In this document: piece after piece, positions 1 to 63,402 of the stretch
How the letters are laid out: the number at the start of each line of letters is the position of its first letter
Numbering within the stretch: the stretch's first letter is position 1
Source: Minisyncoccia bacterium
GTDB taxonomy: Bacteria; Patescibacteriota; Minisyncoccia; Phycocordibacterales; GWA1-40-21
Assembly: GCA_049695975.1 (NCBI GenBank)
Contig: JBAVTE010000024.1
Span: 1 to 63,402, forward strand
Direction of reading: 5' to 3'
Length of the DNA stretch: 63,402 nucleotides
Notes under the pieces: generated by a model
What the model saw: the letters and a program-made list of their open reading frames with translations, nothing else
Told to the model about the DNA's origin: nothing
Database searches by the model: none
Position numbers and translations under genes: made by a program

Positions 1-330
1 ACGGCGAAGCAAAACCAAAAATTTCCTTTCCATTTCTTTTTCCGCTTCGCGGTGGAGGGGTGGGGGGAGGAGACGCGAGAAAAATGCAAGGAAATTTTTT
101 GGTTTTTGCACACGCGAGTCCGCGAGCGTGTCCGAGGCGCATTGGTTCGCATCACCACGCAATCGGAGCGTACGAGGCAGTTTCAAGTCACCACGCGCTC
201 CGCGCGTGCGAAGTGGGTTCGCGCAAAGGTTAATACATCACCGCCAGTTGGGAAATGTGGTAAGGATGGTCCTTGCTATTTGTGTTATTCTATTTGTTTT
301 CGATCCATGCATTGATGAGTTCAAGAAGCA
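1..330. other. G+C-rich non-coding block. Its left edge is a truncated copy of the GAGCGAMGGCGAA repeat family.
   Basis: Composition is visibly much more G+C-rich than the rest of the window. The window starts with ACGGCGAAGC, the 3' part of the motif seen at 26616, 41586 and 59911(rc). Bases 9-26 (GCAAAACCAAAAATTTCC) pair with 90-109 (GGAAATTTTTTGGTTTTTGC). The only ORFs here are overlapping Arg-rich shadows. Confidence 0.4.
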
Positions 331-356
331 TTTTTTGATTACCATCTTGATACAAG

Positions 357-365
357 TGATATAAT
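357..365 (+). promoter_or_regulatory. Extended -10 element TGATATAAT, 6 nt upstream of the GTG at 372 (leaderless arrangement)
   Basis: TGATATAAT at 357-365, a possible -35 TTGATT at 335-340, and the start codon 6 nt downstream. Confidence 0.55.
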
Positions 366-371
366 ATTCAA

Positions 372-890
372 GTGACCAGGAAAAAAGAAATAAAGGTAAA
401 TAATAAAATGCAGACTGGTTATAAATATAATCTGACTGCTAGAGAAGGTAAGGATTTTGATCCACGCTTCAAGCCAGCCCTCACCCCAAAGCAAATGCTA
501 ACTCTGGGTGTATTTGGCGGGCGTTATTTGCGTGATTGCCTGTCTGAATATCCAGTGAGTTGGTTTGTTAAAGCAAAGTTTCATCCGGAAGGCTTGCCGG
601 GACATGATAAGAAATTGAATTATTTTGGTGTGGATGCTTCACAGCCACTTCTGGTCTGGCAGAAAAAAAGTTGGATAAATCCTCAAGATCCTCGCGGTTG
701 GTTTGAATGGTATTGCCGATATTTTCTTGGTCGTCGAACTGCTGATGATGACAGGCAGATAAAACGCTTCCTGGCTATGTGCCGTCATGTCAGCCAGCTT
801 AAAAAGAACTGCCGTCCTGGTGATATTTTTTGCCGTCCCCGCCAACGCCAAGCTCTCCTTCACTGGGCTTATGATAGCCGCAAGATTTGA
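372..890 (+). CDS. Conserved hypothetical protein with a W/R-rich core (DPRGWFEWYCRYFLGRR). Its 3' end is the repeat unit of the downstream cassette array.
   Basis: 172-aa ORF, visibly G+C-richer than its neighbours. The GTG start sits 6 nt after the extended -10. I cannot assign a named family from memory. An alternative ATG is at 408. Confidence 0.7.
   Translation: MTRKKEIKVNNKMQTGYKYNLTAREGKDFDPRFKPALTPKQMLTLGVFGGRYLRDCLSEYPVSWFVKAKFHPEGLPGHDKKLNYFGVDASQPLLVWQKKSWINPQDPRGWFEWYCRYFLGRRTADDDRQIKRFLAMCRHVSQLKKNCRPGDIFCRPRQRQALLHWAYDSRKI
820..890 (+). repeat. R1: intact reference copy of the cassette-boundary repeat (codons GDIFCRPRQRQALLHWAYDSRKI*)
   Basis: Direct alignment with 2099-2169, 2856-2925 and 4002-4064. 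Confidence 0.9.
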
Positions 891-977
891 TTTAAAAAGC
901 TAAAACGGCGTGAATTTGGTCAAAAAGTGACCCAAATTCACGCTATACCTAGCCGTCAACGTCGTATGTTGACGGGT

Positions 978-1002
978 GATTATTTTGTCTGAAAGAATGG
1001 TG
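978..1002 (+). repeat. M motif (GATTATTTTGTCTGAAAGAATGG), second half of the boundary repeat. Here it is separated from R1 by an 87-88-bp insert.
   Basis: The same motif directly abuts the stop codon in the copy at 4063-4087. It recurs at 4846-4872 and, truncated, at 5926-5952. Confidence 0.8.
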
Positions 1003-1017
1003 GCTGACCCCATTTTC

Positions 1018-1959
1018 CTAAATATTTTTTAGATACTCCTGTGCTTTTTCTAATACAACATCGCGATTCCCATTATTATCAGGTATTACAGCGATTGGTA
1101 TATCTGGTTCTATCCCAACACCTTCTAAAGACTGTCCATCATTTCTGTACATTCTCCATGTGGATACTCTCAAGGTAAATTCTTTGTCTCCCAAATGTAA
1201 ACTGAAAGCTTTTGGGTTACCAGATCCACCGCCAGTTGTTTGTCCAATTGTTATAGCTTTTCCAGTATCTTTTAACATCAAAATAAACATTTCATTCGAG
1301 CTTAGACATTTTGAGTCAGTTAGGATTACTACTTTTTTGTCCAAATATGTTTCGCCAGGTTCAATATTAAATGCTTCTTCGACTAATTCTGTTGAATCTG
1401 ATTTTTTACGTAAAACAGTACAAAATTGTATTTTTTTATCTATAAAGTGTCTAGCAAGACTTTCTGCCAAATTACTATTTCCTCCACCATTCTCTCTGAC
1501 ATCAATAATAATACTCTCACTTTCTGTGAGTTTGTTGAGTTCTTCCTCGACTAGCTCTGCTACATTTTTATCATCAACTTTAACATGATTACTCCAGCTC
1601 AATATTTTTAAATATCCAATATTGTTGGACAACATCATACTTTCTACTGGTTTTTGTTTTCTTTCTGGTCCTTTCTCACTATCAGATTTAATTTTTGGTA
1701 GATTTTCTTTTAAATCAGCGTGACTATTTTTTAGTGTAGAAATAATTTGTTGAATCTTTTTTACAAGTTCATTAGTATTAGGGGTGTTTTCATCATCTTC
1801 TAATAATGAATCAAATTTTCTTAAAAAAACTTCTCTTTCTTCATCTGATAAAAAAGGAAAAGTATCGCCTATATCATTTTTGATGGTGTTTATAAAATTA
1901 AGATTTTCTGCACTCTTAATATTTTCTTGTTTTACTGATTCTTGCTCAATTTTTTCCAT
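1018..1959 (-). CDS. S41-family (C-terminal processing / tail-specific protease-like) serine peptidase, with no obvious signal peptide
   Basis: IIDVRENGGGNS and TDSKCLSSNEMF...GQTTGGGSGNP motifs resemble the peptidase S41 core. The start is taken at the ATG at 1959, which lies 6 nt after TGTTATAAT on the minus strand. Confidence 0.65.
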   Translation of the reverse strand: MEKIEQESVKQENIKSAENLNFINTIKNDIGDTFPFLSDEEREVFLRKFDSLLEDDENTPNTNELVKKIQQIISTLKNSHADLKENLPKIKSDSEKGPERKQKPVESMMLSNNIGYLKILSWSNHVKVDDKNVAELVEEELNKLTESESIIIDVRENGGGNSNLAESLARHFIDKKIQFCTVLRKKSDSTELVEEAFNIEPGETYLDKKVVILTDSKCLSSNEMFILMLKDTGKAITIGQTTGGGSGNPKAFSLHLGDKEFTLRVSTWRMYRNDGQSLEGVGIEPDIPIAVIPDNNGNRDVVLEKAQEYLKNI

Positions 1960-1965
1960 ATAAAT

Positions 1966-1974
1966 ATTATAACA
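1966..1974 (-). promoter_or_regulatory. Extended -10 TGTTATAAT (minus strand), 6 nt upstream of the ATG at 1959
   Basis: The reverse complement of 1966-1974 reads TGTTATAAT, followed by ATTTAT and then ATG. Confidence 0.55.
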
Positions 1975-2098
1975 TGTCCAAAAGATAATATTAGTAAAAA
2001 TGGAAATGGGACTAATAGAGACAGGTCGTAGCAAAGTGACGACCCGTCTTTTCTTTTCAGCGGCAACTATTCTTTATGCAAGACCTAAAGAATTTTTA

Positions 2099-2169
2099 GT
2101 GATATTTTTTGCCGTCCACGAGAGCGCCAAGCTCTTCTCCACTGGGCTTATGATACTCGGAAGATTTGA
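2099..2169 (+). repeat. R2: second copy of the gene-tail repeat (reads DIFCRPRERQALLHWAYDTRKI* in the ancestral frame)
   Basis: Seven codons differ from R1. Five changes are synonymous and two are conservative (Q>E, S>T). Confidence 0.9.
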
Positions 2170-2194
2170 TTGTATTTTGTTTATATAGTTCGCA

Positions 2195-2203
2195 TGATAT
2201 AAT
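2195..2203 (+). promoter_or_regulatory. Extended -10 TGATATAAT, 6 nt upstream of the GTG at 2210
   Basis: Same nonamer and same spacing as at 357-365. Confidence 0.55.
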
Positions 2204-2209
2204 TTCGAC

Positions 2210-2698
2210 GTGAATAAAATAAATATCTATATTGATGGTAATAACTTATACCGATCAGCCAAAGAACTGGGTTTTGAAATTGATTATAAAAAGTTTAGGG
2301 GCTGGCTTCGTCAGAAATATAATCCGGCCATCGTTTACTTATTTATTGGTCTAGTACCAGAGAGGGTAAAATTTTACGAACATCTACAAAGTTGTGGTTA
2401 TATTTTGGTTTTTAAACAAACCGTGTCTGTTGGAGAAAAAGTAAAAGGTAACTGTGATGCCGAATTAGTATTAAAAGCTACTTCAGATTTTTATGAAAAA
2501 TCTTTTTCTTCTTGTGTTTTAATTACTGGTGATGGAGATTTTGGTTGCTTGGTAGAATTTTTAAAAGAAAAGAAATCTATGAGCCAGATTATTGCTCCAG
2601 ATAAAAAGAAATGTTCTTTTTTACTCAGAAATAAAAATACGGAGATTACTTTTTTGAACGAACATTATCATAAATTTTCAACCAAGATTAAGCCCTAA
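2210..2698 (+). CDS. NYN-domain (LabA/PIN-like) putative ribonuclease
   Basis: N-terminal INIYIDGNNLY and C-terminal ITGDGDFGCLV motifs are typical of NYN/LabA-like domains. Confidence 0.65.
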   Translation: MNKINIYIDGNNLYRSAKELGFEIDYKKFRGWLRQKYNPAIVYLFIGLVPERVKFYEHLQSCGYILVFKQTVSVGEKVKGNCDAELVLKATSDFYEKSFSSCVLITGDGDFGCLVEFLKEKKSMSQIIAPDKKKCSFLLRNKNTEITFLNEHYHKFSTKIKP

Positions 2699-2855
2699 AA
2701 GAAAAAGCCCCCAATGCAGACGAATCTGCATCAGGGTCTCCTTCATAGTGATGCAGAGATTATAACATAGTTTATTGAATTTATGCAATAGGTTCAAATC
2801 TATTGAAAATCAGACAAATTAACCTTTATAAAATAAGGTTAATTTGTCACCGCGC

Positions 2856-2925
2856 TGATATTTTCTGACGTCCACGAGAGCGTCAAGCTCTCCTTCACTG
2901 GGCTTATGATGCTCGGAAGATTTGA
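2856..2925 (+). repeat. R3: third copy of the gene-tail repeat (DIF*RPRERQALLHWAYDARKI*), with Cys TGC changed to TGA
   Basis: Alignment with R1 and R2. A 13-bp perfect hairpin at 2813-2847 lies just upstream. Confidence 0.9.
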
Positions 2926-2972
2926 TGATGGAGCATGGAGGGTGGCTTTTGTTTGGTGAAAAGGAAGTGGTG

Positions 2973-2981
2973 TGGTAAAGT
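2973..2981 (+). promoter_or_regulatory. Extended -10-like TGGTAAAGT, 6 nt upstream of the ATG at 2988
   Basis: Same geometry as the other cassette genes. Confidence 0.45.
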
Positions 2982-2987
2982 TTAAAT

Positions 2988-3971
2988 ATGGAAAATGAAG
3001 AATTATACCGAGCAACCAGTGAAGCCATTGATTCAGAACCACTGAAGGGTCTAGGCTTAAAATTGATTGGAATTGGAGCTGAAAAAATTGTATTTGAAAC
3101 TCCTGGCAGTAAAAGAAAGATTATAAAAGTTAGTATTGATGAAGTTATGTTTGCGTTAGCCAAAATATTAGGGCTTGTACCAAAAGATCAAGAGCGTTAC
3201 TACTCACTTTCATCCATAATCGCTGAACATAAAATTATTGAAGAGGACCTTAAAGAGGTTTTTGGAACAGAACATCTATTAAGAAATGGTGTTTTTAAAG
3301 CAAAAATACCGCTGCCTAAAAATGTTGTTATCGAACTATTTAAAAATAGTCGCATGGGTCAAATTGTCACTAACATGCTAGATAATAGGGAAGACGATGC
3401 CACTTTTGAAGTTGAGGTATTAGTTGAAACTCAAACCAAAGCAGAAGAATTAAGTGATCCGGAAAAATATAAAACAAGAGATTTTAGTACAGATCTGATT
3501 ATTAGCGATGAATTTCGTGGTGCTAAAGATATTCCCCAGGCGCTAGTTTTGGCTGAGCAGATGATAAACGAACGATTCCTTGATAATTTTGATGAAGACC
3601 TTAAGGATGTAAAATATATTGAAATTATTAGAGAAATTTTAACTAAAATTATTCAGTTTACAAAACGTACAGGACAAATGCTTGATATCTTTGGTCCAAA
3701 CAATATTACGATTTTTACAAAAGAAGACGGTTCTTTAGATTATCATTTACCAGATGTGATCCTCCCTGGGACACAAAGCCGTTGGTTTATAAATATAAAA
3801 GATGATCCGGAATATAATTTGCTAAGACATTATTATGTTTTCTATTACTCCATAAAAAGTTTGGGCGATAAACTTGGACTTGCAGATAATCTTGAACCGG
3901 ATGACCTTGTTTATTTTAAAGGTGCTGGCATTCCTACAAGTGGGCAGTTTCCAGATTCTACTGAGAGATAA
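2988..3971 (+). CDS. Atypical protein-kinase-like fold protein (orphan)
   Basis: GIGAEKIVFETPGSKRKIIKV looks like a Gly-rich loop followed by the VAIK lysine. LDIFGPNNITIF...LDYHLPDV looks like a D..N catalytic loop followed by a metal-binding Asp. Confidence 0.45.
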   Translation: MENEELYRATSEAIDSEPLKGLGLKLIGIGAEKIVFETPGSKRKIIKVSIDEVMFALAKILGLVPKDQERYYSLSSIIAEHKIIEEDLKEVFGTEHLLRNGVFKAKIPLPKNVVIELFKNSRMGQIVTNMLDNREDDATFEVEVLVETQTKAEELSDPEKYKTRDFSTDLIISDEFRGAKDIPQALVLAEQMINERFLDNFDEDLKDVKYIEIIREILTKIIQFTKRTGQMLDIFGPNNITIFTKEDGSLDYHLPDVILPGTQSRWFINIKDDPEYNLLRHYYVFYYSIKSLGDKLGLADNLEPDDLVYFKGAGIPTSGQFPDSTER

Positions 3972-4001
3972 GAATATATCAAATCAATCAAGGTCTCACC
4001 T

Positions 4002-4087
4002 TGATACTTTTTCCGTGAGCGCCAAGCTCTTCTCCACTGGGCTTATGATAGCCGTAAGATTTGATTATTTTGTCTGAAAGAATGGGG
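4002..4087 (+). repeat. R4+M: fourth copy (FFRERQALLHWAYDSRKI*), lacking the CRP codons, directly followed by the M motif
   Basis: Alignment with R1-R3. The stop TGA at 4062-4064 overlaps the start of GATTATTTTGTCTGAAAGAATGGGG. Confidence 0.9.
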
Positions 4088-4111
4088 ATAAACCTGTTTT
4101 AAAAAATAACA

Positions 4112-4120
4112 TGGTACAAT
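4112..4120 (+). promoter_or_regulatory. Extended -10 TGGTACAAT, 6 nt upstream of the ATG at 4127
   Basis: TGGTACAAT, then ATAATT, then ATG. Confidence 0.55.
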
Positions 4121-4126
4121 ATAATT

Positions 4127-4819
4127 ATGGGTATAAAGAAAAAAATTATGAACATTATATTAATAATTATCGGGGTTGTATTGGTTGGATGGTTTCTCTA
4201 TAGCTGGCTTTCGGTCCTTAATATTGAAGAGCCAAAGTATAAAATTGTAAGTGAGGCAAGTGGCTATGAGATACGAGAATATACATCTTACATTGTCGCT
4301 GAAACTACTGTTAGCAGTGCAGAGAACAGAGACGATGCGGTGAGAATAGGCTTTCCTATAATCGCCGGCTATATCTTTGGCGACAATACAAAAAAAGACA
4401 AGATTGCCATGACTGCACCGGTTAATACCGAAGAGAGTACTTCAGAGAAGATCGCCATGACGGCGCCAGTGAATACAGAGAAAATAGCGATGACCGTGCC
4501 GGTAAATACCCAGGAAGAAGCAGGTAGTGGCGCATACAAGATTTCCTTTGTTATGCCAAGTAAATACACACTTGAGACTTTGCCCGAGCCAAATGATAAG
4601 CGGGTAGTATTGCGAGAAGTGCCGGCGCGCAAGCTCGCGGTGCGAAGGTTTAGTTGGACGAATAGTGAATCTGCTTTTAAAAAACACGAGGCAGAACTTT
4701 TGGAAGCACTTAGGCGTGATGATGTTCTGACCGTTGGTGTTGTGAATGTGGCGCGCTACAACACGCCGTGGACAATACCGTTTATGCTTCGCAATGAAGT
4801 GCAGATAGAGGTAAAGTAG
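4127..4819 (+). CDS. SOUL/HEBP-family heme-binding-like protein with an N-terminal TM anchor
   Basis: EEPKYKIV..YEIREY, and the IAMTAPV motif present three times (KIAMTAPVNTE x3). The 3' half is visibly G+C-rich. Confidence 0.7.
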   Translation: MGIKKKIMNIILIIIGVVLVGWFLYSWLSVLNIEEPKYKIVSEASGYEIREYTSYIVAETTVSSAENRDDAVRIGFPIIAGYIFGDNTKKDKIAMTAPVNTEESTSEKIAMTAPVNTEKIAMTVPVNTQEEAGSGAYKISFVMPSKYTLETLPEPNDKRVVLREVPARKLAVRRFSWTNSESAFKKHEAELLEALRRDDVLTVGVVNVARYNTPWTIPFMLRNEVQIEVK

Positions 4820-4827
4820 TTAATAAT

Positions 4828-4872
4828 TTGATACCTGGGAGATTTGATTGTTTTTGTCTGAAAGAATGGGGG
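4828..4872 (+). repeat. R5: internally deleted boundary repeat (TTGATACC..GGGAGATTTGATTGTTTTTGTCTGAAAGAATGGGGG)
   Basis: It keeps the TTGATAC left end seen in R4, the GATTTGA stop region and the M motif. Confidence 0.75.
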
Positions 4873-4917
4873 AGGAATCAATTTTTTTATAGCTTTTCCT
4901 GTATTTAGAAGAATATA

Positions 4918-5838
4918 TTATTTATTGTCATGGTGTGCATTCAAATTTTCTATATGTTGAGAAGGAGAAATATTTAATGTCTGACACATGTATGATAATT
5001 TTCCTATAATTAGGTGAAGTTTTTCTTCAGATATTTTATTTTGATTAAACTTTTGTATACTTTTAATTAATTCTCTAGGGTGAATAATATTTTCTATAAT
5101 AGGTGTTTTAAGTTCACAAGAATCCATAAAGACGACAATACTTTCAAAACTATCTTTATTTACGAAAGGTATTAAATCTTGCAAAGCAATAATATGCGAA
5201 TAATTTTGTCTAATCGGGTTTTGAAATTGAAATTTTTTCTCTCCACCTGGTAATGACTGGGTCCAGTTTTCTTTATCTTTACTACCAAAAATCCATCCCT
5301 TATAATCCTTACTCTCGATAACAAAAATACCAAATTTTGATACCACCAAGTGGTCTATCTGTGACGAACCATTAAGAGTTGAAGGAATTGTGAGATTGTT
5401 AAATATAAAATAATCTTTATAACTCAACCCCTCCGAAAGAATATGCGCTACTTCTTGTTCACCAGCAGTAAGTCCTTCCATATAACATTTACATCCGTGT
5501 TTTTCACTATTTATTTCAGCAATCTGTTCCTTAGTAATGTTTGGATTGTTAAGTCCTACGGCCGTCGAATTATTAGATTTTTTGTATCTTCTAAAGGTAA
5601 AAACAATAATTACAATAGCTATTGCTAATATAAATAATAACCCCGGATTTATCTTTGATGAAATGAGTAAAATAATATAATAGCTACCTAAAAGTATAAA
5701 AAACCATTTCCAAAAATTAAAAGAATTATTATAAGAACCGTAAGATTTATGATGGTAGTAATAATTTGGTTTACTGTAATTACGAAAATAGTAAGGTGAA
5801 TAATAACGACGTCTTCGGTAATTATGATAATAACTCAT
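4918..5838 (-). CDS. NERD-domain (nuclease-related) protein with a Tyr/Arg/Asn-rich N-terminus and two TM helices
   Basis: QIDHLVVSKFGIFVIESKDYKGWIFG matches the NERD core. The N-terminal 45 aa are about one third Tyr. Confidence 0.65.
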   Translation of the reverse strand: MSYYHNYRRRRYYSPYYFRNYSKPNYYYHHKSYGSYNNSFNFWKWFFILLGSYYIILLISSKINPGLLFILAIAIVIIVFTFRRYKKSNNSTAVGLNNPNITKEQIAEINSEKHGCKCYMEGLTAGEQEVAHILSEGLSYKDYFIFNNLTIPSTLNGSSQIDHLVVSKFGIFVIESKDYKGWIFGSKDKENWTQSLPGGEKKFQFQNPIRQNYSHIIALQDLIPFVNKDSFESIVVFMDSCELKTPIIENIIHPRELIKSIQKFNQNKISEEKLHLIIGKLSYMCQTLNISPSQHIENLNAHHDNK

Positions 5839-5844
5839 CTTGAA

Positions 5845-5853
5845 ATCTTACCA
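5845..5853 (-). promoter_or_regulatory. Extended -10 TGGTAAGAT (minus strand), 6 nt upstream of the ATG at 5838
   Basis: The reverse complement of 5845-5853 reads TGGTAAGAT, followed by TTCAAG and then ATG. Confidence 0.5.
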
Positions 5854-5925
5854 TACTTTTTGACTGATAACAATTTTAAAGATTCGGTTGCATCTTTAAA
5901 ATTAATTATAGATAAAATATGTCCC

Positions 5926-5952
5926 TGATACCTTTTTCTAAAGAATGGGGCA
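5926..5952 (+). repeat. R6: most degraded boundary repeat (TGATACCTTTTTCTAAAGAATGGGG)
   Basis: It retains the TGATAC left end and the AAAGAATGGGG right end of R4 and R5. Confidence 0.6.
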
Positions 5953-6002
5953 GGAGGCTGTTTTTTCTCTACGCAAGTGGGCTATAAATATGGAGTATTT
6001 TG

Positions 6003-6011
6003 TGCTAAGAT
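6003..6011 (+). promoter_or_regulatory. Extended -10 TGCTAAGAT, 6 nt upstream of the ATG at 6018
   Basis: TGCTAAGAT, then TTGTTT, then ATG. Confidence 0.5.
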
Positions 6012-6017
6012 TTGTTT

Positions 6018-7094
6018 ATGAAAAAGGTAGAAAAGAAATCATTAAATAGCAACCTACATAAGGCAAATAAGGAGAAGAACGATGAGTTTTATACTCAACT
6101 TGTTGATATTGAAAAAGAATTAAAGCATTACAAGGAACAATTTCGTGAAAAGGTAGTTTATTGTAATTGTGATGACCCTTTTGAAAGTAATTTCTTTAAA
6201 TACTTTGCCTCAAATTTTAACGCTCTGGGTTTAAAGAGACTTATTGCGACAAGTTACAAACCATCACCAATTGCTAATACTCAACTTGGTTTATTTGGTG
6301 ACGATAAGTCTTTAAAACAAAATAAAGGCAGACCAAAAACAAACGCTAATAAATTCATTATCAATGAAGTTAAAGATATTGATGGTGATGGAGCTTTTGA
6401 TTTGCGGGATATTGCTAAACAACTCAAAGCGAATAAAAATAATGAATGGTCGCCAATGGAGGATGATGGGGACTTTAGAAGCCCAGAAAGTATAGAATTA
6501 CTTAAACAAGCGGATATTGTGGTGACAAATCCACCTTTCTCATTGTTTAGAGAATATGTTGCTCAGCTGGTTGAGTACAATAAAAAGTTTTTAATTTTAG
6601 GTGATCAAAATGCAGTAACTTATAAAGAAACTTTTGGCTTCATTAAAGAAAATAAACTATGGCATGGCTATGATAATGGCGGTACAAAATGGTTTCAGGT
6701 TCCTAATGATTATAATATTGAGACTGAATCAAGGATAAAAATTGAAAATGGTACAAAGTTTTTTAGTATGGGTAGAATTGTTTGGTATACAAATTTGGAT
6801 ACCACAAAACGTAATGAAAAAATAGTTTTGTATAAAAAATACACACCAAAAGAATTTCCTAAATATGATAACTATGACGTTATAAATGTTGATAAAGTAG
6901 CTGATATTCCAATGGACTATAAGGGTGTGATGGGTGTACCAATTACTTTTGTTGATAAATACAATCCTACACAGTTTGAAATATTGGGTATTGCTAATTC
7001 TGCAAGATGGATTGGTTATGAATGCTTTACTTTACTTAAGAGTGTAAAAATATATAATCGAATTTTAATTAAAAACGTAAAGCCACAAAAGTAA
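6018..7094 (+). CDS. Amino-DNA methyltransferase (N6-adenine type, EcoRI-methylase-like)
   Basis: DIVVTNPPFSLF is motif IV (NPPF). The overall length and layout resemble stand-alone adenine MTases. Confidence 0.7.
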   Translation: MKKVEKKSLNSNLHKANKEKNDEFYTQLVDIEKELKHYKEQFREKVVYCNCDDPFESNFFKYFASNFNALGLKRLIATSYKPSPIANTQLGLFGDDKSLKQNKGRPKTNANKFIINEVKDIDGDGAFDLRDIAKQLKANKNNEWSPMEDDGDFRSPESIELLKQADIVVTNPPFSLFREYVAQLVEYNKKFLILGDQNAVTYKETFGFIKENKLWHGYDNGGTKWFQVPNDYNIETESRIKIENGTKFFSMGRIVWYTNLDTTKRNEKIVLYKKYTPKEFPKYDNYDVINVDKVADIPMDYKGVMGVPITFVDKYNPTQFEILGIANSARWIGYECFTLLKSVKIYNRILIKNVKPQK

Positions 7095-7098
7095 TTTT

Positions 7099-7617
7099 AT
7101 GACCTTCGATCAATATTTAAACATTGGTAGTATACTTGTTTCTGTTGTAATTGCATGCATAACCTTTCATATTTCGAAAAGTTTGTCTGCGAAAGATAAA
7201 TATAATCACGAAATAGAAATAAGTAAAATGCTAAGAGATATTCCTATTTATAGTGAAGTGATTTTAGCAGATGTTTCAAGGTATAAACCATCAAGGACAG
7301 ATGAATACAATAAAACATATTACAAGCAAAGAGCGGAATTATACACTGTAATTCCTGAATTCGGGGCGCAGTTTATTTTAATACCCGAAACAATAGATAA
7401 AATTCCGGTAGGTGTGATTCCGTTTGAATGGATAGAATACATTAGAGACTATGATAGCGAGGATAATAAGTACATAATCGTTTGCAGATTTAAAGGTATA
7501 AAGTATTATAAAGGTTTCAAATCACCATTCAGGGAAATAAATTCAATTTATGAAAATAAAAATTATAAAGAAGGCGATCCAAAATTTTTAAAATATACAG
7601 GTATAAAAAATAATTAA
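7099..7617 (+). CDS. Hypothetical protein with a single N-terminal TM helix
   Basis: ORF tightly packed between the MTase (4-nt gap) and the DUF262-HNH gene (1-nt gap). Confidence 0.5.
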   Translation: MTFDQYLNIGSILVSVVIACITFHISKSLSAKDKYNHEIEISKMLRDIPIYSEVILADVSRYKPSRTDEYNKTYYKQRAELYTVIPEFGAQFILIPETIDKIPVGVIPFEWIEYIRDYDSEDNKYIIVCRFKGIKYYKGFKSPFREINSIYENKNYKEGDPKFLKYTGIKNN

Positions 7618-7618
7618 T

Positions 7619-8725
7619 ATGAAAATAGATTTACATAAAATAAAGGTAGTAGATGTTGTAAAAAATTACAAAGACAGTGCTGAAGAAGGGGTTACTGCTT
7701 TTGGTGGAAAATTAGATATTCGTCCAAAATATCAAAGAGAGTTTGTTTATAAATCAGAACAACGTAACGCGGTAATAAATACGGTTCAAAATCAATTTCC
7801 GCTTAATGTAATGTATTGGATAGAAAATAGTGCTGGTAATTATGAATTACTCGACGGCCAGCAACGCACATTAAGTATTTGTCAGTATTTCAATGGTGAT
7901 TATTCAATAAATGATCGATATTTTCATAATCTAACCAAAGAGGAAAAAGATCAGATACTTAATTATGAGTTGATGATTTATTTTTGTGATGGAACTGATA
8001 AAGAGCGTATTAAATGGTTTGAGATTATAAATACCGCTGGTGAAAAACTGACTGCTCAAGAGTTGCTTAACGCTGTTTATACTGGTCCATGGCTTTCGGA
8101 CGCAAAACTCAAATTTAGCAAGTCAAACTGCGCGGCTTATCTCTTGGCAAATGACGGAGGTCAGTTGGTTATTGGTTCACCAATCAGACAGGAATATCTG
8201 GAGACAGCACTTTCTTGGATAAATAATGGGAGTATTGCTGACTATATGGCAAAACATCAACATGATAAAAATGCGAATGAATTGTGGCAGTATTTTCAGG
8301 AGACCATCTCCTGGGTGCGAAAGACTTTTCCGGAATATCGAAGAGAAATGGTGAATGTAAATTGGGGCGAACTTTACAACGAATTTAAAGACAAGAAGCT
8401 GAACACTGGAAAATTAGAGACCGAAATTAAGGAGTTAATGCAAGATGAAGATGTAACCAAAAAATCTGGTATTTATCCATATGTTTTAACTAGGAATGAA
8501 AAATATTTAAATATTCGTGCTTTTACAGATAAACAGAAGAGGGAGGTATACGAAAAACAAAAAGGTATTTGTCCGCATTGTAAAGGTGAAAATAAGAAAA
8601 AGAAATGGGAAATTGATGAAATGGAAGTCGACCATGTAACACCTTGGCATGAAGGTGGAAAAACCGTCTCAAAAAATTGCCAGATGTTGTGTAAGGAAGA
8701 TAATCGGACTAAATCTGGGAAATAA
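7619..8725 (+). CDS. DUF262 (GmrSD N-domain, ParB-like) fused to an HNH endonuclease
   Basis: LLDGQQRT motif near the N-terminus. The C-terminus has CPHCKG...VDHVTPWHEGGKTVSKNCQMLCKEDNRTK, an HNH motif. Confidence 0.75.
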   Translation: MKIDLHKIKVVDVVKNYKDSAEEGVTAFGGKLDIRPKYQREFVYKSEQRNAVINTVQNQFPLNVMYWIENSAGNYELLDGQQRTLSICQYFNGDYSINDRYFHNLTKEEKDQILNYELMIYFCDGTDKERIKWFEIINTAGEKLTAQELLNAVYTGPWLSDAKLKFSKSNCAAYLLANDGGQLVIGSPIRQEYLETALSWINNGSIADYMAKHQHDKNANELWQYFQETISWVRKTFPEYRREMVNVNWGELYNEFKDKKLNTGKLETEIKELMQDEDVTKKSGIYPYVLTRNEKYLNIRAFTDKQKREVYEKQKGICPHCKGENKKKKWEIDEMEVDHVTPWHEGGKTVSKNCQMLCKEDNRTKSGK

Positions 8726-8751
8726 AATACTGTGATTGATAATACAAAAAT

Positions 8752-9330
8752 ATGACTACTGAAGAACAAATAAAAAAATATGAAGAAAAATATGAAGAGG
8801 CAATAAATCATAGTGATGAATTATTAAAATTTGATTTATCTGTTGATATACTAAATATAAAAGAAAAGCCACCAGTTTTTTATCAAAATGACTGTAATAA
8901 AATTACTAATAGGGCAATAAATTCTGCCAGATTATATATAGATGAACTTATTAACATTAATAAATTTAAAGAAGCAGGAAAATTTTGTAACGATGCAAAG
9001 ATTAAACTTCAAACACTAGATTTATTAATGCCATATAAGAATAGTATTATTATAGATACAGAAAATTTTTTTGAGACCTATCAATATAGAATAATTGATA
9101 GGCAGTATATTCATGACGCTAAAAGTAAAATAGAGGAAATAGAGAAAAAATCAGAAAATAAAATATTTGAGATTTTAACAATTTTTGTAACTATTATTTC
9201 AGTTATATTTGCCTTTGTTAATGGTGGATCTGTAAAAGTATTTTCTTTTAGAGTACCAGCTTTTGTTTTATTGGCCCTAACTATTATTTTTAGCTGGTGG
9301 ATAATTAAAAAGATAAATTCTAATAAATAG
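8752..9330 (+). CDS. Hypothetical coiled-coil protein with two C-terminal TM helices
   Basis: Last ORF of the MTase operon. No family recognised. Confidence 0.45.
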   Translation: MTTEEQIKKYEEKYEEAINHSDELLKFDLSVDILNIKEKPPVFYQNDCNKITNRAINSARLYIDELININKFKEAGKFCNDAKIKLQTLDLLMPYKNSIIIDTENFFETYQYRIIDRQYIHDAKSKIEEIEKKSENKIFEILTIFVTIISVIFAFVNGGSVKVFSFRVPAFVLLALTIIFSWWIIKKINSNK

Positions 9331-9406
9331 TATTACGATTTTCGCTGAATTTAAAAAGAAAAATAAAAACCCGTGTTATTTACGGATTTTTATTTAATAT
9401 TCTTTT

Positions 9407-9574
9407 TTATTTATTTTTTCTAACACCTTTGAACGGTTTATTGTTATCTTTTTGATCGATAAATTTTCCTTCTTCGTTTCTTTTAACCCAGCGATCATTA
9501 TGCGGATTATATACTTGATCTCTATCTTTCACTGCTCCTACTCTGCCAGCTCCTTTCGGTGGATTTGTTGCCAT
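9407..9574 (-). CDS. Small basic hypothetical protein (55 aa, MATNPPKGAGRVGAVKDRDQVYNPHNDRWVKRNEEGKF...PFKGVRKNK)
   Basis: Translated by hand; it is below the ORF-track cutoff. It recalls small proteins I have seen near TA/XRE loci, but that is unverified. Confidence 0.35.
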   Translation of the reverse strand: MATNPPKGAGRVGAVKDRDQVYNPHNDRWVKRNEEGKFIDQKDNNKPFKGVRKNK

Positions 9575-9673
9575 GAGATTATTTAATTATTTTCTAATAA
9601 AATCAGCTCGACTATACTGATAGCTATATTTTACGCCCTGTATTTATGATGTCAATTTATCAACATAAATTGC

Positions 9674-9702
9674 TTGACTTTTTTACATGGTTTGCATATA
9701 CT
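9674..9702 (+). promoter_or_regulatory. Sigma70-type promoter (TTGACT-17 nt-TATACT), with the ATG at 9710 7 nt downstream (leaderless)
   Basis: -35 at 9674-9679 and -10 at 9697-9702. Confidence 0.6.
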
Positions 9703-9709
9703 TAGTCGT

Positions 9710-10408
9710 ATGAGTACGATTAAGTATATGCAAAAAATAAAAGAGTTGCGAATTAAAAAAGGTTTTAGTCAAGAGCAAATTGCTCAAGTAATAGGGGTTT
9801 CAAGACCAACATATACGTCTATTGAAGCTGGAAAACAAAAATTAGATTTAGATGAAGCGCAAAAACTTGCTACATTTTTTAGTATTGATGTTGACGCTCT
9901 TTTGACTGGTACTATTCCTGATATTGATAAGTACAAGCACATGATACTAACTTTTTTGAGATTGAATATTTCTAAGGATGGTAAAATACCTAAAACTAAA
10001 CTTGCTAAACTGTTATATCTTACTGATTTTGCTTGGTTTTATGATCACTCCGAAAGTATGAGTGGCATGCCGTATAGGAAAATTGCTTTTGGTCCAGTAC
10101 CAGATAATTTTTTCCGCGCTTTGGATGAGTTAGAGGAATCTGGGAAAATAGTTATTGATCATGAAAATAATAATGGAAAGGAGATGTTTTTGATTAGTGA
10201 ATCTAAAAGTAATATAAACGAAAAGATAATAACAATCCTACCTGAGGAGAAGACTTTAATGGAAAGGATTGCTAAGAAATGGAAGGATAAGAAGACTAGT
10301 GAGATAGTTAATTTTACGCACAATCAATTGCCATACACCCTTTGTCGACAGGATGAGATTATTCCATATGAACTTATAACACAAGAAGACCCTGAAATGG
10401 TGTTCTAA
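9710..10408 (+). CDS. XRE-family HTH fused to a DUF4065/SocA-like (Panacea) antitoxin domain
   Basis: IKELRIKKGFSQEQIAQVIGVSRPTYTSIEAG is an XRE HTH. KTKLAKLLYLTDFAWF and the downstream region resemble the Panacea domain. The start was moved to the ATG after the promoter. Confidence 0.65.
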   Translation: MSTIKYMQKIKELRIKKGFSQEQIAQVIGVSRPTYTSIEAGKQKLDLDEAQKLATFFSIDVDALLTGTIPDIDKYKHMILTFLRLNISKDGKIPKTKLAKLLYLTDFAWFYDHSESMSGMPYRKIAFGPVPDNFFRALDELEESGKIVIDHENNNGKEMFLISESKSNINEKIITILPEEKTLMERIAKKWKDKKTSEIVNFTHNQLPYTLCRQDEIIPYELITQEDPEMVF

Positions 10409-10413
10409 AAATT

Positions 10414-10806
10414 ATGCAGGGTAATTGTTCAGTTAAGATTGAAGAATTTGCAAAGCGGTATTATATAAAATGCTTTGAGAGAAAACACAAGTCTAATTGG
10501 GATGTCACCTTAAGGGCTATTATTGCTGGATTAGAGCGTATTGATAATCTCTTGCTTACAGATAAAGCAGAAACTATTTGTGATAATAATGGAATCCTAA
10601 TCATTAAGACTAAATTTAGGATTTCTGGCACGAAGGAATCAGCGAAGACTTCTGGTAATAGGTGTATTGTTGCTTGGTGTAAAGAAAAACAAACCGTGTC
10701 TGTATTATTGGTTTATGGCAAAACTGATTTGAGTGGACACAATGAAACATCGGAGTGGAAAAGAATAATTAAAGATAATTATATAGCGTATAAGAATATT
10801 TTGTAA
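10414..10806 (+). CDS. Putative toxin partner (RelE/ParE-like pattern KFRISGTKESAKTSGNRCIV...VLLVYGK)
   Basis: A 5-nt gap (10409-10413) separates it from the antitoxin stop. Its size and the K..SGNR.I...LLVY.K pattern recall RelE-superfamily toxins. Confidence 0.4.
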   Translation: MQGNCSVKIEEFAKRYYIKCFERKHKSNWDVTLRAIIAGLERIDNLLLTDKAETICDNNGILIIKTKFRISGTKESAKTSGNRCIVAWCKEKQTVSVLLVYGKTDLSGHNETSEWKRIIKDNYIAYKNIL

Positions 10807-10879
10807 TAAAATAAAAAAAGTCAGTCACCATTAATTTACAAAAAACGAAACTTCTTTAATAACATTTAAATTAAATAAC

Positions 10880-10999
10880 ATGTCCGAATTTTATAAATCA
10901 AACAGAACAAGAAATTTGTATGATCCTGAGAGTGAGGTGCCATTTAAACTTTCTCGTTCACCGATAGAGCTGAATAGGCGGGGAAAGTGGATTTTATAA
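10880..10999 (+). pseudogene. Relic of the N-terminus of a PD-(D/E)XK (Cas4/Dna2-like) nuclease gene
   Basis: The 39 codons MSEFYKSNRTRNLYDPESEVPFKLSRSPIELNRRGKWIL* include NLYDP..PFKLSRS.IE, the usual start of that family. The Cys-rich continuation is missing. Confidence 0.4.
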
Positions 11000-11078
11000 A
11001 CAATTTACATTACACTTGCAAATATAAACAAAATTGCACAATTCGTTTACATTGCTATTATTAATATAAACAAAATAT

Positions 11079-11519
11079 ATGAAAATTGAAGTGTCGAAAG
11101 AACAATTAAAGGAAATGATTCTTTCAGCGATGTTTTATTCGTGGGTTCGTGGCGGTTTGGCTGACCAAAAAGGGGAAGATTTTAACCAATATGAAAAATT
11201 AGAAAATTTTTTGCTTAAAATCGCCGACGAGAACGGTTTTTCGGATCTAGCGGAGAAATTTCACAATACTTTGGTACCAACAGACGAATTATCGGAATTA
11301 CTGGAGAATACAATGGAAGAACATGACGAAGATGTTTTTTGGCATGAATTAACCACTGCATTAGGCAAGCGTGATTTTTATCGCACTGTCACAAAAGAGG
11401 AGAAGAAAGAGATGGAAGAAAAGAATTGGCTTCCGGATAGAATTCATACCATATATAAAAAATATGAAGAAGAGTTTGAGAAACATGGAATTGATAGGTT
11501 GGATATAAAAGAAAAATAA
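11079..11519 (+). CDS. Acidic hypothetical protein
   Basis: 146-aa ORF with no family recognised. Confidence 0.45.
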   Translation: MKIEVSKEQLKEMILSAMFYSWVRGGLADQKGEDFNQYEKLENFLLKIADENGFSDLAEKFHNTLVPTDELSELLENTMEEHDEDVFWHELTTALGKRDFYRTVTKEEKKEMEEKNWLPDRIHTIYKKYEEEFEKHGIDRLDIKEK

Positions 11520-11694
11520 TTTATGAATAATGAAAAAATTTGAAATATGAAAAATATACTACTATTTTAATTCCAATTCTCGTCGTTGTATTGTTTGTGG
11601 GTGGTATTTCTGAATTTTTTTTGTCTTGCTTCGCACAGTAATAAAAAACAACTCGATTGAGCTGTTTTTTATTTTGGCGGAAGAAACGAGGAAA

Positions 11695-12756
11695 CTATTT
11701 GGCGTATTTGGAGTATCTGCCAAGTATTTTTGAAAATGCTTCAAGGGATGGGTACTTGTATTCATAGCCATATACCTTCGTGATTTTTGAACCGTCTACT
11801 GCGATAGGGTAGGAATATGATTTCCAGCCACCTTTTGATGTAGGAACTTTACCTCGACTTATATGCCAGAAAAAGAAAAATGCTGGGCGTATCATCCATG
11901 GGAATATTGTTATGCTTTTTTTGTTTACGGCCTTTGCCATATCTTTTCCGAGTACAGGATCCCCTGGTGGGCAAACATTAAAAACATTATAATCATTTTT
12001 CAATTCTGAAAAGGTCAAAAGAGAAACAATATCTACGATGTCGTCTTCATGAACAAATTGACGAAGCCATTTTGGTGTAATCGGCACAAAAGAAACCAAT
12101 TTTGAAATTATTTTATGTATAAAGTTTTCATTTAATTGACCAGAAAGAGCTGATTGTAAACCAAATCTTATTTTCATATATCTTCCTCTTGGTCCTGTAA
12201 TAGCTACAGGTCTCAATACCGCCACTTTTATATCTGCACCTTTCGATTTTGTTTCTTTGAACTTATTTTCCAAGTGCTCTTCACATATTCTCTTTTCTTC
12301 AGCATATAGATAGTCACTTTTTCTGAAAGGTTCTTCTTCTGTGAAGCGATGTTCTACGGTGTTTGTAGGGTATGCTGAGTATGAAGCAACTGTGGAAAAA
12401 TGAATAAGTTTTTTTACGCTACTATTTTCAAAAGCAAAGTCAAAAACATTATCAGAACCGCCAATATTCCATTTCCACTGTAAATCTTTTTGCCCGTACA
12501 TCTCTCTTATCTGCCAAGCACAATTTATGATGATATCTGGAGAGTATTCTCGGGCTTTTTTTTGCCAATCGTTATTTGATGAATTGGTTTGGATAAAAAC
12601 AACTTTATTTATATTTGGATTTTCTTTCAAAAAATCTGGCAATGGGTCTTTGTCTATTCCGATAATAATTTCAACATCATCTCTTCCAGAATAGATGTCG
12701 AGAAGCATTGCACCTACGTATCCAGATGCCCCCGTGATGAGTATTTTATGTTTCAT
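11695..12756 (-). CDS. NAD-dependent epimerase/dehydratase family protein
   Basis: N-terminal [14 protein letters not shown] Rossmann motif and an SDR-extended layout. Confidence 0.75.
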
Positions 12757-12782
12757 AACAAAGATAATAGCATTTTATCCGA

Positions 12783-14096
12783 CTACATTCCACTTCTTAA
12801 AAGTAGGGTTTTTATTGTTCTAAAAAAAATTTTTAAATCAATCATTACCCCTCTGTTTTTGATATAAAACATATCATAAGCAAATCTGTCGCGTGTCTCT
12901 TCTACAGATTGTGGTGGTTTTTCTTGATTTATTTGTGCCCAGCCGGTCAGTCCTGGCTTCACAATATATCTAAATTTGTAGTAGGGTATGCTTTCTATCA
13001 GTACATCAACAAGCCCCACAATATCTGTGCGCGGGCCAATGAGAGAAATATCACCAATAAGGACATTCCATAATTGGGGAATTTCATCTATGCGTGTTTT
13101 TCTAAGATAGTATCCTATTTTTGTAACCTTATTTACGGAGTCTTTTAGCCAGACACCTTTATCGTTTGTTTGCATTGTTCGAAACTTATACAATTTAATT
13201 ATGTTGCCATTTAGTCCAATTCTATCTTGTGAAATAAATACCGGACCTCCGTCTTCAAGTTTAATCGCAAGATAGACAAAAGGATAAAAAATCAAAGTTA
13301 TTATTCCTATAACAAGAGACCAGAAAATGTCGGATGTTTTTTTCAAAAAATCATATATCCTTCTTGATAATGAAGAAATATTTTCTATAAACCATGCATA
13401 ATTAATGATGGTGATAGGAATTTTTTGAAAGATATCTTCATAGATATCTTCAAGACTGATAAAAGAGTATCCAGCAAAGAAACCATCGCAAAGAATCGGA
13501 ATTATTTTTTTGATAATAGGGTCATCGAAATCAGCGATGATTACTTTTGCTCCGCTTTCCTTAATTTTACTTAAAAGATTTTCTGTATCATTTATTTTGG
13601 AAACAAAAGAAAAGCCAAGTACAGGATTATCTTTAACCAAATTGAAAACCTCGTCGATTTCCTTTCCTGTACCAATAATAATAGCTTTCTGTACTACTGA
13701 TTTTGAAAACCAAAAGTAGAGATATGTACGCCATATAAAAGTAACAATGAACAAAAGAAAAATAAATAAAAATAGATTTGTTTTAGGGAATATACCTAGA
13801 TTTGGTAAAAAGTAAAATATTAATACTGAAAAAAACAAATTTACAAACATTGTCCATCCTAAGGCTCCAGAAATTTTTGTTCGAAAGGCAATAAGCTTAT
13901 TATCATAGAGCCCTGCAATATACATTGAAATCGCCCAAAAAATGAATATAATAGAGAAAGGGTATAAGTGAGACTGGATTATACTAGTATCTAATGATGA
14001 ACCATATCTGAAAGTCAAAATTACAAGGAGGGTTCCAAAAAACAAGATTGAGTCAACAGTAAAAATACTTACATATCTCACTTTATTCATACCCAT
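12783..14096 (-). CDS. Polyprenyl-phosphate sugar-phosphate transferase (WbaP/EpsB-type bacterial sugar transferase)
   Basis: Multi-TM N-terminus. The C-terminus has DEIPQLWNVLIGDISLIGPR and GLTGWAQIN. Confidence 0.8.
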   Translation of the reverse strand: MGMNKVRYVSIFTVDSILFFGTLLVILTFRYGSSLDTSIIQSHLYPFSIIFIFWAISMYIAGLYDNKLIAFRTKISGALGWTMFVNLFFSVLIFYFLPNLGIFPKTNLFLFIFLLFIVTFIWRTYLYFWFSKSVVQKAIIIGTGKEIDEVFNLVKDNPVLGFSFVSKINDTENLLSKIKESGAKVIIADFDDPIIKKIIPILCDGFFAGYSFISLEDIYEDIFQKIPITIINYAWFIENISSLSRRIYDFLKKTSDIFWSLVIGIITLIFYPFVYLAIKLEDGGPVFISQDRIGLNGNIIKLYKFRTMQTNDKGVWLKDSVNKVTKIGYYLRKTRIDEIPQLWNVLIGDISLIGPRTDIVGLVDVLIESIPYYKFRYIVKPGLTGWAQINQEKPPQSVEETRDRFAYDMFYIKNRGVMIDLKIFFRTIKTLLLRSGM

Positions 14097-14104
14097 ATAT
14101 AACC

Positions 14105-15241
14105 ATGTTTCGAGAAAAAAATAAAGTCCTTATAGGAGTTACCAAATCAAATTGGGGAGGAGCCCAAAGGTATGTTTTTGATACTGCTAGTTCTATTAAA
14201 GGTCAATATGATGTTCTGGTAATGTTTGGTGGAGATGGTTTGCTTAAAGATAGGCTAGAAAAGACTGGAATAAAGACAGAACAGATTGATTTGGGTAATA
14301 AGATAAATGTATTTAAAAATATTGCAGAGTTTTTTGAAATATTTAAAATAATTAAAAAAAATAATCCAGATATTTTGCATCTTAATAGTTCAAAGATGGG
14401 TATTATGGGATCATTTGCTGGTAGGATTTGCAATATTTTTTTTAAGCGAAAAATAAAAATAGTTTTTACCGTTCACGGCTGGGCATTCAATGAAGATAGG
14501 GGTCAAATTTCAAAAATAATATTAAAGATAGCATATTGGAAAGCAATATTGATGAGTCACAAGACAACCTGTGTCTCATATGCTACTAAAAGGCAGGTTG
14601 AAAATTGGCCTTTTATAAAAAATAAACTAGAAGTGATCCACAATGGTATTTCCAGCCTTGATTTTTTGGATAAAACCTCTGCAAGGATTTTTCTGGATTC
14701 ACAGAAAAAATATACAAATAAAATATGGCTTGGTACTGCGAGCGAACTTCATCCTATCAAGAGACAAGAGGATGTTGTTAGGGCCCTTGCCGACATAAAA
14801 CAGGATTTTATATTTTTTATTATTGGAGATGGTAAAAGGAAGGATTATTTACAAAAATTGATAAATTCTCTTGGGATGCAGGATAAAGTTATATTATATG
14901 GATATCTGGAAGATGCTTCAAAATACCTAAAAGCGTTTGATATATTTATTCTTACTTCAAAGTCTGAGGCCATGCCTTATGCCATACTTGAAGCTGGAAA
15001 AGCTGAATCATCAGTAATAGCAAGCAGCGTTGGTGGTATACCAGAAGTAATAGAAAACGGGGAAAATGGAATTTTGGTGAAAACGGGGAATATTAAAGAA
15101 ATATCAAATGCAATTAATTATTTAATAGAGAATAGAGATAAATCGTTCCAGTTGGCAAAAAATTTAAAAACGAAAGTTGATAGTGATTTTACTATCAAAG
15201 AAATGATAGAAAAAACTATCAAGATTTATTTAACTGTGTGA
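14105..15241 (+). CDS. Glycosyltransferase family 4 (GT-B)
   Basis: C-terminal TSKSEAMPYAILEAGKAESSVIASSVGGIPEVIENGENGILV is the E-x7-E region. Confidence 0.75.
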   Translation: MFREKNKVLIGVTKSNWGGAQRYVFDTASSIKGQYDVLVMFGGDGLLKDRLEKTGIKTEQIDLGNKINVFKNIAEFFEIFKIIKKNNPDILHLNSSKMGIMGSFAGRICNIFFKRKIKIVFTVHGWAFNEDRGQISKIILKIAYWKAILMSHKTTCVSYATKRQVENWPFIKNKLEVIHNGISSLDFLDKTSARIFLDSQKKYTNKIWLGTASELHPIKRQEDVVRALADIKQDFIFFIIGDGKRKDYLQKLINSLGMQDKVILYGYLEDASKYLKAFDIFILTSKSEAMPYAILEAGKAESSVIASSVGGIPEVIENGENGILVKTGNIKEISNAINYLIENRDKSFQLAKNLKTKVDSDFTIKEMIEKTIKIYLTV

Positions 15242-15390
15242 AAACTAAAAAGCGGATTTTCTTTTCTTCAAAAATATATCTCGAAAGACACAAAAATTCT
15301 TTGCTAAGAATTTTTTATGTACGGCACCAGTCGCGCCTACCAATGTCTTTCTCAATACATTTTTTCCGAAAAGAAAATCCGCTTCCTAAT

Positions 15391-15615
15391 CTATTTAATT
15401 TCAGTCTTTTCTCTTTTTTCTGATATTTTAATGTAGATATAGTAGATTATTTCACCGATAGATAATGTATTTACGACGAGAAAAATTACAAACCAAAAAG
15501 CATTGTTTCTTTTGGCGGATATCCATAAAGCAAGCCCTTTCCAAACTATCAGCCATGATAGAACTATAAGAAAGATAATTGGGTGTAATTTTACAAATTC
15601 AATGATGTTTATCAT
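15391..15615 (-). CDS. Small two-TM membrane protein
   Basis: 74-aa hydrophobic ORF. Confidence 0.45.
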   Translation of the reverse strand: MINIIEFVKLHPIIFLIVLSWLIVWKGLALWISAKRNNAFWFVIFLVVNTLSIGEIIYYIYIKISEKREKTEIK

Positions 15616-15700
15616 AAGTTGTTTTATTATTTTTATTAAACCTTTACGTTTAAATTATAATATTGATTGATTATTTTTGCAACAAGTGTAGAATGAGGCC

Positions 15701-16456
15701 ATGAAATATATTGGCATAGACTATGGAGAAAAAAGAGTTGGTATAGCAGTTTCTGACGCAGAAGGAAAAGTGGCTTTTCCAAAAATCGTTTTTGAAAACA
15801 GCCCTGATTTGATGAAAAAGATATCAGAAATTTGTATCGAATGGGGGATTGAAGCCATAGTTATCGGTGAATCCAAAAATTATAAAGGAGAAGAAAATAA
15901 AATTAATTTTAAAATAATTTCTTTTAAGAAGAACTTGTCTTCTGTAATAAAATTACCATCTTTTCTTGAACCGGAGTTTATGACATCGATGCAGGTTGAA
16001 AAAACATTTGGTACGACTGAGATGCTTGATGCTTCTTCTGCTTCAATTATTTTACAGACATTTTTGGATAAAGAAAAAGTTCGACAAGAAAAAAAGAAAA
16101 TGGCAGAAATACCGGCGGAAAACAAAAGAATATCTTATGATGATTTTAAAAAGGTTGAAATCAAAGTCGGAAAAATCCTTTCCGCAGAGAAAATTCTTGG
16201 CTCAGATAAACTTCTAAAACTTTCTGTTGATTTTGCAGAAGATAAGCCGAGACAGATCCTCTCAGGAATTTCAAAGTTTTTTTTAGACCAGAAAAGTTTG
16301 GTAGGTAAAAAATGTGCTTTTGTTACTAATCTGGAACCGAAACCTCTCATGGGGATGGAAAGCGATGGAATGATACTTGCCGTTGGTGGAGGAGACGCTC
16401 CTTTTTCTCTTTTTGAAGTTAGCGAAGAAATACCAACAGGAATCAAAGCGAAATAA
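15701..16456 (+). CDS. ruvX: YqgF/RuvX-like nuclease fused to a C-terminal tRNA-binding (Trbp111/CsaA/MetRS-C-like) domain
   Basis: N-terminus IGIDYGEKRVGIAVSD is the YqgF motif. The C-terminus FKKVEIKVGKILSAEKILGSDKLLKLSVDF...VTNLEPKPLMGMESDGMILA is a tRNA_bind OB fold. TAGAAT lies 6 nt before the ATG. Confidence 0.7.
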   Translation: MKYIGIDYGEKRVGIAVSDAEGKVAFPKIVFENSPDLMKKISEICIEWGIEAIVIGESKNYKGEENKINFKIISFKKNLSSVIKLPSFLEPEFMTSMQVEKTFGTTEMLDASSASIILQTFLDKEKVRQEKKKMAEIPAENKRISYDDFKKVEIKVGKILSAEKILGSDKLLKLSVDFAEDKPRQILSGISKFFLDQKSLVGKKCAFVTNLEPKPLMGMESDGMILAVGGGDAPFSLFEVSEEIPTGIKAK

Positions 16457-16461
16457 AAAAA

Positions 16462-17073
16462 ATGTTTACTTATATTATCAATTTGCTTGATCCGACAGTG
16501 ATTATTCAGACACTAGGTCTTGCTGGAATTTTTTTTATTGTATTTGCCGAGTCGGGCTTATTTTTTGGTTTCTTTTTGCCTGGTGATTCTTTACTTTTTA
16601 CTGCCGGTTTCCTTGCGTCACAAGGATATTTAAATGTTCATATTTTGGCATGGGGTGCTTTTATTTGTGCTATTCTCGGAGATAGTTTTGGATATTATTT
16701 TGGTCAGAAAATCGGTCCCAAAATTTTTATAAAGGAAGACTCTCTTTTTTTCAAAAAAGATTATGTAAAAAAGGCGCAGGATTTTTATGAAAAATATGGC
16801 AACAAAACTATTATTCTTGCAAGATTTATTCCAATCGTGAGAACTTTTGCTCCGATAGTTGCGGGTGTGGGTCAGATGAAATATCCAAATTTTTTAACAT
16901 ACAATATTATCGGTGCTTTTTTGTGGTCATTTACGACCATATATTTAGGAAATTTTCTTGGTAATGTTGTTCCCAACGCAGATACGTATATATTGCCTAT
17001 TATTCTCATTATTATTTTGGTTTCTTTTTTTCCAATTATTTGGGAAATAATAAAAAAAATGAACAAAAATTGA
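16462..17073 (+). CDS. DedA-family membrane protein
   Basis: GFFLPGDSLLFTAGFLA and LARFIPIVRTFAPIVAG motifs. Confidence 0.75.
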   Translation: MFTYIINLLDPTVIIQTLGLAGIFFIVFAESGLFFGFFLPGDSLLFTAGFLASQGYLNVHILAWGAFICAILGDSFGYYFGQKIGPKIFIKEDSLFFKKDYVKKAQDFYEKYGNKTIILARFIPIVRTFAPIVAGVGQMKYPNFLTYNIIGAFLWSFTTIYLGNFLGNVVPNADTYILPIILIIILVSFFPIIWEIIKKMNKN

Positions 17074-17123
17074 CATATTTTTTGTTTTGTTTTTTCTGTA
17101 ACTATTGTATAATGTGAGTAATT

Positions 17124-18212
17124 ATGAATCTTGATTTTTTAGTGAATTTTTTTGGACCACCTGAATTTCTAAAAATGCCTTTTGTGGCTTTTGATATTAG
17201 CAACCATTTTGTTCGGTTCGTTGAATTGAAAAAAAGGGGAGGATCTTTTGTTTTGGGAAAGGTTGGAGAAAAGAAAATACCGGAAGGAATATTTTCTAGT
17301 GGTGATATATTAAAAAAAACAGAACTCATTTCTATATTATCTGATATCAAAAAAGAAAACGGCTTCAATTTGGTTAAAGTATCTATACCAGAGGAAAAGT
17401 CCTATATTTTTATTACTGAAGTACCAAAAGTAGAACATAAAGAAATTCGTCAGATGATTGAATTTTGCTTAGAAGAAAATGTTCCCCTGAAGCTAGAAGA
17501 AGCTGTTTTTGAATATTCAATTATAGAGCAATCCGAGACATCCAATTTGTTAAAAATAAATGTATCTGTGATTCAAAAACAAACAGTAGATTCTTTTTTA
17601 GATGTGTTTCAATCGGCAGGATTTCTTCCTCTTTCTTTAAAAACAGAATCGAAGGCGGTAGTAAGGTGTATTTTACCTCCTGAAATAATGGGTAATGTCT
17701 TGATTATTAATATTAAAGACACATCTACGATTCTTTCGATGACAATAAATGGTGTAGTATGGTTTACATCTACTATATCTATTGGAAAAAATTTTGTAAT
17801 AGATATATTGAAAAAAAATTCTATTACAAATCAACAATCCATATACAAAATATCTGAAGATATTTTTTCTTCCGATGAAGCGAAAAATGCTGAAGTTTTC
17901 GATTCTCTGATGAATGTTTTTTCAATTTTAAGAGATGATGTGAAAAAGTTTATAGAATTTTGGGAGAACAAATGTGGAAAAATTTCTCAACCTATTTGTA
18001 AAATAGACAAAGTAGTTCTTTGTGGGAGTGTTTCAGCTATACCTGGTTTTGCAAGATATATGTCCTCAAGTTTAGGTTTACAGGTCGAAGTTGCAAATGT
18101 ATGGGTTAATATTTTTAATATCGAAAATATTGTTCCTTCAGTGAAATTTGTCGATTCTTTGGATTTCGGGCCAGTTTTAGGGGTTGCTTTGGGAGATATA
18201 GATAAAATATAA
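17124..18212 (+). CDS. pilM: Type IV pilus assembly protein PilM (actin-like ATPase fold)
   Basis: Size, layout and the downstream PilN-like gene. Confidence 0.6.
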   Translation: MNLDFLVNFFGPPEFLKMPFVAFDISNHFVRFVELKKRGGSFVLGKVGEKKIPEGIFSSGDILKKTELISILSDIKKENGFNLVKVSIPEEKSYIFITEVPKVEHKEIRQMIEFCLEENVPLKLEEAVFEYSIIEQSETSNLLKINVSVIQKQTVDSFLDVFQSAGFLPLSLKTESKAVVRCILPPEIMGNVLIINIKDTSTILSMTINGVVWFTSTISIGKNFVIDILKKNSITNQQSIYKISEDIFSSDEAKNAEVFDSLMNVFSILRDDVKKFIEFWENKCGKISQPICKIDKVVLCGSVSAIPGFARYMSSSLGLQVEVANVWVNIFNIENIVPSVKFVDSLDFGPVLGVALGDIDKI

Positions 18213-18764
18213 ATGTTAAATTTTTTACCAGCACAAGCAAAAAAGAACGTAGAGAAAGAATACTATGCAAGAGTAGGGATACTTTTTTTGGGTATTATTT
18301 GTCTTCTTACTATTTATTCTATTAGCTTTATGATACCAGCTTATTCTTCTTCTGTTTATGAGAAAAATATGTTAACTATGGAAGTTCAGCAAATTGATCT
18401 TGGTGCCTCAAATTGCACGGGCGGGGAAGCAGAATGTATTGATCCTACAGTACAAATTAAATCTGCAAACTTGCTCCTTGATGTCTTGAAGGGCGAAGCG
18501 GGAACCCCTGTTTCTCTTACTCTTTTAGAGATTTTAAATAATAAAAATAGTGGAATAAAAATTACTGCAATAAAATATTTAGGTGAGACAGCAGATCAGT
18601 ATAAGTTTTCTGTATCCGGGCAATCTGCAACTAGAGAAGAGCTTTTAGCTTTTTTCGAAAATCTGAAGAAGGGTACTCGTTTTAGTGGAGTGGACCTACC
18701 TACTTCCGGTTTTATCAAAAGAACAGATATTGATTTTAATTTAACAATAAAAGTTAAAAATTAA
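18213..18764 (+). CDS. pilN: PilN-like pilus assembly protein
   Basis: N-terminal LNFLP motif followed by a single TM helix. Confidence 0.5.
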   Translation: MLNFLPAQAKKNVEKEYYARVGILFLGIICLLTIYSISFMIPAYSSSVYEKNMLTMEVQQIDLGASNCTGGEAECIDPTVQIKSANLLLDVLKGEAGTPVSLTLLEILNNKNSGIKITAIKYLGETADQYKFSVSGQSATREELLAFFENLKKGTRFSGVDLPTSGFIKRTDIDFNLTIKVKN

Positions 18765-18767
18765 ATT

Positions 18768-19316
18768 ATGTTAACTGAAACAAAGAAAAAAATAGTCATT
18801 CTGTTTCTCCTCGCGGTTTCTTTGATCGGTATTTATTATTTTCTAGTTGCGGATATAATGAAAAAAAATCAAGATATTTATACAATGTTGCAGAATATAA
18901 ATAATGCAAAAGTAAAGGAGAGCGAATTTGTTTATTTAAATGAAAATTTATCTTTAGCAAAAGATAAAATCGAAAAGCTTCACGACTTTATTTTAAAGAC
19001 AGACGGCGAAGTGGATTTTATTAAGGTCATAGAAGATTTGGCTCTTTCTAGTAACGTAAAGTCAGAAATAAAGTCAGCACAGACGGAACAAATTTCTGAT
19101 AAAGAATCAAGTATTGCGGAAAATTTTAGAATAGGGATTGATGCTGTTGGTACTTGGAGTGATGATATTTATTTTTTGACTTTGATAGAAAATCTGCCTT
19201 TTCAAGTTACAATAAACAATGTATCTTTTGAGAAAATTTCTGATTACGAAATAAAAGGTGAAAAAGTTCCACAGTGGCTTTTAAGAATTGATTTTTCTAT
19301 AATAAAACAAAAATAA
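18768..19316 (+). CDS. PilO-like pilus assembly protein
   Basis: TM helix followed by coiled coil, in the expected position after pilN. Confidence 0.4.
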   Translation: MLTETKKKIVILFLLAVSLIGIYYFLVADIMKKNQDIYTMLQNINNAKVKESEFVYLNENLSLAKDKIEKLHDFILKTDGEVDFIKVIEDLALSSNVKSEIKSAQTEQISDKESSIAENFRIGIDAVGTWSDDIYFLTLIENLPFQVTINNVSFEKISDYEIKGEKVPQWLLRIDFSIIKQK

Positions 19317-19627
19317 TGATAAAAATAATAGCTAATAATAAATATGAAAAATTCAAAGATATTTTTTCTGGGGTAATAAATCCTCGAAGAGAGTGGTACA
19401 TTTTTATAACACTTTTTATTTTAGGAATAATTGTACTTGGATGTTTTTCTTTTTATTTGTATAGAAATGTACAATCAAATAATGATTTTCTAAAAAATAA
19501 TATAAATATATCTGCAACAGATAAAATAAATCTTACAAGATTAAATAAAATTATTTTAAATTATGAGCAAAGGAGGGATAGATTCAATAGGTTTCCAAAA
19601 ACAAAATTAGTTGACCCTAGTATATAA
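19316..19627 (+). CDS. Small single-TM protein, last gene of the pil cluster
   Basis: 103-aa ORF whose start overlaps the preceding stop. Confidence 0.4.
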   Translation: MIKIIANNKYEKFKDIFSGVINPRREWYIFITLFILGIIVLGCFSFYLYRNVQSNNDFLKNNINISATDKINLTRLNKIILNYEQRRDRFNRFPKTKLVDPSI

Positions 19628-19649
19628 AACTGATATATTGCGTTTGCCT

Positions 19650-19721
19650 GCCTTCGTAGTTCAATGGATAGAACAGAGCTCTTCTAAGGCTTTGATGTAG
19701 GTTCGATTCCTACCGAGGGCA
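19650..19721 (+). tRNA. tRNA-Arg (anticodon TCT), CCA not encoded
   Basis: Manual cloverleaf: acceptor GCCTTCG/CGAGGGC, anticodon loop CTTCTAA, T-arm GTAGG-TTCGATT-CCTAC. Confidence 0.85.
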
Positions 19722-19736
19722 CATTGCAAATATATG

Positions 19737-19770
19737 AAAATCGCCAATGATCCAAAGGCGATTTTCTTTT
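19737..19770 (+). terminator. Intrinsic terminator AAAATCGCC-loop-GGCGATTTTCTTTT
   Basis: Hairpin followed by a T-tract. It is nested inside the longer inverted repeat 19717-19730 / 19768-19780. Confidence 0.6.
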
Positions 19771-19905
19771 GCAATGTGCCGGCCGGACTGAGCGAAGCGA
19801 AGGAGGTGGGGACTGCGACTTTGCCTTGAGTTCACGAAAGGCAAAAGTCGTGGTTCACAAATTTTTAAAAGCACCTTGAATGGTGCTTTTAAAATTGGTG
19901 CCGGC
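19768..19905 (+). repeat. G+C-rich hairpin-module element E2, 3' of tRNA-Arg
   Basis: It starts with TTTGCAATGTGCC, the reverse complement of the tRNA end plus trailer. It contains GAGCGAAGCGAAGG, the hairpin CGACTTTGCC..GGCAAAAGTCG, and GTGCCGGC direct repeats at 19775 and 19898. It also holds a bidirectional terminator at 19867-19890. Confidence 0.55.
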
Positions 19906-19927
19906 TAAGTTGAGTATTTTCTAGTAT

Positions 19928-20269
19928 CTAAACTCTACCATAATCATCTTCTAATCTGACAATATCTTTTTCATCAAAGGTACCAAAAGAAATTTCAAGG
20001 ACTTGGGCATCACCATCTTTGTGTTTGAGTCTATGTTTTATACCGATTGGAATTTCTACTTCATCGCCGACTTTCATTTCAACAGTTTCTTCACCAACAA
20101 CCGCCCAGACTTGCCCGGACAAAACTTTCCAGAATTCCTGTCTACTTTTGTGATATTGTAAACTACACTCTGCACCTGGCTTAACTCGGAGGATTTTTAC
20201 TGTCGACATTTCATTTAAAGTAAATTGTTCTTCTTCTCCCCATGGTTCTTTTATAAAAATTTTTTTCAT
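19928..20269 (-). CDS. Cupin-domain protein resembling the type II phosphomannose isomerase C-terminal domain
   Basis: SLQYHKSRQEFW..., GIKHRL and C-terminal EKDIVRLEDDYGRV motifs. Confidence 0.65.
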   Translation of the reverse strand: MKKIFIKEPWGEEEQFTLNEMSTVKILRVKPGAECSLQYHKSRQEFWKVLSGQVWAVVGEETVEMKVGDEVEIPIGIKHRLKHKDGDAQVLEISFGTFDEKDIVRLEDDYGRV

Positions 20270-21015
20270 TTGTCTTCATCGATTATTTTTCTAATAAAAT
20301 TTTTGGTTTCTTCTACGTTTTTCACTGCAATAGTTTCTATTCCAGTTGTCTTCACTGAAGCATCGTTGCCACCGGGGAAAAAAGCATCACCGATAAATAA
20401 AATTTCTTCTTTTTTATAACCAAGTCTAGTACAAATTTGGTTTATGGCAAAAGCCTTGTCTATATGTTTGGAGGTAATATCAATGGAAGTAGAGCCTCCA
20501 ATCGCAACATCAAATTCTGGTAAAAGTTTCTGTAATTTATTTTGTAAAATTTTCCTTTTTGTATAATCAGGATCCCATTTCTCTTTTTCGATTTGAGGGG
20601 CTTCTTGTCCCAATGCTGAAAAAGTAAATTCTGCTTCACGATCCTCCAATCTTTTTCCGAAGTGTTCTTTTGGGAGCAAATTTTCTTCATGAGAAACTGT
20701 GTCTACGGCAGTAACAATCTTAGTTTTATCTATTTCAGAAAATGATTCTGAATAGATCTTGTGCCAAATTCCCATCTCAAATTTGTACATAGAACCTCCT
20801 TTAGTTGGGAAAATAATCAAATTTTCTAGGAGATTTTTTGGACAAGAAAAGCGGTTAATTACTTGCTTCTCAAATTGTGTAAAACCTCCACCGGAGACAA
20901 TAGCCACAGCCTTTTTTTGAAGCAGATTACTTAAAAGTGTGGACATCTCTTTGTCTAATGGGCTTTTACTTTGGGCCAAAGTACCATCTAGGTCAAAAAC
21001 TATAATTTTTTTCAT
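20266..21015 (-). CDS. HAD-IIB hydrolase, eukaryotic-type phosphomannomutase-like
   Basis: IIVFDLDGTLAQSKSPLD, then VAIVSGGGFTQFEKQ and a C-terminal GDAFFPGGND motif. The start was moved to MKKIIVF. Confidence 0.6.
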   Translation of the reverse strand: MKKIIVFDLDGTLAQSKSPLDKEMSTLLSNLLQKKAVAIVSGGGFTQFEKQVINRFSCPKNLLENLIIFPTKGGSMYKFEMGIWHKIYSESFSEIDKTKIVTAVDTVSHEENLLPKEHFGKRLEDREAEFTFSALGQEAPQIEKEKWDPDYTKRKILQNKLQKLLPEFDVAIGGSTSIDITSKHIDKAFAINQICTRLGYKKEEILFIGDAFFPGGNDASVKTTGIETIAVKNVEETKNFIRKIIDEDK

Positions 21016-21152
21016 TGTGTGTATTATATCTAAACTACGACATTCAAGCAATTAAAGAAATATGTTGTATTTTTAACACGATAGTGTGGTATAATGTTTT
21101 GAAAGGTGTGTTTATACAAAAACCATCACCTCAAGTTTTTGTAATAAAAAAA

Positions 21153-22976
21153 ATGAAAGAAAAAGTTTTGAAACAAAAAAAAGTTAAAGATAATTTAGAA
21201 TCTTTAGTTTTTTTTAATTTTCAGAAAAAAGTTTTTATTTTATTGCGACAAAAATTAGATAAAACTCAATTTGTTTTGTTATCAAACAAAAAAGATTCGA
21301 TTAAAGATTTTAATAAACGTGTTAGAAAAGTTAGTTTTGATACAAAAGATTTTACGGTTGATTTCTTCAAAATTCAAAATTTTCATATAACTGAATTTGA
21401 TCGAGAATTAGTTTTATCATTTACCGACGAGAGCAAAACCTTTCTGGCTTTTTCTAAAAATGGAATCAAATGGACAGTGAAAGGAGTTTTACCACAAATT
21501 ATTGAAGAAGGCTGTCTGTCGCCATGTAAAGTAAATGGCGATAATTTTGCTTTTTTCTATGGTAATAAGGATATCAAAGTTGCATATTCTTCAGATTTAA
21601 AAAATTGGAAGATAGATGGGTCTTCTATTTTAAAAACGAGAGATAGTTTTTTTGATAAAAATGATTTACGAGTGGTAAGTGTCCATTTGTTTGGAAAAGG
21701 CGTTGGCTTAGTCTATGAATCATCTAGTCAAAAAGGGAACCAATATTTGGAAACTGGTTATGCACTTTTGGCTAGAGATAATTTTTCAAAAATAATTTGG
21801 CGTACCGACTCCCCGCTGACTGACGGTTGTCTACCTACTCTTGGTGTGGCTGATACTCGATGTCTAGGTATGATTTTAAAGGCGGGAATATTTTATTTAT
21901 ATTATAAATCTGGCATGAAGTTATTTGTAATTTCTGGAAGAGATCCTTTTTCTGTACCAGTTGAAACTACTAAAAGAATGACCAAACATCCCAAGAATCC
22001 TATTATTTGGCCTAAAGCTATTCAAAAATGGCAAGCGATGGGCACCTTCAATCCTGGAGCTGTGTACCTAGATGGAAAAGTTCATCTGGTCTATCGTGCT
22101 GTAAGTGATGTTGGTTTGTCCACAGTTGGTTATGCATTACTCAAAGATTGTTTGCATATCGAATGTCAATCAGATGAGCCGATTTACATTGTTGGACAAG
22201 AATCCAATTTTAAAGAAAGCACACAACAACCATTTATGTATGAATCTGGCCCTGGCTTTGGTGGTTGTGAGGACCCACGGCTGGTTCAAATAGGGGAGAC
22301 TATTTATATGATCTATCTCAATTTTAATGGTTGGGAAAATCCTCGAATTGCTATGACTTCTATCTCCGCTCAAGATTTTTTAAATAAAAAATGGGCTTGG
22401 CGAAAACCGATTTTTTTGTCTAGAGAGGGTCAGATGCATAAAAACTGGGTGTTATTTCCAGAAAAAATTAATGGTAAATTTGCCTTACTCAGTAGCTTAA
22501 GTCCCAAGGTTCAAGTTATTTATTTTGATAAAATGCCAAAAAAGAATATAAGATTGGAGAGTCAATTTAAAAATAAATCAGATGTGAGACGTTGGGATAA
22601 TGTAATGAGAGGAACTGGTGCCCCACCCATTAGAACAGAACATGGATGGCTCGTCCTGTATCATGCAATGGATGTACGTGACCCCAATAAATACAAAGTA
22701 GGCGCTATGATATTGGATTATGCAAATCCAGAGAAAATTTTGTACCGTTCTGCCAATCCTATTCTGGAACCAGATCAAAAATATGAAAATGAAGGTTTCA
22801 AGTCTGGAGTAGTGTATGTCTGCGGAGCTGTGGTTGTGGAAGATACTTTATTTGTTTATTATGGTGGTGCTGACACCGTAGTCTGTGTCGCAACGATACC
22901 ATTTCAAGCATTTTTAAAAAGTTTGATGACAGATACCCAAGAGGAGATCGGCCTTCAAGAAATTTTTTTGAATTAA
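21153..22976 (+). CDS. GH130-family glycoside phosphorylase/hydrolase with an unknown ~270-aa N-terminal region
   Basis: GGCEDPR motif, and NPGAV...YRAV and GAPPIRTEHGWLVLYH blocks typical of GH130 (DUF377). An extended -10 TGGTATAAT lies at 21087-21095. Confidence 0.65.
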   Translation: MKEKVLKQKKVKDNLESLVFFNFQKKVFILLRQKLDKTQFVLLSNKKDSIKDFNKRVRKVSFDTKDFTVDFFKIQNFHITEFDRELVLSFTDESKTFLAFSKNGIKWTVKGVLPQIIEEGCLSPCKVNGDNFAFFYGNKDIKVAYSSDLKNWKIDGSSILKTRDSFFDKNDLRVVSVHLFGKGVGLVYESSSQKGNQYLETGYALLARDNFSKIIWRTDSPLTDGCLPTLGVADTRCLGMILKAGIFYLYYKSGMKLFVISGRDPFSVPVETTKRMTKHPKNPIIWPKAIQKWQAMGTFNPGAVYLDGKVHLVYRAVSDVGLSTVGYALLKDCLHIECQSDEPIYIVGQESNFKESTQQPFMYESGPGFGGCEDPRLVQIGETIYMIYLNFNGWENPRIAMTSISAQDFLNKKWAWRKPIFLSREGQMHKNWVLFPEKINGKFALLSSLSPKVQVIYFDKMPKKNIRLESQFKNKSDVRRWDNVMRGTGAPPIRTEHGWLVLYHAMDVRDPNKYKVGAMILDYANPEKILYRSANPILEPDQKYENEGFKSGVVYVCGAVVVEDTLFVYYGGADTVVCVATIPFQAFLKSLMTDTQEEIGLQEIFLN

Positions 22977-22979
22977 AAT

Positions 22980-24902
22980 ATGTTTTCAGTAAAAAAATCC
23001 ATAAATAATCCTTTATTAGAGCCAGATACGAATGAACCATGGCAAGCAGAGGCTGTTTTCAATTGGTGTCCAGTTCAAGATAAAAAAGTCACCCGTTTTG
23101 TCTATAGGGCGATGTCAGCTCGAGAATTTTCCTACAATGTCAATTTATCTGTATCTACTATTGGTTATGCTGAAACAAAAGATTACATCAATTTCACCGA
23201 TCGTCGGCAGATAATCTTTCCAGAATATGAATGGGAAAAGTTTGGTTGTGAAGATCCTCGTATGGTCAAAATAGGTAAAAAATATTATATTTTTTATACA
23301 GCATTATCAAACCATCCTTTCGATGCAAACAGTATCAAGGTTGCCCTAGCTATTACAGAAGATTTTCAACATTTTGAAAAACATTTGATTACACCTTTCA
23401 ATGCCAAGGCAATGACTCTGTTTCCAGAAAAAATTAATGGAAAGTTTACAGCGATTCTCTCAGTGGATACCGACAATCCGCCTGCAAAAATATCCATGAT
23501 TCAGTTTGATAAAGAAGAAGATATGTGGAATAGCCAAATTTGGAAGAAATGGTATTCAGAAATTGAGAAATATCGGATAGATCCACGCAGATTTGATACT
23601 GATCAAGTAGAAATAGGTGCTCCACCAATAAAAACAAAGAAAGGTTGGCTTTTGATATATAGTCATATCCAAAATTATTTTAAAAAACATAAGGAAGGTT
23701 TTTATTCTGAAGATGTCAGTTTTGGCGTAGAGGCCATGTTGCTTGATAAGAATAATCCTACAAAAATTCTAGGAAAGAGTAAGGGGGCAATCTTTAGTGA
23801 CGGTGAATCTTATGAAAAATTTGGAAAAGTTCCTAATATTGTTTTTCCTTCCGGTGCTCTTATCAAGAAAAAAGATTTGGAAATTTTTTATGGCGGGGCA
23901 GATACAGTATGCTGTCAGGCAAAAGTGAATTTGGAAAATCTTTTGGCTAGTTTATTGCCAGGTGCGATGGATAAATTTGTAAAACGATACGATGGTAATC
24001 CTATACTTTTGCTCAAACCAGAAAATGCGTGGGAAAATTATGCTGTTTTCAATCCGGGTGCTTTTCAAGATGGAAAAATAATAAATATTGTTTATCGTTC
24101 AATGTCGACCGACGGCACATCTTTCTTTGGCTTGGCCACAAGTCGAAATGGTCTGAAAATTAATTCTCGTTTAGATCATCCAATCTATTCTCCACGAGCA
24201 GATTTTGAAAGCAAAAAGCAACCAGGGAACTCGGGTTGTGAAGATCCACGATTGACACTTTTGGATGGACAAATATATATGTGCTACACCGCTTATGATG
24301 GAGTGGATTTGCCTAGAGTGGCTTTGTCTCATATTTCTCTTTTAGATTTTAGAAATCAAAACTGGAATTGGTCTGAACCCGTGCTCATTTCTCCGAATAA
24401 TGTTGACGATAAAGACGCTTGTATTTTTCCAGAAAAAATTGATGGAAAATTTTTATTGATTCACCGAATCAATGGCGATATCTGTGCCGATTTTTTGCAT
24501 TCGCCAAAATCTATAGAGGAAGCCACATTGTTGGGAACGCCAATTATTTTGCCGAGGCCCGGGATGTGGGACAATGAAAAAGTGGGTCTAGCTGCACCAC
24601 CTATAAAAACCAAAAAAGGGTGGCTTCTTCTCTATCATGGTATTTCCAAAAGCCATCATACTTACAGAGTTGGTGCTGTTCTACTTGATTTAAAAAATCC
24701 TACTTTAGTCATTGGTCGTACCAGCCAACCAATTTTTGAACCGCGAGAAAAATATGAATTGGAAGGACAAGTACCAAAAGTTGTTTTTCCTTGTGGTTTA
24801 GCTTTCATAAAAGACAAACTTTTTATCTATTACGGCGGTGCTGATAGTGTCGTTGGTGTAGCTACTGCTTCTATCAAAAAACTTTTGAGTATGTTTGATT
24901 AG
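22980..24902 (+). CDS. Tandem double GH130 domain protein
   Basis: Two copies of the module: GCEDPRM...GAPPIKTKKGWLLIY and GCEDPRL...AAPPIKTKKGWLLLYH. Confidence 0.7.
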   Translation: MFSVKKSINNPLLEPDTNEPWQAEAVFNWCPVQDKKVTRFVYRAMSAREFSYNVNLSVSTIGYAETKDYINFTDRRQIIFPEYEWEKFGCEDPRMVKIGKKYYIFYTALSNHPFDANSIKVALAITEDFQHFEKHLITPFNAKAMTLFPEKINGKFTAILSVDTDNPPAKISMIQFDKEEDMWNSQIWKKWYSEIEKYRIDPRRFDTDQVEIGAPPIKTKKGWLLIYSHIQNYFKKHKEGFYSEDVSFGVEAMLLDKNNPTKILGKSKGAIFSDGESYEKFGKVPNIVFPSGALIKKKDLEIFYGGADTVCCQAKVNLENLLASLLPGAMDKFVKRYDGNPILLLKPENAWENYAVFNPGAFQDGKIINIVYRSMSTDGTSFFGLATSRNGLKINSRLDHPIYSPRADFESKKQPGNSGCEDPRLTLLDGQIYMCYTAYDGVDLPRVALSHISLLDFRNQNWNWSEPVLISPNNVDDKDACIFPEKIDGKFLLIHRINGDICADFLHSPKSIEEATLLGTPIILPRPGMWDNEKVGLAAPPIKTKKGWLLLYHGISKSHHTYRVGAVLLDLKNPTLVIGRTSQPIFEPREKYELEGQVPKVVFPCGLAFIKDKLFIYYGGADSVVGVATASIKKLLSMFD

Positions 24903-24953
24903 ATATCAGCCACCTTTCTTTTTTATCTTTTTTCTGTTATAAATGAATCTCTC

Positions 24954-25027
24954 GGGCGCTTAGCTCAGTTGGTTAGAGCACCTCATTTACACTGAGGGGG
25001 TCAGGGGTTCGAATCCCTTAGCGCCCA
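24954..25027 (+). tRNA. tRNA-Val (anticodon TAC), CCA not encoded
   Basis: Acceptor GGGCGCT/AGCGCCC, anticodon stem CCTCA/TGAGG with loop TTTACAC, T-loop TTCGAAT. Confidence 0.85.
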
Positions 25028-25111
25028 CATGACAAAAACTAGTTAAATATTAATACTTAGAATATTTAATTTTTTGTCTGGTGACCGAGTCTTCTATCGC
25101 CCACATATTTA

Positions 25112-25852
25112 ATGAAAATACCTATATTATACGAAGACAAAGATATTTTAGTGATCAACAAGCCCGCAGGACTTGTGGTGCATTCTGATGGAAGAACGAA
25201 AGAAAAAACCTTAGTTGATTGGATTTTAAAAAAATATCCGAAAGTGAAAAATGTGGGGGAAGATATTATCCAGAAAGATGGAACTGTTTTAAAAAGACCA
25301 GGAATAGTGCACAGAATAGATAGAGATACTTCTGGAGTCCTTGTAATTGCTAAAAACCAGAAATCATTTTTGTTTCTCAAAAAACAATTTCAAGATAGAG
25401 AAATTTACAAAGTTTATCATGCATTTTTGTACGGTGAACTTAAAGAGGTCCGCGGAATGATAGACAGACCGATAGGACGAAGCAGTACCGATTTTAGAAA
25501 GTGGACAGCTCAAAGAGGAAGAGGAGAGGAGAGGGAAGCTGTGACATATTTTAAAATGATTATTGCAAAAGATGGATTTTCTTTTGTCGAAGCAATCCCA
25601 AAAACTGGTAGAACTCACCAGATTAGGGTGCATTTTAGAGCAATAGACTATCCTATAGTGATGGATGCACTTTATGCACCGGAGTCGATGTTGAAAAACA
25701 GAAAACAATTGGGTTTCCAAAGACACGCTTTGCATGCGAGATCTATCGAAATTGAACTTATTAACGGTAATAAGAAAGAAATAGTGGCACCATATCCAGA
25801 GGATTTTCAAAAAGCGCTTATTAAAATTGGTTTGAAAAAACTTGTAAATTAG
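25112..25852 (+). CDS. RluA/RluD-family pseudouridine synthase
   Basis: HRIDRDTSGVLV catalytic motif. Confidence 0.8.
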   Translation: MKIPILYEDKDILVINKPAGLVVHSDGRTKEKTLVDWILKKYPKVKNVGEDIIQKDGTVLKRPGIVHRIDRDTSGVLVIAKNQKSFLFLKKQFQDREIYKVYHAFLYGELKEVRGMIDRPIGRSSTDFRKWTAQRGRGEEREAVTYFKMIIAKDGFSFVEAIPKTGRTHQIRVHFRAIDYPIVMDALYAPESMLKNRKQLGFQRHALHARSIEIELINGNKKEIVAPYPEDFQKALIKIGLKKLVN

Positions 25853-25880
25853 GGTAGGTTGTGTTAGATTATTATTTATT

Positions 25881-26318
25881 ATGGAATTAAAAAATATAAA
25901 GATTTCACCAGTTAATATGGAAGAGAGAAAAGGTTTAGATATTCGATCTGGTGATACTATTCGTGTTTGGCAGAAAATTCAAGAAGGTGATAAAACAAGA
26001 ACACAAGCTTTTGAAGGAATTGTACTTGCAAAAAAGCATGGTAAAGAAGCTGGTTCTATGATTACAGTCAGAAAGATAATAGAAGGAGTTGGAGTGGAGA
26101 GGATTTTTCCGCTTTATTCCCCATCTATAGATAAAGTTGAAATTTTGAGAAGAGCAAATGTTAGAAGAGCTAAACTATATTATATTAGAACAAAAGCTGT
26201 AAAAGAAATAAGAAGAGGTATGAAGAGCACACTTCTAGAAGCAAGAAAAGAATCAAACACAGACACTTCATCAAAAAAAGCTAAAAAAACAGAAGAAAAA
26301 ACAGAAGGAAAAGAGTAA
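25881..26318 (+). CDS. rplS: 50S ribosomal protein L19 with a Lys/Glu-rich C-terminal tail
   Basis: Matches the L19 core (RSGDTIRV..KIQEGDKTRTQAFEG..., ERIFPLYSP). Confidence 0.9.
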   Translation: MELKNIKISPVNMEERKGLDIRSGDTIRVWQKIQEGDKTRTQAFEGIVLAKKHGKEAGSMITVRKIIEGVGVERIFPLYSPSIDKVEILRRANVRRAKLYYIRTKAVKEIRRGMKSTLLEARKESNTDTSSKKAKKTEEKTEGKE

Positions 26319-26340
26319 GATTAATTAAATTAAGAAATTA

Positions 26341-26375
26341 AAAAGGTCCACGATCAGATCGCGGGTCTTTTTTTT
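26341..26375 (+). terminator. Intrinsic terminator with an ATCAGAT centre
   Basis: GGTCCACG-ATCAGAT-CGCGGGTC followed by T8. Confidence 0.6.
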
Positions 26376-26414
26376 GTTGATTTTTTTTCCATTTTGAAGC
26401 ATAATGTCTTTTAT

Positions 26415-26498
26415 GCACGGGTGGCGAAACTGGTAGACGCACTACCTTGAGGTGGTAGCGCCCGCAAGGGCATGGAAGTTCAAGTCTTCTCCCGTGCA
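26415..26498 (+). tRNA. tRNA-Leu (anticodon GAG), long variable arm, CCA not encoded
   Basis: Acceptor GCACGGG/CCCGTGC, anticodon loop TTGAGGT, variable arm CGCCCGCAAGGGCAT. A promoter TTGATT-17-CATAAT lies at 26377-26405. Confidence 0.85.
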
Positions 26499-26541
26499 CA
26501 GACATTAAAAAAGGCGCATCAAGCGCCTTTTTTAATGTCTG
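26499..26541 (+). terminator. Long perfect hairpin terminator CAGACATTAAAAAAGGCGC-ATCAA-GCGCCTTTTTTAATGTCTG
   Basis: 19-bp stem immediately after the tRNA discriminator base. Confidence 0.7.
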
Positions 26542-26661
26542 CTGGAGAAGACTTGAAAGACGGAAATCATTTTTCTAGCAAGAAAAATGATTGAGTCGAG
26601 GTCGACAGTATCTGTGAGCGACGGCGAACAGAAAACTGGTAATCAAGTCCTCTCTCGTGCA
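26542..26661 (+). repeat. G+C-rich hairpin-module element E3, ending in a degenerate direct copy of the tRNA-Leu 3' end
   Basis: Modules are at 26544-26557 (inverted T-arm copy), 26565-26592 (loop CTAGCAAG), 26611-26632 (loop GAGCGACGGCGA) and 26638-26661 (pseudo 3' end). Confidence 0.7.
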
Positions 26662-26738
26662 AATTTGAATTTTTTTTGAATTGGGGATACTATTTGTATA
26701 GTCGTTTTTTGTTTATTAAATTTTAAATAATTGAATCT

Positions 26739-27083
26739 ATGAAAAAAATATCTAAAAAGTCAGTTAAAAAAGTAATTAAGAAAGCAGTTAAAAAAACTGT
26801 TAAAAAAGTAGCCAAAAAAATAGAGAAGGAGAAAAAAGAAAAAGTGATTGGCGTAGTCACTCATTGGTATGACGGCATTAGTGTTGCCGTAATCAAACTC
26901 TCGGGAGCCTTAAAAGTTGGTGATAAAATAAAAGTAAAAAGAGGTGAAGAAGAATTTGAAGAGAAAATTGAATCAATGCAACTAGATCATAAAGCTATAA
27001 AATCTGGCAAGAAAGGAAAGGAAATTGCAATTAAACTTAGTGGAAAAACAAAAGAAGGGGCTGAAATTTTTATAGTAAAATAA
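26739..27083 (+). CDS. Hypothetical protein with a Lys-rich N-terminus and a small beta-barrel-like C-terminal domain
   Basis: 114-aa ORF. The C-terminus (GDKIKVKRGEEEFEEKIESMQLDHKAIK..GKEIAIKL) recalls EF-Tu domain-2-like barrels. Confidence 0.45.
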   Translation: MKKISKKSVKKVIKKAVKKTVKKVAKKIEKEKKEKVIGVVTHWYDGISVAVIKLSGALKVGDKIKVKRGEEEFEEKIESMQLDHKAIKSGKKGKEIAIKLSGKTKEGAEIFIVK

Positions 27084-27635
27084 ATGTTTTATACCAAAAA
27101 AGGTGATGATGGAAAAACGCAGGTTTTCGGCTGTGATCAAAGATTATCAAAAAGTTCTGCTGTAGCGGAGGCCCTTGGAGTGCTTGATGAAGGAAATTCT
27201 TTTCTTGGAATTTGCAAAATAAAACTCTTTAAAGAAGACATCGATGTTTTTGGTGAGAAAGAATCTTTGTTAATAGAAGAAATTCAGAATAATCTTTTTA
27301 CAATTCAAGCTCAAATCGCCAGTGTAGATAAAAAAGTTTTATATAAAGAAGTAGAAAAGATTGAAAATTTAATTATAAAAATCGAAACTGTTATTCCGCC
27401 AGTTAAAAGTTTTATTGTTTCAGGATCTTGTGAAATATCTGCATTGTTTGATTTTGCTAGAGCGCTTATAAGAACGGCAGAGAGGAGAGTAGTAGCAGTA
27501 TCTGAGGAAGGTTTGGTAAAAATAGATGAAAATTCTTTAAAATATTTAAATCGTCTTTCAAGTTTTCTTTTTGCTTTAGCTAGACATAATGCCTATAAAT
27601 CTGGTATAAATGAGGGGTCGCCGATTTACAAGTAG
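27084..27635 (+). CDS. PduO-type ATP:cob(I)alamin adenosyltransferase-like protein
   Basis: N-terminal YTKKGDDGKT motif and a helical-bundle length of about 180 aa. Confidence 0.65.
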   Translation: MFYTKKGDDGKTQVFGCDQRLSKSSAVAEALGVLDEGNSFLGICKIKLFKEDIDVFGEKESLLIEEIQNNLFTIQAQIASVDKKVLYKEVEKIENLIIKIETVIPPVKSFIVSGSCEISALFDFARALIRTAERRVVAVSEEGLVKIDENSLKYLNRLSSFLFALARHNAYKSGINEGSPIYK

Positions 27636-27660
27636 TTCTTGTGTGAGATAGGCGAGATAT

Positions 27661-27735
27661 GGTGGCTATGGTGTAGCGGTAGCACAAGAGTTTGTGGAAC
27701 TCTTTGTTCGGGTTCAACCCCCGATAGCCACCCCA
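27661..27735 (+). tRNA. tRNA-His (anticodon GTG) with encoded G-1 and encoded 3' CCA
   Basis: G-1 followed by GTGGCTA/TAGCCAC, discriminator C73, anticodon loop TTGTGGA, then CCA at 27733-27735. Confidence 0.85.
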
Positions 27736-27790
27736 TTGAACTTTCTTTACTAGGTGTTAGTATGTAGACATTATCAACTAATATAATTTT

Positions 27791-28546
27791 ATGTATTACA
27801 TTATTTTAATCATCGTTATTCTCATTTTTCTTTCTCTAAAAGTAGTCAAAGAATATGACAGAGGTGTGATTTTCTTTCTTGGTAAATGTACCGGTGTGCG
27901 GGGTCCTGGGCTTATTATTTTGATACCAATTTTTGAACTTATGACCAAGGTTACTTTGCGAACTATCACTATGAACATTCCTTCACAGAAGATTATTACC
28001 AAAGATAATGTTTCTATCGATATTGCAGCCGTTGCTTATTATCATATTGTTGATCCACAAAAGTCTGTAATAGCTATTGAAAATGTTTATGACGCAGTCA
28101 ATCAGATTAGCCAGACCACAGTCCGAAATGTTGTCGGGCGTTTTTCTCTTGATCAGCTTCTTTCGCAAACTAGCGATATCAATATTCAGATTAAAGATGT
28201 GATTGATGCTCATACTGAGCCATGGGGTGCCCAGGTGACCGCTGTAGAGATTAAAGACATTATTTTGCCGGATAATATGCAGAGAGCTATGGCAAAAGAA
28301 GCCGAGGCGGAAAGAGAAAGGCGTGCTAAAATTGTTGCTGCCCAAGGTGAATTTCAGGCTGCTGAAAAGCTTGGACAAGCGGCAGATCTTATCGCAGCAC
28401 ATCCAGTGGCTTTGCAACTTCGAACATTGCAAACTATGTCGGAGATAGCCACCGAAAAGAACTCAACGATTATTTTCCCTGCCCAATTTATGACTACTGT
28501 TCAGGAGGCCATTGCAACAATAAGGGGCGATTCAAAGAGTAAATAA
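27791..28546 (+). CDS. SPFH/band-7 (stomatin-like) membrane protein
   Basis: N-terminal TM helix followed by [14 protein letters not shown]... and the [11 protein letters not shown] coiled region. Confidence 0.8.
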
Positions 28547-28597
28547 TATTAAATAGGAGAACTTTCATTTTTAAAAAAAACATACTATAATCTAAAT

Positions 28598-28819
28598 ATG
28601 AGATTTGAATCAAATGTGATAGAAATTGATCAAGAAAAGGAAAACGCTGAAATGGCTATTATGAGTATGCGAGATGAAGTGGCTGTAATGGGTTTTAATG
28701 ATTATGAAATGTCAGCTTTTGACAAAATTTTATCAGATTTAGACATAAGTCTAATATCTCCTCAAGAAGCTGTAGAAAAAGCCTACGCGATAAAGGCAAA
28801 CAAGCAGGATTATCATTAA
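28598..28819 (+). CDS. Small hypothetical protein
   Basis: 73-aa ORF. Confidence 0.35.
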   Translation: MRFESNVIEIDQEKENAEMAIMSMRDEVAVMGFNDYEMSAFDKILSDLDISLISPQEAVEKAYAIKANKQDYH

Positions 28820-28868
28820 TTATTAGGTAAGATTGAGATTGAGGTTTAAACTTGATATAATTTAAGGT

Positions 28869-29312
28869 ATGGAAAATCAAATTGAAGATTCGGAGGACTC
28901 ATTGAGGATATGGAGAATAATTCGTGTCTTATTTTTTCAAGTAGTTTTAGCTTATGCTATTTATATTACACTAAATTTTCCATTTGGGGTTTGGGCCACA
29001 ATTTCTTGTGGCGACAGTTCTGACTGCAAGGTTCCTTCCGTAATTTCTATTGTTGGAAATTTTGAGTATTTAATAATTTTTCTAGGAGCGTTCTTTTCAT
29101 TATTATTTATTTCTTTAAAAACTGAACTTATTAAAAGAAAAAGACGAGAAACTAATTATATAATTATAATCAGTACATTATTTGTTTTTCTTTTTTCTTA
29201 TGCTCTATTTTTCTTTCTCTTTTCTCCACCTTCCATAATCTTTAGTCTTTTAACATCCATTGCATATTTCTTTAGTACATCTAGCATTATCAAAAGAATC
29301 ATATTTGAATAA
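28869..29312 (+). CDS. Hypothetical multi-TM membrane protein
   Basis: 147-aa hydrophobic ORF. Confidence 0.4.
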   Translation: MENQIEDSEDSLRIWRIIRVLFFQVVLAYAIYITLNFPFGVWATISCGDSSDCKVPSVISIVGNFEYLIIFLGAFFSLLFISLKTELIKRKRRETNYIIIISTLFVFLFSYALFFFLFSPPSIIFSLLTSIAYFFSTSSIIKRIIFE

Positions 29313-29348
29313 TAAAAGTATATAACTAATTAGATTGCAATCTGATTT

Positions 29349-30098
29349 TTATTTAGTACTTCTTTTCCAATTATCCAGAATCACAGAAGTTGCGATGGCG
29401 ACATTGAGTGACTCGGCCTTGCCGAAAGAGGGGATGGTGATTTTTTGGGTTACGATATTTTCGAGATCTTTGCTTATGCCATTTGATTCATTGCCCATGA
29501 GGAGGATTCCTGATTTGGGGAAATTAAAAGTATGGACATTTTCACCTGACATAAATGTGCCGAAAATTGGTAATCCAATTTTCGGCAGGGTTTCTGCGAG
29601 ATTTGCATAGGAAATGTTAATTCTCAAAAATGAACCCTTTGTGGCGGAAATAACTTTTGGATTGTAAAAGTCTACTGTGTTTTCACTCGCAATAATTTTT
29701 GTGATTCCATACCAGTCGGCAATACGGATGATTGTTCCTAGGTTTCCTGGGTCTTTTATTTCATCAAGGGCAATTAAAATTTCGTTTTTATCTACTTCAA
29801 ATTTATTATTTTCTTTTTGTTTTACAATAGCCAGCACAGAGTCATTACTTTCAAGTGTTCCTACTTTTTCTATCTCGCTATGTTCTACTACATCGTAGCC
29901 GACATTTTTATCTTTGATCAAATTTCTATTTTTATCAAAAAAATCTGCTGTACAGAGTAGGTAGTCTATATTCCAATCGGAATTAAAAAGCTCCAATACA
30001 TTTTTCTCTCCTTCAACCAGAAAAAGCCCGAGTTCATTGCGGTGTTTTTTATCGTGCAGAGATTTTATGAGTTTTGCTTGATTTTTCGTAAAAGCCAT
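29349..30098 (-). CDS. TrmH/SpoU-family RNA 2'-O-methyltransferase
   Basis: DPGNLGTIIRIADW and GNESNGIS...IPSFGKAESLNVA motifs. The start was moved to MAFTKNQ. Confidence 0.8.
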   Translation of the reverse strand: MAFTKNQAKLIKSLHDKKHRNELGLFLVEGEKNVLELFNSDWNIDYLLCTADFFDKNRNLIKDKNVGYDVVEHSEIEKVGTLESNDSVLAIVKQKENNKFEVDKNEILIALDEIKDPGNLGTIIRIADWYGITKIIASENTVDFYNPKVISATKGSFLRINISYANLAETLPKIGLPIFGTFMSGENVHTFNFPKSGILLMGNESNGISKDLENIVTQKITIPSFGKAESLNVAIATSVILDNWKRSTK

Positions 30099-30182
30099 AT
30101 AAATAACATAACACAAAAGCTCGATTATTTAAAGTATCAAACATATTGAAAATACCCTAGGGGGGTATATACTTATACCATT

Positions 30183-30446
30183 ATGAATAAGGAAGAAATT
30201 AAATTGGTTCGCAGATTGAAGATCATTGAAGGACAAATAAGGGGATTACAAGAAATGTTGGAAAGGGATGCATATTGCATAGATATTATTACCCAGACCT
30301 CCGCAGTAAAACAGGCTCTTTCTGGGGTAGAGGATGCCCTTATGGAAAACCATCTAGGTACATGTCTCATCGCACAAATAAAAAATGGCAAAGAAAAGAA
30401 AGCGACGGGCGAGATTCTCAAGGTTTATCGTTTAAAAAGAAAATAA
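30183..30446 (+). CDS. csoR: CsoR/RcnR-family metal-sensing repressor
   Basis: RLKIIEGQIRGLQEML..AYCIDIITQ...HLGTC, the C-H-C ligand pattern. Confidence 0.8.
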   Translation: MNKEEIKLVRRLKIIEGQIRGLQEMLERDAYCIDIITQTSAVKQALSGVEDALMENHLGTCLIAQIKNGKEKKATGEILKVYRLKRK

Positions 30447-30448
30447 TT

Positions 30449-30602
30449 ATGGAAGTAATGTCAGAAGATAAGTTCAATAAGATTAAAGATTTTCAATCAG
30501 AAGGTAAAATCGTGGTGATGTCCGGAGATGGAGTAAAAAATGGCATTTTCTAGTGTTTCTGTGGTCGGAAATTCTCTTCGTATTAAAATTAAAAAATTAT
30601 GA
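30449..30602 (+). pseudogene. copA: Relic of a copper P1B-type ATPase (CopA): only about 55 C-terminal codons remain, in two frames
   Basis: Frame 1: SEDKFNKIKDFQSEGKIVVMSGDGVKNG is the PEDK...VAMVGDGIND hinge. Frame 2 (30540-30602): MAFSSVSVVGNSLRIKIKKL* is the canonical CopA C-terminus. Confidence 0.7.
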
Positions 30603-31633
30603 GTAATCAAACACAACAAGAATATATTTTTCATGTAAGTGGTATGCATTGTAAAACCTGTGTTTTACTAACAGAAAGCGAACTTAAAGATATTCCATAC
30701 ATCACAAGCGCAAAAACAAATCTATATGGAAATACACTTGAAGTGAAGGGGAACTTCGGTAATAAGTCACAAGCCACTGTTGCAGATGATCTTACAAAAA
30801 TTCTTTTCAAACACGGTTATACTTTATCGGTTGAAAAACAAATTATAAATAAAAACTGGGGAGATTTTATATTTGCTGTGCCGATAGTCTTGGTATTTAT
30901 TATTTTATTTATTATTCTTCAAAAAATTGGTTTAGTAAATCTAATAAGTACGATTGATGTGTCATATGGGACTGCTTTCATAGTTGGAATTATTGCTTCA
31001 CTTTCCTCATGTCTTGCCGTCGTTGGTGGACTTTTACTTTCCATGTCGGTAACATTTGCGAGAGAAGGAGACAAGGTACGTCCACAGATTTTGTTTCACA
31101 TAGGGCGTATTGTCTCATTCTTTGTCTCGGGAGGTATTATTGGAGCTATTGGTTCTGTATTTACCTTAGGTTTTCTTGCTTCATTTATTTTGAGTATTGT
31201 CGTTGGTATTGTAATGCTAATTCTCGGAATAAATCTTTTTGATATTTTTCATTTTACCAAAAAACTTCAGCCTGCAATGCCAAAATTCTTTTCCAAACAT
31301 GCTTTTGAGTTTTCAAAACTAAATCATTCTCTCACACCACTTCTTGTGGGTGTTATGACTTTCTTTTTACCTTGCGGTTTTACACAGTCAATGCAAATTT
31401 ATACTCTTTCCACAGGAAGTTTTTTAAAAGGAGGATTCACGATGCTGGCATTTGCACTGGGGACACTACCAATACTCGCTCTTATAAGTTTTAGTTCGTT
31501 TAGTATTAAAAACAGTTCAAAATCAGGTATTTTTTTCAAATCAGCAGGACTCATAGTAATAATCTTTGCGCTTTTCAATCTAATTAATAGTATGGTTGCG
31601 TTTGGCCTTATATCCCCGATATTCAATTTATAA
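30599..31633 (+). CDS. HMA (heavy-metal-associated) domain fused to a TauE/SafE- or DsbD_2-like permease
   Basis: N-terminal VSGMHCKTCV metal-binding motif followed by about 7 TM helices. Confidence 0.65.
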   Translation: MSNQTQQEYIFHVSGMHCKTCVLLTESELKDIPYITSAKTNLYGNTLEVKGNFGNKSQATVADDLTKILFKHGYTLSVEKQIINKNWGDFIFAVPIVLVFIILFIILQKIGLVNLISTIDVSYGTAFIVGIIASLSSCLAVVGGLLLSMSVTFAREGDKVRPQILFHIGRIVSFFVSGGIIGAIGSVFTLGFLASFILSIVVGIVMLILGINLFDIFHFTKKLQPAMPKFFSKHAFEFSKLNHSLTPLLVGVMTFFLPCGFTQSMQIYTLSTGSFLKGGFTMLAFALGTLPILALISFSSFSIKNSSKSGIFFKSAGLIVIIFALFNLINSMVAFGLISPIFNL

Positions 31634-31643
31634 GATATAAAAG

Positions 31644-32078
31644 ATGATTAAAATGAAAGCAATAATAATATCAATTATAATTACAGTCGTATTTATCGGA
31701 GGATCTATTTTTTTTACTAAAGGAAAATTTCAGACGGAAATAAATACTCAAGTTCAAACACAAACCAGCGTAGAAAGTACTATTTCTACAGGTAATGTAA
31801 GTATAGAAAATGGAAAACAAATTATTTCAATAACTGCGAGAGGTGGATATTCTCCAAGAGTAAACAGTGCAAAGGCTGGTATTCCTACAGTTTTGAGATT
31901 TATCACGAATAAGACTTTTGATTGTTCATCATTTGTTCAAATTTCAAGTATTAATATAAATAAAATGCTTCCACAAACAGGTACAACCGACATAGATTTG
32001 GGCTCCCCTAGAGCAGGAATATTTTATGGAACTTGTGGAATGGGAATGTATTCATTTGAAATTAACTTTCAAAATTAA
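31644..32078 (+). CDS. Membrane-anchored cupredoxin-like protein
   Basis: TM helix followed by a beta-rich domain ending in YGTCGMGMYSFEI, a Cupredoxin_1-like Cys/Met ligand region. Confidence 0.45.
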   Translation: MIKMKAIIISIIITVVFIGGSIFFTKGKFQTEINTQVQTQTSVESTISTGNVSIENGKQIISITARGGYSPRVNSAKAGIPTVLRFITNKTFDCSSFVQISSININKMLPQTGTTDIDLGSPRAGIFYGTCGMGMYSFEINFQN

Positions 32079-32117
32079 TTCATAATTTTGTGTTAGAATG
32101 TAAGTATTATTAGAATA

Positions 32118-32531
32118 ATGATGTATAAAAATATGAAAGGATATATAAAAAATATTGAGTCAGAAACTATCGCGAATGAATCTTTTAGAAAAGTTTTATA
32201 TACAGGGAAACATAGTCAACTTGTGGTGATGACCTTGCAACCAAATGAAGAAATAGGAATGGAGGTGCATGAAACAGTGGATCAGTTTTTTAGAATCGAA
32301 GCAGGTGAAGGGAAGGTTGTGATAGACGGTGTGGAGACAAAAGTAGGGGATGGTTTTGGTATTATTGTACCAGCTCACGCAATGCACAATGTAATAAATA
32401 CTTCCTCGACTGAGACATTGAAACTTTATACAATTTACAGTCCTGCGGAACATGAGGATGGTATTGAGAGAAAGACAAAAGCGGATGCACTTAAAATGCC
32501 GGAGGAGTTTAATGGAAAAACTACTGAATAA
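32118..32531 (+). CDS. Cupin-domain protein
   Basis: EEIGMEVHETVDQFFRIEAGEG...VPAHAMHNVIN, the two cupin motifs. Confidence 0.65.
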   Translation: MMYKNMKGYIKNIESETIANESFRKVLYTGKHSQLVVMTLQPNEEIGMEVHETVDQFFRIEAGEGKVVIDGVETKVGDGFGIIVPAHAMHNVINTSSTETLKLYTIYSPAEHEDGIERKTKADALKMPEEFNGKTTE

Positions 32532-32551
32532 TTTATAATTTTTTTCCTTAT

Positions 32552-33124
32552 ATGAAGGTAGAAAATATTAAAATATTAAAAGGTGGTGGGATAGGTGTTA
32601 TACTTACAGACACTATTTTTGGGATTGTAGGCCTTGCTGATTCTCCGGTCGCAGTGAAACGAATATCGGAAATAAAAAAAAGAGATGCAGACAAGGGCTA
32701 TATAATTTTAATCTCTTCGTTTGAAGATTTAAAAGATTTTGGTGTTGAAGTTTCAGAACGGGCCAAAATTTTTTTGAAAAAATTTTGGCCCGGACCTGTT
32801 AGCGTCATTTTTTCTGTAAAAAAAGAAAATTTTTTGCATTTGATTAAACCCAATAATACTTTGGCTTTTCGTATGCCGAATAATACTATTCTACTTAATC
32901 TTCTGAATGAAATAGGCCCTATGGTTGCTCCGAGTGCAAACCCTCAAGGTTTTCCTCCCGCGAAGAATGTGTCTGAAGCAAAAAAATATTTTGGAGATGA
33001 AGTCGATTTTTATGAAGACAAAATTTGTAATAATGATTTATCTTCAACGGTGATAAAAATTGTCGGAGATGAAATAGAAATTATTAGAGAAGGGGCTATC
33101 AAAATAAAGAAAGAGGATTTTTAA
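32552..33124 (+). CDS. tsaC: L-threonylcarbamoyladenylate synthase (TsaC/YrdC family)
   Basis: Blocks LTDTIFGIVG, FWPGPVSVIF and APSANPQG. Confidence 0.75.
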   Translation: MKVENIKILKGGGIGVILTDTIFGIVGLADSPVAVKRISEIKKRDADKGYIILISSFEDLKDFGVEVSERAKIFLKKFWPGPVSVIFSVKKENFLHLIKPNNTLAFRMPNNTILLNLLNEIGPMVAPSANPQGFPPAKNVSEAKKYFGDEVDFYEDKICNNDLSSTVIKIVGDEIEIIREGAIKIKKEDF

Positions 33125-33219
33125 TATTTTGTAAAAAACCGTATAAAAGTTGACATTTGAATAATCTTGTTATAGTATAGTATGAGGATGTTCTTATAAA
33201 AAGAAGAAAGGAGCGAATT

Positions 33220-33444
33220 ATGGCTTCAAGCAAGACAGCTAAAGAAATTTTGAGAGAAAATATCGATAGTTGGGGTGAGCAAAAAATTACTTTACCTATT
33301 AATGCTGATGAGATGAGGATTATTGTTTTAAGCCAAGGCGCTGTCGTTAAAAAATTGAATCATGACAATGATGACGGAACTTTCTTTACCTCGGTGGAGT
33401 ATGAAGGCAAACTCTTTGTTTGTTCTACTTCCTCGAAAATATGA
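33220..33444 (+). CDS. Small hypothetical protein
   Basis: 74-aa ORF with AGGAG 8 nt upstream. Confidence 0.45.
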   Translation: MASSKTAKEILRENIDSWGEQKITLPINADEMRIIVLSQGAVVKKLNHDNDDGTFFTSVEYEGKLFVCSTSSKI

Positions 33445-33455
33445 AAGCCGCACTC

Positions 33456-33489
33456 GATCACGACGCTTCTATAGCGTCGTGATTTTTTT
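33456..33489 (+). terminator. Intrinsic terminator GATCACGACGC-TTCTATA-GCGTCGTGATTTTTTT
   Basis: 11-bp stem followed by a T-tract. Confidence 0.7.
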
Positions 33490-33561
33490 ATTCCGGCTAG
33501 CGAGCAACAGAATAGAAAATTCTGATTTTACATTTTGCCCGAGTGAAGACTGAACACAAGG
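33483..33561 (+). repeat. 79-nt repeat E4 (CTAGCGAG ... CCGAGTGAAGACTGAACACAAG), paralogous to 41528-41606
   Basis: Hand alignment gives roughly 80 percent identity over 79 nt with E6. Confidence 0.7.
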
Positions 33562-33654
33562 TAAATATTTAGTGGTTTTACCACGGGATGTGAGTAAAGC
33601 GAATTCCAAATGTGTGAAGGCAATTACCGAGGTTTAATACCTTTTATTATTTAT

Positions 33655-33984
33655 TTAGGAAAGAGGTTCTCCCGTAGTCAATTCATAAGCAAAATTAGCT
33701 ATTTTTTCTGCAGTTCCTGTATCAATATCGCTTCTTTGCTTTCCTATAACGATCAGAGCTATCTGATTATGCAACTCTCTTTTTTTGTCATCTGAACCTC
33801 TAACTCTTATTAAATGACCATCAATCATTAATCTATAATAACTCAAGCACATTTCTTTTAATCTTTGTTCTGCGGTAGTATCCCTAAAAGGAGGGTTTCC
33901 TAAAAATCCATTTTTTTTCCAAAGGTTTAATAAAGTATGGTCATATTCTCTTGTATTTTCTTGTTCTATATTTAATTTTTCCAT
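33655..33984 (-). CDS. Hypothetical protein
   Basis: 109-aa ORF. Confidence 0.4.
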   Translation of the reverse strand: MEKLNIEQENTREYDHTLLNLWKKNGFLGNPPFRDTTAEQRLKEMCLSYYRLMIDGHLIRVRGSDDKKRELHNQIALIVIGKQRSDIDTGTAEKIANFAYELTTGEPLS

Positions 33985-34031
33985 ACTATAATATTATCAT
34001 AAAAAAGGTTTGTTGTGATATAATCACCAAA

Positions 34032-34736
34032 ATGAATAAGAAAATCATAATTTTTACTGATGGATCATCAAGAGGAAATCCTGGTCCCGGCGGTTGGGGA
34101 GCAATAATAAACGATGGTGAAAAAATCACAGAACTTGGTGGCAGGGAAAACATAACTACAAATAACAGGATGGAACTTCTGGGAGCTATCCATGCTTTAA
34201 AAAAAATAGAAAAACCCACTGAAGAAATATTTTTAAATACTGATTCTTCCTATCTTATAAATGGAATAACAAAATGGATTTATGGTTGGCAGAAAAAAGG
34301 CTGGAAAAACTCTCTCAAAGAAGAAGTGGCAAACAGGGATCTTTGGGAAAAACTATATGAAGTATCAAAAGACAGAAAAATAAAATGGAACTATGTCAGT
34401 GGTCACTCTGGAGTACCTGGGAACGAAAGATGTGATGAAATAGCAACAGCTTTTGCTGATAACACCTCACCAAAATTATTTTTAGGTAAAAAATCTGGTT
34501 ACAAAATAAATTTAGATGACCTGTCTCAATCGGGTGTTAAAAAAAATTCTTCAAGAAAGAAAAAAAATAAAATGCCAGCTTATTCATATATTAGTTTGGT
34601 AGGTGGTATTTTGAAAATTGATAAAACATGGTCAGAATGTGAAAAAAGAGTGAGAGGAGTGAAGGGTGGGGCGAAATATAAAAAAGTAGGGAGTGAAGAG
34701 GAGGAGAAGCAAGTAATGGCCGAATGGGGTTTTTAA
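34032..34736 (+). CDS. rnhA: RNase HI with a C-terminal hybrid-binding (Cauli_VI / RNase H1 N-terminal-type) domain
   Basis: IIFTDGSSRGNPGPGGWG...NNRMEL...HSGVPGNERCDE is the RNase H core. PAYSYISLVGG...WSECEKRVRGVKGGAKYKKVGSEEEE is HBD-like. Confidence 0.75.
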   Translation: MNKKIIIFTDGSSRGNPGPGGWGAIINDGEKITELGGRENITTNNRMELLGAIHALKKIEKPTEEIFLNTDSSYLINGITKWIYGWQKKGWKNSLKEEVANRDLWEKLYEVSKDRKIKWNYVSGHSGVPGNERCDEIATAFADNTSPKLFLGKKSGYKINLDDLSQSGVKKNSSRKKKNKMPAYSYISLVGGILKIDKTWSECEKRVRGVKGGAKYKKVGSEEEEKQVMAEWGF

Positions 34737-34895
34737 AAACAGATCTATTTAAGGGAAAAGGTATCAGAAACCTTTGTCATCCCAATCCTATCAGAATGTC
34801 ACCTTATCTGGTTAACTCTACAAAAAATTGACAAATAGATATAAATTGGTAGAATTTACGAGGAATAATTTGATCTATACTAAATAAGGAGGACA

Positions 34896-35159
34896 ATGAA
34901 AAAATGTGGAAGAAATCGCCTAATTGACTTGATTGAGTCGTCGAGGGGCGGGGCGGAAACTCTTATGGCATCTTTTTATAAAATGCTTAAAGAAGCAGAG
35001 TCCGTCATAGTAGCTGAATCCGAAGGAAAGGAGCTTGTGCACTCTCGATGTATGATGGAATACCTCAGAACAAAAAGAGGATTCATTGAGGAATGCACTC
35101 GTCAAGGAATTGATTGTGGGCACTTTCTCATCCAAGATATTACTGAATCACCATCATGA
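34896..35159 (+). CDS. Hypothetical protein
   Basis: 87-aa ORF, with AGGAGG upstream and a TTGACA-16-TAGAAT promoter at 34829-34856. Confidence 0.45.
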   Translation: MKKCGRNRLIDLIESSRGGAETLMASFYKMLKEAESVIVAESEGKELVHSRCMMEYLRTKRGFIEECTRQGIDCGHFLIQDITESPS

Positions 35160-35177
35160 CGAATAGTGTTGGTCACA

Positions 35178-35213
35178 CTGCCTCAAGCGTTTTCGCTTGA
35201 GGCAGTTTTTTTT
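35178..35213. terminator. Bidirectional hairpin CTGCCTCAAGCG-TTTT-CGCTTGAGGCAG followed by T8
   Basis: 12-bp perfect stem lying between convergent genes. Confidence 0.65.
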
Positions 35214-36664
35214 CTTATAAACAAAAAAATAACTCCCAAAAATATATAAATCATTAAAACAGGAAATTTTACAAAAGAATTCGTTGGTATAGCAGATATT
35301 GGCAAAGAAGAAAAGAAATTTACCACAAGCAGAACGAAGGAAAGCAAAATCCAAGACAAAAACATAAATGGCCACGCAAGAATTTTTGAAATAAATCCAA
35401 AGGCAACAAGAAGAAACCCAAAAAACATTATTGAAGGAACTAGAGGTAGGACTAAAAGATTGGTAAAAAGTGAAACCACAGAGACCGTATCCATTTTAAC
35501 GATGAGAAGAGGTAGGACAAAGATTTGCGTAGCAATAGTGGATGCAACAATTTCTCGAAGACCAAACTTGTCTGTAATTTTAAGTTTACTTACCACTATG
35601 GGAGAAAGATAGACCAAAGCCAAAGTTGCTAAAAATGAAAGTTGGAATGAAACATCAAAAACAAGTATTTTAGGATTTAAAAATATCATTATAAAGCCAG
35701 CAAAAAACAAAGCCCTTCCGACACTATAGTCCCTGTGAATCAACCTACCGAAAATAAGGATTAGAGCCATAAAACATGCTCGAATGACAGTAGATGAACC
35801 TCCAGCCATTATAGAAAATAACACTACACCAATAGCAGAAAATCCCAGAGAAAAGTTATTTGGTAAAAATGAAAAAACTTTTAGTACAGACTCCGCAACT
35901 ATTGTAATGTTATATCCAGATAAAACCACGATATGTGAAAGGCCGGCTTTACGAAAATTATCATTAAGTTTATCTGAAAACATTTTTGATCCAAGAAGCA
36001 TTCCAATAAGAAGTGATGATTGAGGATCGACTAATTGATTTTTAATTTCTGTAATTGAAGAATTTTTTACTTTTAGTAAAAAATTCTTCAATTTATTTCC
36101 GTTTCCTGAAGAAACTATTTTTGTTTTAACAAAATTTGCTATGAGATAGATGCCGTCTTTTGCAAGATAGTCTTTGTAATCAGTCAGGTCACCAATCAAA
36201 GTATCTGTACTTTCAATTTGTCCGCTTATTAAAACTTTGTCACCATAAAATACTCTCGGGTATGGATCAGTTTGCACCATTATTTTTTCTTCTCTGCATT
36301 TTTCTTTACAATACTCCAATGTCAAAACGAATTTCTGATATTGACCACTTGTATCTGGTTCGCTTAAAACAATTCCTTCTACTGTCTCTTTTTTGCCAAT
36401 TATATTGCTATAGTCTAATTTTGAAGAGATCTCACTACATTCATATCGTATGACCCCAATGCTAAAAGATAAAATCAAAACAAAAAACCCAATAATATGG
36501 ATCTTAGAATATGGATCTTTATAAATTTTTAGAAATATGAGAGAAAGAAGCGAAATTAAAAAAAGAAAAATTCCGAATGAAAAACCAGGACTGGAAAAGG
36601 AACATAAAAAAGTTGATAAAAGAAAGCCAAAAATAAAAAGGAAAAAATATTTATCAAATCGCAC
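35183..36664 (-). CDS. comEC: ComEC/Rec2 DNA-uptake channel, membrane (competence) domain only
   Basis: N-terminal OB-like region plus about 10 TM helices, with GLSHIVVLSGYNI and ILIFGRLIHR motifs. There is no MBL domain. Confidence 0.7.
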   Translation of the reverse strand: MRFDKYFFLFIFGFLLSTFLCSFSSPGFSFGIFLFLISLLSLIFLKIYKDPYSKIHIIGFFVLILSFSIGVIRYECSEISSKLDYSNIIGKKETVEGIVLSEPDTSGQYQKFVLTLEYCKEKCREEKIMVQTDPYPRVFYGDKVLISGQIESTDTLIGDLTDYKDYLAKDGIYLIANFVKTKIVSSGNGNKLKNFLLKVKNSSITEIKNQLVDPQSSLLIGMLLGSKMFSDKLNDNFRKAGLSHIVVLSGYNITIVAESVLKVFSFLPNNFSLGFSAIGVVLFSIMAGGSSTVIRACFMALILIFGRLIHRDYSVGRALFFAGFIMIFLNPKILVFDVSFQLSFLATLALVYLSPIVVSKLKITDKFGLREIVASTIATQIFVLPLLIVKMDTVSVVSLFTNLLVLPLVPSIMFFGFLLVAFGFISKILAWPFMFLSWILLSFVLLVVNFFSSLPISAIPTNSFVKFPVLMIYIFLGVIFLFIRKKTASSENA

Positions 36665-37107
36665 AATCAGAATAATAACAAAACATTTAATAAAAACAAA
36701 AACTCGGATACCCCCACTTGAGGTATCCGAGTTCCCAAAACATTTAGCCTGTTATTTCTTTTTTTCCCCCGATCCCCATCTAGATATCCAAGGGTACGAA
36801 TACGGAGTAGAAAAATAGTCCCATATTTCCTTACACATGGGACCTATAAGTGATAAAAGAGTGAATAGTAGCACGATCAAAATGGGGATAAGCATAAGAT
36901 TTATCCCAATTATTGGGTCTTTCCCCACATTTTCCAAACAGACAAAATCTATCATACGCCTTCCTCCTATTAAAAATTAAAGGACAAGTTCTAACTTAAT
37001 ATTACCATTTCATAATTAAAAAGTCAACATTATTTTTTCGGCAAAATCATCGAAAAAAACAAAGTTTCCTTTTTCTAAGGATTCTAAATCGTGCTAAAAT
37101 TGACTTC

Positions 37108-37971
37108 GTGTATATTTTTAAAAAAATTTCGGCTATAAATAAAATCATAATTATATTTTTATTGGTATTTTTGAATGTAATTTCTTTTTACTATTGTTTT
37201 GGTGTTAAAGATGTTTTGAAAGTGGTCTTTTTGGATGTTGGACAGGGAGATGCCATTTTTATTCAAACGCCGATGGGCAATCAGATTCTCATCGATTCTG
37301 GAAATGGAGTAAATATTTTGACTAAACTCGGAGAAGTTTTGCCATTTTTTGATCGTTCTATTGATGCAATATTTGCTACACACCCAGATCAAGACCACAT
37401 CGGTGGTTTTCCTGATGTTTTAAAATTTTATAAGGTTGGAGAATTTTTTCGGAACGGCGCTGTGTATGATACCGCGACAGCTCAAGAGGTAATGAAAAAT
37501 GTTGATGTAAAAAAAATTAAAAGTGAAATTTTATGCAGAGGAGAAATTTTGGATTTGGGTGGGGGAGTCTTTCTCGAAATTCTTTGGCCACTGACCTGCG
37601 ATTCTACTAAGAAGAATTCAGATACAAATAGTGACTCAATAGTCGCAAAGCTTGTTTATGGAGAAAGTAGTATTTTTCTTACAGGTGATGCACCGATAAA
37701 AACAGAAAAAGCTCTTATTTCTCTTGATTCACTTTCTCTCAAAAGTAATATTTTGAAAGTCGGACATCACGGTTCAAAAAATTCTTCCTCTGAAGATTTT
37801 TTAAGGGCTGTTTCCTCCACAGATGCAGTGATTTCTGTCGGTTTGAAAAATAGTTATGGTCACCCAAATATTGAAGTCGTAGATCAGTTGAAAAATATTG
37901 GTGAAAGAATCTCGGAAACATCTCTTTTGGGTAATGTTTTCTTTTACTCAGATGGAATAAGTACAAAGTAA
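37108..37971 (+). CDS. ComEC-type metallo-beta-lactamase domain protein encoded as a separate gene
   Basis: VVFLDVGQGDAIFIQTP, ATHPDQDHIGG and KVGHHGSKNSS are ComEC C-terminal MBL motifs. There is an N-terminal TM helix. Confidence 0.7.
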   Translation: MYIFKKISAINKIIIIFLLVFLNVISFYYCFGVKDVLKVVFLDVGQGDAIFIQTPMGNQILIDSGNGVNILTKLGEVLPFFDRSIDAIFATHPDQDHIGGFPDVLKFYKVGEFFRNGAVYDTATAQEVMKNVDVKKIKSEILCRGEILDLGGGVFLEILWPLTCDSTKKNSDTNSDSIVAKLVYGESSIFLTGDAPIKTEKALISLDSLSLKSNILKVGHHGSKNSSSEDFLRAVSSTDAVISVGLKNSYGHPNIEVVDQLKNIGERISETSLLGNVFFYSDGISTK

Positions 37972-38085
37972 TTTTTGCAAAAGGATTTCTTTTAAACATT
38001 TACTTTGTTTTATTTAAATGTATAATTATAACCATTCTGGTTGGAATGGATACTATTTGAAAAAAACAAATAGGAGAGAAAATAG

Positions 38086-38244
38086 ATGAAAAGGAGCGGT
38101 TGTGATTTAAATTTTGTTAGTGTCTTATTGATTGATTTAACAGTCATTGGACTCTTGGTGGTAATGGACATTCCGTTATATATTAGAATAATAAGACGAG
38201 GAATGAGAACCCTTTACATGAGATGTTTAGGATTACTGCGGTAA
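38086..38244 (+). CDS. Possible 52-aa small membrane protein
   Basis: Translated by hand (MKRSGCDLNFVSVLLIDLTVIGLLVVMDIPLYIRIIRRGMRTLYMRCLGLLR*). TAGGAGAG lies 8 nt upstream. It is below the ORF-track cutoff. Confidence 0.3.
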   Translation: MKRSGCDLNFVSVLLIDLTVIGLLVVMDIPLYIRIIRRGMRTLYMRCLGLLR

Positions 38245-38366
38245 AATTAATTCAAATTGTTAGAGCTTATCTTTTCATCACAAGGAGTACATCCAGGATG
38301 ATTGCACATTATATTTGAGGATAGGGTATAGGAAAAGGGCGACTCGTTGCGAGTCGCCCTTTATTA

Positions 38367-38612
38367 TTATTTTAATACCCCAGCTTTCTTTAGAGTTGCG
38401 TAAGCTCCATTTTTCTGAATTGTCTTGATGGCACGAGTGGAGAGAGTGAGAATGATAGATTTTTTCAGCTCAGGAATGTAAATTCTCTTTTTTTGTAAAT
38501 TAACATACTTTCTGACTTTTCCTGTCGGGTTGAATTGGGTGGCACGGGTTGCGTTGCTATATCCTCCGCACACTATTGAAGTCTTTTTTGTTATTGGACA
38601 AATTCTTGCCAT
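38367..38612 (-). CDS. rpmB: 50S ribosomal protein L28
   Basis: The MARICPITKK... start and a length of about 80 aa. A terminator hairpin at 38337-38360 lies downstream. Confidence 0.8.
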   Translation of the reverse strand: MARICPITKKTSIVCGGYSNATRATQFNPTGKVRKYVNLQKKRIYIPELKKSIILTLSTRAIKTIQKNGAYATLKKAGVLK

Positions 38613-38682
38613 ATTTTTATAATTTAACTTAGTTGTGCTATGCTATCATAGTAACAAAAAAAATTCAAGTTCTGTCTTATCT

Positions 38683-38746
38683 GTCATTCTTGCGCAGGTG
38701 GGGATTCAGAAAATTAGAATCGAATTCCCGTTTTCACGGGAATGAC
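38683..38746. repeat. REP-like compound palindrome GTCATTC..GCGCAGGTGGGGATTC...GAATTCCCGTTTTCACGGGAATGAC
   Basis: Outer inverted repeat GTCATTC/GAATGAC and an inner 7-bp hairpin at 38723-38743. It overlaps the ATG of the next gene. Confidence 0.45.
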
Positions 38747-39368
38747 AAAAATCAAAATGGATTTAACAATTATATTTAAAATATCCATTCTTATCATTTC
38801 TGTAATGATCCATGAGATTTCCCATGGATATATGGCACTCTTTTGGGGTGATAGGACAGCACAATACGAGGGGCGACTTACTTTGAACCCTATAAAGCAT
38901 ATCGATATTTTCGGTTCGATAATTATTCCTGCATTAATGTTTTTATCTGGCACAGACTTTATTTTTGGTTGGGCAAAACCAGTGCCCTACAATCCGTACA
39001 ATTTAAGAAGGAGAAATATCGCCGAGCCATTTGTTGCCCTAGCTGGTCCACTTTCAAATATTATTGTTGCGGCTATCCTTTCGATCATCCTTCGGGTTGG
39101 TCTAGCTTTTTCTTTGCCTGAAGCTATGGGTACACTTTTGGTTTATGCTGTTTTAATTAACATTTCCCTTGCTATCTTTAATATGATGCCAGTTCCTGGT
39201 TTTGACGGCTACAAAATCTATTCTGCTTTTCTGCCAGACCAAATCAAACTTAGCCTTCAGTCACTAGAAAAATATTGGATAATTTTTGCTTTAGCTTTTG
39301 TTCTCTTTGCTTCCCCATTCTTTGTGACTATAGTAGAGTGGGTGTTTAGGGTTTTTATAGTGATATAA
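38742..39368 (+). CDS. Site-2 protease (M50) family membrane metalloprotease
   Basis: HEISHG zinc motif within a multi-TM protein. Confidence 0.75.
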   Translation: MTKIKMDLTIIFKISILIISVMIHEISHGYMALFWGDRTAQYEGRLTLNPIKHIDIFGSIIIPALMFLSGTDFIFGWAKPVPYNPYNLRRRNIAEPFVALAGPLSNIIVAAILSIILRVGLAFSLPEAMGTLLVYAVLINISLAIFNMMPVPGFDGYKIYSAFLPDQIKLSLQSLEKYWIIFALAFVLFASPFFVTIVEWVFRVFIVI

Positions 39369-39582
39369 TATTTGTAATATTATTTTAAATACTCTTTATA
39401 ATCATTTTGGTAATTGTTATGTTTTTATTTTCATACTTAATTTTTGTCATGGTACCTGTATTCTAATACAAGTGTTACAATTGATTATTAAACTGGGGAC
39501 TAGAGCATTTGCCTTTTTATTATTTTGTGCTACACTCTTTCTACATTAGCTACTTTAGTGTGTGCTAGTGTTTTTAAATAGA

Positions 39583-40005
39583 ATGCCTACAATAAATCAA
39601 CTTATAAAAAGAAGAAGGAAAACTGCGAAGAGGAAATCAAAATCCATTGCTCTTACCAAAGGTTTTAATTCTCTTACAAATCGACCAACATATCAAAATG
39701 CCCCTTTCAAAAGAGGCGTGTGTATTAAAGTTACAACAAAGACTCCAAAGAAACCAAACTCTGCTATTAGAAAGATTGCAAGGGTACGTCTTACAAATGG
39801 TATGGAGGTTACTGCCTACATTCCAGGTATGGGACACAATTTGCAAGAGCACTCTGTGGTAATGGTAAGGGGTGGAAGAGTAAAAGACGTAGGTCTCCGA
39901 TATCAGATAGTCCGAGGTGTACTTGATGCAGGTGGAGTAGAAAAGAGAATGAAAGGAAGAAGTCAATACGGTGCCAAGAAACCAAAAGCCGGTAAAGCTG
40001 CCTAA
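39583..40005 (+). CDS. rpsL: 30S ribosomal protein S12
   Basis: The MPTINQLIK start and the KKPNSA(I)RK motif. Confidence 0.95.
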
Positions 40006-40016
40006 TTTTAAATAAT

Positions 40017-40487
40017 ATGCGAAGAAAACTAAAAACAAAAAAACCGTTAGTTCCAGATTATAAATACAATTCTGAAAAAGTTGCCAAGCTTGTCAATTAT
40101 ATTATGGATTCTGGAAGAAAAGCTCTTGCGGAAAAAATCATCTATGATGCTTTTGATATAATTATTGAAAAAACCAAAAACAAAAATCCTGTCGAAGTGT
40201 ACGAAACAGCTCTTGCAAACACAGCCCCAAACATGGAGGTCAAATCAAAGAGAGTCGGCGGTGCCAACTATCAGGTTCCTATGGAAGTCAGGCCATCTAG
40301 AAGGTCAGCTCTTTCAATGAAATGGATTATCGATGCCGCTAGAAGCAAAAAAGGAGCAAAAATGGCAGAAAAACTTGCCAATGAAATAATCGCCGCTTCA
40401 AAGAATGAAGGTGAAGCAGTGAAAAAGAGAGAAGCTACTCACCGCATGGCGGAAGCGAATAAGGCCTTTGCCCACTTTGCTTGGTAG
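40017..40487 (+). CDS. rpsG: 30S ribosomal protein S7
   Basis: Blocks VKSKRVGGANYQVP and REATHRMAEANKAFAHF. Confidence 0.95.
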   Translation: MRRKLKTKKPLVPDYKYNSEKVAKLVNYIMDSGRKALAEKIIYDAFDIIIEKTKNKNPVEVYETALANTAPNMEVKSKRVGGANYQVPMEVRPSRRSALSMKWIIDAARSKKGAKMAEKLANEIIAASKNEGEAVKKREATHRMAEANKAFAHFAW

Positions 40488-40609
40488 TTTTCTTTCAATT
40501 TTCACGACTTGCTTTGTCGTGAACTCCGTTTGCTCCCGCAATGTATGAGAATACATTTTGGTCGCAATACTCATTCACTCCTCGCAATTCATTGAAAATT
40601 GAAAGAAAA
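40488..40609. repeat. Compound palindromic element E5, with a 17-bp perfect terminal inverted repeat and inner hairpins
   Basis: TTTTCTTTCAATTTTCA (40488-40504) pairs with TGAAAATTGAAAGAAAA (40593-40609). The inner hairpin CACGAC-TTGCTTT-GTCGTG is homologous, as reverse complement, to the E2 hairpin at 19829-19853. Confidence 0.65.
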
Positions 40610-40665
40610 CAGAAGAAAATACTCGATTTGCTTCATGCTGGCCATTTTGATATTATATACACAGA

Positions 40666-40896
40666 ATGAAATTGAAATTTCCGCCACACTTTCAATCAAG
40701 AATAGATGAAAGAAATTTGAATATAGATCATGTTAAAAGAGCGATAAGAGAACCGGATATTAAACAAGATACTTTTGAAGGCAGGACTAAGGTTCAAAAG
40801 AAAATTGGCGATAAAGTTATTAAAGTAATTTATTTCAAAGACGCGTTTAGAGATAAAAAAGAAGAATATATTATTATTACCGCTTATTATTTATAA
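40666..40896 (+). CDS. DUF4258-like small protein (putative toxin)
   Basis: 76 aa, with the H..SRIDERNL..DHV pattern and an adjacent DUF2283 partner. Confidence 0.5.
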   Translation: MKLKFPPHFQSRIDERNLNIDHVKRAIREPDIKQDTFEGRTKVQKKIGDKVIKVIYFKDAFRDKKEEYIIITAYYL

Positions 40897-40900
40897 AAAC

Positions 40901-41140
40901 ATGAAAATACAATACGATAAAATAGCTGACGCCATGTATGTGTATCTTGGCTTTAAGAAAAAAATAGCTAAAACGATAGAAATAAATGATCGTCTACTTG
41001 TTGATGTGGATAAAAAAGGCAACGTTATTGGTATTGAAATGCTCAATGTTTCAGCTCAAAGCGGTATGGCAAATATTAAAAAGATTGCCAAAGAAGGCAT
41101 CCCCTTTAATATTATTGTTAATTCAGCGATAACTGCATAA
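40901..41140 (+). CDS. DUF2283-like small protein (putative antitoxin)
   Basis: KIQYDKIADAMYVYL....VDVDKKGNVIGIEMLN pattern. Confidence 0.6.
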   Translation: MKIQYDKIADAMYVYLGFKKKIAKTIEINDRLLVDVDKKGNVIGIEMLNVSAQSGMANIKKIAKEGIPFNIIVNSAITA

Positions 41141-41146
41141 TTTATT

Positions 41147-41458
41147 ATGAATAAATCAAAATCAATGTGGTTATCAGCTCTTTTTATCTTTTTTGCAAAT
41201 ATTTCCTCTTTTTGTTTCGTATTCTCTATAATCGTACAAGAACTTGCTGAGGATCAAATTACAAGATTAGGTATTATTGTATGGACTATTGTAAATATAT
41301 CGTTAATATGTTTGGCTGTGTATTTTATTTATTCATCCAAAAATATTAAGACCTCACTCATAGACAGAATAATATTTACAATAGTATCATTCTCGTTCTT
41401 ATTTCCTGCAATAGGTATTACCTATTACTCTTTTCCTTTTTTTGTCCTCTTTAACTAG
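41147..41458 (+). CDS. Small three-TM membrane protein
   Basis: 103-aa hydrophobic ORF. Confidence 0.4.
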   Translation: MNKSKSMWLSALFIFFANISSFCFVFSIIVQELAEDQITRLGIIVWTIVNISLICLAVYFIYSSKNIKTSLIDRIIFTIVSFSFLFPAIGITYYSFPFFVLFN

Positions 41459-41527
41459 ATAGGAATTTTAATTTGCTTTTCTGATTCTTTTAATGTATCT
41501 TATTAATACCAAATAGTCTTGGTTTTA

Positions 41528-41606
41528 TTTTTTTATTTCGACTAGCGAGGAGCAAAAAGTAAAATTATTATTTTACTTTTTGTCCGAGCGAAGGCGAAAC
41601 ACAAGA
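41528..41606 (+). repeat. 79-nt repeat E6 (CTAGCGAG - 16-bp hairpin - CCGAGCGAAGGCGAAACACAAG), paralogous to 33483-33561
   Basis: Alignment with E4. The stem GGAGCAAAAAGTAAAAT/ATTTTACTTTTTGTCC carries one bulge. Confidence 0.7.
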
Positions 41607-41645
41607 ATGAGAATTATTTTATTTATTATTAATTTTTAAATATAT

Positions 41646-43790
41646 ATGGCTCGTGAATACCCATTAGAAAAACTTAGAAATTTCGGAATTATTGCTCACA
41701 TTGATGCGGGAAAAACCACGACATCAGAAAGAGTTTTGTATTACACAGGAAAGACTCACAAGATAGGTGAGGTTCATGACGGAGAAACCACGACTGACTG
41801 GATGGAACAGGAGAGAGAAAGAGGTATTACTATTTGTTCTGCCGCTATTACTTGCTATTGGAGTCCTACATATATGCCGAAGGATGATTTGAGCAAGAAA
41901 GTGATGTTCAATATTATTGATACTCCTGGACACATTGATTTTACTGCTGAGGTAAAAAGATCACTTAGAGTTCTTGACGGAGCTGTGGTTGTTTTTGATG
42001 GCGTTGCGGGTGTAGAACCACAGTCAGAAACAAACTGGAGATATGCAGATGAAGGAAATGTTCCTAGAATTTGTTTTATAAATAAACTAGACAGAACCGG
42101 TGGAAGTTTTGAAAGATCATACCAATCTATTTTGGACAGACTTACAAAAAACGCTGTTCGAATGCAAATCCCTATTGGAGAAGAGTCAAATTTTTCTGGA
42201 CTTATAGATCTTTTGACTTTGAAGGCCTATTATTTTGATGGAGAGATGGGGGATAAGATTAGAATAGAAGAAATTCCGGCTGATAAAGTAGAGGAATCTA
42301 AAAAATATAGAGCAGAACTTATAGAAAAAATTGTGGAGCAAGATGACAAAATGATGACTGAATTTCTTGACGGAAAAGAGCCATCCCTTGCCGAATTAAA
42401 AGTGGTTTTGAGAAAAGCAACTATCGCAAATAAAATTGTGCCAGTACTTACTGGTTCAGCTTTGAAAAACAAAGGTACACAGCTCATGCTTGATGCTGTT
42501 GTAGACTATCTTCCATCGCCACTTGATATTCTACCTGTAAAAGGAATCAATCCAATGAATGGTGAAATAGTTACAAGACATGCCTCTGACGAAGAGCCAT
42601 TCACAGCACTTGCTTTCAAATTGCAGACAGACCCATTCGTCGGACAACTTACATATTTTAGAGTCTATGCTGGAACCATAAAGTCTGGTGTTTACATTTA
42701 CAATTCCACAACCGGTGAAAAAGAAAGACTTGGAAGAGTTGTTAGGATGCAAGCAGATCAGAGAGAAGATTTGGAAATAGTTTATGCCGGAGAAATCGCC
42801 GCCGCTGTAGGTTTGAAAAATGCAAAGACGAGTCATACTTTGTGTGATGAAGAACAGCCTATTCAGCTCGACCAAATCAAATTCCCAGAGCCAGTTATCA
42901 ACTTAAAGATTGAACCAAAAACAAAAGCCGACCAAGAAAAAATGGGTTATGCTTTGAAAAAGCTTTCTGATGAAGATCCAACTTTCAAAATCAAAACTGA
43001 TACAGAAACTGGTGAGACAGTAATTATGGGTATGGGAGAACTTCACCTTGATATTATTGTTGACAGGATGAAGAGGGAATTCAATGTCGAGGCAAATGTT
43101 GGTAAGCCCCAAGTTGCATATAAAGAAACTATTTTGGGTGAAGCAGAAGAAGAACACAAATACATAAAGCAATCTGGAGGTAAGGGTCAATATGGTCACG
43201 TTAAGATTATAATTAAACCACTTCCACCAATCGTTGAAGGAGAAAAAATTCCCAAGAACGTAAAGAGAAGTCCTGGATTTGAATTCATTAACTCTATTAA
43301 AGGAGGTGTTATTCCACAAGAATTTATTCCAGCTGTTGAAAAAGGTATTATTGAAAGTATGGAACGAGGTGTGACTGCTGGATACAAAATGGTAAACATT
43401 TCTTGTGAGCTTACATACGGTTCATATCACGATGTCGACTCTTCCGAGCTTGCTTACAAAATTGCCGCTTCTATGGCCTTCCAGGATGCTGCAAAGAGAG
43501 CAAAACCTGTTATTCTTGAGCCGATTATGAAAGTTGAAGTTGTTACACCAGAAAAATTCATGGGCGATGTCACAGGATTCTTGTCTTCAAAGAGAGGACA
43601 GATAGAAGAAATGTCAGAAAGAGGAATGAATAAGGTTGTCAGAGCTAAAGTTCCTCTAGCCGAAATGTTTGGTTATGCTACAAGTCTACGATCTATGACA
43701 GAGGGCCGTGCGTCATTTACAATGGAGCCTGATCACTATGAAGTGGTTCCAGCCAATGTCGCGAAGGAAATTATTGAATCGAGAAAATAA
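41646..43790 (+). CDS. fusA: Elongation factor G
   Basis: [17 protein letters not shown] and the full five-domain length. Confidence 0.97.
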
Positions 43791-43811
43791 AACCAAAATA
43801 TAAGAAAACTT

Positions 43812-43844
43812 AAAGCCCCCGAAAATCTGATTTTCGGGGGCTTT
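43812..43844 (+). terminator. Perfect palindromic terminator AAAGCCCCCGAAAATCTGATTTTCGGGGGCTTT
   Basis: 12-bp stem. Its core is identical to that of the terminator at 56693-56728. Confidence 0.75.
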
Positions 43845-43896
43845 AGTTTAGTTTTTTTAATTCCATTTAAATTCAGTCGTGATATAATTAATATCT

Positions 43897-45162
43897 ATGA
43901 AAAAATATATTTTAATTTCAATTATCACACTATCTCTTGCTTTTACGATGCCGTTTAGTACAAAAGCCACTGAAAAAGATCTCAGCGTGTCAGAGATAAG
44001 AACAATAATCGATATTTTGATTTCAGTAGGAGCAATTCCACAAGACAAAATCGCTTGGACAAATTTTATATTTACTTTACTTAAAAGTGGTATTGAAACT
44101 ACCGCCGCTACTTTTACTCAAGCTACTTCATCAAATCAAACATCGGTGGTATCTCTACCGATTTCAACATCTACTGTTTCTTTGAATATTAATAACAACA
44201 TTCAAACTCCTGTTACATTAACTCCTCTTGGTGGAAGCAATTCAAACAACAATTCATCATCAGGCAGTCCATACTTGAGTTCTGGTTCAGCTGATTCACA
44301 ATTTGTTTCGGCAGATACATCATCAACTATTGCTTATTACAATTTTATTGCCAATTATGGCCCAGCAATAATAAAAGAAATGTATTTTACGACGACAGGC
44401 TCATCTGTTTCAAATGGAGATTCTCCCATCACATCTGTCATTGTCGGTGGAGTTTCTGCTCCGGTTGTTGGAACATTAGCTACACTCACAGGGTTAAATA
44501 TCACAGTTCCAATCGGAAATGCTGGTTACAATATTCCAGTCGCAGTTACATTTGCCAAGGTTGGACTTGGTGGAATTGCATCAAACAAAACAGCTGGACT
44601 TATTTTGACTGGTTACAAATATTCTTCTGGAATGGCGAACAATACTGTCGGTGGTCTATCAGTTTCTACAAATCTTATGACGGTTGTGAGTTCAAAACCA
44701 ACACTTTCTATTTCAAATCCTGTCTCGACAAAAGTCGGTGCTGGGGGAGTAGTAGAAATTGCTAGAGTCACAATATCGGCAGATTCCGCAGGACCAATCA
44801 AAGTAAATACGATTCCTTTGTCCATGAATGTTAGTGGAAATGGTTTAGCTGACTCACTTTCTGTAAAAGTTGGCGATTCGAATGTTTCATTGACAAGTGG
44901 AGACACAATATCAATTGGTACTACTACCGCCACAACATCTCTTGTTATTTTGGGTGGCTACAATATATCTGCTGGCTCTTCTGCCGTATTTAGAATTTTT
45001 GCAAACACATCTTTTTCACAACAAAACAGAAATGCGGATACATTACGAACATCACTAGGCGATAAAATATTTTTTGTATGGACAGATGTAAATGGAAATG
45101 CAACTTCGACAGGGGAAATGATTTACAATTACCCAGCGAATACCGCTATTGTTTCTTACTAA
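43897..45162 (+). CDS. Secreted Ser/Thr/Asn-rich hypothetical protein (signal peptide, beta-rich)
   Basis: N-terminal MKKYILISIITLSLAFTMPFSTKA signal-like sequence, followed by low-complexity S/T/N stretches. Confidence 0.55.
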   Translation: MKKYILISIITLSLAFTMPFSTKATEKDLSVSEIRTIIDILISVGAIPQDKIAWTNFIFTLLKSGIETTAATFTQATSSNQTSVVSLPISTSTVSLNINNNIQTPVTLTPLGGSNSNNNSSSGSPYLSSGSADSQFVSADTSSTIAYYNFIANYGPAIIKEMYFTTTGSSVSNGDSPITSVIVGGVSAPVVGTLATLTGLNITVPIGNAGYNIPVAVTFAKVGLGGIASNKTAGLILTGYKYSSGMANNTVGGLSVSTNLMTVVSSKPTLSISNPVSTKVGAGGVVEIARVTISADSAGPIKVNTIPLSMNVSGNGLADSLSVKVGDSNVSLTSGDTISIGTTTATTSLVILGGYNISAGSSAVFRIFANTSFSQQNRNADTLRTSLGDKIFFVWTDVNGNATSTGEMIYNYPANTAIVSY

Positions 45163-45168
45163 CTAAAT

Positions 45169-45205
45169 AAAACGCCCCGCGCCATCAGATGGCGCGGGGC
45201 GTTTT
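45169..45205 (+). terminator. Terminator AAAACGCCCCGCGCC-ATCAGAT-GGCGCGGGGCGTTTT
   Basis: G+C-rich perfect stem. Confidence 0.75.
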
Positions 45206-45410
45206 GATTTGACATTATTTTACAATTTGCTATCATCACAAATACGCATTATTTTGCGATTTTTAATTGTTTTAAAAGGCATTTAAAAAAGTCGAATTTA
45301 TAAGCATCCCAGTTCGCCTAGCGAATGATGGGTTTAAAAATTAATAGTTAGTTTTCTAAATAAAACGCCAAATCTCGCGCGCTTTGTTTATAAAATTAAC
45401 AAAAATATTT

Positions 45411-46604
45411 ATGGCAGAAGAATTTAAAAGAGACAAACCCCATGTAAATGTGGGAACCATTGGTCACGTTGACCACGGGAAAACAACATTAACAGCTGCT
45501 ATCTTAAACGTCCTTTCAAGAGGAGGTTTTGATGCAAAAATAAAAGCCGTAGATGACATTGATAATTCCCCAGAAGAAAAAGCAAGAGGTATTACTATTG
45601 CTATTTCTCACCAGGAGTATACTTCCAAAAATAGACACTATGCACATGTCGACTGTCCTGGACACGCTGACTTTATCAAGAACATGATCACTGGTGCCGC
45701 CCAAATGGACGGAGCTATTCTCGTGGTTGCAGCTACTGACGGTGTTATGCCTCAGACTACTGAACACGTCCTTCTTGCAAAGCAGGTTGGTGTTCCAAAA
45801 ATTGTTGTATTTTTAAACAAATGCGACATGGTAGACGACAAAGAGCTTATTGATCTCGTTGAGGAAGAAGTTAGAGAACTTCTTACAAAGCAAGGTTTTG
45901 ACGGTAAAGGAGCCCCTGTTATCAGAGGTTCAGCTTTGAAAGCTCTTGAATCAAAAGATAACAACGATGAATGGTCAAAGAAAGTTCTTGAACTTGTAGA
46001 TGCTCTTGATACATATGTCCCAATTCCTGTTCGCGAGACAGATAAACCATTTCTTATGCCTATTGAAGATATCTTTTCAATTGAAGGTAGAGGAACTGTG
46101 GTTACTGGAAGAATTGAAAGAGGTATTATTAAGCTCGGTGATGAAGTTGAAATTGTCGGTATAAAACCAACAACAAAAACCGCTATTACTGGTATTGAAA
46201 TGTTTAACAAATCACTTGGTGAAGGTATGGCCGGAGACAACGCTGGACTTCTTTTGAGAAGCACAAAGAAAGAAGATGTTCATAGAGGACAAGTTCTTTG
46301 TAAACCAGGTTCTATTACTCCTCATACTGATTTTGAAGCTGAGGTTTACATTTTGAAGAAAGAAGAGGGCGGAAGACACACTCCATTCTTCACTGGATAT
46401 AAACCACAATTCTACATGAGAACTACAGATGTTACTGGAGATGTTACCCTTCCTGAAAAAGTAGAAATGGTTATGCCAGGAGATACAGTTACATTCAAGG
46501 TCAAACTTGTTGCGCCTGTTGCTATGGAAGCAAATCAGAGATTTGCTATCAGAGAAGGAGGAAAGACTGTCGGTGCAGGAGCTATAACAAAAATTGTTGC
46601 TTAG
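45411..46604 (+). CDS. tuf: Elongation factor Tu
   Basis: [26 protein letters not shown] and NKCD motifs. The start was moved to MAEEFKR. Confidence 0.97.
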
Positions 46605-46673
46605 TTAGAGAGATTTCAGTCTGCCCGCCACAAAGATAGGCGGGTGGGCTATGAAGTCTTATTATTAAAAAAT

Positions 46674-47054
46674 ATGTCCGTAAAAGAAACAACAAAAAAA
46701 AATACAAAATCCGCTTCTAAATTAAAAATTCCTAAGAAAGAAGAAGGGGTTTCTAAACTTAGAATCAGAGTCAGAGCTTATGACAGCAAAATTCTTGACG
46801 CGTCTGTGAAACAAATCATAGAAACAGCTTTGAGATTTGATGTAGAAGTTATTGGACCTGTACCTATGCCGACCGAAATAAAAAAGTACACCGTAAACAG
46901 AGCATCTTTCGTCTACAAAAATGCTAGAGAGCAGTTTGAGATGAGAATACACAAGAGAGTGATAGACATTGTGAATCCTTCAGCAAAAGTTATAGAAGCA
47001 CTCACCAATCTCAATCTTCCTTCAGGTGTAAGTATAGATGTAAAAATGATTTAA
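46674..47054 (+). CDS. rpsJ: 30S ribosomal protein S10 with an N-terminal Lys-rich extension of about 25 aa
   Basis: The LRIRVRAYDSKILD core. The start is uncertain (46644 or 46674). Confidence 0.9.
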   Translation: MSVKETTKKNTKSASKLKIPKKEEGVSKLRIRVRAYDSKILDASVKQIIETALRFDVEVIGPVPMPTEIKKYTVNRASFVYKNAREQFEMRIHKRVIDIVNPSAKVIEALTNLNLPSGVSIDVKMI

Positions 47055-47072
47055 TCAACAAATTACTGAAAA

Positions 47073-47681
47073 ATGAAATTTACACTTGGAACAAAACAAA
47101 ATATGACACAGGTTTTTGATGAGAAAGGCGTGGTTCACCCTGCAACGATTTTATCAGCAGGAGGCCTTGTCGTTATTCAAGTCAAGACCAAAAAAACAGA
47201 TGGCTATGATGCTGTTCAAGTCGGTTTTGGTGAAAGAAAAGAAAAAAATATTTCAAAGCCGGTTCTCGGACACTTAAAGAAATTGGGAAATTTCAGATTT
47301 CTTAGAGAATTTAGAATAGAAGATCCTGAGAAATTCAAAGTAGGAGACAAAATAGAACTTTCTGATTTTATTGCTGGCGATGTTGTAGATGTATCTGCAA
47401 TATCAAAAGGAAAGGGTTATCAGAGCGTTATCAAGAGACATGGTTTCAAAGGACAGCCTAGAAGTCATGGACAGAAGCATTCTGAACACGCACCAGGTTC
47501 TATTGGTGGTGGACTTCGAAACAAAGTTCCAAAAGCAATGAGAATGGCTGGCAGAATGGGCGGGGATATGATTACAGTTCAAAACCTTGTTGTTTTAGGT
47601 GTTGATAAAGACAATGGAGAACTTCTGATAAATGGCGCAATTCCAGGAAGAAGAGGTACTCTTGTGGAAGTTCAAGGATAA
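47073..47681 (+). CDS. rplC: 50S ribosomal protein L3
   Basis: Blocks GTKQNMTQVFDE and KGKGYQSVIKRHGF. Confidence 0.95.
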   Translation: MKFTLGTKQNMTQVFDEKGVVHPATILSAGGLVVIQVKTKKTDGYDAVQVGFGERKEKNISKPVLGHLKKLGNFRFLREFRIEDPEKFKVGDKIELSDFIAGDVVDVSAISKGKGYQSVIKRHGFKGQPRSHGQKHSEHAPGSIGGGLRNKVPKAMRMAGRMGGDMITVQNLVVLGVDKDNGELLINGAIPGRRGTLVEVQG

Positions 47682-47691
47682 AAATACAAAT

Positions 47692-48366
47692 ATGGAATCA
47701 ATAATTTATAATCAAAGTGGAAAAGAAGTAGGAAAGATTCAGTTGCCTGAAAATGTTTTCGGACTTTCAAAAAATGCAGACCTTGTTCATCAAGTTGTCC
47801 AGTCAATGATTTCCGACGCGAGAACCATTTATGCTCATACAAAAGACAGAGGTGAGGTAAAAGGAGGAGGAAAGAAACCTTGGCAACAAAAAGGTTTAGG
47901 TAGAGCCAGACACGGTTCCACAAGATCACCTATCTGGGTGCATGGAGGTATTGCTCATGGTCCAAATGGCAACAGAAATTATGCCAAGAAAGTAAATAGA
48001 AAAATGAAGGCAAAAGCTCTTTACACTATTCTTTCTGAGAAATTTAGAGATAATGAAATTATTTTTATTGATAAATTTGAATTTACAAAACCAAAGACGA
48101 CAGATGCTTTAAAAGTGTTGAAATCTTTGAGTAAAATAGAAAACTGTAAGTATATCTTTTCAAAAAAGAACAACAGTGCAATTATTGCCATTGGTTCAAA
48201 AAATGAAGCTCTTGAAAAGAGTTTCTCAAATGTCGGAAATGTAGAAGTAGATGAACTCCGAAACATAAACCCTGTAGATCTTTTGAATTACAAATACCTT
48301 GTAATAGAAAATCCAAAAGAATCCATCGCTTTCATCGGAGGTAAGCTTCCTGCTAAGAAAAAATAA
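47692..48366 (+). CDS. rplD: 50S ribosomal protein L4
   Basis: The KPWQQKGLGRARHGS motif. The start was moved past the L3 stop. Confidence 0.9.
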   Translation: MESIIYNQSGKEVGKIQLPENVFGLSKNADLVHQVVQSMISDARTIYAHTKDRGEVKGGGKKPWQQKGLGRARHGSTRSPIWVHGGIAHGPNGNRNYAKKVNRKMKAKALYTILSEKFRDNEIIFIDKFEFTKPKTTDALKVLKSLSKIENCKYIFSKKNNSAIIAIGSKNEALEKSFSNVGNVEVDELRNINPVDLLNYKYLVIENPKESIAFIGGKLPAKKK

Positions 48367-48370
48367 TTTT

Positions 48371-48670
48371 ATGAATAAACAAGAAAACAAAAAAAATCTT
48401 TCTTCTGTTATAAGAAAACCAAGAGTGACAGAAAAAGCGGGAATAAAAGCAGAAACACAAAATGTTTATACTTTTGAGATAAATAATGGTTTTGGCAAGA
48501 AAGATGTCGCCGAAGCAGTAAAAGAAATATACAAAGTTACACCAATCAAGATAAATATTACAAATCTTCCTCCGAAAAATGTTGTTTCAAGAGGTAAAAA
48601 AGGTGTACAGTCAGGAGTCAAAAAGGCAATCGTTTTTCTTAAAAAGGGCGACAAAATAGAATTTATATAA
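48371..48670 (+). CDS. rplW: 50S ribosomal protein L23
   Basis: The size, position and core fit L23. Confidence 0.9.
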   Translation: MNKQENKKNLSSVIRKPRVTEKAGIKAETQNVYTFEINNGFGKKDVAEAVKEIYKVTPIKINITNLPPKNVVSRGKKGVQSGVKKAIVFLKKGDKIEFI

Positions 48671-48672
48671 AT

Positions 48673-49518
48673 ATGAAAACATACAGACCAGTTACATCAT
48701 CAAGAAGACATATGACCACTATTACATATAGGGGTGTCATTACTGCAAAAGAACCTTTGAAATCTCTTACAAAAGGTAGAAAGAGAGATGTAGGAAGAAA
48801 CAAAGACGGCAGAATTACAATGCGACACAAGGGTTCCGGAAACAAAAGATTATACAGAGAAATTGACTTTTCATATAACAAAAAAGATATTCCCGCAAAA
48901 ATTATTTCTGTGGAATATGATCCAAATAGAACTGGCTTTATCGGACTTGTCGTTTATGCAGATGGGGAAAAGAGATATGTTCTTTTACCAAAAAGCATGA
49001 AAGTTGGCGATACATTTATTGTATCCGAAAAAGCAGAACTAAAGGTTGGTAACAGAGTTAAAATCAAAAAGATTCCAGTAGGAGGATTTGTTTACAACGT
49101 TGAGATCCGACCAGATGGCGGAGCAAAGCTCTGCAGATCGGCAGGAAATTACGGGCAAATAGTTGCAAATGAAGGTGGTTTTGTTCATATCAAACTTCCT
49201 TCCACAGAAATTAGAAAAGTTGCAGAAAATGCATGGGCCTCTGTTGGGGAAGTTTCAAATGAAGAAAATTGGCTTGTAAATTATGGAAAAGCCGGTAAAT
49301 CTAGATGGAAAGGTATTCGTCCAAGAGTTAGAGCTTCTGCTATGAACCCCGTAGACCATCCATATGGTGGAGGTGAAGGTAGACAAGGTAGAGGTTTACG
49401 ATTTGCAAAAACACTTTGGGGTCAGCATGTCGGAAAAGGACAGAAAACAAGAACACCAAAGAAATATTCAAATCATTTAATAGTATCTAGAAGGAAGGTT
49501 GGAAAAGCAAAGAAATAA
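48673..49518 (+). CDS. rplB: 50S ribosomal protein L2
   Basis: Blocks MNPVDHPYGGGEGR and GRNKDGRITMRHKGSG. Confidence 0.95.
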   Translation: MKTYRPVTSSRRHMTTITYRGVITAKEPLKSLTKGRKRDVGRNKDGRITMRHKGSGNKRLYREIDFSYNKKDIPAKIISVEYDPNRTGFIGLVVYADGEKRYVLLPKSMKVGDTFIVSEKAELKVGNRVKIKKIPVGGFVYNVEIRPDGGAKLCRSAGNYGQIVANEGGFVHIKLPSTEIRKVAENAWASVGEVSNEENWLVNYGKAGKSRWKGIRPRVRASAMNPVDHPYGGGEGRQGRGLRFAKTLWGQHVGKGQKTRTPKKYSNHLIVSRRKVGKAKK

Positions 49519-49555
49519 AAGGTATTGAACCAAGCACGATTTTCTCCTGCAAAAT

Positions 49556-49634
49556 TTATTGTATCATTCGTATCAGCCTTGCGATATTCATGGCTGTTCT
49601 TTTTTTCATGTATGGAGCAGATGGAAGTGTGGTT
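49556..49634 (+). pseudogene. Degenerate partial duplicate of the 5' end of the next gene (TM-anchor region), with an internal deletion
   Basis: TTTATTGTATCATTCGTATCAGCCTTGCGATATTCATGGCTG...ATGTATGGAGCAGATGGAAGTGTGGTT aligns with 49800-49928. Confidence 0.6.
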
Positions 49635-49706
49635 ATCCACACCTTTCACAAAACCAAAATTGTATCAGTGGTATAATTAAACAAATATTAATTAATCTAA
49701 AAACAC

Positions 49707-50561
49707 ATGTACAATAACAAATTAGATATCAGGGAGGTGGAGGTAAATAACAAATCATCTTTCCTAGATCTAACCAGGCACAATCTTCTTTTAGCAACAT
49801 TCATCGTATCATTCGTATCAGCCCTGGTATTCATGTCTGCTCTTCTCTTTATGTTTGGAATAAACAAAGCAAATGCCACAGGAGAATCAGGCGGTCTCTT
49901 TATGTATGGATCAGATGGAAGTATAGTCTTTGGTATCAACTCATCAGGTAACTTAGAGCTTAGCACCACTACTGGTTCAAAGATAGGTACAGCTATAGGT
50001 CAAAAGCTTTCCTTCTGGAATGCTACTCCCATAGCTCAGCCAGCTAGTACGACCGCTATAGACACTTTACTTACGAATCTTGGTTTGAGAGCTAGCGGAG
50101 GGATTGCAAATTTTTCTTCGGCATTAAATGTTGATGCAACCACAACTCTTAATGGCAACGTCGGCATCGGGACGGCAAGTCCTAAAGGTAAACTAGATAT
50201 TGCTGGCGGACATATATGGGGAAGCAAAGATGTGGCGTTGAATACCTCGTGGACTACTGTGTTGAGCGTTGATATGGGCGGAACACATCGCAGTGCTTAC
50301 ATAAAAGTTTTTATTGGCGGTAATGATTGGAACTCACACTCTGCAGCAAGCCATTATGTAGAAGCTTTTTTGATACAAGGAGCAGGTGGTTACGGACAGC
50401 CTGGAAGTATTGTTGAAAACCGACATTATTCAACAGGCTCTATGTCAACTCAATTAATAATATCTGGCAATGTGATCAGTTTGCAGGTAGCGTTAGATTC
50501 ATATACCGCTACAGAGAAAATAATCTATGAAGTAATGGGAAATTTTGTGTCTGTCAATTAG
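49707..50561 (+). CDS. Membrane-anchored tail-fibre-like protein
   Basis: TM helix, then KLSFWNATPIAQP and LNGNVGIGTASPKGKLDIAGG, motifs I associate with phage tail-fibre / endosialidase-chaperone-type proteins. An extended -10 TGGTATAAT lies at 49669-49677. Confidence 0.5.
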   Translation: MYNNKLDIREVEVNNKSSFLDLTRHNLLLATFIVSFVSALVFMSALLFMFGINKANATGESGGLFMYGSDGSIVFGINSSGNLELSTTTGSKIGTAIGQKLSFWNATPIAQPASTTAIDTLLTNLGLRASGGIANFSSALNVDATTTLNGNVGIGTASPKGKLDIAGGHIWGSKDVALNTSWTTVLSVDMGGTHRSAYIKVFIGGNDWNSHSAASHYVEAFLIQGAGGYGQPGSIVENRHYSTGSMSTQLIISGNVISLQVALDSYTATEKIIYEVMGNFVSVN

Positions 50562-50609
50562 CGGGGACTTTTTGTGTTGCTTTTTTTTTGGATCATGTTA
50601 GTATAATCT

Positions 50610-50719
50610 CAAAGGGCCACAGACAGTCGGCAGCCGAAAGGCAGAAGTTCCGACCGAGGTCAACTCATTTGTCTTGAGGCCTTTATAAGGTCGATTTTTT
50701 TCACGAAAAATATATTCAA
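50610..50719 (+). promoter_or_regulatory. Candidate L10(L12) autoregulatory leader upstream of rplJ
   Basis: TATAAT at 50604-50609, then a G+C-rich structured 5' UTR (GGGCCACAGACAGTCGGCAGCCGAAAGGCAGAAGTTCCGACCGAGGTC...) ending in T7 just before the ATG. The call rests on position and structure only. Confidence 0.45.
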
Positions 50720-51208
50720 ATGATTACAAAAGCACAAAAAAAAGAAATAATAGATAGCTTAACAAAAGTTATCAAGGAATCTAGTTCAGTGGTTTTTGTC
50801 AATTTTCACAATCTATCTGTTGCCGATGAGACGGCTATGAGAAAAGGTCTCAGAGCATCTGGTGTAGGGTATGTTGTCGCAAAAAAGACATTGGCAAAAA
50901 TTGCAATGGGAGGAGTCTCTATTACTGGTGTTTTACCAGAACTTGAAAAAGAACTCGCTCTCGCTTATGGAGAAGATTTAATTACTCCTGCAAGAGAGGT
51001 CTTTAATTTTCAAAAGAAATATAAAGACAGCGTCTCTATTATGGGTGGTATCTTTGACGGTAAATATATGACAAGAGAAGAAATGTCTTCTATTGCTTTG
51101 ATTCCTTCAAAAGAAGGTTTATATGGTATGTTCGTCAATATTATCAATTCTCCAATTCAGAGATTTGTCATTGCACTTAGTGAAGTAGCAAAAACAAAAG
51201 CAGTTTAA
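50720..51208 (+). CDS. rplJ: 50S ribosomal protein L10
   Basis: Typical L10 length and N-terminal pattern, followed by rplL. Confidence 0.9.
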   Translation: MITKAQKKEIIDSLTKVIKESSSVVFVNFHNLSVADETAMRKGLRASGVGYVVAKKTLAKIAMGGVSITGVLPELEKELALAYGEDLITPAREVFNFQKKYKDSVSIMGGIFDGKYMTREEMSSIALIPSKEGLYGMFVNIINSPIQRFVIALSEVAKTKAV

Positions 51209-51235
51209 TTTATTAATTAAAGTAAATAAAATATT

Positions 51236-51622
51236 ATGGAAGATACAAAAGTAGTTGTTCCTGCAAAGTTTGAAAAAATTGTTGCAGAAATAGAAAAAAT
51301 GTCTGTACTCGATCTTCACGAACTTGTGCAAACATTCGAGAAGAAATTTGGAGTATCAGCTACAGCCGTCGCTGGCCCAGCAGCTGGTCCAGTAGCAGCA
51401 GTAGAAGAAAAAGCATCTTTTAAAGTTGAACTTACAGATGCTGGTGCAAATAAAATCGCTATTATTAAAGTTGTAAAAGAACTTCTTGGTCTTGGTCTTA
51501 AGGAAGCAAAAGATCTTGTGGATGGAGTCCCTTCAGTCTTGAAAGAAGATATGAAGAAAGAAGAAGCAGAAGCTCTCAAAAAGAAAGTAGAAGAGGGTGG
51601 AGGAAAGGTTACATTGAAATAA
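51236..51622 (+). CDS. rplL: 50S ribosomal protein L7/L12
   Basis: Ala/Pro hinge followed by [24 protein letters not shown]. Confidence 0.95.
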
Positions 51623-51888
51623 TTCTTGGGGAAAATCCTCCGAGAAAGGTATTTTTCTAAACGCGCATATTTCACATTTTGAATACAAAATGTTCGAAGT
51701 CTTTCATTTGGGTCCATATCCAAATTTCAACTCGGCCAGTCGGCCTGTGCAATGTTTAAAAAAACCTTTTTTGGGGGATTTTCTTATGGTAAATTTATAC
51801 GAACTTTCGCTTTTGATTTGATAAATTTTAAAAAATATTCCTCTGTTTTTCTTTCCTTTTTTTCCTTCTTTTTGCTATAATCACTCAC

Positions 51889-52512
51889 ATGAAAACATTA
51901 GGAATTTTATTTAATAGTCAGGCACGAGTCAAAATTATTCGGCTTTTTCTTTTCAACAAAGACATGACCTATGATTTTAAAGATATTTGTGATAAAACAA
52001 AAGTAAAATCGGGGGAAGCAAAAAAAGAACTCTCATTATTACAAAAATCTGGTCTTATTAAAACTAAAATCTTTTATAAATCAATAATAAAAAAAAGTGG
52101 TGATAAACAGACAGAATTAAAGAAAAAAGAAAAAGGATGGTGTTTAGAATTAGGCTTTTCATATATGAATGCACTACGGGAACTCCTCTTAAGTACAGAG
52201 TCATTTGGAAGCACAAACATAGTCAAAAAGCTTTCTTCGGCAGGCAAATTAAAATTTGTGTTAGTCGCTGGAATTTTCATACAGGATCCAGATAGTCGAC
52301 TCGATATTCTTGTTGTGGGGGATAGTATTAAGAAATCAACTATTGAAAAAAAAATAAAAGATATAGAATCAGAGATTGGCAAAGAGCTCGTGTATGCTTA
52401 TTTTGAAACTGTAGATTTCAAGTATCGCCTCGGTATGTATGATAAACTTATAAGAGACGCTCTTGACTATCCACACAAAGTATTGCTGGACAGAATAATG
52501 TCACAAAAGTAA
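51889..52512 (+). CDS. Winged-helix (ArsR-like) domain protein with a C-terminal nucleotidyltransferase-like region
   Basis: ARVKIIRLFLFN...KDICDKTKVKSGEAKKELSLLQKSGLI, then LDILVVGD. Confidence 0.45.
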   Translation: MKTLGILFNSQARVKIIRLFLFNKDMTYDFKDICDKTKVKSGEAKKELSLLQKSGLIKTKIFYKSIIKKSGDKQTELKKKEKGWCLELGFSYMNALRELLLSTESFGSTNIVKKLSSAGKLKFVLVAGIFIQDPDSRLDILVVGDSIKKSTIEKKIKDIESEIGKELVYAYFETVDFKYRLGMYDKLIRDALDYPHKVLLDRIMSQK

Positions 52513-52627
52513 TCCACAATTTTTTAGCAATCTTTTGCTTTTCTTGTTATAATATAAGAGTAAAAAGGTCGTTATATATTTATATATAACAAAATTTATT
52601 AGTTTATTAGTTAATTATTTTTTTATT

Positions 52628-53311
52628 ATGATACTTTCATGGGGAACAGTTTTTACTGAATCTCTCAAAGGCATCTGGCTTGGGGTGGCAAATTTCCTTC
52701 CAAGTTTTATTGCCGCTCTTATTATTTTCATTTTAGGTTGGATAGTAGCTTCCATTTTGGGCAAGCTAGTTTCTCAACTTATTGGTCTTACTAAAGTAGA
52801 CAACGCACTTCGTGCAGCCGGTTTTGAAAGAGCTCTTGAAAAAGGAGGTTTCAAACTCGATTCAGGTAATTTTCTCGGAGCACTTGTAAAGTGGTTTTTT
52901 GCCATCGTTTTCTTGGTTGCTTCTTTGGAAATTCTTGGTTTACAAACAGTCACAGCTTTCTTAAAGGGAGTTGTGCTCGGTTATTTACCTCAGGTAATTG
53001 TCGCTGTTCTTATGGTGCTTGTTGCCGCAGTGGTAGCAGAAGCAATGGAAAAGATTGTTTCTGGTGCAGCTAGAGCTGCTGGTATAAAGTCAGCAAACTT
53101 TGCTGGTAATATCACAAAATGGGCAATTTGGATTTTTGCTATTCTTGCAGTTTTGGTTCAGCTAGGAATTGCCGTAAGCTTTATTAATACTTTCTTTACA
53201 GGTGTTATTATTGCTGTTTCTCTTGCTTTGGGTCTTGCTTTTGGTCTTGGTGGTCAAAATGCAGCTTCACATTTCATTGAGAAAGTGAAGGGTGATATTT
53301 CAGATAGATAA
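52628..53311 (+). CDS. Membrane protein with repeated conserved-TM-helix units (mechanosensitive-channel-associated type)
   Basis: 227-aa ORF with four or five TM helices and an internally repetitive pattern. Confidence 0.5.
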   Translation: MILSWGTVFTESLKGIWLGVANFLPSFIAALIIFILGWIVASILGKLVSQLIGLTKVDNALRAAGFERALEKGGFKLDSGNFLGALVKWFFAIVFLVASLEILGLQTVTAFLKGVVLGYLPQVIVAVLMVLVAAVVAEAMEKIVSGAARAAGIKSANFAGNITKWAIWIFAILAVLVQLGIAVSFINTFFTGVIIAVSLALGLAFGLGGQNAASHFIEKVKGDISDR

Positions 53312-53340
53312 AAATTGTGACAATAGACTAAAAATATTAA

Positions 53341-53377
53341 AAAACAGCCCCCACCATCTGATGGTGGGGGCTGTTTT
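53341..53377 (+). terminator. Terminator AAAACAGCCCCCACC-ATCTGAT-GGTGGGGGCTGTTTT
   Basis: Perfect G+C-rich stem with the same ATCWGAT centre as four other terminators. Confidence 0.75.
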
Positions 53378-53419
53378 GATTTATTCTTGACTTTCATGTA
53401 TTAGGAGTATAATTGGAAT

Positions 53420-53577
53420 AGGGTTATTGGTTGGCATTATCCTTAATTTATATTAAGGGAGCTCTATATCTTGATACACCTTGGTGCATCATTGCGAGCA
53501 CCCACCTAGCGAAAGCCAGGTAAGTGCCAATCAGTAATCCCGCAAGAGAATCTGCCTCAAAGGCGGATTTTCTTTTA
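53420..53577 (+). ncRNA. Candidate structured small RNA or cis-leader, unknown class
   Basis: The promoter is TTGACT (53387-53392), a 15-nt spacer, then TATAAT (53408-53413). A closing helix of about 20 bp pairs 53420-53441 with 53518-53540. Inside are three hairpins, one capped by a GAAA tetraloop. The terminator is AATCTGCC-TCAA-AGGCGGATTTTCTTTT (53549-53576). Confidence 0.5.
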
Positions 53578-53585
53578 ATTATTTG

Positions 53586-54086
53586 ATGTTAGGATTATAT
53601 TTCTTTTCAAAAATGACTACTGGATGGTATAATTCTCTTATGATAAAATTACGAGCTTTTTGGGAATCATTTATTGTTTTAATATTAATTTCTATCTTGC
53701 ATTTTGCTGGTTCAAATTTAAATTGGTATTGGACATATAAGTGGTTTGATATTCCTATGCATTTTCTTGGCGGGCTATGGGTCGCTCTTACAGCTCTCTG
53801 GATTTTCTGTTATTTTGGTTACACAAATTCAATTACGAATTACAAATTTAGAACTTTTTTTGTTGTATTATTTACGGTTTTAATAGTCGGAGTTTCTTGG
53901 GAGATATTTGAGGTATTTGGAAAAATGACTTTTATAAATGACGTAGGATATTGGTTTGATACCACTAAAGATCTCACGAATGATTTTATCGGTGGAATCG
54001 TGGCTTATCTCTATTTTATTAAAGGGAAAAAAAGCCAAAATGATTTAGTAGTATGTGACACTAAAAAAGGAATGATATGCAATTAA
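53586..54086 (+). CDS. Hypothetical four-to-five-TM membrane protein (VanZ-like?)
   Basis: Hydrophobic ORF with a C-terminal D..KD..ND..GG pattern. Confidence 0.45.
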   Translation: MLGLYFFSKMTTGWYNSLMIKLRAFWESFIVLILISILHFAGSNLNWYWTYKWFDIPMHFLGGLWVALTALWIFCYFGYTNSITNYKFRTFFVVLFTVLIVGVSWEIFEVFGKMTFINDVGYWFDTTKDLTNDFIGGIVAYLYFIKGKKSQNDLVVCDTKKGMICN

Positions 54087-55486
54087 AATTTTTTGGGGGA
54101 ACAGGATCAGTGACAGGTGCAAACTTTCTAATGATTTTTGAAGAGATTGCAAAAAAAGTTTCTATTGCTGTGGATTGTGGTCTTGTACAGGGAAATGAAG
54201 AAGCCGAAAGAATAAACAATGAACCATTTCCCTATGATCCATCTTCTCTCGATTTTCTTTTTGTCACTCACGCACATATAGACCATATCGGTAGGATTCC
54301 AAAACTAGTGAAAGATGGTTTTAAAGGAAGGATTATCAGTACTCCACCGACGAGAGATATTGCGGAACTTTTACTAGAAGATATGCTCGGAATTATGGAT
54401 CACGCATCCCGAAAGGAAGGTGTACTTCCACTTTATGACAAACAAGATGTTCTAAAAGCACTTTCTCTTTGGGAAACTTTGGCATACCATGTACCTCTTG
54501 AGCTTGGTATGGGGATAAGCGTTTTACTAAAGGATTCTGGACATATATTGGGCTCGGCAATGGTAGAATTTTCGAAAAAAGGCCTACCCGCCATACCTCC
54601 ACATCTAGGGCAGACAGGTGTAAAAATTTTATTTACTGGAGATTTGGGCAATTCACCATCTTTATTATTGAATGATACAGAAGACATTGCTGATGCCAAT
54701 TATATTGTGATGGAAAGTGTTTACGGAGATAGAAATCACGAACCAAAAGATGATAGAAAAAGACAGTTAATTCAAATTATTGAAGACACAATAAAAAATA
54801 AATCCCTGTTAATTATTCCGGCTTTTTCTTTGGAAAGAACTCAAGTTATACTTTATGAGATGAATGAATTTTTTGAGCGAGTGGGTATTTCACAGATCCC
54901 CGTTTTTATCGATTCTCCTCTTGCAACAAAAATTACAAAAGTTTATGAAAAATATTCTTCATATTTAAATGAAACTGTGAGAGAACAAATTGCAAATGGT
55001 GATGATGTCTTTAAATTCCCACGGCTGAAATTTACTGTCCGTCCAGATGAATCAGAAAGAATCGACATGACTCCAAACCCCAAAATAATTCTTGCTGGAT
55101 CCGGAATGTCGAATGGTGGCAGGGTAGTGAGTCATGAGAGAGATCATATTTCTGATCCCAATGCGACAATACTTTTTGTCGGTTATCAGGCAGTAGGAAC
55201 TCTTGGTAGACAGATTCAAGAAGGTGCGAGTAAGGTGAGAATACAGGGGCAGGAAAAGAAAGTGAAAGCAAAAATAGCATCTATCGAAGGGTATTCTTCG
55301 CACAAAGATTCTGATGGTTTACTTTCTTTTGTTGAAAAAGCGGGAGAAAGCGGAGTTTTGGAAAAAGTTTTTGTTGTAATGGGAGAATTAAAATCATCGC
55401 TTTTCCTTGTACAAAAGATAAAAGACAATTTAGGTGTGGATGCCTATCATCCAGAATATGAAGAGAAAATAGACTTAAATTTTTAG
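54077..55486 (+). CDS. MBL-fold beta-CASP family RNA-metabolising hydrolase (RNase J/CPSF-like)
   Basis: The HAHIDHIGRIP motif, plus beta-CASP and C-terminal RMMBL-like regions. Confidence 0.75.
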   Translation: MQLKFFGGTGSVTGANFLMIFEEIAKKVSIAVDCGLVQGNEEAERINNEPFPYDPSSLDFLFVTHAHIDHIGRIPKLVKDGFKGRIISTPPTRDIAELLLEDMLGIMDHASRKEGVLPLYDKQDVLKALSLWETLAYHVPLELGMGISVLLKDSGHILGSAMVEFSKKGLPAIPPHLGQTGVKILFTGDLGNSPSLLLNDTEDIADANYIVMESVYGDRNHEPKDDRKRQLIQIIEDTIKNKSLLIIPAFSLERTQVILYEMNEFFERVGISQIPVFIDSPLATKITKVYEKYSSYLNETVREQIANGDDVFKFPRLKFTVRPDESERIDMTPNPKIILAGSGMSNGGRVVSHERDHISDPNATILFVGYQAVGTLGRQIQEGASKVRIQGQEKKVKAKIASIEGYSSHKDSDGLLSFVEKAGESGVLEKVFVVMGELKSSLFLVQKIKDNLGVDAYHPEYEEKIDLNF

Positions 55487-55621
55487 TATTTTGATGCAAG
55501 AATTCTCCACATAATAATAAATTTATATTACATATAAAAACAAATTGTGTAGAGCGTTTTTTGTTTGCTATAAAAATAAAAATGTGCTATAAATATAGTA
55601 ATATTAGATTTATATAATAAG

Positions 55622-56146
55622 TTGAAAATATACAACAGAATAAATAGACAAATAAGAGCATCAGAGTTGCGCGTCATCGGAGAAGAAGGGGAGAATTTTG
55701 GAGTTATATCACTTGAAGAAGCGCTTCGTATTGCCAAAGAAAAAAATCTCGACCTTATTGAAATTTCACCAAATTCGATTCCACCAGTTGCAAAAATCGC
55801 AGATTATGGTAAATTTCAATACGCTGAAAAGAAGAAGCTGAGAGAGGCAAAAACCAAGATTCACATAGTAGAAGTTAAGAGTTTGCAGGTGAAAATCGGT
55901 ACAGATGACCACGATCTTCTTCTTAAAGCCGAGAAAGCATCGGAATGGTTGAAAGATGGCCACAGAGTCAAATTGAATCTTTTTCTCCCCGGAAGGTCAA
56001 AGTATATGAATAAACCGTTTTTGAAGGAAAGGATAGAAAGGATGCTAAAACTTTTGACAGAAAATTATAAAGTTGCCGAAGAAGCGAAGGCTAGTTTGAA
56101 AGGGATGACGATGGTAATAGAAAAAGACAATAAACCAAAAGTATGA
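55622..56146 (+). CDS. infC: Translation initiation factor IF-3
   Basis: INRQIRASELRVIGEEGENFGVISLEEAL and the following C-terminal domain. The start codon is non-ATG (TTG in the track) and the exact start is uncertain, as is usual for infC. Confidence 0.9.
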   Translation: MKIYNRINRQIRASELRVIGEEGENFGVISLEEALRIAKEKNLDLIEISPNSIPPVAKIADYGKFQYAEKKKLREAKTKIHIVEVKSLQVKIGTDDHDLLLKAEKASEWLKDGHRVKLNLFLPGRSKYMNKPFLKERIERMLKLLTENYKVAEEAKASLKGMTMVIEKDNKPKV

Positions 56147-56331
56147 AAACAAATAAAAGTTTTACAAAAAGATTGAGAGTTACAAAAAATGGAAAAATTT
56201 TGGCGCGTAAAGCTGGCCAAAATCATTTCAATGCAAAAGAAAGTCGCGGGGCGCAACTTTTCAAAAAGAGATCAGTATTGATGTCTTTCAAAAACAAAGA
56301 TAAAGCGAGATTTTTGTCTAATTCATTTTAA
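56143..56331 (+). CDS. rpmI: 50S ribosomal protein L35
   Basis: MKTNKSFTKRLRVTKNGKI pattern. The start overlaps the infC stop. Confidence 0.9.
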   Translation: MKTNKSFTKRLRVTKNGKILARKAGQNHFNAKESRGAQLFKKRSVLMSFKNKDKARFLSNSF

Positions 56332-56336
56332 TAAAC

Positions 56337-56684
56337 ATGACAAGAGTAAAAAGAGGAACAACAAAAAATAAGACGAGAAAAAATATCTTAAAACAGGTAA
56401 AGGGTTATAGACATGCAGGTTCCACAAAAGAGGCAGCTGCAAATACCATGATAATGCACGCTGGTGCAAACGCATTTGCCCACAGAAGAGACAAAAAGGG
56501 TGATTTTCGAAGACTCTGGAATGTTAGGATAAATGCAGGCCTTCGAGAACAGGGGACGACATACAGCAAGTTTATCGGAGCAATGAAAAAGAAGGGTATG
56601 GAAGTAGATAGAAAGATTCTGTCATTACTAGCTCAAGAAAGTCCGGAAGCATTTAAAAGATTAGTGGAGTCAGTAGGAAAATAG
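56337..56684 (+). CDS. rplT: 50S ribosomal protein L20
   Basis: MTRVKRGTTKNKTRKNILKQVKGY pattern. Confidence 0.95.
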   Translation: MTRVKRGTTKNKTRKNILKQVKGYRHAGSTKEAAANTMIMHAGANAFAHRRDKKGDFRRLWNVRINAGLREQGTTYSKFIGAMKKKGMEVDRKILSLLAQESPEAFKRLVESVGK

Positions 56685-56692
56685 ATTAAGAA

Positions 56693-56728
56693 AAAAGGCC
56701 CCCGAAAATCTGATTTTCGGGGGCCTTT
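56693..56728 (+). terminator. Terminator AAAAGGCCCCCGAAAATCTGATTTTCGGGGGCCTTT
   Basis: It shares the 25-nt core CCCCCGAAAATCTGATTTTCGGGGG with 43812-43844. Confidence 0.75.
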
Positions 56729-56789
56729 GTATTGTGTTCCACATGTTCAAAAGCACTTTGCTACGGGAGTTTTCTTTCGCCACTATTTT

Positions 56790-57392
56790 CTAGTGATTTT
56801 CTAAAACTATTCTTGAAATACTAAAGCATATTATTCCGAGCAAAATTCCCGCTACCACATCGCTAGTCCAATGAACACTCAAAACGATACGGCTAAACGC
56901 AAGTAAAGAAAAAAGTAAAATATTGGAGATAATAAAAATATTTCTTTGCCATTTTATTTTAATATATTCAGAAATTTCATAAACGAAAAATAAACATAGA
57001 ACAGTGGCTATGATTGAGTGGTTGCTAGGGAAACTAGATCCTATGGTGTCTATCGATGAACCTGCAGGTCTCACTCTCTCAGTTATCTCTTTGATAAGTG
57101 TGCCGAGAGATATTGCAAAACCAGAACTTATCAAAAGAATTTTAGATTTTGTGTGTTTGTTACTTACAAACAATACAATTGAGAGGGCAATTACAAAGAT
57201 GGAAACTGGGATTATATCGCCAATTTTGGTGATTTCTGCAAAAAATCTTTCAAAGAGTTGATTGTGTATTCCTGCAAAAAAAATTTTTACCACTTTATCA
57301 ATAGTCAAAATGAAACTGCTTTGTGTAAACACCAAACAGGTTATAATCAAAAAAAGAATAGTAGCAAGAATTGATAGCCAAAATTTTTTCAT
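56790..57392 (-). CDS. PAP2-family phosphatase (undecaprenyl-diphosphate phosphatase-like)
   Basis: KEITERVRP...SFPSNHS...SRIVLSVHWTSDV, the three PAP2 motifs. The start was moved to MKKFWLS. Confidence 0.75.
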   Translation of the reverse strand: MKKFWLSILATILFLIITCLVFTQSSFILTIDKVVKIFFAGIHNQLFERFFAEITKIGDIIPVSIFVIALSIVLFVSNKHTKSKILLISSGFAISLGTLIKEITERVRPAGSSIDTIGSSFPSNHSIIATVLCLFFVYEISEYIKIKWQRNIFIISNILLFSLLAFSRIVLSVHWTSDVVAGILLGIICFSISRIVLENH

Positions 57393-57529
57393 GAGGTTAT
57401 TATAGCAGAATGTGAATGTGTAGAGCAAAGATTGAGTTAGATATATAAATTTGGGATATTTAACAAAATAAAAAGGGAACCATTCGGTTGTTATATTGGA
57501 CTCGTTACAATTTGGATGTTAGAGCTGAA

Positions 57530-57886
57530 TTAAAACAACAATCCTAAAAGAATTGAAAAAATATTTGCAGTTAAAGATATAATAAAAGATTTGGACAGTT
57601 TTATCTCTAGTAACTGATTGTAAATAATCGTTTCTGTTAAAATAACCAATAATTCGCCAATAACGATAAAAGTGTTTCTATCGTTTATATAAGCAGGTAA
57701 AATAAACCAGAGATAGGGTAAAGTTAATGTAGATGCTAAAAATCCTACGAGAATAATTTTTAGGTTCTTTACTCCATTGTGCCTATAGAGATATTTTACG
57801 AAAATATAAACAATAGGTATCTCGACGGCGAGTGTAAGTAGAAGGGAATATAAAAATCTTGTTTCATATAACATTCTACTAAACAT
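57530..57886 (-). CDS. Small multi-TM membrane protein
   Basis: 118-aa ORF whose start overlaps the upstream stop by 1 nt. Confidence 0.4.
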   Translation of the reverse strand: MFSRMLYETRFLYSLLLTLAVEIPIVYIFVKYLYRHNGVKNLKIILVGFLASTLTLPYLWFILPAYINDRNTFIVIGELLVILTETIIYNQLLEIKLSKSFIISLTANIFSILLGLLF

Positions 57887-58773
57887 TATTGATTACAAGT
57901 CAAAGATTTTATCTTTGCTCGAGTGATTGGTCCTACAAAACCAGTTGGACTAATTTTATTCGCTAGTTGGAATTTTTTTATTGCCCCAAGTGTCAATATT
58001 CCAAAAAAACTGGTTGATTCACTATTAAGATAATTATTTGTTCGTAGAAAGTCTTGTATAGATGAAATTTCGCTATTTTTAGAACCATATCTATGATCGC
58101 TTTGTAAACTTAAACAAGTACTTTTTGTTGATGGTACAGATATTGGATTGCTAAAAGTTTCAATTTTAATTGGAGTGTTATTGTTATATTTGGATGTTTG
58201 TTTGGATTTATATAAGTTCAACTTTCCATTAGAGTATCCTGCAATCGAATATTCGATTGTTTCTTCAATGAGTGGATTTCCAATATCAACATATCCACCA
58301 CTAGATTTTATATTTTCATCGTATACAAAAACATTTTTATCGGAGAGTTCGTCTATATACCAAAAGTCAATACTGTCAGAGCAAGGAGAATATTTATCTG
58401 ATGGATCATAATAACAATTATTTTTTTCTCTTAAAATAACTCCGCTTTTTAAGACTTTTTTAAATGGGTTAAAATTATTAATTTCAACTTGGTCAATATA
58501 GGTTTTTTTTGCAGCCAATATCTTTAAATTGTTAAATTTGTAACCCATTGAAAGGCACTCGTCCTTTTTTATTATATATGTTTCATGACCACTAACCCCT
58601 GGGCCAGTAATAAATCCAAGTAAATAAATATCTGAAAATTCATCCAAATTAACAATTTTAACACATCTACCAAGTGGATGAGAGTTTGGTGGAATTAGAT
58701 CGGCTAAAACGGTTGACGCAAACAAAAATCCAAAGGTCAATGAAAATAAAGTAAAGACAATAATTTTTTTCAT
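57886..58773 (-). CDS. Secreted protein with a C-terminal peptidoglycan-binding (PG_binding_1-like) domain
   Basis: Signal peptide, and the C-terminus ISSIQDFLRTNNYL...FGILTLGAIKKFQLANKISPTGFVGPITRAKI. Confidence 0.55.
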   Translation of the reverse strand: MKKIIVFTLFSLTFGFLFASTVLADLIPPNSHPLGRCVKIVNLDEFSDIYLLGFITGPGVSGHETYIIKKDECLSMGYKFNNLKILAAKKTYIDQVEINNFNPFKKVLKSGVILREKNNCYYDPSDKYSPCSDSIDFWYIDELSDKNVFVYDENIKSSGGYVDIGNPLIEETIEYSIAGYSNGKLNLYKSKQTSKYNNNTPIKIETFSNPISVPSTKSTCLSLQSDHRYGSKNSEISSIQDFLRTNNYLNSESTSFFGILTLGAIKKFQLANKISPTGFVGPITRAKIKSLTCNQ

Positions 58774-58923
58774 AATATCAAAATTTAATAATTGTTAATA
58801 ATTGTGATTATTATAACACATTTTTGAATCGTCAGTGGTGATTGTGGCGCGGAGAGAGTCACAAAGTAATTATATTTCTACTTAGAAATAGTCCATTAAG
58901 GTATCACATTAGATTAATGGAAT

Positions 58924-59817
58924 CTATTGTAGATAACCTCTGTTATATCTCTTAAGAATTTTTAGTAAGTTCTCATTAATTTCCTCTCCTCCCAATTTAC
59001 TATTTTGTATTTCATTCATTAATTCGGAAATTTTTGCTTGTTTTTCTGCTTTTTCTGAATTTTCATTTTTAACAATTCTGACAATTTTTATAAATTCTGG
59101 AAATGTTAGGTCTTTATTATTTTTTGTTTTTTCAAGAGCGAGTATTAAATTTTCTATATTTAAATAAGTTAATCTCTTTGAATCACTATTTATTTGTAAT
59201 TTATTTTGGTTATTAAAAATAGTTAGAATTCTTATTAATATAGCAAGTCTATCAAATTTTATACTAAATATATTAGGTATAGATTCTATATACCCAATGA
59301 CTAATTTTTGAGTGTTTTCATTTAAATTATCGCTAAATAAATTAATACAATTTTTTATGTATTCAATTTTTCTCCCCATTGATTCTTCCGCATAGCCTAA
59401 AATTCGTGGCATTTTTTGAATCAATTCAATAGGATTCTCAAAACCTTGTCCTTTTAACCACTCTATTTTTTTACCCATAGATTCTTCCGCAAGGCCTAAA
59501 ATTGGTGGCATTTTTTGAATCAATTCAATAGGATTCTCAAAACCTTGTTCTTTCAACCATTCAATTTTTCTCCCCATTGATTCTTCCGCATAGCCTAAAA
59601 TTCGTGGCATTTTTTGAATCAATTCAATAGGATTCTCAAATCCAATTTTTTTTAATCCTTCTATTTTATTTAAAATAGAAGATTCATCTTTTGTAATACT
59701 TTCAGGAGAAAAACCTAATTTTTCTAATATAGAATATATTTCATCGGAATAACGCAAATCATCTACTGGCTTATCTGGATTAAATTTATCATTCATAAAT
59801 ATAATATTATCATACAA
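58924..59817 (-). CDS. mTERF-like helical repeat protein
   Basis: Three near-identical 33-aa units, GFENPIELIQKMPRILGYAEESMGRKIEWLKEQ, match the mTERF repeat logic (Gf....i.k.....P.iLgys.E..l..k.e.L). Confidence 0.55.
   Translation of the reverse strand: MYDNIIFMNDKFNPDKPVDDLRYSDEIYSILEKLGFSPESITKDESSILNKIEGLKKIGFENPIELIQKMPRILGYAEESMGRKIEWLKEQGFENPIELIQKMPPILGLAEESMGKKIEWLKGQGFENPIELIQKMPRILGYAEESMGRKIEYIKNCINLFSDNLNENTQKLVIGYIESIPNIFSIKFDRLAILIRILTIFNNQNKLQINSDSKRLTYLNIENLILALEKTKNNKDLTFPEFIKIVRIVKNENSEKAEKQAKISELMNEIQNSKLGGEEINENLLKILKRYNRGYLQ
59363..59641. repeat. Tandem 99-bp repeat (about 2.8 units) inside the mTERF-like gene
   Basis: GATTCTTCCGC recurs at 59381, 59480 and 59579. Units 1 and 3 are identical over about 80 nt. 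Confidence 0.9.
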
Positions 59818-59873
59818 AATATAAACACACTATTGCAGTGTAGTCTTATTTATATCTATATAAGTATATACTA

Positions 59874-60033
59874 GTGGAGATGGCGAGAGTATCTCCCTCG
59901 ACTAAAGTTTCGCCGTCGCTCAACTTTGTCTGGGCACCAGCTCGTCTGTTTTTCTTGCTAGAAAAACATGACTCCGCTGTTCGATTCTCGCATGCAAGCA
60001 AAGCAGTTTGCTTGCTCATCTCCACAAAATTAA
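59874..60033 (-). repeat. G+C-rich hairpin-module element E7, 3' of tmRNA and homologous to E3
   Basis: It holds a 15-nt direct copy of the tmRNA 3' end (59874-59888 = 60061-60075). It also holds inverted copies of the T-arm (59979-59991) and of the acceptor plus trailer (60017-60033). The two hairpins have loops CTAGCAAG (59947-59968) and GAGCGACGGCGA (59904-59927). Confidence 0.7.
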
Positions 60034-60053
60034 AATCGCCCATTCAGGCGACT
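60034..60053 (-). terminator. tmRNA terminator hairpin (GTCGCC-TGAAT-GGGCGAT) nested in a stem of about 23 bp that includes the tmRNA 3' end
   Basis: The minus strand reads CATCTCCACAAAATTAAGTCGCCTGAATGGGCGATTTTAATTTTGTGGAGATG. Confidence 0.6.
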
Positions 60054-60061
60054 TAATTTTG

Positions 60062-60458
60062 TGGAGATGGCGAGAATCGAACTCGCGTGCAAAAGATAGT
60101 TTTCAGTGGGTCTACAAAGTATAGAATATTTTTTTCGCCACGAGGACGAATTTAAATAAAAAAGTTCGAAATAAACAAAATGCTTTTTTATCGATCTCTT
60201 AATCTCGGAAGTAGGGCAGAGAAGACCTACTTTCTTGTCTGATTATATTACACCGCTTTTCCGCTATCAGATATTACGGAAGGCGACGTCGCTTAGGCTA
60301 AAGCGTAAGCGAATTGAAAGTCCTTCACTCCGAAGAATGGAGAAACGATCTTTGAAATGCGATTTGCATTTATGATCCCTGTTAGTTTTAGGAGATAAAC
60401 AGAGTTGCTCCACTTTGCGCAAAGAAGTACCGGTCTTTTGTCTAGGCCGATCATCCCC
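60062..60458 (-). ncRNA. ssrA: tmRNA (ssrA), one-piece, predicted tag ANRISKIVSPFFGVKDFQFAYALA*
   Basis: 5' GGGGATG pairs with 3' CATCTCC including G3:U70, discriminator A, and a T-arm GCGAGAATCGAACTCGC on the plus strand. The tag ORF is at 60293-60367 and ends ...YALA-TAA. The gene is adjacent to smpB. Confidence 0.85.
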
Positions 60459-60535
60459 CTAAAACATTTTTGTTGCAAAAATGTTCGGGCGAACAAATTT
60501 GATTTCTGAAATCAAATTTGTTTTAGCCATACTTA

Positions 60536-60808
60536 TTATAAAATATGGCCTATTTTATTTATATATTTATTCAAGATTCTCTTTTTCTCCCTTGCTCCCC
60601 ATAGACTTTTTAAAAACCTTTCTCGATTAAAAGCGTTTGCTTTATCTACAATTTCTTCCGTATGAATCATAAATAAGGGTCGTCTGTTCCTTGTAGCTAA
60701 TACTTTCCCATAGTTATGGTCTTTCAGCCTTTGGTTTGGGTCTTCTGTACAACCCACATATAAGCGATCATCTTTTTTGCTTAATAAAATATAAACAAAA
60801 TATGACAT
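60536..60808 (-). CDS. Stand-alone GIY-YIG nuclease-domain protein
   Basis: YVYILLSKKDDRLYVGCTEDPNQRLKDHN motif. Confidence 0.75.
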   Translation of the reverse strand: MSYFVYILLSKKDDRLYVGCTEDPNQRLKDHNYGKVLATRNRRPLFMIHTEEIVDKANAFNRERFLKSLWGAREKKRILNKYINKIGHIL

Positions 60809-60814
60809 ATTTTT

Positions 60815-61258
60815 TTATTCATTTTTCAATGTTCTCCTGTCTTCTCTATCGAGCTCGCGTTTCATTATGCTAGCTCTTTTGTCGAAACTCTTTTTGCCTT
60901 TTGCTATCCCGATCTCTATTTTGAGTTTCTTGCCTTTATTATACACCGAAGTAGCAACTATTGTCAATCCTTTTTGATTTTCCGCATCTGCGAGTTGTTT
61001 TATTTCTTTTTTAGTTAGTAAAAGTTTCCTATTTCTTCTAGAGTCATAATCTTCCGGAACATTTTTGGGCTGAATAGGTGTAATGTTTGCGCCCACGAGA
61101 TATGCTTCACCTCCACGCACTATTGCATATGCACCTTCGAGAGAAGCCCGTCCTGCCTTGAGCGCCTTGACCTCAAAACCCAAAAGCTCTATCCCCGCTG
61201 AGAATTTTTCTAAAATTTCATAATTAAAATATGCTTTTTTGTTTTGTATCAAACTCAT
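60815..61258 (-). CDS. smpB: SsrA-binding protein SmpB
   Basis: KKAYFNYEILEKFSAGIELLGFEVKAL pattern and a basic C-terminal tail. Confidence 0.95.
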   Translation of the reverse strand: MSLIQNKKAYFNYEILEKFSAGIELLGFEVKALKAGRASLEGAYAIVRGGEAYLVGANITPIQPKNVPEDYDSRRNRKLLLTKKEIKQLADAENQKGLTIVATSVYNKGKKLKIEIGIAKGKKSFDKRASIMKRELDREDRRTLKNE

Positions 61259-61320
61259 ACATTTCTTATCATATCAAATTAAACTTTTTTTATATAGTGA
61301 AATGTGTTATAATTTTTTCT

Positions 61321-63279
61321 ATGAAAATATTTCAAAAAACTCCGCAAAAGGGAAACAAAAAGGGTGGGGGAATGCTCGGTGGGGACAATATGAAGTTTTT
61401 GACGCAGGTCACAAATGCAATTCTTATTATAATTATTATTTCTTTTGCTTTTTCCTTATTATTTAATAATGGTCCGAAGAAGGAAAATATTCCCATTTCA
61501 CAGCTTGCGTCAGATATTTCTCTCGGTCTTGTAAAAGAGATTACAGTTTTGGGAGACAATCTAAATATTACTTATAATGCTTTTGGCACAAGCACACCAG
61601 TAGAAAAAACTTCACAGAAAGAAATCGGGGTTGCTCTTACTGATACACTTGCAAATTATAAAGTTTCCCAAGACAAGCTGAATATTGTGAAGATAGATAT
61701 AGTTTCTGATCGAGGTTTTTGGTATTGGGTACTTGAGCTTGCACCTTTTCTCTTGCCTTTAATTTTTATTATTATTTTTATTTGGTATCTGACAAGACAG
61801 ATCAAAGGCCCGGGTATGCAGGCTTTTTCTTTTGGGCAGTCAAAAGCGAGAATTATTTTACCAAGTGATAAAAAACAGAGAATTACTTTTGCGGATGTTG
61901 CAGGAGCAAAAGAAGCAAAAGAAGAGCTTACCGAAGTTGTAGATTTTTTGAAAAATCCAAAAAAGTTTTTGGAAATTGGCGCAAAAATTCCAAAAGGTAT
62001 TTTGCTTATGGGCGCGCCGGGCACGGGAAAAACAATTTTGGCTCGTGCAGTAGCCGGCGAGGCTGGTGTAGCGTTCTTTTCAATTTCCGGATCAGAATTT
62101 GTAGAAATGTTTGTGGGTGTGGGTGCATCTCGTGTGCGTGACCTTTTCAAAATGGCCAAGTCCACTGCACCAGCGATTATATTTATTGATGAAATAGATG
62201 CTGTAGGCCGTGTGAGAGGTGCCGGAATGGGCGGAGGAAATGATGAGAGGGAACAAACTTTAAACCAGATTCTTGTGGAAATGGATGGTTTTGAACCGAA
62301 TGAAAAAGTGATAGTGATGGCTGCGACAAACAGACCCGATGTGCTTGATCCTGCACTTCTTCGACCTGGCAGATTTGATAGGCGAGTAGTGATTGACCTG
62401 CCAGATAGAAATGACAGGGAGGCTATACTCATCATCCATTCAAAAGAAAAACCTTTTGCCGAAGATGTAAATTTGAAAATTATTGCAGAAAGGACGCCGG
62501 GATTTTCTGGTGCTGATCTATACTCTCTTATGAATGAAGGCGCGATACTTGCCGCGAGAGAAAATAGAAAAAAAGTTTCTCAGTTTGACCTTGTGAGGTC
62601 AATCGAAAAAGTGATGATGGGTCCTGAAAGGAAGAGTCATTTACTTTCAAAGAAAGAAAAAGAAATCACAGCATACCACGAGGCGGGACACGCACTTGTG
62701 GCATCTGTTCTTCCTTATGCTGATCCGGTACACAAGATTTCAATCATTTCTCGCGGAAGAGCTGCTGGTTACACTTTGAATCTTCCTCTTGAGGAGAGAC
62801 GACTCCAATCAAAAAAAGAATTTCTAGATGATATTGCCGTGTCACTTGGCGGATATGTGGCAGAGAAAAATATTTTTGGAGATATTACGACTGGTCCTTC
62901 AAATGATTTGCAAGTTTCTTCAGCACTTGCCAGAGATATGGTTACAAAGTACGGAATGTCAGAAATGTTTGGACCAGTAGCCCTTGAAGGTGATGGTGGC
63001 AGAGCAATGTTTGGTCACGGAGTCGGAGACAAAGAATATTCCGACAAAGTAAATTCTCAAATTGATGCGGAGGTCTCGAGAATAATAGACGAAGCAATGA
63101 AAAAAGCGGAATTAATTTTAGGAGAATACAGAAAAGCTCTAGATAATATTGCGAAGACTCTTATGGATGTAGAAACAATAGAGAGAGATGATTTTGAAAA
63201 GATATTGATAGTAAATGGTATTATACCGAAAAAGAAGGATGTTATTTCGACGGATGAGGAGAAAGGTGAAAAATCCTAA
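61321..63279 (+). CDS. ftsH: ATP-dependent zinc metalloprotease FtsH
   Basis: Walker [12 protein letters not shown] region, HEAGHA zinc motif. The start is uncertain (61321, 61372 or 61390). Confidence 0.95.
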
Positions 63280-63402
63280 TCTTATGTTTAGCACGAGCAA
63301 GGATATTTACCAGACACTTTTCTTTAGTGACTTATCTCACGATTTGTCTAAAAGTTTTTCTATTTTGTCTTTGCGGGTAAAACGAAGAAATCCAGAATTA
63401 TT

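Follow-up and report, generated by a model that had tools for sequence, protein, structure and literature searches.

The 3' end of a small conserved gene, here called gene X, is best explained as a lineage-specific hotspot of gene accretion, probably on a CPR chromosome. The window, the whole 63,402-nucleotide stretch of Minisyncoccia contig JBAVTE010000024.1 that was analysed, is AT-rich (GC about 33%) and carries an array in which the tail of X recurs with exactly one gene between consecutive copies. That arrangement is a confirmed observation. Its parts are as follows, "orphan" denoting a tail copy outside X and M the motif associated with the tail.

372-890, plus strand: gene X, head of the array; 172 aa from GTG 372, 160 aa from ATG 408
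821-890, plus strand: R1, functional tail of X; codons DIFCRPRQRQALLHWAYDSRKI and stop; Gln type
892-980, plus strand: ~89-nt insert flanked by TTGAT and TATTTTG; two hairpins, 907-943 and 953-975; ends GTGAT
981-1016, plus strand: M1, TATTTTGTCTGAAAGAATGG then TGGCTGACCCCATTTT; internally deleted version of the longer M-plus-terminator unit of the related locus L084
1018-2034, minus strand: cargo 1, S41 peptidase (Pfam PF03572, E = 3e-30)
2100-2169, plus strand: R2, intact-looking orphan, Glu type
2170-2193, plus strand: start of M after R2, degenerate (TTGTATTTTGTTTATATAG...), placed by alignment
2194-2795, plus strand: cargo 2, NYN unit (Pfam PF01936); -10-like ATGATATAAT, gene 2210-2698, conserved 3' hairpin 2709-2736
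2856-2925, plus strand: R3, orphan, Glu type; nonsense change TGC>TGA in left half
2988-3971, plus strand: cargo 3, 327-aa protein with weakly kinase-like fold
3987-4005, plus strand: terminator-like hairpin belonging to cargo 3, with 3' arm and T-run reaching into R4 at its left end
4002-4064, plus strand: R4, orphan, Glu type; left half short by net 7 nt
4063-4087, plus strand: M4, directly abutting the stop codon; empty site for the 89-nt insert
4127-4819, plus strand: cargo 4, SOUL haem-binding family (Pfam PF04832, E = 2e-48)
4829-4872, plus strand: R5 and M5; last 19 nt of the tail (TGATACCTGGGAGATTTGA, 4829-4847), then M
4918-5838, minus strand: cargo 5, NERD-domain protein (Pfam PF08378, E = 2e-30)
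5926-5966, plus strand: R6/M6, TGATACC then TTTTTCTAAAGAATGGGGCAGGAGGCTGTTTTTT; most decayed boundary
6012-8725, plus strand: distal flank, three ORFs beyond R6
6012-7094, plus strand: EcoRI-type methyltransferase, distal flank
7099-7617, plus strand: ORF of unknown function, distal flank
7619-8725, plus strand: GmrSD_N+HNH nuclease (PADLOC REase_II), distal flank

A repeated gene tail with single-gene intervals

A repeat search of the window recovered a 71-nt family at 821-891, 2100-2170, 2856-2926 and 3995-4065, the copies being 75-92% identical to the reference copy (2100-2170). The 27-nt core of the repeat, CAAGCTCTYCTYCACTGGGCTTATGAT, occurred four times versus none in 100 shuffles. A preliminary description of this DNA had held that the last ~70 bp of X recur as direct repeats, with one gene in either orientation between consecutive copies. 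Both statements were borne out, by the orphans at 2100-2169, 2856-2925 and 4002-4064 and by all five intervals, and its translations of R1-R4 were exact on re-translation. The deleted copies it placed at 4828-4872 and 5926-5952 correspond to remnants at 4829-4872 and 5926-5966, although the latter is essentially M only.

Gene X encodes a small, highly conserved protein of unknown function. More than 8000 homologues were found, the best 120 listed being 64-86% identical, and identity to relatives at the fetched loci ranged from 34% to 92%. The protein had no match in Pfam, NCBIfam, PHROG, PADLOC or PDB, and its AF2 model (pLDDT 79) had no fold match in PDB. Nucleotide-level conservation of the tail is unusually high, even across phyla, which makes the tail usable as a homology anchor.

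The five cargo genes are unrelated, occur in both orientations and are intact, usually with a terminator of their own. Logan contig L082, from the same strain, carries X plus the S41 peptidase gene. The earlier label "kinase-like" for cargo 3 holds as weak fold similarity: its AF2 model (pLDDT 89) gave top Foldseek matches that were mostly kinase-fold at E >= 0.01, and the protein had no Pfam or PDB sequence match. The NYN protein has more than 1000 close homologues, and four NYN units (L147-L150) match ours at 81-83% nucleotide identity over exactly 2194-2795 in unrelated contexts that lack tail repeats. The edges of this homology (2194 and 2795) are not those of the repeats. Thus, cargo is not bound to the repeat.

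Two-part make-up of the orphans

Judged from sequence, an orphan is a hybrid of a cassette-side left half and the right half of a displaced functional tail, with the crossover inside the tail. A shared codon, damage restricted to the left and a functional-like right half together show this. GAG (Glu) stands at one codon in 5/5 long orphans (R2, R3 and R4 of the window, o2 and o3 of L084), whereas X homologues have Gln there in 120/120 of the best listed, and every functional tail examined has CAA or CAG. This implies that the left half is common to all long orphans and was never within a working gene. Nonsense and frameshift damage was confined to the left 27 nt of the orphans, where the lesions are the nonsense codon of R3, the 7-nt loss of R4, one inserted nucleotide in o3 and two replacements of Arg in o2, by Cys and by His. 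The right 42 nt are still open and resemble functional alleles: the right half of R2 is identical to the functional X tail of L084 at 42/42 positions, and the second copy in L087 ends AAG ATG TAG, like the functional tail of L001. Substitutions affected 14/81 sites on the left versus 12/210 on the right (Fisher p = 0.005). Hence, the earlier proposal that every copy had once formed a working gene end survives for the right ~42 nt but fails for the left 27 nt.

As had been reported, most differences are at third positions (10/13 variable sites among R1-R3; binomial p = 0.0016), as would follow from variation that originated in coding copies or was traded with them. The untranslated left halves have this bias too (6/9 sites). 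All long orphans, across two genomes, begin at the identical base (xx, then TGATAT), and an orphan unit including M and terminator extends up to 150-250 nt. The left end of R4, CCTTGATACTTTTTCCGT, shares an 18-nt identity with a remnant in L081, which has an R4-type left end yet CAA (Gln) at the signature codon; judged from this remnant, the crossover point likely varied between events. Deletions between TGAT(A/T) repeats within the unit account for the R5 and R6 forms, and the derived CTGGGAG of R5 is common to the window and L143. Mutations have altered the core of o2 and o3, and R5 and R6 have lost it. The left-to-right gradient of decay claimed earlier is seen in the window, whereas L084 does not follow it.

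The M motif and a hairpin insert

Exact M motifs start at 984, 4069 and 4853, and a degenerate copy lies at ~5936-5952. In relatives M is longer than first described and runs on into a terminator-like hairpin, AAAAAAGGTTCCTGACACCTTTTT. M was said to follow the stop codon; it does so at R4, but at R1 the two-hairpin insert of ~89 nt parts the two. This insert, delimited by comparing filled and empty sites, is single copy in the window and is also found in L084; hairpin 1 occurs on its own in L084 and L140. Hairpin 953-975 with its T-run scored as terminator-like, and the insert looks like a miniature hairpin element that also serves as the X terminator.

Arrays in relatives

Three or four arrays were available for comparison. 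In L084, seven other genes lie between tail copies and tail/terminator fragments, and L087, L081 and L143 also carry orphan tails. The same kinds of boundary flank different cargo at these four loci. The earlier proposal of an array accreted at the 3' end of X is upheld. Short orphan types recur beside different genes across genomes: R4-type remnants are present in the window and L081, where a hairpin homologous to 3987-4005 precedes the remnant, and R5-type remnants follow SOUL in the window and an 88% identical copy of cargo 3 in L143. L001, whose X is 89% identical, has no orphans and has different genes between X and an operon homologous to the methyltransferase flank. No orphan tails were found at about 140 more distant X loci; only a narrow clade carries arrays, whereas X itself is ubiquitous. 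In L084 the 3' end of another gene is likewise duplicated over 40 nt at 100% identity, and X is not the sole gene with tail scars.

A model of accretion by homology

The best model is homology-driven accretion after DNA uptake, to which we assign a probability of roughly 45%. Incoming related DNA would already have the layout X - cargo - orphan, and the tail-derived orphan at its far end would pair with the resident functional X tail. The left crossover would fall in the conserved body of X and the right crossover within the ~70-nt tail, right of codon -15. Each event would give X a fresh functional tail, add one cargo segment adjoining X and leave a hybrid orphan, in which the donor orphan supplies the left, never-translated 27 nt and the displaced functional tail supplies the right ~42 nt together with M. 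Orphans would later decay, in part by deletion between TGAT(A/T) repeats to give the R5 and R6 forms, and occasional illegitimate joins would create new boundaries and bring new cargo. The enzymes are probably those of host homologous recombination acting on competence-acquired DNA, making a dedicated recombinase unnecessary. The competence genes ComEC (35183-36664) and PilM (17124-18212) in the window were counted in favor of uptake, and natural competence has been demonstrated experimentally in CPR Saccharibacteria (PMC10633639).

The repeats, the hybrid orphans, the differing cargo of relatives and the lack of both attC-like folding and window-encoded recombinase families are direct results; the staggered alignment, the part played by transformation and one founding duplication are inferred. 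Several points weigh against this accretion model. The common orphan edge needs a single, hypothetical founder event, and a sharp shared edge is equally the product of a site-specific system. A 70-nt stretch gives RecA-type recombination little length to work with, although inclusion of M and its terminator brings the unit to 150-250 nt. The third-position bias of the untranslated left halves is not predicted, and at 60-nt resolution X shows no recombinant mosaic relative to L084 or L001. The comparison spans three or four arrays and 63 kb of the genome, outside which a recombinase may be encoded. The origin of wholly new cargo between tail and orphan is left unexplained.

Alternative explanations

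The main rival, which we consider unlikely, is a site-specific cassette system acting in trans through a putative Xer-like or integrase-like recombinase encoded elsewhere. The cassette site would consist of the Glu-type left half, core, tail end and M, with the crossover fixed inside the 27-nt core, and the cassettes would be integron-like or IMEX/CIME-like mobile units. Such a system would account for the sharp left edge identical in two genomes, for left/right hybrids of the kind that an attP x attB exchange crossing over internally produces, for ~1-kb single-gene units with wholly different cargo in relatives and for a core that varies among R1-R4 at just two sites, both synonymous. Also in its favor, the X stop codon in the Woesearchaeota contig L052 is overlapped by an XerC/D-like gene. 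However, none of the 59 window proteins, from 63 kb of the genome, matched a recombinase or transposase family; the repeats lack dyad symmetry and an attC-like hairpin and as single-stranded DNA fold no better than shuffles (z >= -0.07); and searches of phage and plasmid collections yielded neither the Glu-type pattern nor the repeat. Older sites (o2, o3, R5 and R6) decay freely rather than being maintained, the L081 remnant suggests another crossover point, the NYN units elsewhere have neither the repeat nor its edges, and the array clade is narrow despite the ubiquity of X. The earlier observation that the units contain no integrase, transposase or attC-like palindrome stands. The term "integron-like" failed the tests applied, given the missing fold and enzyme, cargo in both orientations and the behavior of the NYN unit.

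Decidedly less probable are fossil integrative islands, full-size and integrase-bearing, that inserted serially at the 3' end of X with replacement tails and later lost their integrases and most cargo, so that ~1-kb stubs remained between the former att sites. Tandem islands at ssrA and tRNA genes follow the same logic, some of their units lacking integration genes and being possibly cis-mobilisable (PMC3146451, PMC5704250), and the various decay stages of the orphans and the scars of other genes in L084 would fit. Against this, the arrays of the window, L084, L087 and L081 hold no integrase remnant, the intervals contain one intact gene rather than rubble, and no integrase-bearing island with a second tail copy within 10 kb was found among about 140 X loci.

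Tandem "X plus cargo" units, inserted or duplicated, whose extra X copies independently lost their 5' parts (an alternative raised in the preliminary description) are very improbable: L087 does have a 5'-truncated X pseudogene (a longer remnant of at least 39 codons) beside an unrelated gene, and the neighborhood of X differs on both sides even between 86-92% identical copies, but five independent deletions would not stop at the same base, and the shared Glu codon is absent from all functional copies.

Relation to known systems

The statement that no such system had been described overlooked tandem islands bounded by copies of ssrA, tRNA or protein-gene 3' ends and att-flanked elements without an integrase (PMC3146451, PMC5704250). 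The nearest known parallels are the tandem islands at ssrA or tRNA 3' ends, such as those of Dehalococcoides, which insert serially at ssrA (PMC3146451). In both, insertion is serial and targets the 3' end of a single conserved gene, a direct repeat of that end bounds each unit, content varies by strain and integration genes are absent from some units. A short repeat-adjacent motif mismatching the target located the crossover in the ssrA islands; the Glu-type left half plays that part here. Our array differs in that a protein-coding tail is targeted, the repeat spans 70-150 nt versus 20 nt, the units are ~1-kb single genes, no unit of any array examined contains a recombinase (DsiB-like or other) and the crossover lies at least about 24 nt inside the homologous block. 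Cis-mobilisable elements and ICE/IME accretion at protein-gene 3' ends (reviewed in PMC5704250) likewise give att-like flanking repeats without an own integrase and arrays beside a conserved gene with a reconstituted 3' end. Those elements, however, are several kilobases long and depend on the integrase of a neighboring ICE or IME, whereas the window has no such partner and mobility here is putative.

Integrons (IntI, attI, attC) resemble the array in having a head gene followed by mostly single-gene units parted by repeats, the newest unit adjoining the head, and cargo that differs among relatives. Unlike integrons, the array has no IntI, its repeats are non-folding, are not imperfect palindromes, derive from coding sequence and decay quickly, its cargo genes point either way and most units bring their own terminator-like hairpin.

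Transformation combined with flanking homology also lets small gene blocks be exchanged, and homology-facilitated illegitimate recombination is one form of this (PMC3240628). These exchanges resemble our array in needing no mobility gene, in using a conserved flank as the anchor, in the presence of competence genes and in swapping single genes at one set chromosomal position. A further example of such exchange is provided by the Neisseria "minimal mobile elements". Those exchanges replace the resident block. In our array, by contrast, the resident tail becomes duplicated and blocks pile up, and this calls for staggered pairing of an orphan with the functional tail. Accretion by ordinary recombination at leftover tails, rather than a new integron-like machine, is most likely what has built this region.

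Architecture of the array

The locus is a real and recurrent cassette array with fast turnover, built on repeats of a gene tail; its genes and the naming of its cargo homologues suggest a CPR lineage. At its head lies gene X, which encodes 172 aa from a GTG start or 160 aa from the ATG at 408, and the direct repeats of the array are the last 23 codons of this gene. R1 denotes the functional tail of X, and R2 to R6 denote the orphans, tail copies that lack a gene body and lie between cargo genes (R5 and R6 are short). A 27-nt core, CAAGCTCTYCTYCACTGGGCTTATGAT, occurs four times versus none in 100 shuffles, and a second motif, M (TTTGTCTGAAAGAATGG), follows the stop codon. The preliminary description placed exactly one gene between consecutive tail copies, which we confirmed for all five cargo intervals, and the in-frame translations of the copies that it gave are exact.

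Features of the array and its right flank
372-890, forward strand: gene X
821-891, 2100-2170, 2856-2926 and 3995-4065: 71-nt repeat family, from repeat finding
984, 4069 and 4853: M motif, exact; about 5936-5952: M motif, degenerate copy
1018-2034, minus strand: cargo 1, S41 peptidase
2210-2698: cargo 2, NYN
2988-3971: cargo 3, 327-aa protein
4127-4819: cargo 4, SOUL
4918-5838, minus strand: cargo 5, NERD
6012-8725: restriction-modification unit after the array (EcoRI-type adenine methyltransferase, 172-aa ORF with no assigned function, GmrSD_N+HNH nuclease)

The 327-aa protein had been labeled kinase-like. A search for its family at the sequence level found none, and the top Foldseek matches to its AF2 model (pLDDT 89) were mostly of protein-kinase fold; as these matches reached only E >= 0.01, a kinase-like protein is plausible from the model, not established. 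The GmrSD_N+HNH nuclease is called a type II restriction enzyme by PADLOC (REase_II, E = 1.6e-127), and an HTH/SocA-Panacea antitoxin-like gene (9674-10408) follows the restriction-modification unit. Terminator-like hairpins were over-represented (9 found versus 3.1 expected) and promoter-like sites were not clearly above chance (30 versus 23), and no known RNA family was matched in positions 1-6100 (best E = 0.5). The remainder of the window is ordinary chromosome with genes for ribosomal proteins, EF-G, EF-Tu, tRNAs, tmRNA and SmpB, ComEC, and PilM. An mTERF-domain protein (PF02536, E = 1e-14; 58924-59817, minus strand) adjoins the tmRNA gene (60059-60458) and smpB; the mTERF family is mainly eukaryotic and organellar. 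Positions 1-300, at the contig edge, are GC-rich and non-coding in a genome of 33% GC. Two repeats lie there, one direct (33 nt; 152-184 and 188-220, with a period of 36) and one inverted (25 nt; 11-35 and 82-106), and the stretch has no Rfam match; the Logan contig of the same strain begins only at position 215.

An assembly artefact was rejected because the copies are 8-25% divergent and a Logan contig assembled from another run contains the same X and S41 gene and the beginning of R2. A genome-wide REP-like repeat was also rejected, as the tail core, M, and both hairpins of the insert described below are restricted to the array within the 63 kb.

Relatives carry the same boundary types around other cargo

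The key prediction of the preliminary description, that the same boundary types would flank different cargo in related genomes, was borne out by four fetched contigs. The first, L084, came from scanning metagenomes with the tail core. Its X shares 92% identity with that of the window, and the contig carries two further long orphans (o2 and o3) together with five copies of the terminator hairpin, two of hairpin 1, and one of hairpin 2 plus M. None of its seven cargo genes is common to the window: these encode a 99-aa ORF, a 253-aa membrane protein, a Fic protein, a 338-aa protein, an AdoMet-decarboxylase-like protein, and ORFs of 125 and 76 aa. In L087, a 5'-truncated X pseudogene is followed by M, one small gene, and another orphan. 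In L081 (X 86% identical) a decayed remnant lies about 100 nt past X, its left end equal to R4 over 18 nt, with a UvrD/PD-(D/E)XK gene next. L143 has a copy of the 327-aa gene (88% identical) with an R5-type remnant, GATAGCTGGGAGATTT, directly 3' of its stop codon. A further relative, L001 (X 89% identical), has no orphan and contains three small ORFs between X and a homologous methyltransferase-nuclease operon.

As a separate observation, 40 nt from the 3' end of the 253-aa membrane-protein gene are present twice in L084 with 100% identity (4056-4095 and 1712-1751), 2.3 kb apart in the same array, and are a second example of a gene-tail scar.

All loci with second tail copies fall inside the narrow clade of the window, and none was found in about 140 more distant fetched X loci. 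The orphan type having a Glu codon (GAG) at position -15 was absent from viral contigs, phages, and plasmids. Homologues of two cargo genes were followed as leads to further arrays: those of the 327-aa gene gave the one short contig with the R5-type remnant, the rest being in ordinary chromosomal contexts, and those of NYN gave contexts without repeats. The NYN (LabA-like) gene and a conserved 3' hairpin (2709-2736) form a unit of ~600 bp (2194-2795), which is 81-83% nucleotide-identical in L147-L150 (about 7985-8590), where contexts are unrelated and tail copies absent. The edges of this unit (2194 and 2795) do not coincide with repeat edges. Close homologues of the protein exceed 1000, the 120 listed being 79-98% identical and many lying on ~1-kb contigs, and the unit may be mobile in its own right.

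Orphan tails have the structure of hybrids

The third-position bias reported among the tail copies is real, with 10 of the 13 variable sites among R1-R3 falling there (p = 0.0016); for the three full orphans the figure is 9 of 14. The accompanying reading of the copies as former gene ends fits the right 42 nt, where the reading frame of the orphans stays open and resembles sampled functional alleles; it does not fit the left 27 nt, which contain GAG and every disabling change. Codon -15 is CAA or CAG in every functional tail examined, and Gln in 120/120 homologues (the best 120 of >8000), whereas it is GAG in all five long orphans, which come from two genomes. All disabling changes in the long orphans fall in this left part: R3 has a TGA, R4 has lost 7 nt, L084 o3 has gained 1 nt by insertion, and o2 shows Arg>Cys plus Arg>His. 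Relative to the nearest functional allele, substitutions occupy 14/81 sites on the left and 12/210 on the right (p = 0.005). The right part of R2 equals the L084 functional tail at 42/42 positions, and the L087 orphan ends in AAG ATG TAG like the gene of L001.

The GAG codon, the left-only damage, and the functional-like right halves show that each orphan is a hybrid, its left half cassette-side and never translated and its right half a displaced functional end. Such a structure places the exchange inside the tail, right of codon -15. The switch from orphan to functional sequence lies right of this codon in all five long orphans and apparently left of it in the decayed L081 remnant. Crossover at the left edge, TGATAT, was rejected, since it would give Glu in the functional gene and Gln in the orphans, the reverse of what is observed. 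No recombinant mosaic was seen in X itself.

The repeated unit and its decay

In R1 an insert of ~89 nt (892-980) containing hairpins at 907-943 and 953-975 parts the stop codon from M. The filled site reads TTGAT|insert...GTGAT|TATTTTG and the empty site, TTGAT|TATTTTG, is present in R4, R5, the X of L084, and L087; one L084 orphan has the same insert. Miniature elements of the IS200/IS605 type have subterminal hairpins and insert 3' of a fixed pentanucleotide with no target duplication, and by analogy the insert looks like such a hairpin element. The insert ends in GTGAT or GCGAT; related insert or hairpin sites occur at L084 125-220 (minus strand), L084 4006-4060, and L140 1496-1557, and hairpin 1 is also found alone after unrelated genes.

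In relatives M runs on into GGGGGAKGAGGCTGTTTTTTAAAAAAGSTYCCTGACMCCTTTT, the last part of which is a small hairpin. As this hairpin also occurs reversed in the unrelated contig L147, it is a generic terminator module. Hence, the repeated unit comprises both the X tail and the X terminator region and spans about 100-250 nt.

The short copies had been described as internal deletions. The 5-mer TGAT(A/T) occurs three times in the tail (Gly-Asp-Ile, Tyr-Asp-Ser/Thr, and the stop codon). Compared with the full unit, R5 lacks the segment that separates the first TGATA from the second, and R6 lacks the segment up to the third TGAT(A/T). These deletions are thus most simply read as slippage between TGAT(A/T) copies. 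The idea that TGAT serves at every boundary as a site-specific junction motif is thereby mostly explained away and, because R5 and R6 are deletions within one unit, only one founding edge remains.

Gene X

X has >8000 homologues, the best 120 of which are 64-86% identical. Hosts include CPR, Planctomycetes, Rhizobiales (including plasmids), DPANN archaea, jumbo phages (for example, pVa-21 and YerA41), and giant-virus bins, across which identity drops to about 29-62%. Conservation between phyla is unusually high, at 58-70% for bacterial phyla versus DPANN archaea. Searches of Pfam, NCBIfam, PHROGs, PADLOC, PDB sequences, and PDB folds gave no match, the single BFVD fold match is nameless, and X is annotated as hypothetical in GenBank phages and plasmids; its conserved residues include Cys, His, Arg, and Trp. 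No conserved neighbor was found, 78 Pfam families being present in 83 loci. The surroundings of X change on both sides even between copies 86-92% identical, as if the gene itself moves. Neither sequence nor fold supported X as a serine or tyrosine recombinase. Integrases were among the first downstream neighbors of X in 1/83 loci, the Woesearchaeota contig L052, where a XerC/D-like tyrosine recombinase ORF (10498-11325; LRHSFA...GHADLSTTQIYT) overlaps the X stop codon. L052 shows no further copy of the tail within 10 kb.

Discussion

The label integron-like, given in the preliminary description, does not hold for three of the four defining integron features tested. No Phage_integrase (IntI-type tyrosine recombinase) or other recombinase or transposase family was matched among the 59 proteins of the window; R1-R4 and the L084 unit, folded as single-stranded DNA for each of the two strands, gave z of -0.07 to +1.7 versus shuffles, unlike attC sites, whose imperfect palindromes form hairpins as single strands; and 2/5 cargo genes lie on the minus strand rather than in the single orientation of cassettes that mostly lack a promoter. 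The fourth feature, single-gene units between a recurring site with cargo varying among relatives, is present.

The closest described cases are tandem islands that follow ssrA or tRNA genes. As in these, each unit boundary carries a direct repeat of the target gene's 3' end and the target gene is intact. The strain-specific islands of Dehalococcoides are bounded by more than a dozen 20-bp repeats of the ssrA end, the crossover was located by a motif beside each repeat that mismatches ssrA, and some units without integration genes were suggested to be cis-mobilisable (PMC3146451; PMC5704250 reviews the concept). The X locus differs in that the target is a protein-coding tail and its units are ~1-kb single genes, in none of which a recombinase was found. 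Neither the window nor the tested L084 cargo genes yielded a cognate integrase, and none was seen in a partial screen of the L087 and L081 units.

We tentatively favor growth of the array by ordinary homologous recombination on incoming related DNA (probability roughly 0.45). The incoming DNA would already be laid out as X, cargo, and orphan. The left crossover would fall within the conserved X body and the right crossover would pair the donor orphan with the recipient's functional tail, such that one segment would be gained and a hybrid orphan left behind. This reading is favored because of the absence of recombinase and transposase families from the 59 window proteins, the repeats without an attC-like fold, and the free decay of older copies, core included. 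The L081 remnant combines an R4-type left end with Gln at the signature codon; this suggests that its crossover fell elsewhere and likewise favors homologous recombination. So do the tail scars, a general feature of the region given the 40-nt duplicate in L084, and the independence of cargo from the repeat (the NYN unit occurs elsewhere without tail copies and has other edges). A further point in favor is that the window encodes DNA-uptake proteins, namely ComEC (PF03772; 35183-36664), an adjoining metallo-beta-lactamase domain protein, and PilM (17124-18212), and CPR Saccharibacteria are naturally competent (PMC10633639). Against homologous recombination are the single sharp founding edge and the first entry of new cargo, both unexplained by the model, the short homology, and the third-position bias, which is seen even in left halves. 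As a transformation-driven exchange site the locus would resemble homology-facilitated recombination (PMC3240628), except that its blocks accumulate rather than replace one another.

Exchange of a cassette-borne site with the X tail by a recombinase at a fixed internal point would give exactly the same hybrid orphans; we consider this unlikely, given the recombinase search and the DNA folds. That the array is the fossil of once-complete islands seems to us improbable. We hold it to be quite improbable that the tail repeat is the site of a dedicated CPR cassette-capture system, with the coding 3' end of X as attachment site and possibly using X; such a system would have neither IntI nor attC hairpins, and its recombinase would be either an unrecognized protein encoded elsewhere or X itself. 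The alternative raised in the preliminary description, remnants of tandem X copies, is the least probable of all, disfavored by the shared edge and shared Glu codon of the orphans.

Short-read Logan contigs stop inside the X tail or R2, as in L082 of the same strain (ends at 1937) and L140 (ends at 2143). Logan assemblies use a 31-mer. Because R2 and R4 have 34 identical bases in common, tail-repeat arrays would often be fragmented and hence under-reported in metagenome assemblies. GAG at the invariant Gln codon is a signature of hybrid orphans that can be searched for in any metagenome.

To our knowledge, little is known of how the tiny genomes of CPR/Patescibacteria gain and lose accessory genes. 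The X locus offers a compact route to such gain and loss, in which the last 70 bases of a conserved gene and its terminator would serve as portable homology and single genes (nucleases, restriction-modification genes, a Fic protein, and peptidases) stack and swap beside the X tail, to the point that cargo is completely different in genomes with a 92% identical head gene. The evidence speaks for recombination at such portable homology rather than for a new integron-like enzyme system. Were a dedicated enzyme involved, the locus would represent a new cassette system, functionally analogous to the integron but made from different parts; if ordinary recombination suffices, similar tail-repeat hotspots may be common and overlooked.

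Follow-up and report, generated by a model that had tools for sequence, protein, structure and literature searches.

The window analysed here, a 63,402-nucleotide stretch from a Minisyncoccia bacterium (contig JBAVTE010000024.1), contains two copies of a small, tightly folded unit without an ORF, one behind the gene for tRNA-Leu(GAG) and the other, on the minus strand at 59874-60060, behind the tmRNA gene, together with two further relatives behind tRNA-Arg and tRNA-Val (Table 1). Units of this family measure about 100-190 nt and consist, in this order, of a palindromic terminator, an inverted copy (X') of the 3' end of the adjoining gene, sometimes split by a hairpin (P1a), a core that forms a three-way junction with two arms, and a direct copy of the same 3' end (X copy), X being the corresponding segment of the live gene. 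The parts are ordered alike in the two window copies. At tRNA-Leu, X' spans tRNA positions 54 to ~67, comprising the T loop, the 3' strand of the T stem and 2 nt of the acceptor, with 12/12 complementary positions. At tmRNA, the acceptor part of the inverted copy (X'a) might also be taken for the 5' acceptor strand of the tRNA repeated in direct orientation, as in a degenerate second tRNA; this was rejected, because at the G3.U70 pair X'a has A, not G, and an A facing U70 identifies it as an inverted copy of X.

Table 1. Elements, their relatives and their target genes in the window
Feature	Position	Strand	Description	Support
Variant member 3' of tRNA-Arg	19772-19860	+		Covariance model R1, 23.8 bits, E = 0.002
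Core-less remnant 3' of tRNA-Val	25029-25104	+	Hairpin, ctggtgacc (remnant of the P3 3' strand), direct copy of the tRNA 3' end	
tRNA-Leu(GAG)	26415-26499	+	Live target gene, no encoded CCA	ARAGORN; Rfam tRNA, 48.8 bits
X of tRNA-Leu	26479-26498	+	T-loop-to-3'-end segment of the live tRNA; reappears downstream inverted and direct	
Terminator hairpin, tRNA-Leu copy	26499-26541	+	Perfect 19-bp palindrome of the bidirectional-terminator type	
X', tRNA-Leu copy	26544-26557	+	GGAGAAGACTTGAA	Exact reverse complement of 26479-26492
Core three-way junction, tRNA-Leu copy	26558-26637	+		Covariance model R1, 76.9 bits, E = 1.4e-14; minimum-free-energy fold; covariation
P2a, tRNA-Leu copy	26559-26561 paired with 26595-26597	+		
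Arm 1 (hairpin 1), tRNA-Leu copy	26565-26592	+	Loop CTAGCAAG	
P3 and arm 2 (hairpin 2), tRNA-Leu copy	26611-26632	+	Loop GAGCGACGGCGA	
X copy (pseudo 3' end), tRNA-Leu	26638-26661	+	Decaying direct repeat	17/19 positions equal to the real 3' end
X copy (pseudo 3' end), tmRNA	59874-59899	-	Direct repeat	22/27 identical
Core three-way junction, tmRNA copy	59900-59978	-	Arm 1 TGTTTTT(CTAGCAAG)AAAAACA; arm 2 AAAGTT(GAGCGACGGCGA)AACTTT	
X'b, tmRNA copy	59979-59990	-	CGAGAATCGAAC	Exact complement of T loop and T-stem 3' strand
P1a hairpin, tmRNA copy	59994-60016	-	Loop ACTGCT; splits X' at the T-stem/acceptor boundary	
X'a, tmRNA copy	60017-60025	-	GTGGAGATG	Exact complement of the acceptor 3' strand
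Terminator hairpin, tmRNA copy	60026-60060	-		
tmRNA (ssrA)	60061-60458	-	Live target gene	ARAGORN; Rfam tmRNA, 101.6 bits

An 18-mer, TTTTTCTAGCAAGAAAAA, and a 14-mer, TGAGCGACGGCGAA, are the same in both copies, on stems with compensatory differences, and GAGCGACGGCGA occurs five times in the window at up to two mismatches, against 0.49 matches expected by chance. Covariance model R1 recognises the tmRNA copy over 59889-59988 (86.2 bits, E = 1.5e-16). Folded as RNA, the tRNA-Leu and tmRNA elements give z = -4.65 and z = -8.81, respectively, against shuffles, and the predicted closing helix and two arms are recovered in each. All coordinates and sequences that the initial annotation had assigned to these copies are correct, and the conserved loops on covarying stems that it described are real.

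The tRNA-Arg variant shares the scaffold of P2a, junction and P3, with different arm loops (GAGCGAAGCGA in arm 1), and duplicates and inverts no more than the ~4 terminal nucleotides of the tRNA and a few nucleotides of trailer; the tRNA-Arg gene of the related locus L076 is followed by a full T-loop-type copy, scoring 65.3 bits. Variants noted in the family include CAGCAG/GCGACGGGC and GAGCGAAGCGA.

A covariance model scan revealed further copies, whose absence would have told against the initial annotation: 57 matches were found in 54 loci, and the family is present in about 35 Patescibacteria genomes. Upstream of 48 of the 57 lies a same-strand tRNA or tmRNA gene (17 tRNA types plus tmRNA), and about 90% of the non-truncated matches are 3' of such a gene in a single orientation. 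The association is not limited to tRNA-type genes, as a few copies lie 3' of topA or efp. A related 'type B' motif was found away from tRNA genes. Within the sampled loci an element is borne by 43 of 88 tRNA/tmRNA genes. Because the loci were found through two exact motifs, family-wide frequencies are biased. About 25 of the 75 matches of the genome scan were from outside the Patescibacteria, G+C-rich, oddly spaced in their motifs and without hairpins; they were treated as chance, and their number agrees with the ~30 chance matches roughly expected before the scan. The hosts of confirmed copies are Patescibacteria or unclassified metagenome-assembled genomes of similar low G+C.

In 42 sequences of the core, 88.9% of the cells are paired, compared with 39-48% when the partners are slid, and compensatory changes on both sides occur in 24 of the 31 pairs. 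The covariation score is 0.509, against 0.05-0.11 in the slid controls, and none of 500 shuffles reaches it. Orthologous copies in two species (L025 and L065) likewise differ by compensatory changes. Besides the two hairpins noted at first, the fold includes helices P2a and P3 and the closing helix P1, the last being weak in some members (L008, L016 and L043). The commonest pair at columns 59:93 (29/42) and 61:91 (22/42), both in P3, is G-U, from which we infer that the tRNA-sense strand is the folding strand and that only this strand folds. The CTAGCAAG 'loop' is itself partly paired, with C-G and U-A closing an AGCA tetraloop, and GAGCGACGGCGA can form tandem G.A pairs and a GC/GC mini-helix; these loop pairs are invariant and so have no covariation support. 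The core structure is under purifying selection, and the selected RNA or single-stranded DNA structure first suggested from two copies has gained stronger covariation with the 42 sequences, and a strand. All three inferences of the initial annotation are upheld, and none of its three refuting conditions was fulfilled.

The inverted and direct ends vary by site, each matching the end of the adjoining gene. In most cases the direct repeat begins at T-loop position ~56/57 and finishes at the gene end or up to 14 nt beyond it, with a length of about 5-28 nt and often with complete identity (21/21, 23/23 and 28/28). X' shows 7 departures from perfect complementarity to X in 184 positions, whereas the X copy, in which the acceptor part is often decayed, has 26 mismatches to X in 184 (p = 0.0008). 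Complementarity of the inverted copy to the live gene is better preserved than identity of the direct copy to it.

Occupied and empty sites were found at three genes. The tRNA-Leu site, occupied in the window, is empty at the orthologous sites of L078 and L080; the insert at tRNA-Val is missing, over all its 75 nt, from L076; and the tmRNA site is occupied in L206 and empty in L205, which encodes the same SmpB protein, and in L201. The flank that follows the gene in an empty site is the one that follows the pseudo 3' end in an occupied site, as is the case after the tRNA-Leu X copy in comparison with L078; terminator, X', core and X copy therefore make up a discrete insertion. The 19-bp terminator of the tRNA-Leu copy is missing from both empty sites, hence it belongs to the inserted unit. 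These empty sites uphold the proposal that the duplicated 3' end is an insertion scar. At the tRNA-Leu and tRNA-Arg sites, the window and L076 hold different variants. Tandem arrays were found in L061/L209 and in L046, and three-copy arrays occur. An identical 34-nt arm is present at tRNA-Glu, tRNA-Pro, tRNA-Ser and topA sites, each with a different X', and units exchange arms with one another; L061b has one chimeric stem, which points to recombination inside a conserved loop, and the terminator loop is flipped between relatives (ttaact in L076, agttaa in L077). Polymorphism alone is not proof of transposition, since ordinary homologous recombination after natural transformation could spread copies from strain to strain at orthologous sites. 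ComEC, which bears on natural transformation, is encoded in the window.

Two apparent irregularities of related loci were set aside. The N runs of L061 sit on long perfect palindromic hairpins; a hidden or masked feature was ruled out, as the metagenome version of this locus (L209) has an ordinary terminator tip there. The sequence past the tRNA-Leu terminator in L077, considered as a possible autonomous element, has no coding potential or Rfam match and resembles no other locus; the contig stops at this point.

Among the 25 commonest Pfam families of the neighbourhood (each in at least 2 of 145 ORFs, within 2.5 kb of 39 elements) there is no integrase, transposase or recombinase, no family of the tnpA, tnpB or iscB type and no reverse transcriptase, and no recombinase was found in 25 ORF translations from the window; the genes downstream of elements are housekeeping genes. 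At the gathering thresholds of Rfam 15 only tRNA and tmRNA pass in the window. The best sub-threshold match over an element is TD-2, on the opposite strand (32.7 bits against a threshold of 48.7); the others (E up to 10) are hairpin-type noise without any IS605-orfB-type match, and 13 related loci yielded nothing except tRNA, tmRNA and one SSU rRNA. A literature search found no description of such an element class, so the initial failure to match it to a described one still holds. Viral contigs gave no matches to the two-motif pattern; the 14-mer alone gave at least 120, and the best 25 by flanking complementarity were chance-like, in unrelated sequence and without the stem of hairpin 2. By consensus scan, no sigma-70-like promoter lies inside either window copy, and a promoter reading of the conserved motifs was rejected on this ground and on their wrong spacing. 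The terminator between gene and core, together with the lack of an internal promoter, argues against a highly expressed RNA.

We propose, with a confidence that does not go beyond an even balance, that the units are non-autonomous mobile elements, active as a folded single strand with tRNA-sense polarity. The mechanism is inferred from the architecture alone, as neither an excised or circular form nor an enzyme has been observed. The folded strand would most likely be single-stranded DNA. In a circular or free form, X would pair with X', the terminator forming one tip of the helix and the two-arm core the other. The X:X' helix would recreate a duplex with the sequence of the target gene's end, following a logic like that of CTX phage, and if it underwent Campbell-type strand exchange with the end of the gene in the chromosome, the result would be the observed order gene-X, terminator, X', core, X, flank. 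The crossover is placed in the T loop at ~56/57 in most copies and would lie near the extreme 3' end in some. Such an event would leave the gene intact, supply it with a terminator and regenerate the target for tandem insertion, while the conserved core and its invariant loops may be the cis-acting site for an enzyme of unknown identity, supplied in trans. Several points count against this scheme: helices rich in G-U and tandem G.A motifs are found more typically in RNA than in single-stranded DNA, the closing helix P1 is weak in some members, and a target-mimicking helix must be remade on both arms for each of more than 20 targets, with no tested route of reprogramming. More tentatively, and with the likelihood leaning against it, the family could represent a new class of minimal, protein-less mobile elements confined to Patescibacteria, in which an enzyme acting in trans reads the two-arm core and recombines the gene-end-copy helix with the matching duplex, so that the helix sequence sets the target. 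Recombination would then be naturally programmable by way of a nucleic-acid duplex.

Several known systems share part of this architecture. In integrative mobile elements exploiting Xer (IMEX) of the CTX-phi type, the attP site folds from a single strand into a hairpin made of two dif-like sites in inverted orientation, which XerCD recombines with the chromosomal dif. The criterion of an integrated order of target copy, loop, inverted target copy, body and regenerated target copy is met here, and tandem arrays, strand-specific folding and the absence of a self-encoded recombinase are also shared. In contrast, the elements here target tRNA, tmRNA, topA and efp genes at their 3' ends instead of dif, the body is a 100-nt non-coding junction instead of a filamentous-phage genome, the recombinase is unidentified, and no copy was found in viral contigs. 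P4-type islands and prophages use tyrosine integrases and a 'sublocation' at the T loop of tRNA/tmRNA genes. As in these, the insert is flanked by a direct repeat that extends from the T loop up to or beyond the gene end, with up to 28/28 identity, the gene stays intact, the displaced copy decays and arrays build up at one gene; these inserts of 100-190 nt contain no integrase or cargo, no integrase appears among the commonest Pfam families of the neighbouring ORFs, and the inserts differ also in an inverted target copy that is always present, a covarying single-strand core and the use of one core for more than 20 targets. Integron attC sites are recombined as folded single strands with conserved structure and unconserved sequence. 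They resemble the present units as imperfect palindromes that fold on one strand, sometimes with a branched tip, and keep their structure by compensatory changes, but here there is no integron integrase, attI or cassette ORF, the closing helix is the neighbouring gene's end and not a pair of R''/R' boxes, and the loops are invariant in sequence.

Other comparisons are more distant. The 3' repeats of E. coli tyrT (RtT RNA, RF00391) are units behind tRNA-Tyr, in each of which the final ~19 nt of the tRNA recur; the presence of a pseudo tRNA 3' end within a structured repeat downstream of a live tRNA is common to both, whereas the present elements have no Rfam match at the gathering threshold or among the hits listed at E up to 10, another structure, an inverted copy, many tRNA types and a different phylum. 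The palindrome-associated transposable elements (PATE) of IS200/IS605 and the TnpB/IscB omega-RNAs differ in inserting without target duplication, against long direct repeats here, and no tnpA, tnpB or iscB family was seen among the commonest Pfam families nearby; IS110/IS1111 bridge and seek RNAs adjoin a DEDD recombinase gene and have internal-loop guides to different halves of target and donor, whereas here no recombinase gene was seen nearby and the sense and antisense segments cover one stretch and pair mutually; and retron msr-msd has a reverse-transcriptase gene downstream where these elements have housekeeping genes. To our knowledge, K-turns, box C/D and H/ACA RNAs, group I and II introns, retrons and T-boxes each have a defining feature that is lacking here. 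One-strand secondary structure supported by compensatory changes, as expected of a generic structured non-coding RNA, is present, without expression data.

The main rival to a mobile single strand is a structured RNA that serves the host, possible but in our judgement unlikely. It would be a tRNA-operon trailer made by read-through, working as a protein-binding or processing module or as a tRNA-like minihelix, spread by recombination and kept for its benefit to the cell; P1 would be like a coaxially stacked acceptor and T stem, and P1a would leave it at the point from which the D and anticodon arms of a real tRNA emerge. Strong covariation that includes sense-strand G-U pairs, the compensatory differences between L025 and L065, the frequency of elements at tRNA/tmRNA genes and the position of P1a at the T-stem/acceptor boundary fit this reading, and a read-through transcript also allows the 5' acceptor strand of the tRNA to pair with the X copy. 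Tandem G.A motifs are typical of protein-binding RNA, an inference without binding data. However, a strong terminator separates gene from core in most copies and the window copies have no internal promoter-like site, the element is dispensable, given the empty sites of close relatives, arms and loops are freely swapped among variants, and neither three-copy tandem arrays nor the frequent decay of the acceptor part of the X copy is expected. A purely RNA role gives no reason for P1 to have the sequence of the neighbouring gene.

Another idea, which we consider improbable, is that of a generic repeated extragenic palindrome of the REP/BIME, BOX or Correia kind, a terminator or insulator spread by gene conversion and template switching at palindromes without dedicated targeting. 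Like those repeats and miniature inverted-repeat transposable elements (MITEs), the units are small, non-coding, multi-copy, modular, intergenic, non-autonomous and often terminator-like, and the flipped hairpin loops of L076 and L077, the chimeric stem of L061b and the 'type B' motif outside the tRNA context are what such a process would leave. On the other hand, the link to gene 3' ends is strict, with a single orientation, and every copy holds direct and inverted repeats of its own target with a reproducible T-loop boundary; we know of no REP, BOX or Correia element that carries such copies. The criterion for a MITE, inverted ends that are the same in all copies, is not met, as the ends here are site-specific and equal to the local target, and the direct repeats are long and variable instead of a fixed short target-site duplication.

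An RNA intermediate, reverse transcribed and inserted by target priming, with X' arising from snap-back copying and the X copy as a target-site duplication, appears very unlikely. The RNA-like structure, the variable length of the direct repeat, which recalls a target-site duplication, and the polarity of X', that of a cDNA of the tRNA 3' end halting in the T loop, are compatible with it, and these genomes have reverse-transcriptase genes (RVT_1 adjoins rplS in L078); yet the elements have no such gene linked to them and show neither poly-A nor any other sign of 3' priming, and snap-back copying does not explain the long, unique, element-borne terminator palindromes between X and X'. Least credible of all is the fallback of the initial annotation, decayed att or arm sites of larger tRNA-integrating islands or prophages that have lost integrase and cargo: the direct repeat from T loop to gene end has the geometry expected of P4-type tyrosine-integrase islands, and in relatives such sites are used by islands (in L202-L205, tmRNA has a large serine recombinase gene directly beside it), but compensatory change under purifying selection has conserved the structure at more than 20 targets and in about 35 genomes, the units are uniform in size and architecture, the inverted copy does not decay but is maintained, no integrase was seen among the commonest Pfam families near the 39 elements, the searches of viral contigs gave no copies, and no full-length element in which the core flanks integrase and cargo was found.

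The element, for whose class we found no description, varies in presence between close relatives and repeats, in direct and in inverted form, the end of the gene that it follows. If the mechanism of the folded mobile strand is true, it would be a new way for DNA to move, by an element far smaller than any autonomous one, in which a replacement gene end and a terminator protect the target, and a helix instead of a protein determines specificity; its enzyme could yield a new programmable recombinase. If the element acts as RNA instead, it would be a widespread, unnoticed class of structured RNA associated with the tRNA operons of a very large and little-understood bacterial radiation. Either way, it accounts for pseudo tRNA 3' ends, for long perfect palindromes that break assemblies and for strain-level variation beside the tRNA genes of Patescibacteria, and the covariance model is ready for annotating these elements.

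The element after tRNA-Leu(GAG) consists of a terminator-type hairpin, an inverted copy (X′) of the 3′-end segment X of the live gene, a core with two hairpin arms, and a direct copy of X; the order and coordinates of these parts in the initial annotation proved correct throughout. In the tmRNA-linked copy, X′ is split by an extra hairpin, P1a, into an acceptor part, GTGGAGATG, and a T-arm part, CGAGAATCGAAC. An 18-mer and a 14-mer are identical between the two copies, and the stems that carry them show compensatory differences, as had been noticed for their loops from the start. Each copy is predicted to fold into a closing helix with two arms (z against shuffles, -4.65 for the Leu and -8.81 for the tmRNA element).

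Coordinates of the element copies and neighbouring features in the window
Feature	Position	Strand	Remark
71-nt repeat (repeat scan, family D2)	821-4065		four copies
Variant element 3′ of tRNA-Arg	19772-19860
5-kb block	19928-24902		between tRNA-Arg element and tRNA-Val
tRNA-Leu(GAG)	26415-26499	+	live gene preceding Leu element
Terminator-type hairpin	26499-26541	+	perfect 19-bp palindrome; first part after tRNA-Leu
X′, GGAGAAGACTTGAA	26544-26557	+	exact reverse complement of 26479-26492 (tRNA positions 54 to ~67)
Hairpin 1 of Leu element	26565-26592	+
Hairpin 2 of Leu element	26611-26632	+
X copy	26638-26661	+	degenerate direct repeat of tRNA-Leu 3′ end; 17/19 positions match
Type B motif	33482-33560 and 41527-41605		upstream of fusA
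mTERF-protein gene	58924-59817	-	directly 3′ of tmRNA-linked element
99-bp tandem repeats	59361-59679		three, in mTERF-protein gene
tmRNA-linked copy	60060 down to 59874	-	part order same as Leu element
GIY-YIG nuclease-domain ORF	60536-60808	-	90 aa; between smpB and tmRNA gene

The mTERF domain belongs to a 297-aa protein (Pfam E = 1.3e-14). Organelle mTERF proteins bind tRNA-gene DNA or RNA, and to our knowledge such proteins are rare in bacteria. The D2 repeats (75-100% identity, spaced ~0.8-1.3 kb) are apparently inside or beside paralogous ORFs.

Related loci were obtained via the neighbouring L19 and SmpB proteins. The tRNA-Leu site is empty in two of them, L078 and L080. Directly after tRNA-Leu, L078 has CCATTTGATTTTTCTTGAAATGGGG, whose homologue in the window, AATTTGAATTTTTTTTGAATTGGGG, comes after the X copy; what was inserted therefore comprises terminator, X′, core and X. 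At the tmRNA site the element is present in L206 and missing from L205 (same SmpB protein) and from L201, and the flank catagtgaact follows the tmRNA in L205 and the X copy in L206. The window tRNA-Val site holds a 75-nt insert (hairpin, P3 remnant and X copy) that is absent in L076. The comparison of occupied and empty sites thus found both states at three genes, with the flank continuing after the X copy at tRNA-Leu and tmRNA, and it upholds the early reading of the duplicated 3′ ends as insertion scars. Both the insertional nature of the element and its anatomy are demonstrated.

Occupied sites also differ in content, and the element turns over. L076, whose tRNA-Leu is identical to that of the window, holds a different variant there (arm 1, GCGCGACGGGCGC; arm 2 loop, CAGCAG), and its copy at tRNA-Arg is of the full T-loop type (65.3 bits), that of the window being a 3′-end-type variant (23.8 bits with R1, the family covariance model) with the same scaffold and different arm loops. 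In L077, which shares its L19 protein with L076, the loop of the tRNA-Leu terminator is flipped, and the sequence beyond it is non-coding and unrelated (4640-5193; >550 nt, inverted-repeat-rich, reaching the contig end), without an Rfam match or resemblance to the other loci obtained. Tandem arrays of three units after tRNA-Pro (L061/L209) and two after tRNA-Leu (L046) were found. One 34-nt arm recurs without any difference at tRNA-Glu, tRNA-Pro, tRNA-Ser and topA sites of separate genomes, where X′ and P3 differ, and in one L061 unit (L061b) hairpin 2 combines two variants, with the junction inside the conserved loop. Modules are therefore exchanged among sites and among genomes.

Several other features adjoin these sites. 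The 5-kb block, an islet beside a tRNA-linked element, encodes a cupin/mannose-6-P-isomerase-like protein, a HAD/PMM-like protein and two GH130 phosphorylases, and is absent in L076, where tRNA-Arg and tRNA-Val lie ~250 nt apart. Upstream of tRNA-Leu in L078, a LAGLIDADG-like ORF (1900-2730, weak Pfam match) is inserted and the displaced tRNA 5′ fragment, up to the anticodon loop, remains; this makes two kinds of insertion that duplicate a gene end at that tRNA-Leu. A reverse-transcriptase gene adjoins rplS on that contig. In L202-L205, genomes without the small element, a large serine recombinase gene (~4325-5985, 519-539 aa) overlaps the tmRNA 3′ end, the mark of an island whose insertion point directly follows ...catagtgaact. 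Runs of N in L061 (7362-7484 and 6661-6802) coincide exactly with the tips of long palindromes after tRNA-Pro and tRNA-Gly, where the metagenomic L209, of the same locus, has only an ordinary hairpin tip of ~17-25 nt; these palindromes therefore break short-read assemblies.

A scan of one genome per species with the pattern CTAGCRAG-N15-45-GAGCGAMGGCGAA returned 75 loci, about 50 of them from Patescibacteria (labelled Paceibacterota, Nomurabacteria, Kaiserbacteria, Adlerbacteria, Lloydbacteria, 'Parcubacteria' or 'Saccharibacteria') or unclassified genomes of comparably low G+C content, so that the further copies anticipated in related genomes do exist. The remaining loci, which lack hairpins, space the motifs oddly and come from G+C-rich genomes, were rejected as members; their number agrees with the ~30 chance matches roughly estimated before the scan. 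The Patescibacteria matches split into two architectures. Type A is the element described here, with a motif gap of 31-33 nt and each motif inside a hairpin loop, and type B is a distinct fold built on the same two words. The latter, also present in L003, L004, L012, L014, L015, L024, L040, L052, L059, L060 and L073, consists of TTTATTTCGnCTAGCGAGGAGC, a hairpin and GTCCGAGCGACGGCGAA, with GCGAGG pairing with CCGAGC across tandem G.A pairs and TTTCGnC with GnCGAAA; it usually stands after a terminator and before a gene, and nothing in Rfam exceeded the gathering threshold.

The tested core structure, comprising P2a (columns 11-14 with 49-52), arm 1, and P3 with arm 2, was examined in an alignment of 42 type A cores. 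Standard pairs fill 88.9% of cells, against 39-48% with partners slid by 1-3 columns, and 24 of the 31 pairs change on both sides. The covariation score, 0.509 against 0.05-0.11 in slid controls, was reached by none of 500 shuffles; the covariation first inferred from two copies therefore persists with more sequences. The commonest pair is G-U at columns 59:93 (29/42 cores) and 61:91 (22/42), and A-C cells are rare, which places the structure on the tRNA-polarity strand, as RNA or single-stranded DNA. The invariant "loops" contain some structure themselves: in CTAGCAAG, C-G and U-A pairs close an AGCA loop, and in GAGCGACGGCGA tandem G.A pairs can form around a GC/GC mini-helix, without covariation support because these positions never vary. 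Outside the core, X′ pairs with the X copy as closing helix P1, with a mean duplex energy of -10.9 kcal/mol versus -6.8 with the partners of other elements.

R1 gave 57 matches in 54 loci, 48 of them following a tRNA or tmRNA gene of the same strand within 500 nt (17 tRNA types plus tmRNA), and 43 of 88 tRNA-type genes in these loci carry one. The other nine comprise four cut by locus ends, three after topA, one after efp and one after a decayed tRNA-Gln end. The proposed association with tRNA-type genes is thus strong without being exclusive: the topA (L002, L016, L042, L207) and efp (L041) members follow the same logic, the last codons being copied direct and inverted in place of a tRNA end. 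The X copy usually begins at T-loop position ~56/57, ends at the gene end or ≤14 nt past it, and is often perfect (e.g. 21/21, 23/23, 24/24, 28/28); X′ extends to T54. In some members only the last few bases and the trailer are duplicated and inverted. The acceptor part of the inverted copy, X′a, is the true complement of the acceptor 3′ strand, with A at tmRNA G3.U70, where the tmRNA 5′ strand has G. Over eight positions (57-64) in 23 elements, X′ mismatches the exact complement of the live X at 7/184 and the X copy mismatches X at 26/184 (Fisher p = 0.0008), a significant difference: X′ is maintained and the X copy is decaying.

Only if the molecule is single-stranded would an inverted target copy have an evident use, namely to give the target sequence a double-stranded form. 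With the element free or circular (X, terminator, X′, core), X would pair with X′ in a helix capped by the terminator at one end and the two-arm junction at the other. If this helix exchanged strands with the chromosomal duplex of identical sequence, exactly the integrated order observed would result, and the target would be regenerated for the next insertion. CTX-phi integration at dif follows the same logic, which here would extend to a body of 100 nt of non-coding sequence and to many different targets. This reading would account for the strand-specific fold, G-T wobble tolerance, the upstream terminator, tandem arrays, maintained X:X′ complementarity and the lack of an encoded protein. It leaves the re-making of both arms for a new target unexplained. 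The mechanism is inferred, neither an enzyme nor a free form having been seen, and we judge the case for and against it to be evenly balanced.

The foremost rival is a trailer RNA or tRNA-like minihelix serving the host, kept viable by G-U pairs, tandem G.A motifs and the location of P1a at the T-stem/acceptor boundary; in the window copies the terminator lies upstream of the core and no sigma-70-like promoter was found inside. Next come a passive palindromic repeat family and, after it, a retro-mobile RNA. No ORF was found inside elements, no integrase, transposase or reverse transcriptase among the 25 commonest Pfam families near them (145 ORFs within 2.5 kb of 39 elements, each listed family matching at least two ORFs), and no recombinase among the window ORFs examined. 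Viral contigs gave no copies (two-motif pattern, 0; best 25 of at least 120 14-mer matches, all apparently chance). Decayed att sites, the arm-site remnants of integrative elements offered initially as the alternative, are rejected by the evidence.

The first impression that no described class fits still stands: an Rfam scan of the window copies gave no family match, a literature search found no relevant description, and every known family considered fails at least one testable defining feature. The element is therefore regarded as real, widespread and, as far as could be found, of an undescribed kind. A protein-less, covarying insertion unit of 100-190 nt that copies its target in both orientations would be unexpected to a specialist, and the hypothesis is directly testable with existing metagenomes.

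Follow-up and report, generated by a model that had tools for sequence, protein, structure and literature searches.

Genomic islands and prophages integrate into tRNA and tmRNA genes via tyrosine integrases, and direct repeats of the tmRNA 3′ end are a classic signature of such islands. Islands of this kind in tRNA genes, and the traffic at the tmRNA gene, have reportedly been described in earlier work. At the icd gene, phage 21 and e14 carry a replacement 3′ end of a protein gene; both are phage-sized and possess their own integrase. The CTX-phage attP, used by XerCD, and the integron attC, used by IntI, are recombination sites that fold in single-stranded DNA.

Here, a 187-bp insert directly behind ssrA, located in a 63,402-nucleotide stretch of DNA from a Minisyncoccia bacterium (the window: positions 1 to 63,402 of contig JBAVTE010000024.1), is compared with these systems. 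As in the tRNA/tmRNA islands, the target gene is intact and the insert lies behind it, the far side is marked by a partial direct copy of the 3′ end, the join falls at a defined sublocation (here the T-loop), and the insert is oriented as the gene; tandem stacking and a patchy distribution among relatives are likewise shared. Unlike the islands, the element measures 187 bp and carries neither integrase nor cargo, a single core is found with at least 18 tRNA types, with tmRNA, and with protein genes, and the element contains an inverted target copy as well as stems covarying as a folded single strand. As with phage 21 and e14 at icd, the insert found at topA in other genomes supplies an alternative functional C-terminal coding end, with the displaced end lying downstream and differing mainly at synonymous positions, but without the phage size and the encoded integrase. 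With CTX attP and integron attC the element shares a strand-specific fold and a conserved structure of variable sequence and, in the mechanism proposed below, a hairpin that would rebuild a duplex recombination site and an enzyme acting in trans; its target, however, is whichever gene end it carries, rather than dif or attI.

The element is also short, non-coding, non-autonomous, and present in many copies per lineage, like miniature transposable elements (MITEs) and integrase-less cis-mobilisable elements (CIMEs). Unlike in these, its termini are target-specific rather than family-wide, and the copies within one genome are only 56–86% identical. Furthermore, the repeat length across the family ranges from 5 to about 90 nt, and the repeats are thus not the fixed target-site duplication expected of a MITE; a fixed-stagger duplication as in casposons was rejected on the same variability. 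The one-strand-folding core, the inverted target copy, and the target range of a single core are new. The tmRNA-linked insert is a protein-less member of a widespread Patescibacteria family that is apparently undescribed, a literature search that included the exact motif strings having yielded no description of the element. On the sequence comparisons presented here, the 187-bp period from position 60075 down to 59889 may be a non-autonomous integrative element of miniature size that recombined into ssrA within the T-loop-coding part of the gene, a reading that we consider to have about an even chance of being correct.

The insert behind ssrA and its sister copies

The features of the insert are collected in Table 1. 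The 3′ terminus of ssrA at 60061 reads ...TCTCGCCATCTCCAC (in the gene-orientation reading, the gene finishes ...GTTCGATTCTCGCCATCTCCAC), and its last 15 nt, GTGGAGATGGCGAGA, recur exactly at the far end of the insert (59874–59888 = 60061–60075). Just these two sites for the 15-mer were found in the window with up to two mismatches allowed, against a chance expectation of 0.03 matches. The downstream copy, D, is probably an attR-like relic. Around the terminator-like hairpin, perfect 17-nt inverted arms (60017–60033 versus 60053–60069) include the last 9 nt of ssrA, and a 13-nt segment of the T-arm is present as an inverted copy (59979–59991 versus 60070–60082). The hairpin with the CTAGCAAG loop (CUAGCAAG loop) was located at 59947–59968. 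Folding of the minus strand of 59874–60025 (152 nt) as RNA gave −68.4 kcal/mol, compared with −39.7 ± 3.7 for shuffled sequences (z = −7.8). A chance origin of the repeats and the fold is excluded by these two values, and every repeat and hairpin listed in a first-pass annotation of the same DNA was recovered, far beyond chance expectation. The CUGC-loop hairpin at 59994–60015 had not been a separate item in that list. Only spurious open reading frames, of 60–65 aa, overlap the insert.

Table 1. Coordinates of the ssrA-linked insert and of the related copies in the window
Feature	Position	Strand	Remarks
ssrA (tmRNA), target gene	60061..60458	−	ARAGORN; Rfam RF00023, 101.6 bits
tmRNA-linked insert, 187 bp	59874–60060	−	
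T, 3′-terminal 15 nt of tmRNA	60061..60075	−	T-stem 3′ strand, acceptor 3′ strand, AC; direct-repeat copy 1
Intrinsic-terminator-like hairpin, then U-run	60033..60054	−	nested in 17-bp stem
I-acc, GTGGAGATG	60017..60025	−	acceptor 3′ strand plus AC, inverted
Hairpin C	59994..60015	−	9-bp stem, CUGC tetraloop; optional family module
I-T, GCGAGAATCGAAC	59979..59991	−	T-loop plus T-stem 3′ strand, inverted
Conserved core, about 87 nt	59893..59979	−	covariance models R1 62.8 bits, R2 81.4 bits
P2 hairpin of core	~59939–59977	−	loop CUAGCAAG at 59954–59961; internal loop GNA/GA
P3/P4 hairpin of core	~59895–59937	−	terminal GAGCGACGGCGA at 59910–59921
D, tmRNA 3′ end, copy 2	59874..59888	−	15 nt exact; weaker similarity ~6 nt further 5′
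Sister copy behind tRNA-Leu(gag)	26500..26661	+	gene 26415–26499
Terminator of tRNA-Leu-linked copy		+	in long stem
Inverted T-arm of tRNA-Leu-linked copy	26543–26557	+	
Core of tRNA-Leu-linked copy	26558–26644	+	
Direct copy of tRNA-Leu-linked copy	26645–26661	+	degenerate
Distant variant core behind tRNA-Arg(tct)	19781..19856	+	R1 24.3 bits, E = 0.0026; R2 27 bits

The 9-nt termini of the element, GTGGAGATG and CATCTCCAC (60017–60025 against 59874–59882), can pair with each other, as had been noted before in terms of an acceptor stem. The pairing itself stands; it arises because both termini copy the same gene end, one inverted and the other direct, and no sign of tRNA mimicry was found. A retrovirus-like primer-binding site was also rejected, since the inverted copy follows the genomic trailer sequence and not the mature CCA end.

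A sister copy lies behind tRNA-Leu(gag). Its flanks duplicate tRNA-Leu, not tmRNA, while TTTTTCTAGCAAGAAAAA and TGAGCGACGGCGAA are common to both copies at equal spacing. The homology of the two, proposed in the first-pass annotation, was borne out by covariance models made solely from other genomes: the tRNA-Leu-linked copy scored 53.9 bits with R1 and 70.9 bits with R2, next to the scores of the tmRNA-linked copy in Table 1. Membership of both segments in one family is thereby confirmed. In the distant variant behind tRNA-Arg(tct), P2 is short and the P4 loop is different. A remnant of the element is also present behind tRNA-Val in the window.

The folded core and its target-matched flanks

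A pattern scan for CTAGCAAG-N(15–45)-GAGCGACGGCGA, with one genome per species, returned 100 loci, nearly all of them in Patescibacteria metagenome-assembled genomes (MAGs), namely Paceibacterota/Parcubacteria groups and MAGs labelled Saccharibacteria; the spacing between the motifs was 31–33 nt in 84 of 101 matches. A covariance model seeded from 22 of the scan loci then identified 100 copies among the fetched loci, some of them lacking the exact loop sequences. A same-strand tRNA or tmRNA gene lies within 400 nt upstream of 75 of 103 copies, and within 150 nt of 60, with 18 tRNA identities plus tmRNA represented. The targets are not confined to the tRNA and tmRNA genes to which the earlier suggestion referred, in that the element also follows the stop codon of topA (six loci in six species) and of efp. 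The idea of a dedicated miniature non-coding element at the tmRNA 3′-end site was thus extended to a family of over 100 copies that are linked to gene 3′ ends and bear target-specific flanks. Because such inserts yield partial tRNA and tmRNA copies along with long palindromes, they may mislead annotation and assembly.

The family architecture consists of a two-hairpin core of ~87 nt, flanked 5′ by I, a segment with complementarity to the 3′ part of the upstream gene, and 3′ by D, which duplicates the end of that gene in direct orientation. The loop of P2 is of the AGCA type and its internal loop is the conserved GNA/GA, and the tip of P3/P4 is made up of tandem G·A pairs, two G–C pairs, and a GACG loop. 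In an alignment that had been fitted to the covariance model, 93.8% of the core cells assigned to pairs were paired, versus about 46% when the partners were slid by 1–3 columns; two-sided changes were present in 771 core cells, versus about 100 in the slid control, and 29 of the 30 core pairs showed covariation with changes on both sides. P2 and P4 were also in agreement with single-sequence folds and with RNAalifold run on a MAFFT alignment, which is not model-fitted. G·U pairs are conserved, as the predominant pair, at two P3 positions, so that only the strand having the sense of the upstream gene folds. The folding strand could act as RNA or as single-stranded DNA. At gathering scores, a search of the whole window against Rfam 15 gave nothing for the core, and a search of the element region at E values up to 10 returned only the tmRNA end and chance miRNA-like hairpins; the core, a structured motif with strong covariation, is therefore absent from Rfam. 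Hammerhead, hairpin, and other known ribozymes were ruled out, the core consensus being missing and an Rfam match being absent.

The covariation bears on the possibility that the insert is a scar, consisting of fused att sites and arm regions that remained after a larger island or prophage had been lost from ssrA. The direct repeats of the tmRNA end, as the classic island signature, would fit such a history, as would a second, longer ssrA fragment further downstream at one ssrA locus (L162). This origin is nevertheless highly improbable: the compact, cargo-less unit recurs at over 100 loci; a scan of viral contigs for the two-motif pattern gave 0 matches, and a distant BLAST search of the 187-nt element against phages and plasmids gave none; and stems covarying as a folded strand are unexpected for double-stranded, protein-binding arm sites. 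The arm-site remnant that had been offered as the other option for this locus is accordingly unlikely.

The flanks correspond to the target sequence and change along with it. D agreed exactly with its own gene over at least 10 nt in 31 of 75 copies, compared with 0.2% when tRNAs from other loci were used; for I, matched as the reverse complement of its own gene end, the corresponding values were 37 of 75 copies and 1.8% in mismatched pairings. The tmRNA-linked copies in the window and at three loci from distant lineages (L005, L027, and L162) each fit the T-arm of their own gene, which differs from copy to copy. I fits the upstream gene copy better than the downstream copy in 55 of 75 cases. 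In addition, I and D pair, either mutually or with T, and D reaches up to 90 nt. In most copies D starts directly at the last base of the core, and its start corresponds to a position 15–19 nt before the tRNA end, with a mode of 17, the T-loop (37 copies). Thus, the gene 3′ end is indeed targeted, as had been suggested for the tmRNA gene, but the join in tRNA and tmRNA genes lies in the T-loop and not at the very 3′ end.

Two further modules vary among the family members. A terminator-like hairpin separates the gene from the core in 33 of 60 and is absent in the remaining 27, in which the core would therefore be co-transcribed with the gene. The CUGC-loop hairpin occurs in 33 of 60 tRNA-linked copies with a constant loop and variable stems; the stems are wholly different even between elements whose cores are 97% identical.

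Patchy distribution and exchanged gene ends

For comparison of the ssrA locus, 80 loci with relatives of SmpB were fetched, and ssrA lies beside smpB in 42 of them. The ssrA loci of the closest relatives, L175 (SmpB 89% identical, tag peptide identical) and L102–104 (SmpB 85–86% identical), carry neither the element nor an inverted or direct copy, and CCA is encoded by their ssrA genes. These loci are thus the empty sites that were sought among relatives; beyond the insert, the sequence of the window has no equivalent in relatives, which limits the definition of the empty site to the gene side. Eight of the 42 ssrA loci, from more distant relatives (L146, L147, L148, L159, L161, L163, L168, and L162, with L159 and L161 near-identical) show an inverted and/or a direct copy of the tmRNA end downstream, at the spacing seen in the window. 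The inverted copy lies at +43 to +72 in seven of the eight, five of which add a direct copy at +160 to +200; L168 and L147 have the inverted copy only, the contig of L147 stopping 104 nt past ssrA. In L162, which has the inverted copy, an adjacent direct copy was located by eye and not by the exact-match search. The cores of these eight loci diverge from the covariance model. The region flanking ssrA is therefore neither invariant among relatives nor unrelated to the tRNA-linked loci, as it would be if the sequence were an integral part of the tmRNA locus.

The element is absent from most of the ssrA and tRNA-Ile loci sampled. At the same time, cores that are nearest neighbours, some of them near-identical, often occur at different targets in different genomes (tRNA-Arg and tRNA-Leu, 97%; tRNA-Arg and topA, 94%; tmRNA and tRNA-Tyr, 91%), tandem arrays are present at three loci (L008, L062, and L078), and the phylogeny of the cores conflicts with that of the topA flanks. 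These sequence patterns suggest that copies have been gained and lost and have moved horizontally. An estimated 10–20% of the sampled ssrA and tRNA 3′ ends are occupied. Patescibacteria have tiny genomes with few recognised mobile elements, of which the family would represent a sizeable unrecognised share, and it would also serve as a marker of gene flow between lineages.

The copies within one genome, at 56–86% identity, are old and diverse, yet all are structurally intact. This divergence speaks against a recent burst, and the persistence of old, intact copies could equally mean selection for a host function. The main rival to an integrative element is a structured RNA that acts in cis to the benefit of the host, located in the 3′ trailer or 3′ UTR and transcribed with the upstream gene, in which I would pair with the 3′ region of the gene for processing, stability, or termination and the duplications would be by-products. 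It accounts well for the strong covariation and conserved G·U pairs on the sense strand, for the strictly sense orientation behind genes, for the 27 copies in which no terminator precedes the core, for I remaining matched to T, and for cores that are intact even where D is truncated; furthermore, the orthologous copies L032 and L085 are 93% identical, compared with 84–86% for their flanks. However, a host RNA would not be expected to be missing from the ssrA loci of the closest relatives and from most sampled ssrA and tRNA-Ile loci, nor to be cut off from its gene by a terminator-like hairpin in 33 of 60 copies, and it leaves the tandem arrays and the near-identical cores at unrelated targets unaccounted for. 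We consider it fairly unlikely, the more so as it offers no account of the foreign-looking, functional D alleles of topA and tRNA-Thr described below.

At the topA loci, the direct copy comprises the final ~24–28 codons of the gene, stop codon included; at the efp locus, it comprises the final 13 nt. The displaced topA tails are in-frame and intact in all six loci. Differences between T and D of topA within a genome were distributed over the three codon positions as 14, 13, and 59, with 52 synonymous and 13 non-synonymous codon changes, and those between the D copies of different species as 50, 45, and 171. This third-position bias indicates that the two copies are different functional alleles and not a fresh in-place duplication undergoing decay; since the T/D differences are not adenine-specific, mutagenesis of the DGR type was also rejected. 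The I segment of topA (10–12 nt) covaries with synonymous variants of the expressed copy and not with those of the displaced copy. Synthesis of I by fold-back (snap-back) fails here, as I is only 10–12 nt in length and lies ~100 nt from its partner. At a tRNA-Thr locus (L032), D bears the acceptor strand of another tRNA-Thr lineage, as found in L057, and this strand is unable to pair with the resident 5′ half. Thus, the different alleles at topA and at this tRNA-Thr locus mark a recombination joint between lineages.

The displaced topA copy looks to have retained topA's own terminator, and a related genome, L069, has an empty topA site in which a short, D-like topA tail is followed by its own terminator. 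Taken together, the allele patterns of D, I, and T, the terminator beside D, and the L069 locus favour a direction of insertion in which the expressed end, I, and the core arrived together, with D being the old end of the recipient. The intactness of all six displaced topA copies counts against an integrative element, as it would mean that insertion is recent or reversible or that D is still used.

Possible mode of integration

A mechanism that would accommodate these observations can be outlined for the preferred reading, an integrative element. The inserted segment would bring a copy of the 3′ end of its target, the terminator, I complementary to that end, and the two-hairpin core. Since the element carries its own copy of the target 3′ end, ssrA would stay intact and insertion would be harmless, and D, the direct copy of 15 nt, would be the recipient's old ssrA 3′ end. 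In the sense strand, whether single-stranded DNA or RNA, I would pair with the element's copy of the target sequence and so rebuild a double-stranded replica of the target site beside the two conserved hairpins. The folded form would then be used by an enzyme encoded elsewhere; the most plausible candidate is a tyrosine recombinase working in the manner known from CTX-phage attP or integron attC, and site specificity would arise from the identity of the replica and the target T-arm. The renewal of the target-specific parts at a new target is left without an account by this scheme, which speaks against it.

A bolder version would address the choice of site itself, namely a protein-less mobile element whose site is programmed by base pairing, in which I, together with the direct copy next to it, would recreate the target duplex on the folded scaffold, and an enzyme in trans would exchange strands between this replica and the target. 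We regard this version as doubtful. If true, one scaffold would be able to spread to the 3′ termini of any tRNA gene, of the tmRNA gene, and even of protein genes, with the spare gene end making insertion harmless; if pairing between I and the target does set the site, the element would represent a natural, retargetable, and very small integration module.

Base pairing with a target is also the basis of guide-bearing systems. Guide pairing in IS200/IS605, the TnpB omega RNA, the IS110 bridge RNA, and TIGR-Tas all resemble the element in that a conserved scaffold lies beside target-matching sequence and target complementarity is located at the foot of a hairpin; the element differs from all of them in having no adjacent effector gene, in its size and motifs, and in giving no Rfam match. 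If the element were guide-programmed or a guide RNA according to IS200/IS605, IS110 bridge RNA, or TIGR-Tas logic, the core would be the scaffold, and a nuclease, recombinase, or reverse transcriptase encoded elsewhere would be guided by I, which complements the sense strand, and by the direct copy after it, which complements the template strand. Both target strands are indeed represented beside a conserved scaffold, I tracks the target over many targets, including the synonymous variants of topA, the four tmRNA-linked copies each fit their own T-arm, and cores that are 97% identical occur with different flanking specificities. This reading is nonetheless improbable. Besides the missing effector gene, the internal loops of the hairpins are conserved and not variable as in bridge RNA, pairing of I and D, mutually or with T, would mask the guides, and the length of the duplicated gene end is not accounted for by guidance alone. 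TIGR-Tas is an RNA-guided system known from these bacteria, and its tigRNAs are 36-nt box C/D units in arrays (PMC12045711); identity with TIGR-Tas was rejected, such arrays being unlike this element.

With respect to an enzyme serving the integrative element, a survey of the 3.5 kb around 84 copies revealed no recurrent recombinase, transposase, or reverse transcriptase, and the scanned open reading frames of the window contained none, which counts against this reading. Neither an integron integrase nor a cassette array was found near the copies. An mTERF-domain gene just downstream in the window was considered as a partner and set aside, as it does not recur at other copies. The recurrent neighbours were syntenic housekeeping genes, none of them element-specific, and the neighbour families comprised T4SS pilin paralogues near tRNA-Leu/Lys clusters, a YraN-like protein, and an HTH protein. 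The window also encodes a ComEC competence protein.

Architecture at loci of other genomes

Members of the element family stand behind tRNA, tmRNA, and some protein genes and share a conserved core of ~87 nt (hairpins P2 and P3/P4). Behind tRNA-Ile in the fetched locus L149 (320-520), the outer architecture is as in the family, with a terminator, an inverted acceptor copy, a CUGC-loop hairpin, an inverted T-arm copy, and the tRNA end repeated in direct orientation. The inner module is unrelated to the family core; the outer frame can thus accommodate different cores. In L069, L090, and L097, the cores are 97% identical and are preceded by CUGC hairpins whose 9-bp stems have no common sequence, with pairing that is perfect or almost so in each. 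Renewal or exchange of the CUGC hairpin seems to occur independently of the core.

In L162 (~3550-3610), a second 3′ fragment of ssrA, ~60 nt long, is present beyond the miniature element and roughly 590-650 nt downstream of ssrA, which suggests that a larger insertion has been stacked at the same ssrA gene.

Further family-like segments in the window

Three other regions of the window carry sequence resembling the family (see table). Behind tRNA-Val, GTGACCG, the usual 3′ end of core P3, precedes a degenerate duplicate of the tRNA-Val 3′ end (AGTCTTCTATCGCCCACAT), and the segment resembles what a deletion would leave of a family member. The variant core behind tRNA-Arg is similar to variants in L040 and L159. 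The hairpin upstream of fusA gave no match to the family covariance models.

Positions in the window of family-like segments and of genes near the ssrA-linked element
Feature	Position	Strand	Description
tRNA-Arg 3′ flank	19723-19900	+	terminator nested in a long stem, plus variant core
Variant core behind tRNA-Arg	19781-19856	+	UGAGUUCACGAA loop
tRNA-Val 3′ flank	25081-25106	+	GTGACCG, then degenerate tRNA 3′-end copy
fusA upstream region	41520-41600	+	hairpin between CTAGCGAGGAGC and GAGCGAAGGCGAAAC, both similar to element loop motifs
mTERF-domain protein gene	58924-59817	-	directly 3′ of the element
GIY-YIG nuclease ORF	60536-60808	-	90 aa (PF01541), between smpB and ssrA

Neighboring genes and strand context

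In the closest relatives (L175 and L102-104), the smpB-to-ssrA spacer is just 32-45 nt long and the GIY-YIG ORF is absent from it. By this sequence comparison, the ORF is a second insertion at the ssrA locus, independent of the element; it is possibly a free-standing gene, homing-endonuclease-like in character. On the other side of the element, the mTERF-domain protein contains three tandem repeats of ~31 aa each, seen as DNA repeats at 59400-59650. The mTERF domain is unusual among bacteria, and its gene was not recurrent beside other copies of the element.

The GC skew switches sign at 58000-62000, with negative plus-strand values, and the genes of this region, ssrA, smpB, and the mTERF gene among them, lie on the minus strand; the folding strand is thus the G-rich strand at both full copies, behind ssrA and tRNA-Leu. 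It would be the lagging-strand template at both, an assignment confounded by gene orientation.

Paralogue clusters of T4SS-pilin (PF18895) lie ~2.5 kb from elements at tRNA-Leu, tRNA-Lys, and tRNA-Cys loci (L008, L040, L043, L051, L061, L074, L086, and L089), probably reflecting synteny or an island beside these tRNAs rather than a partner of the element.
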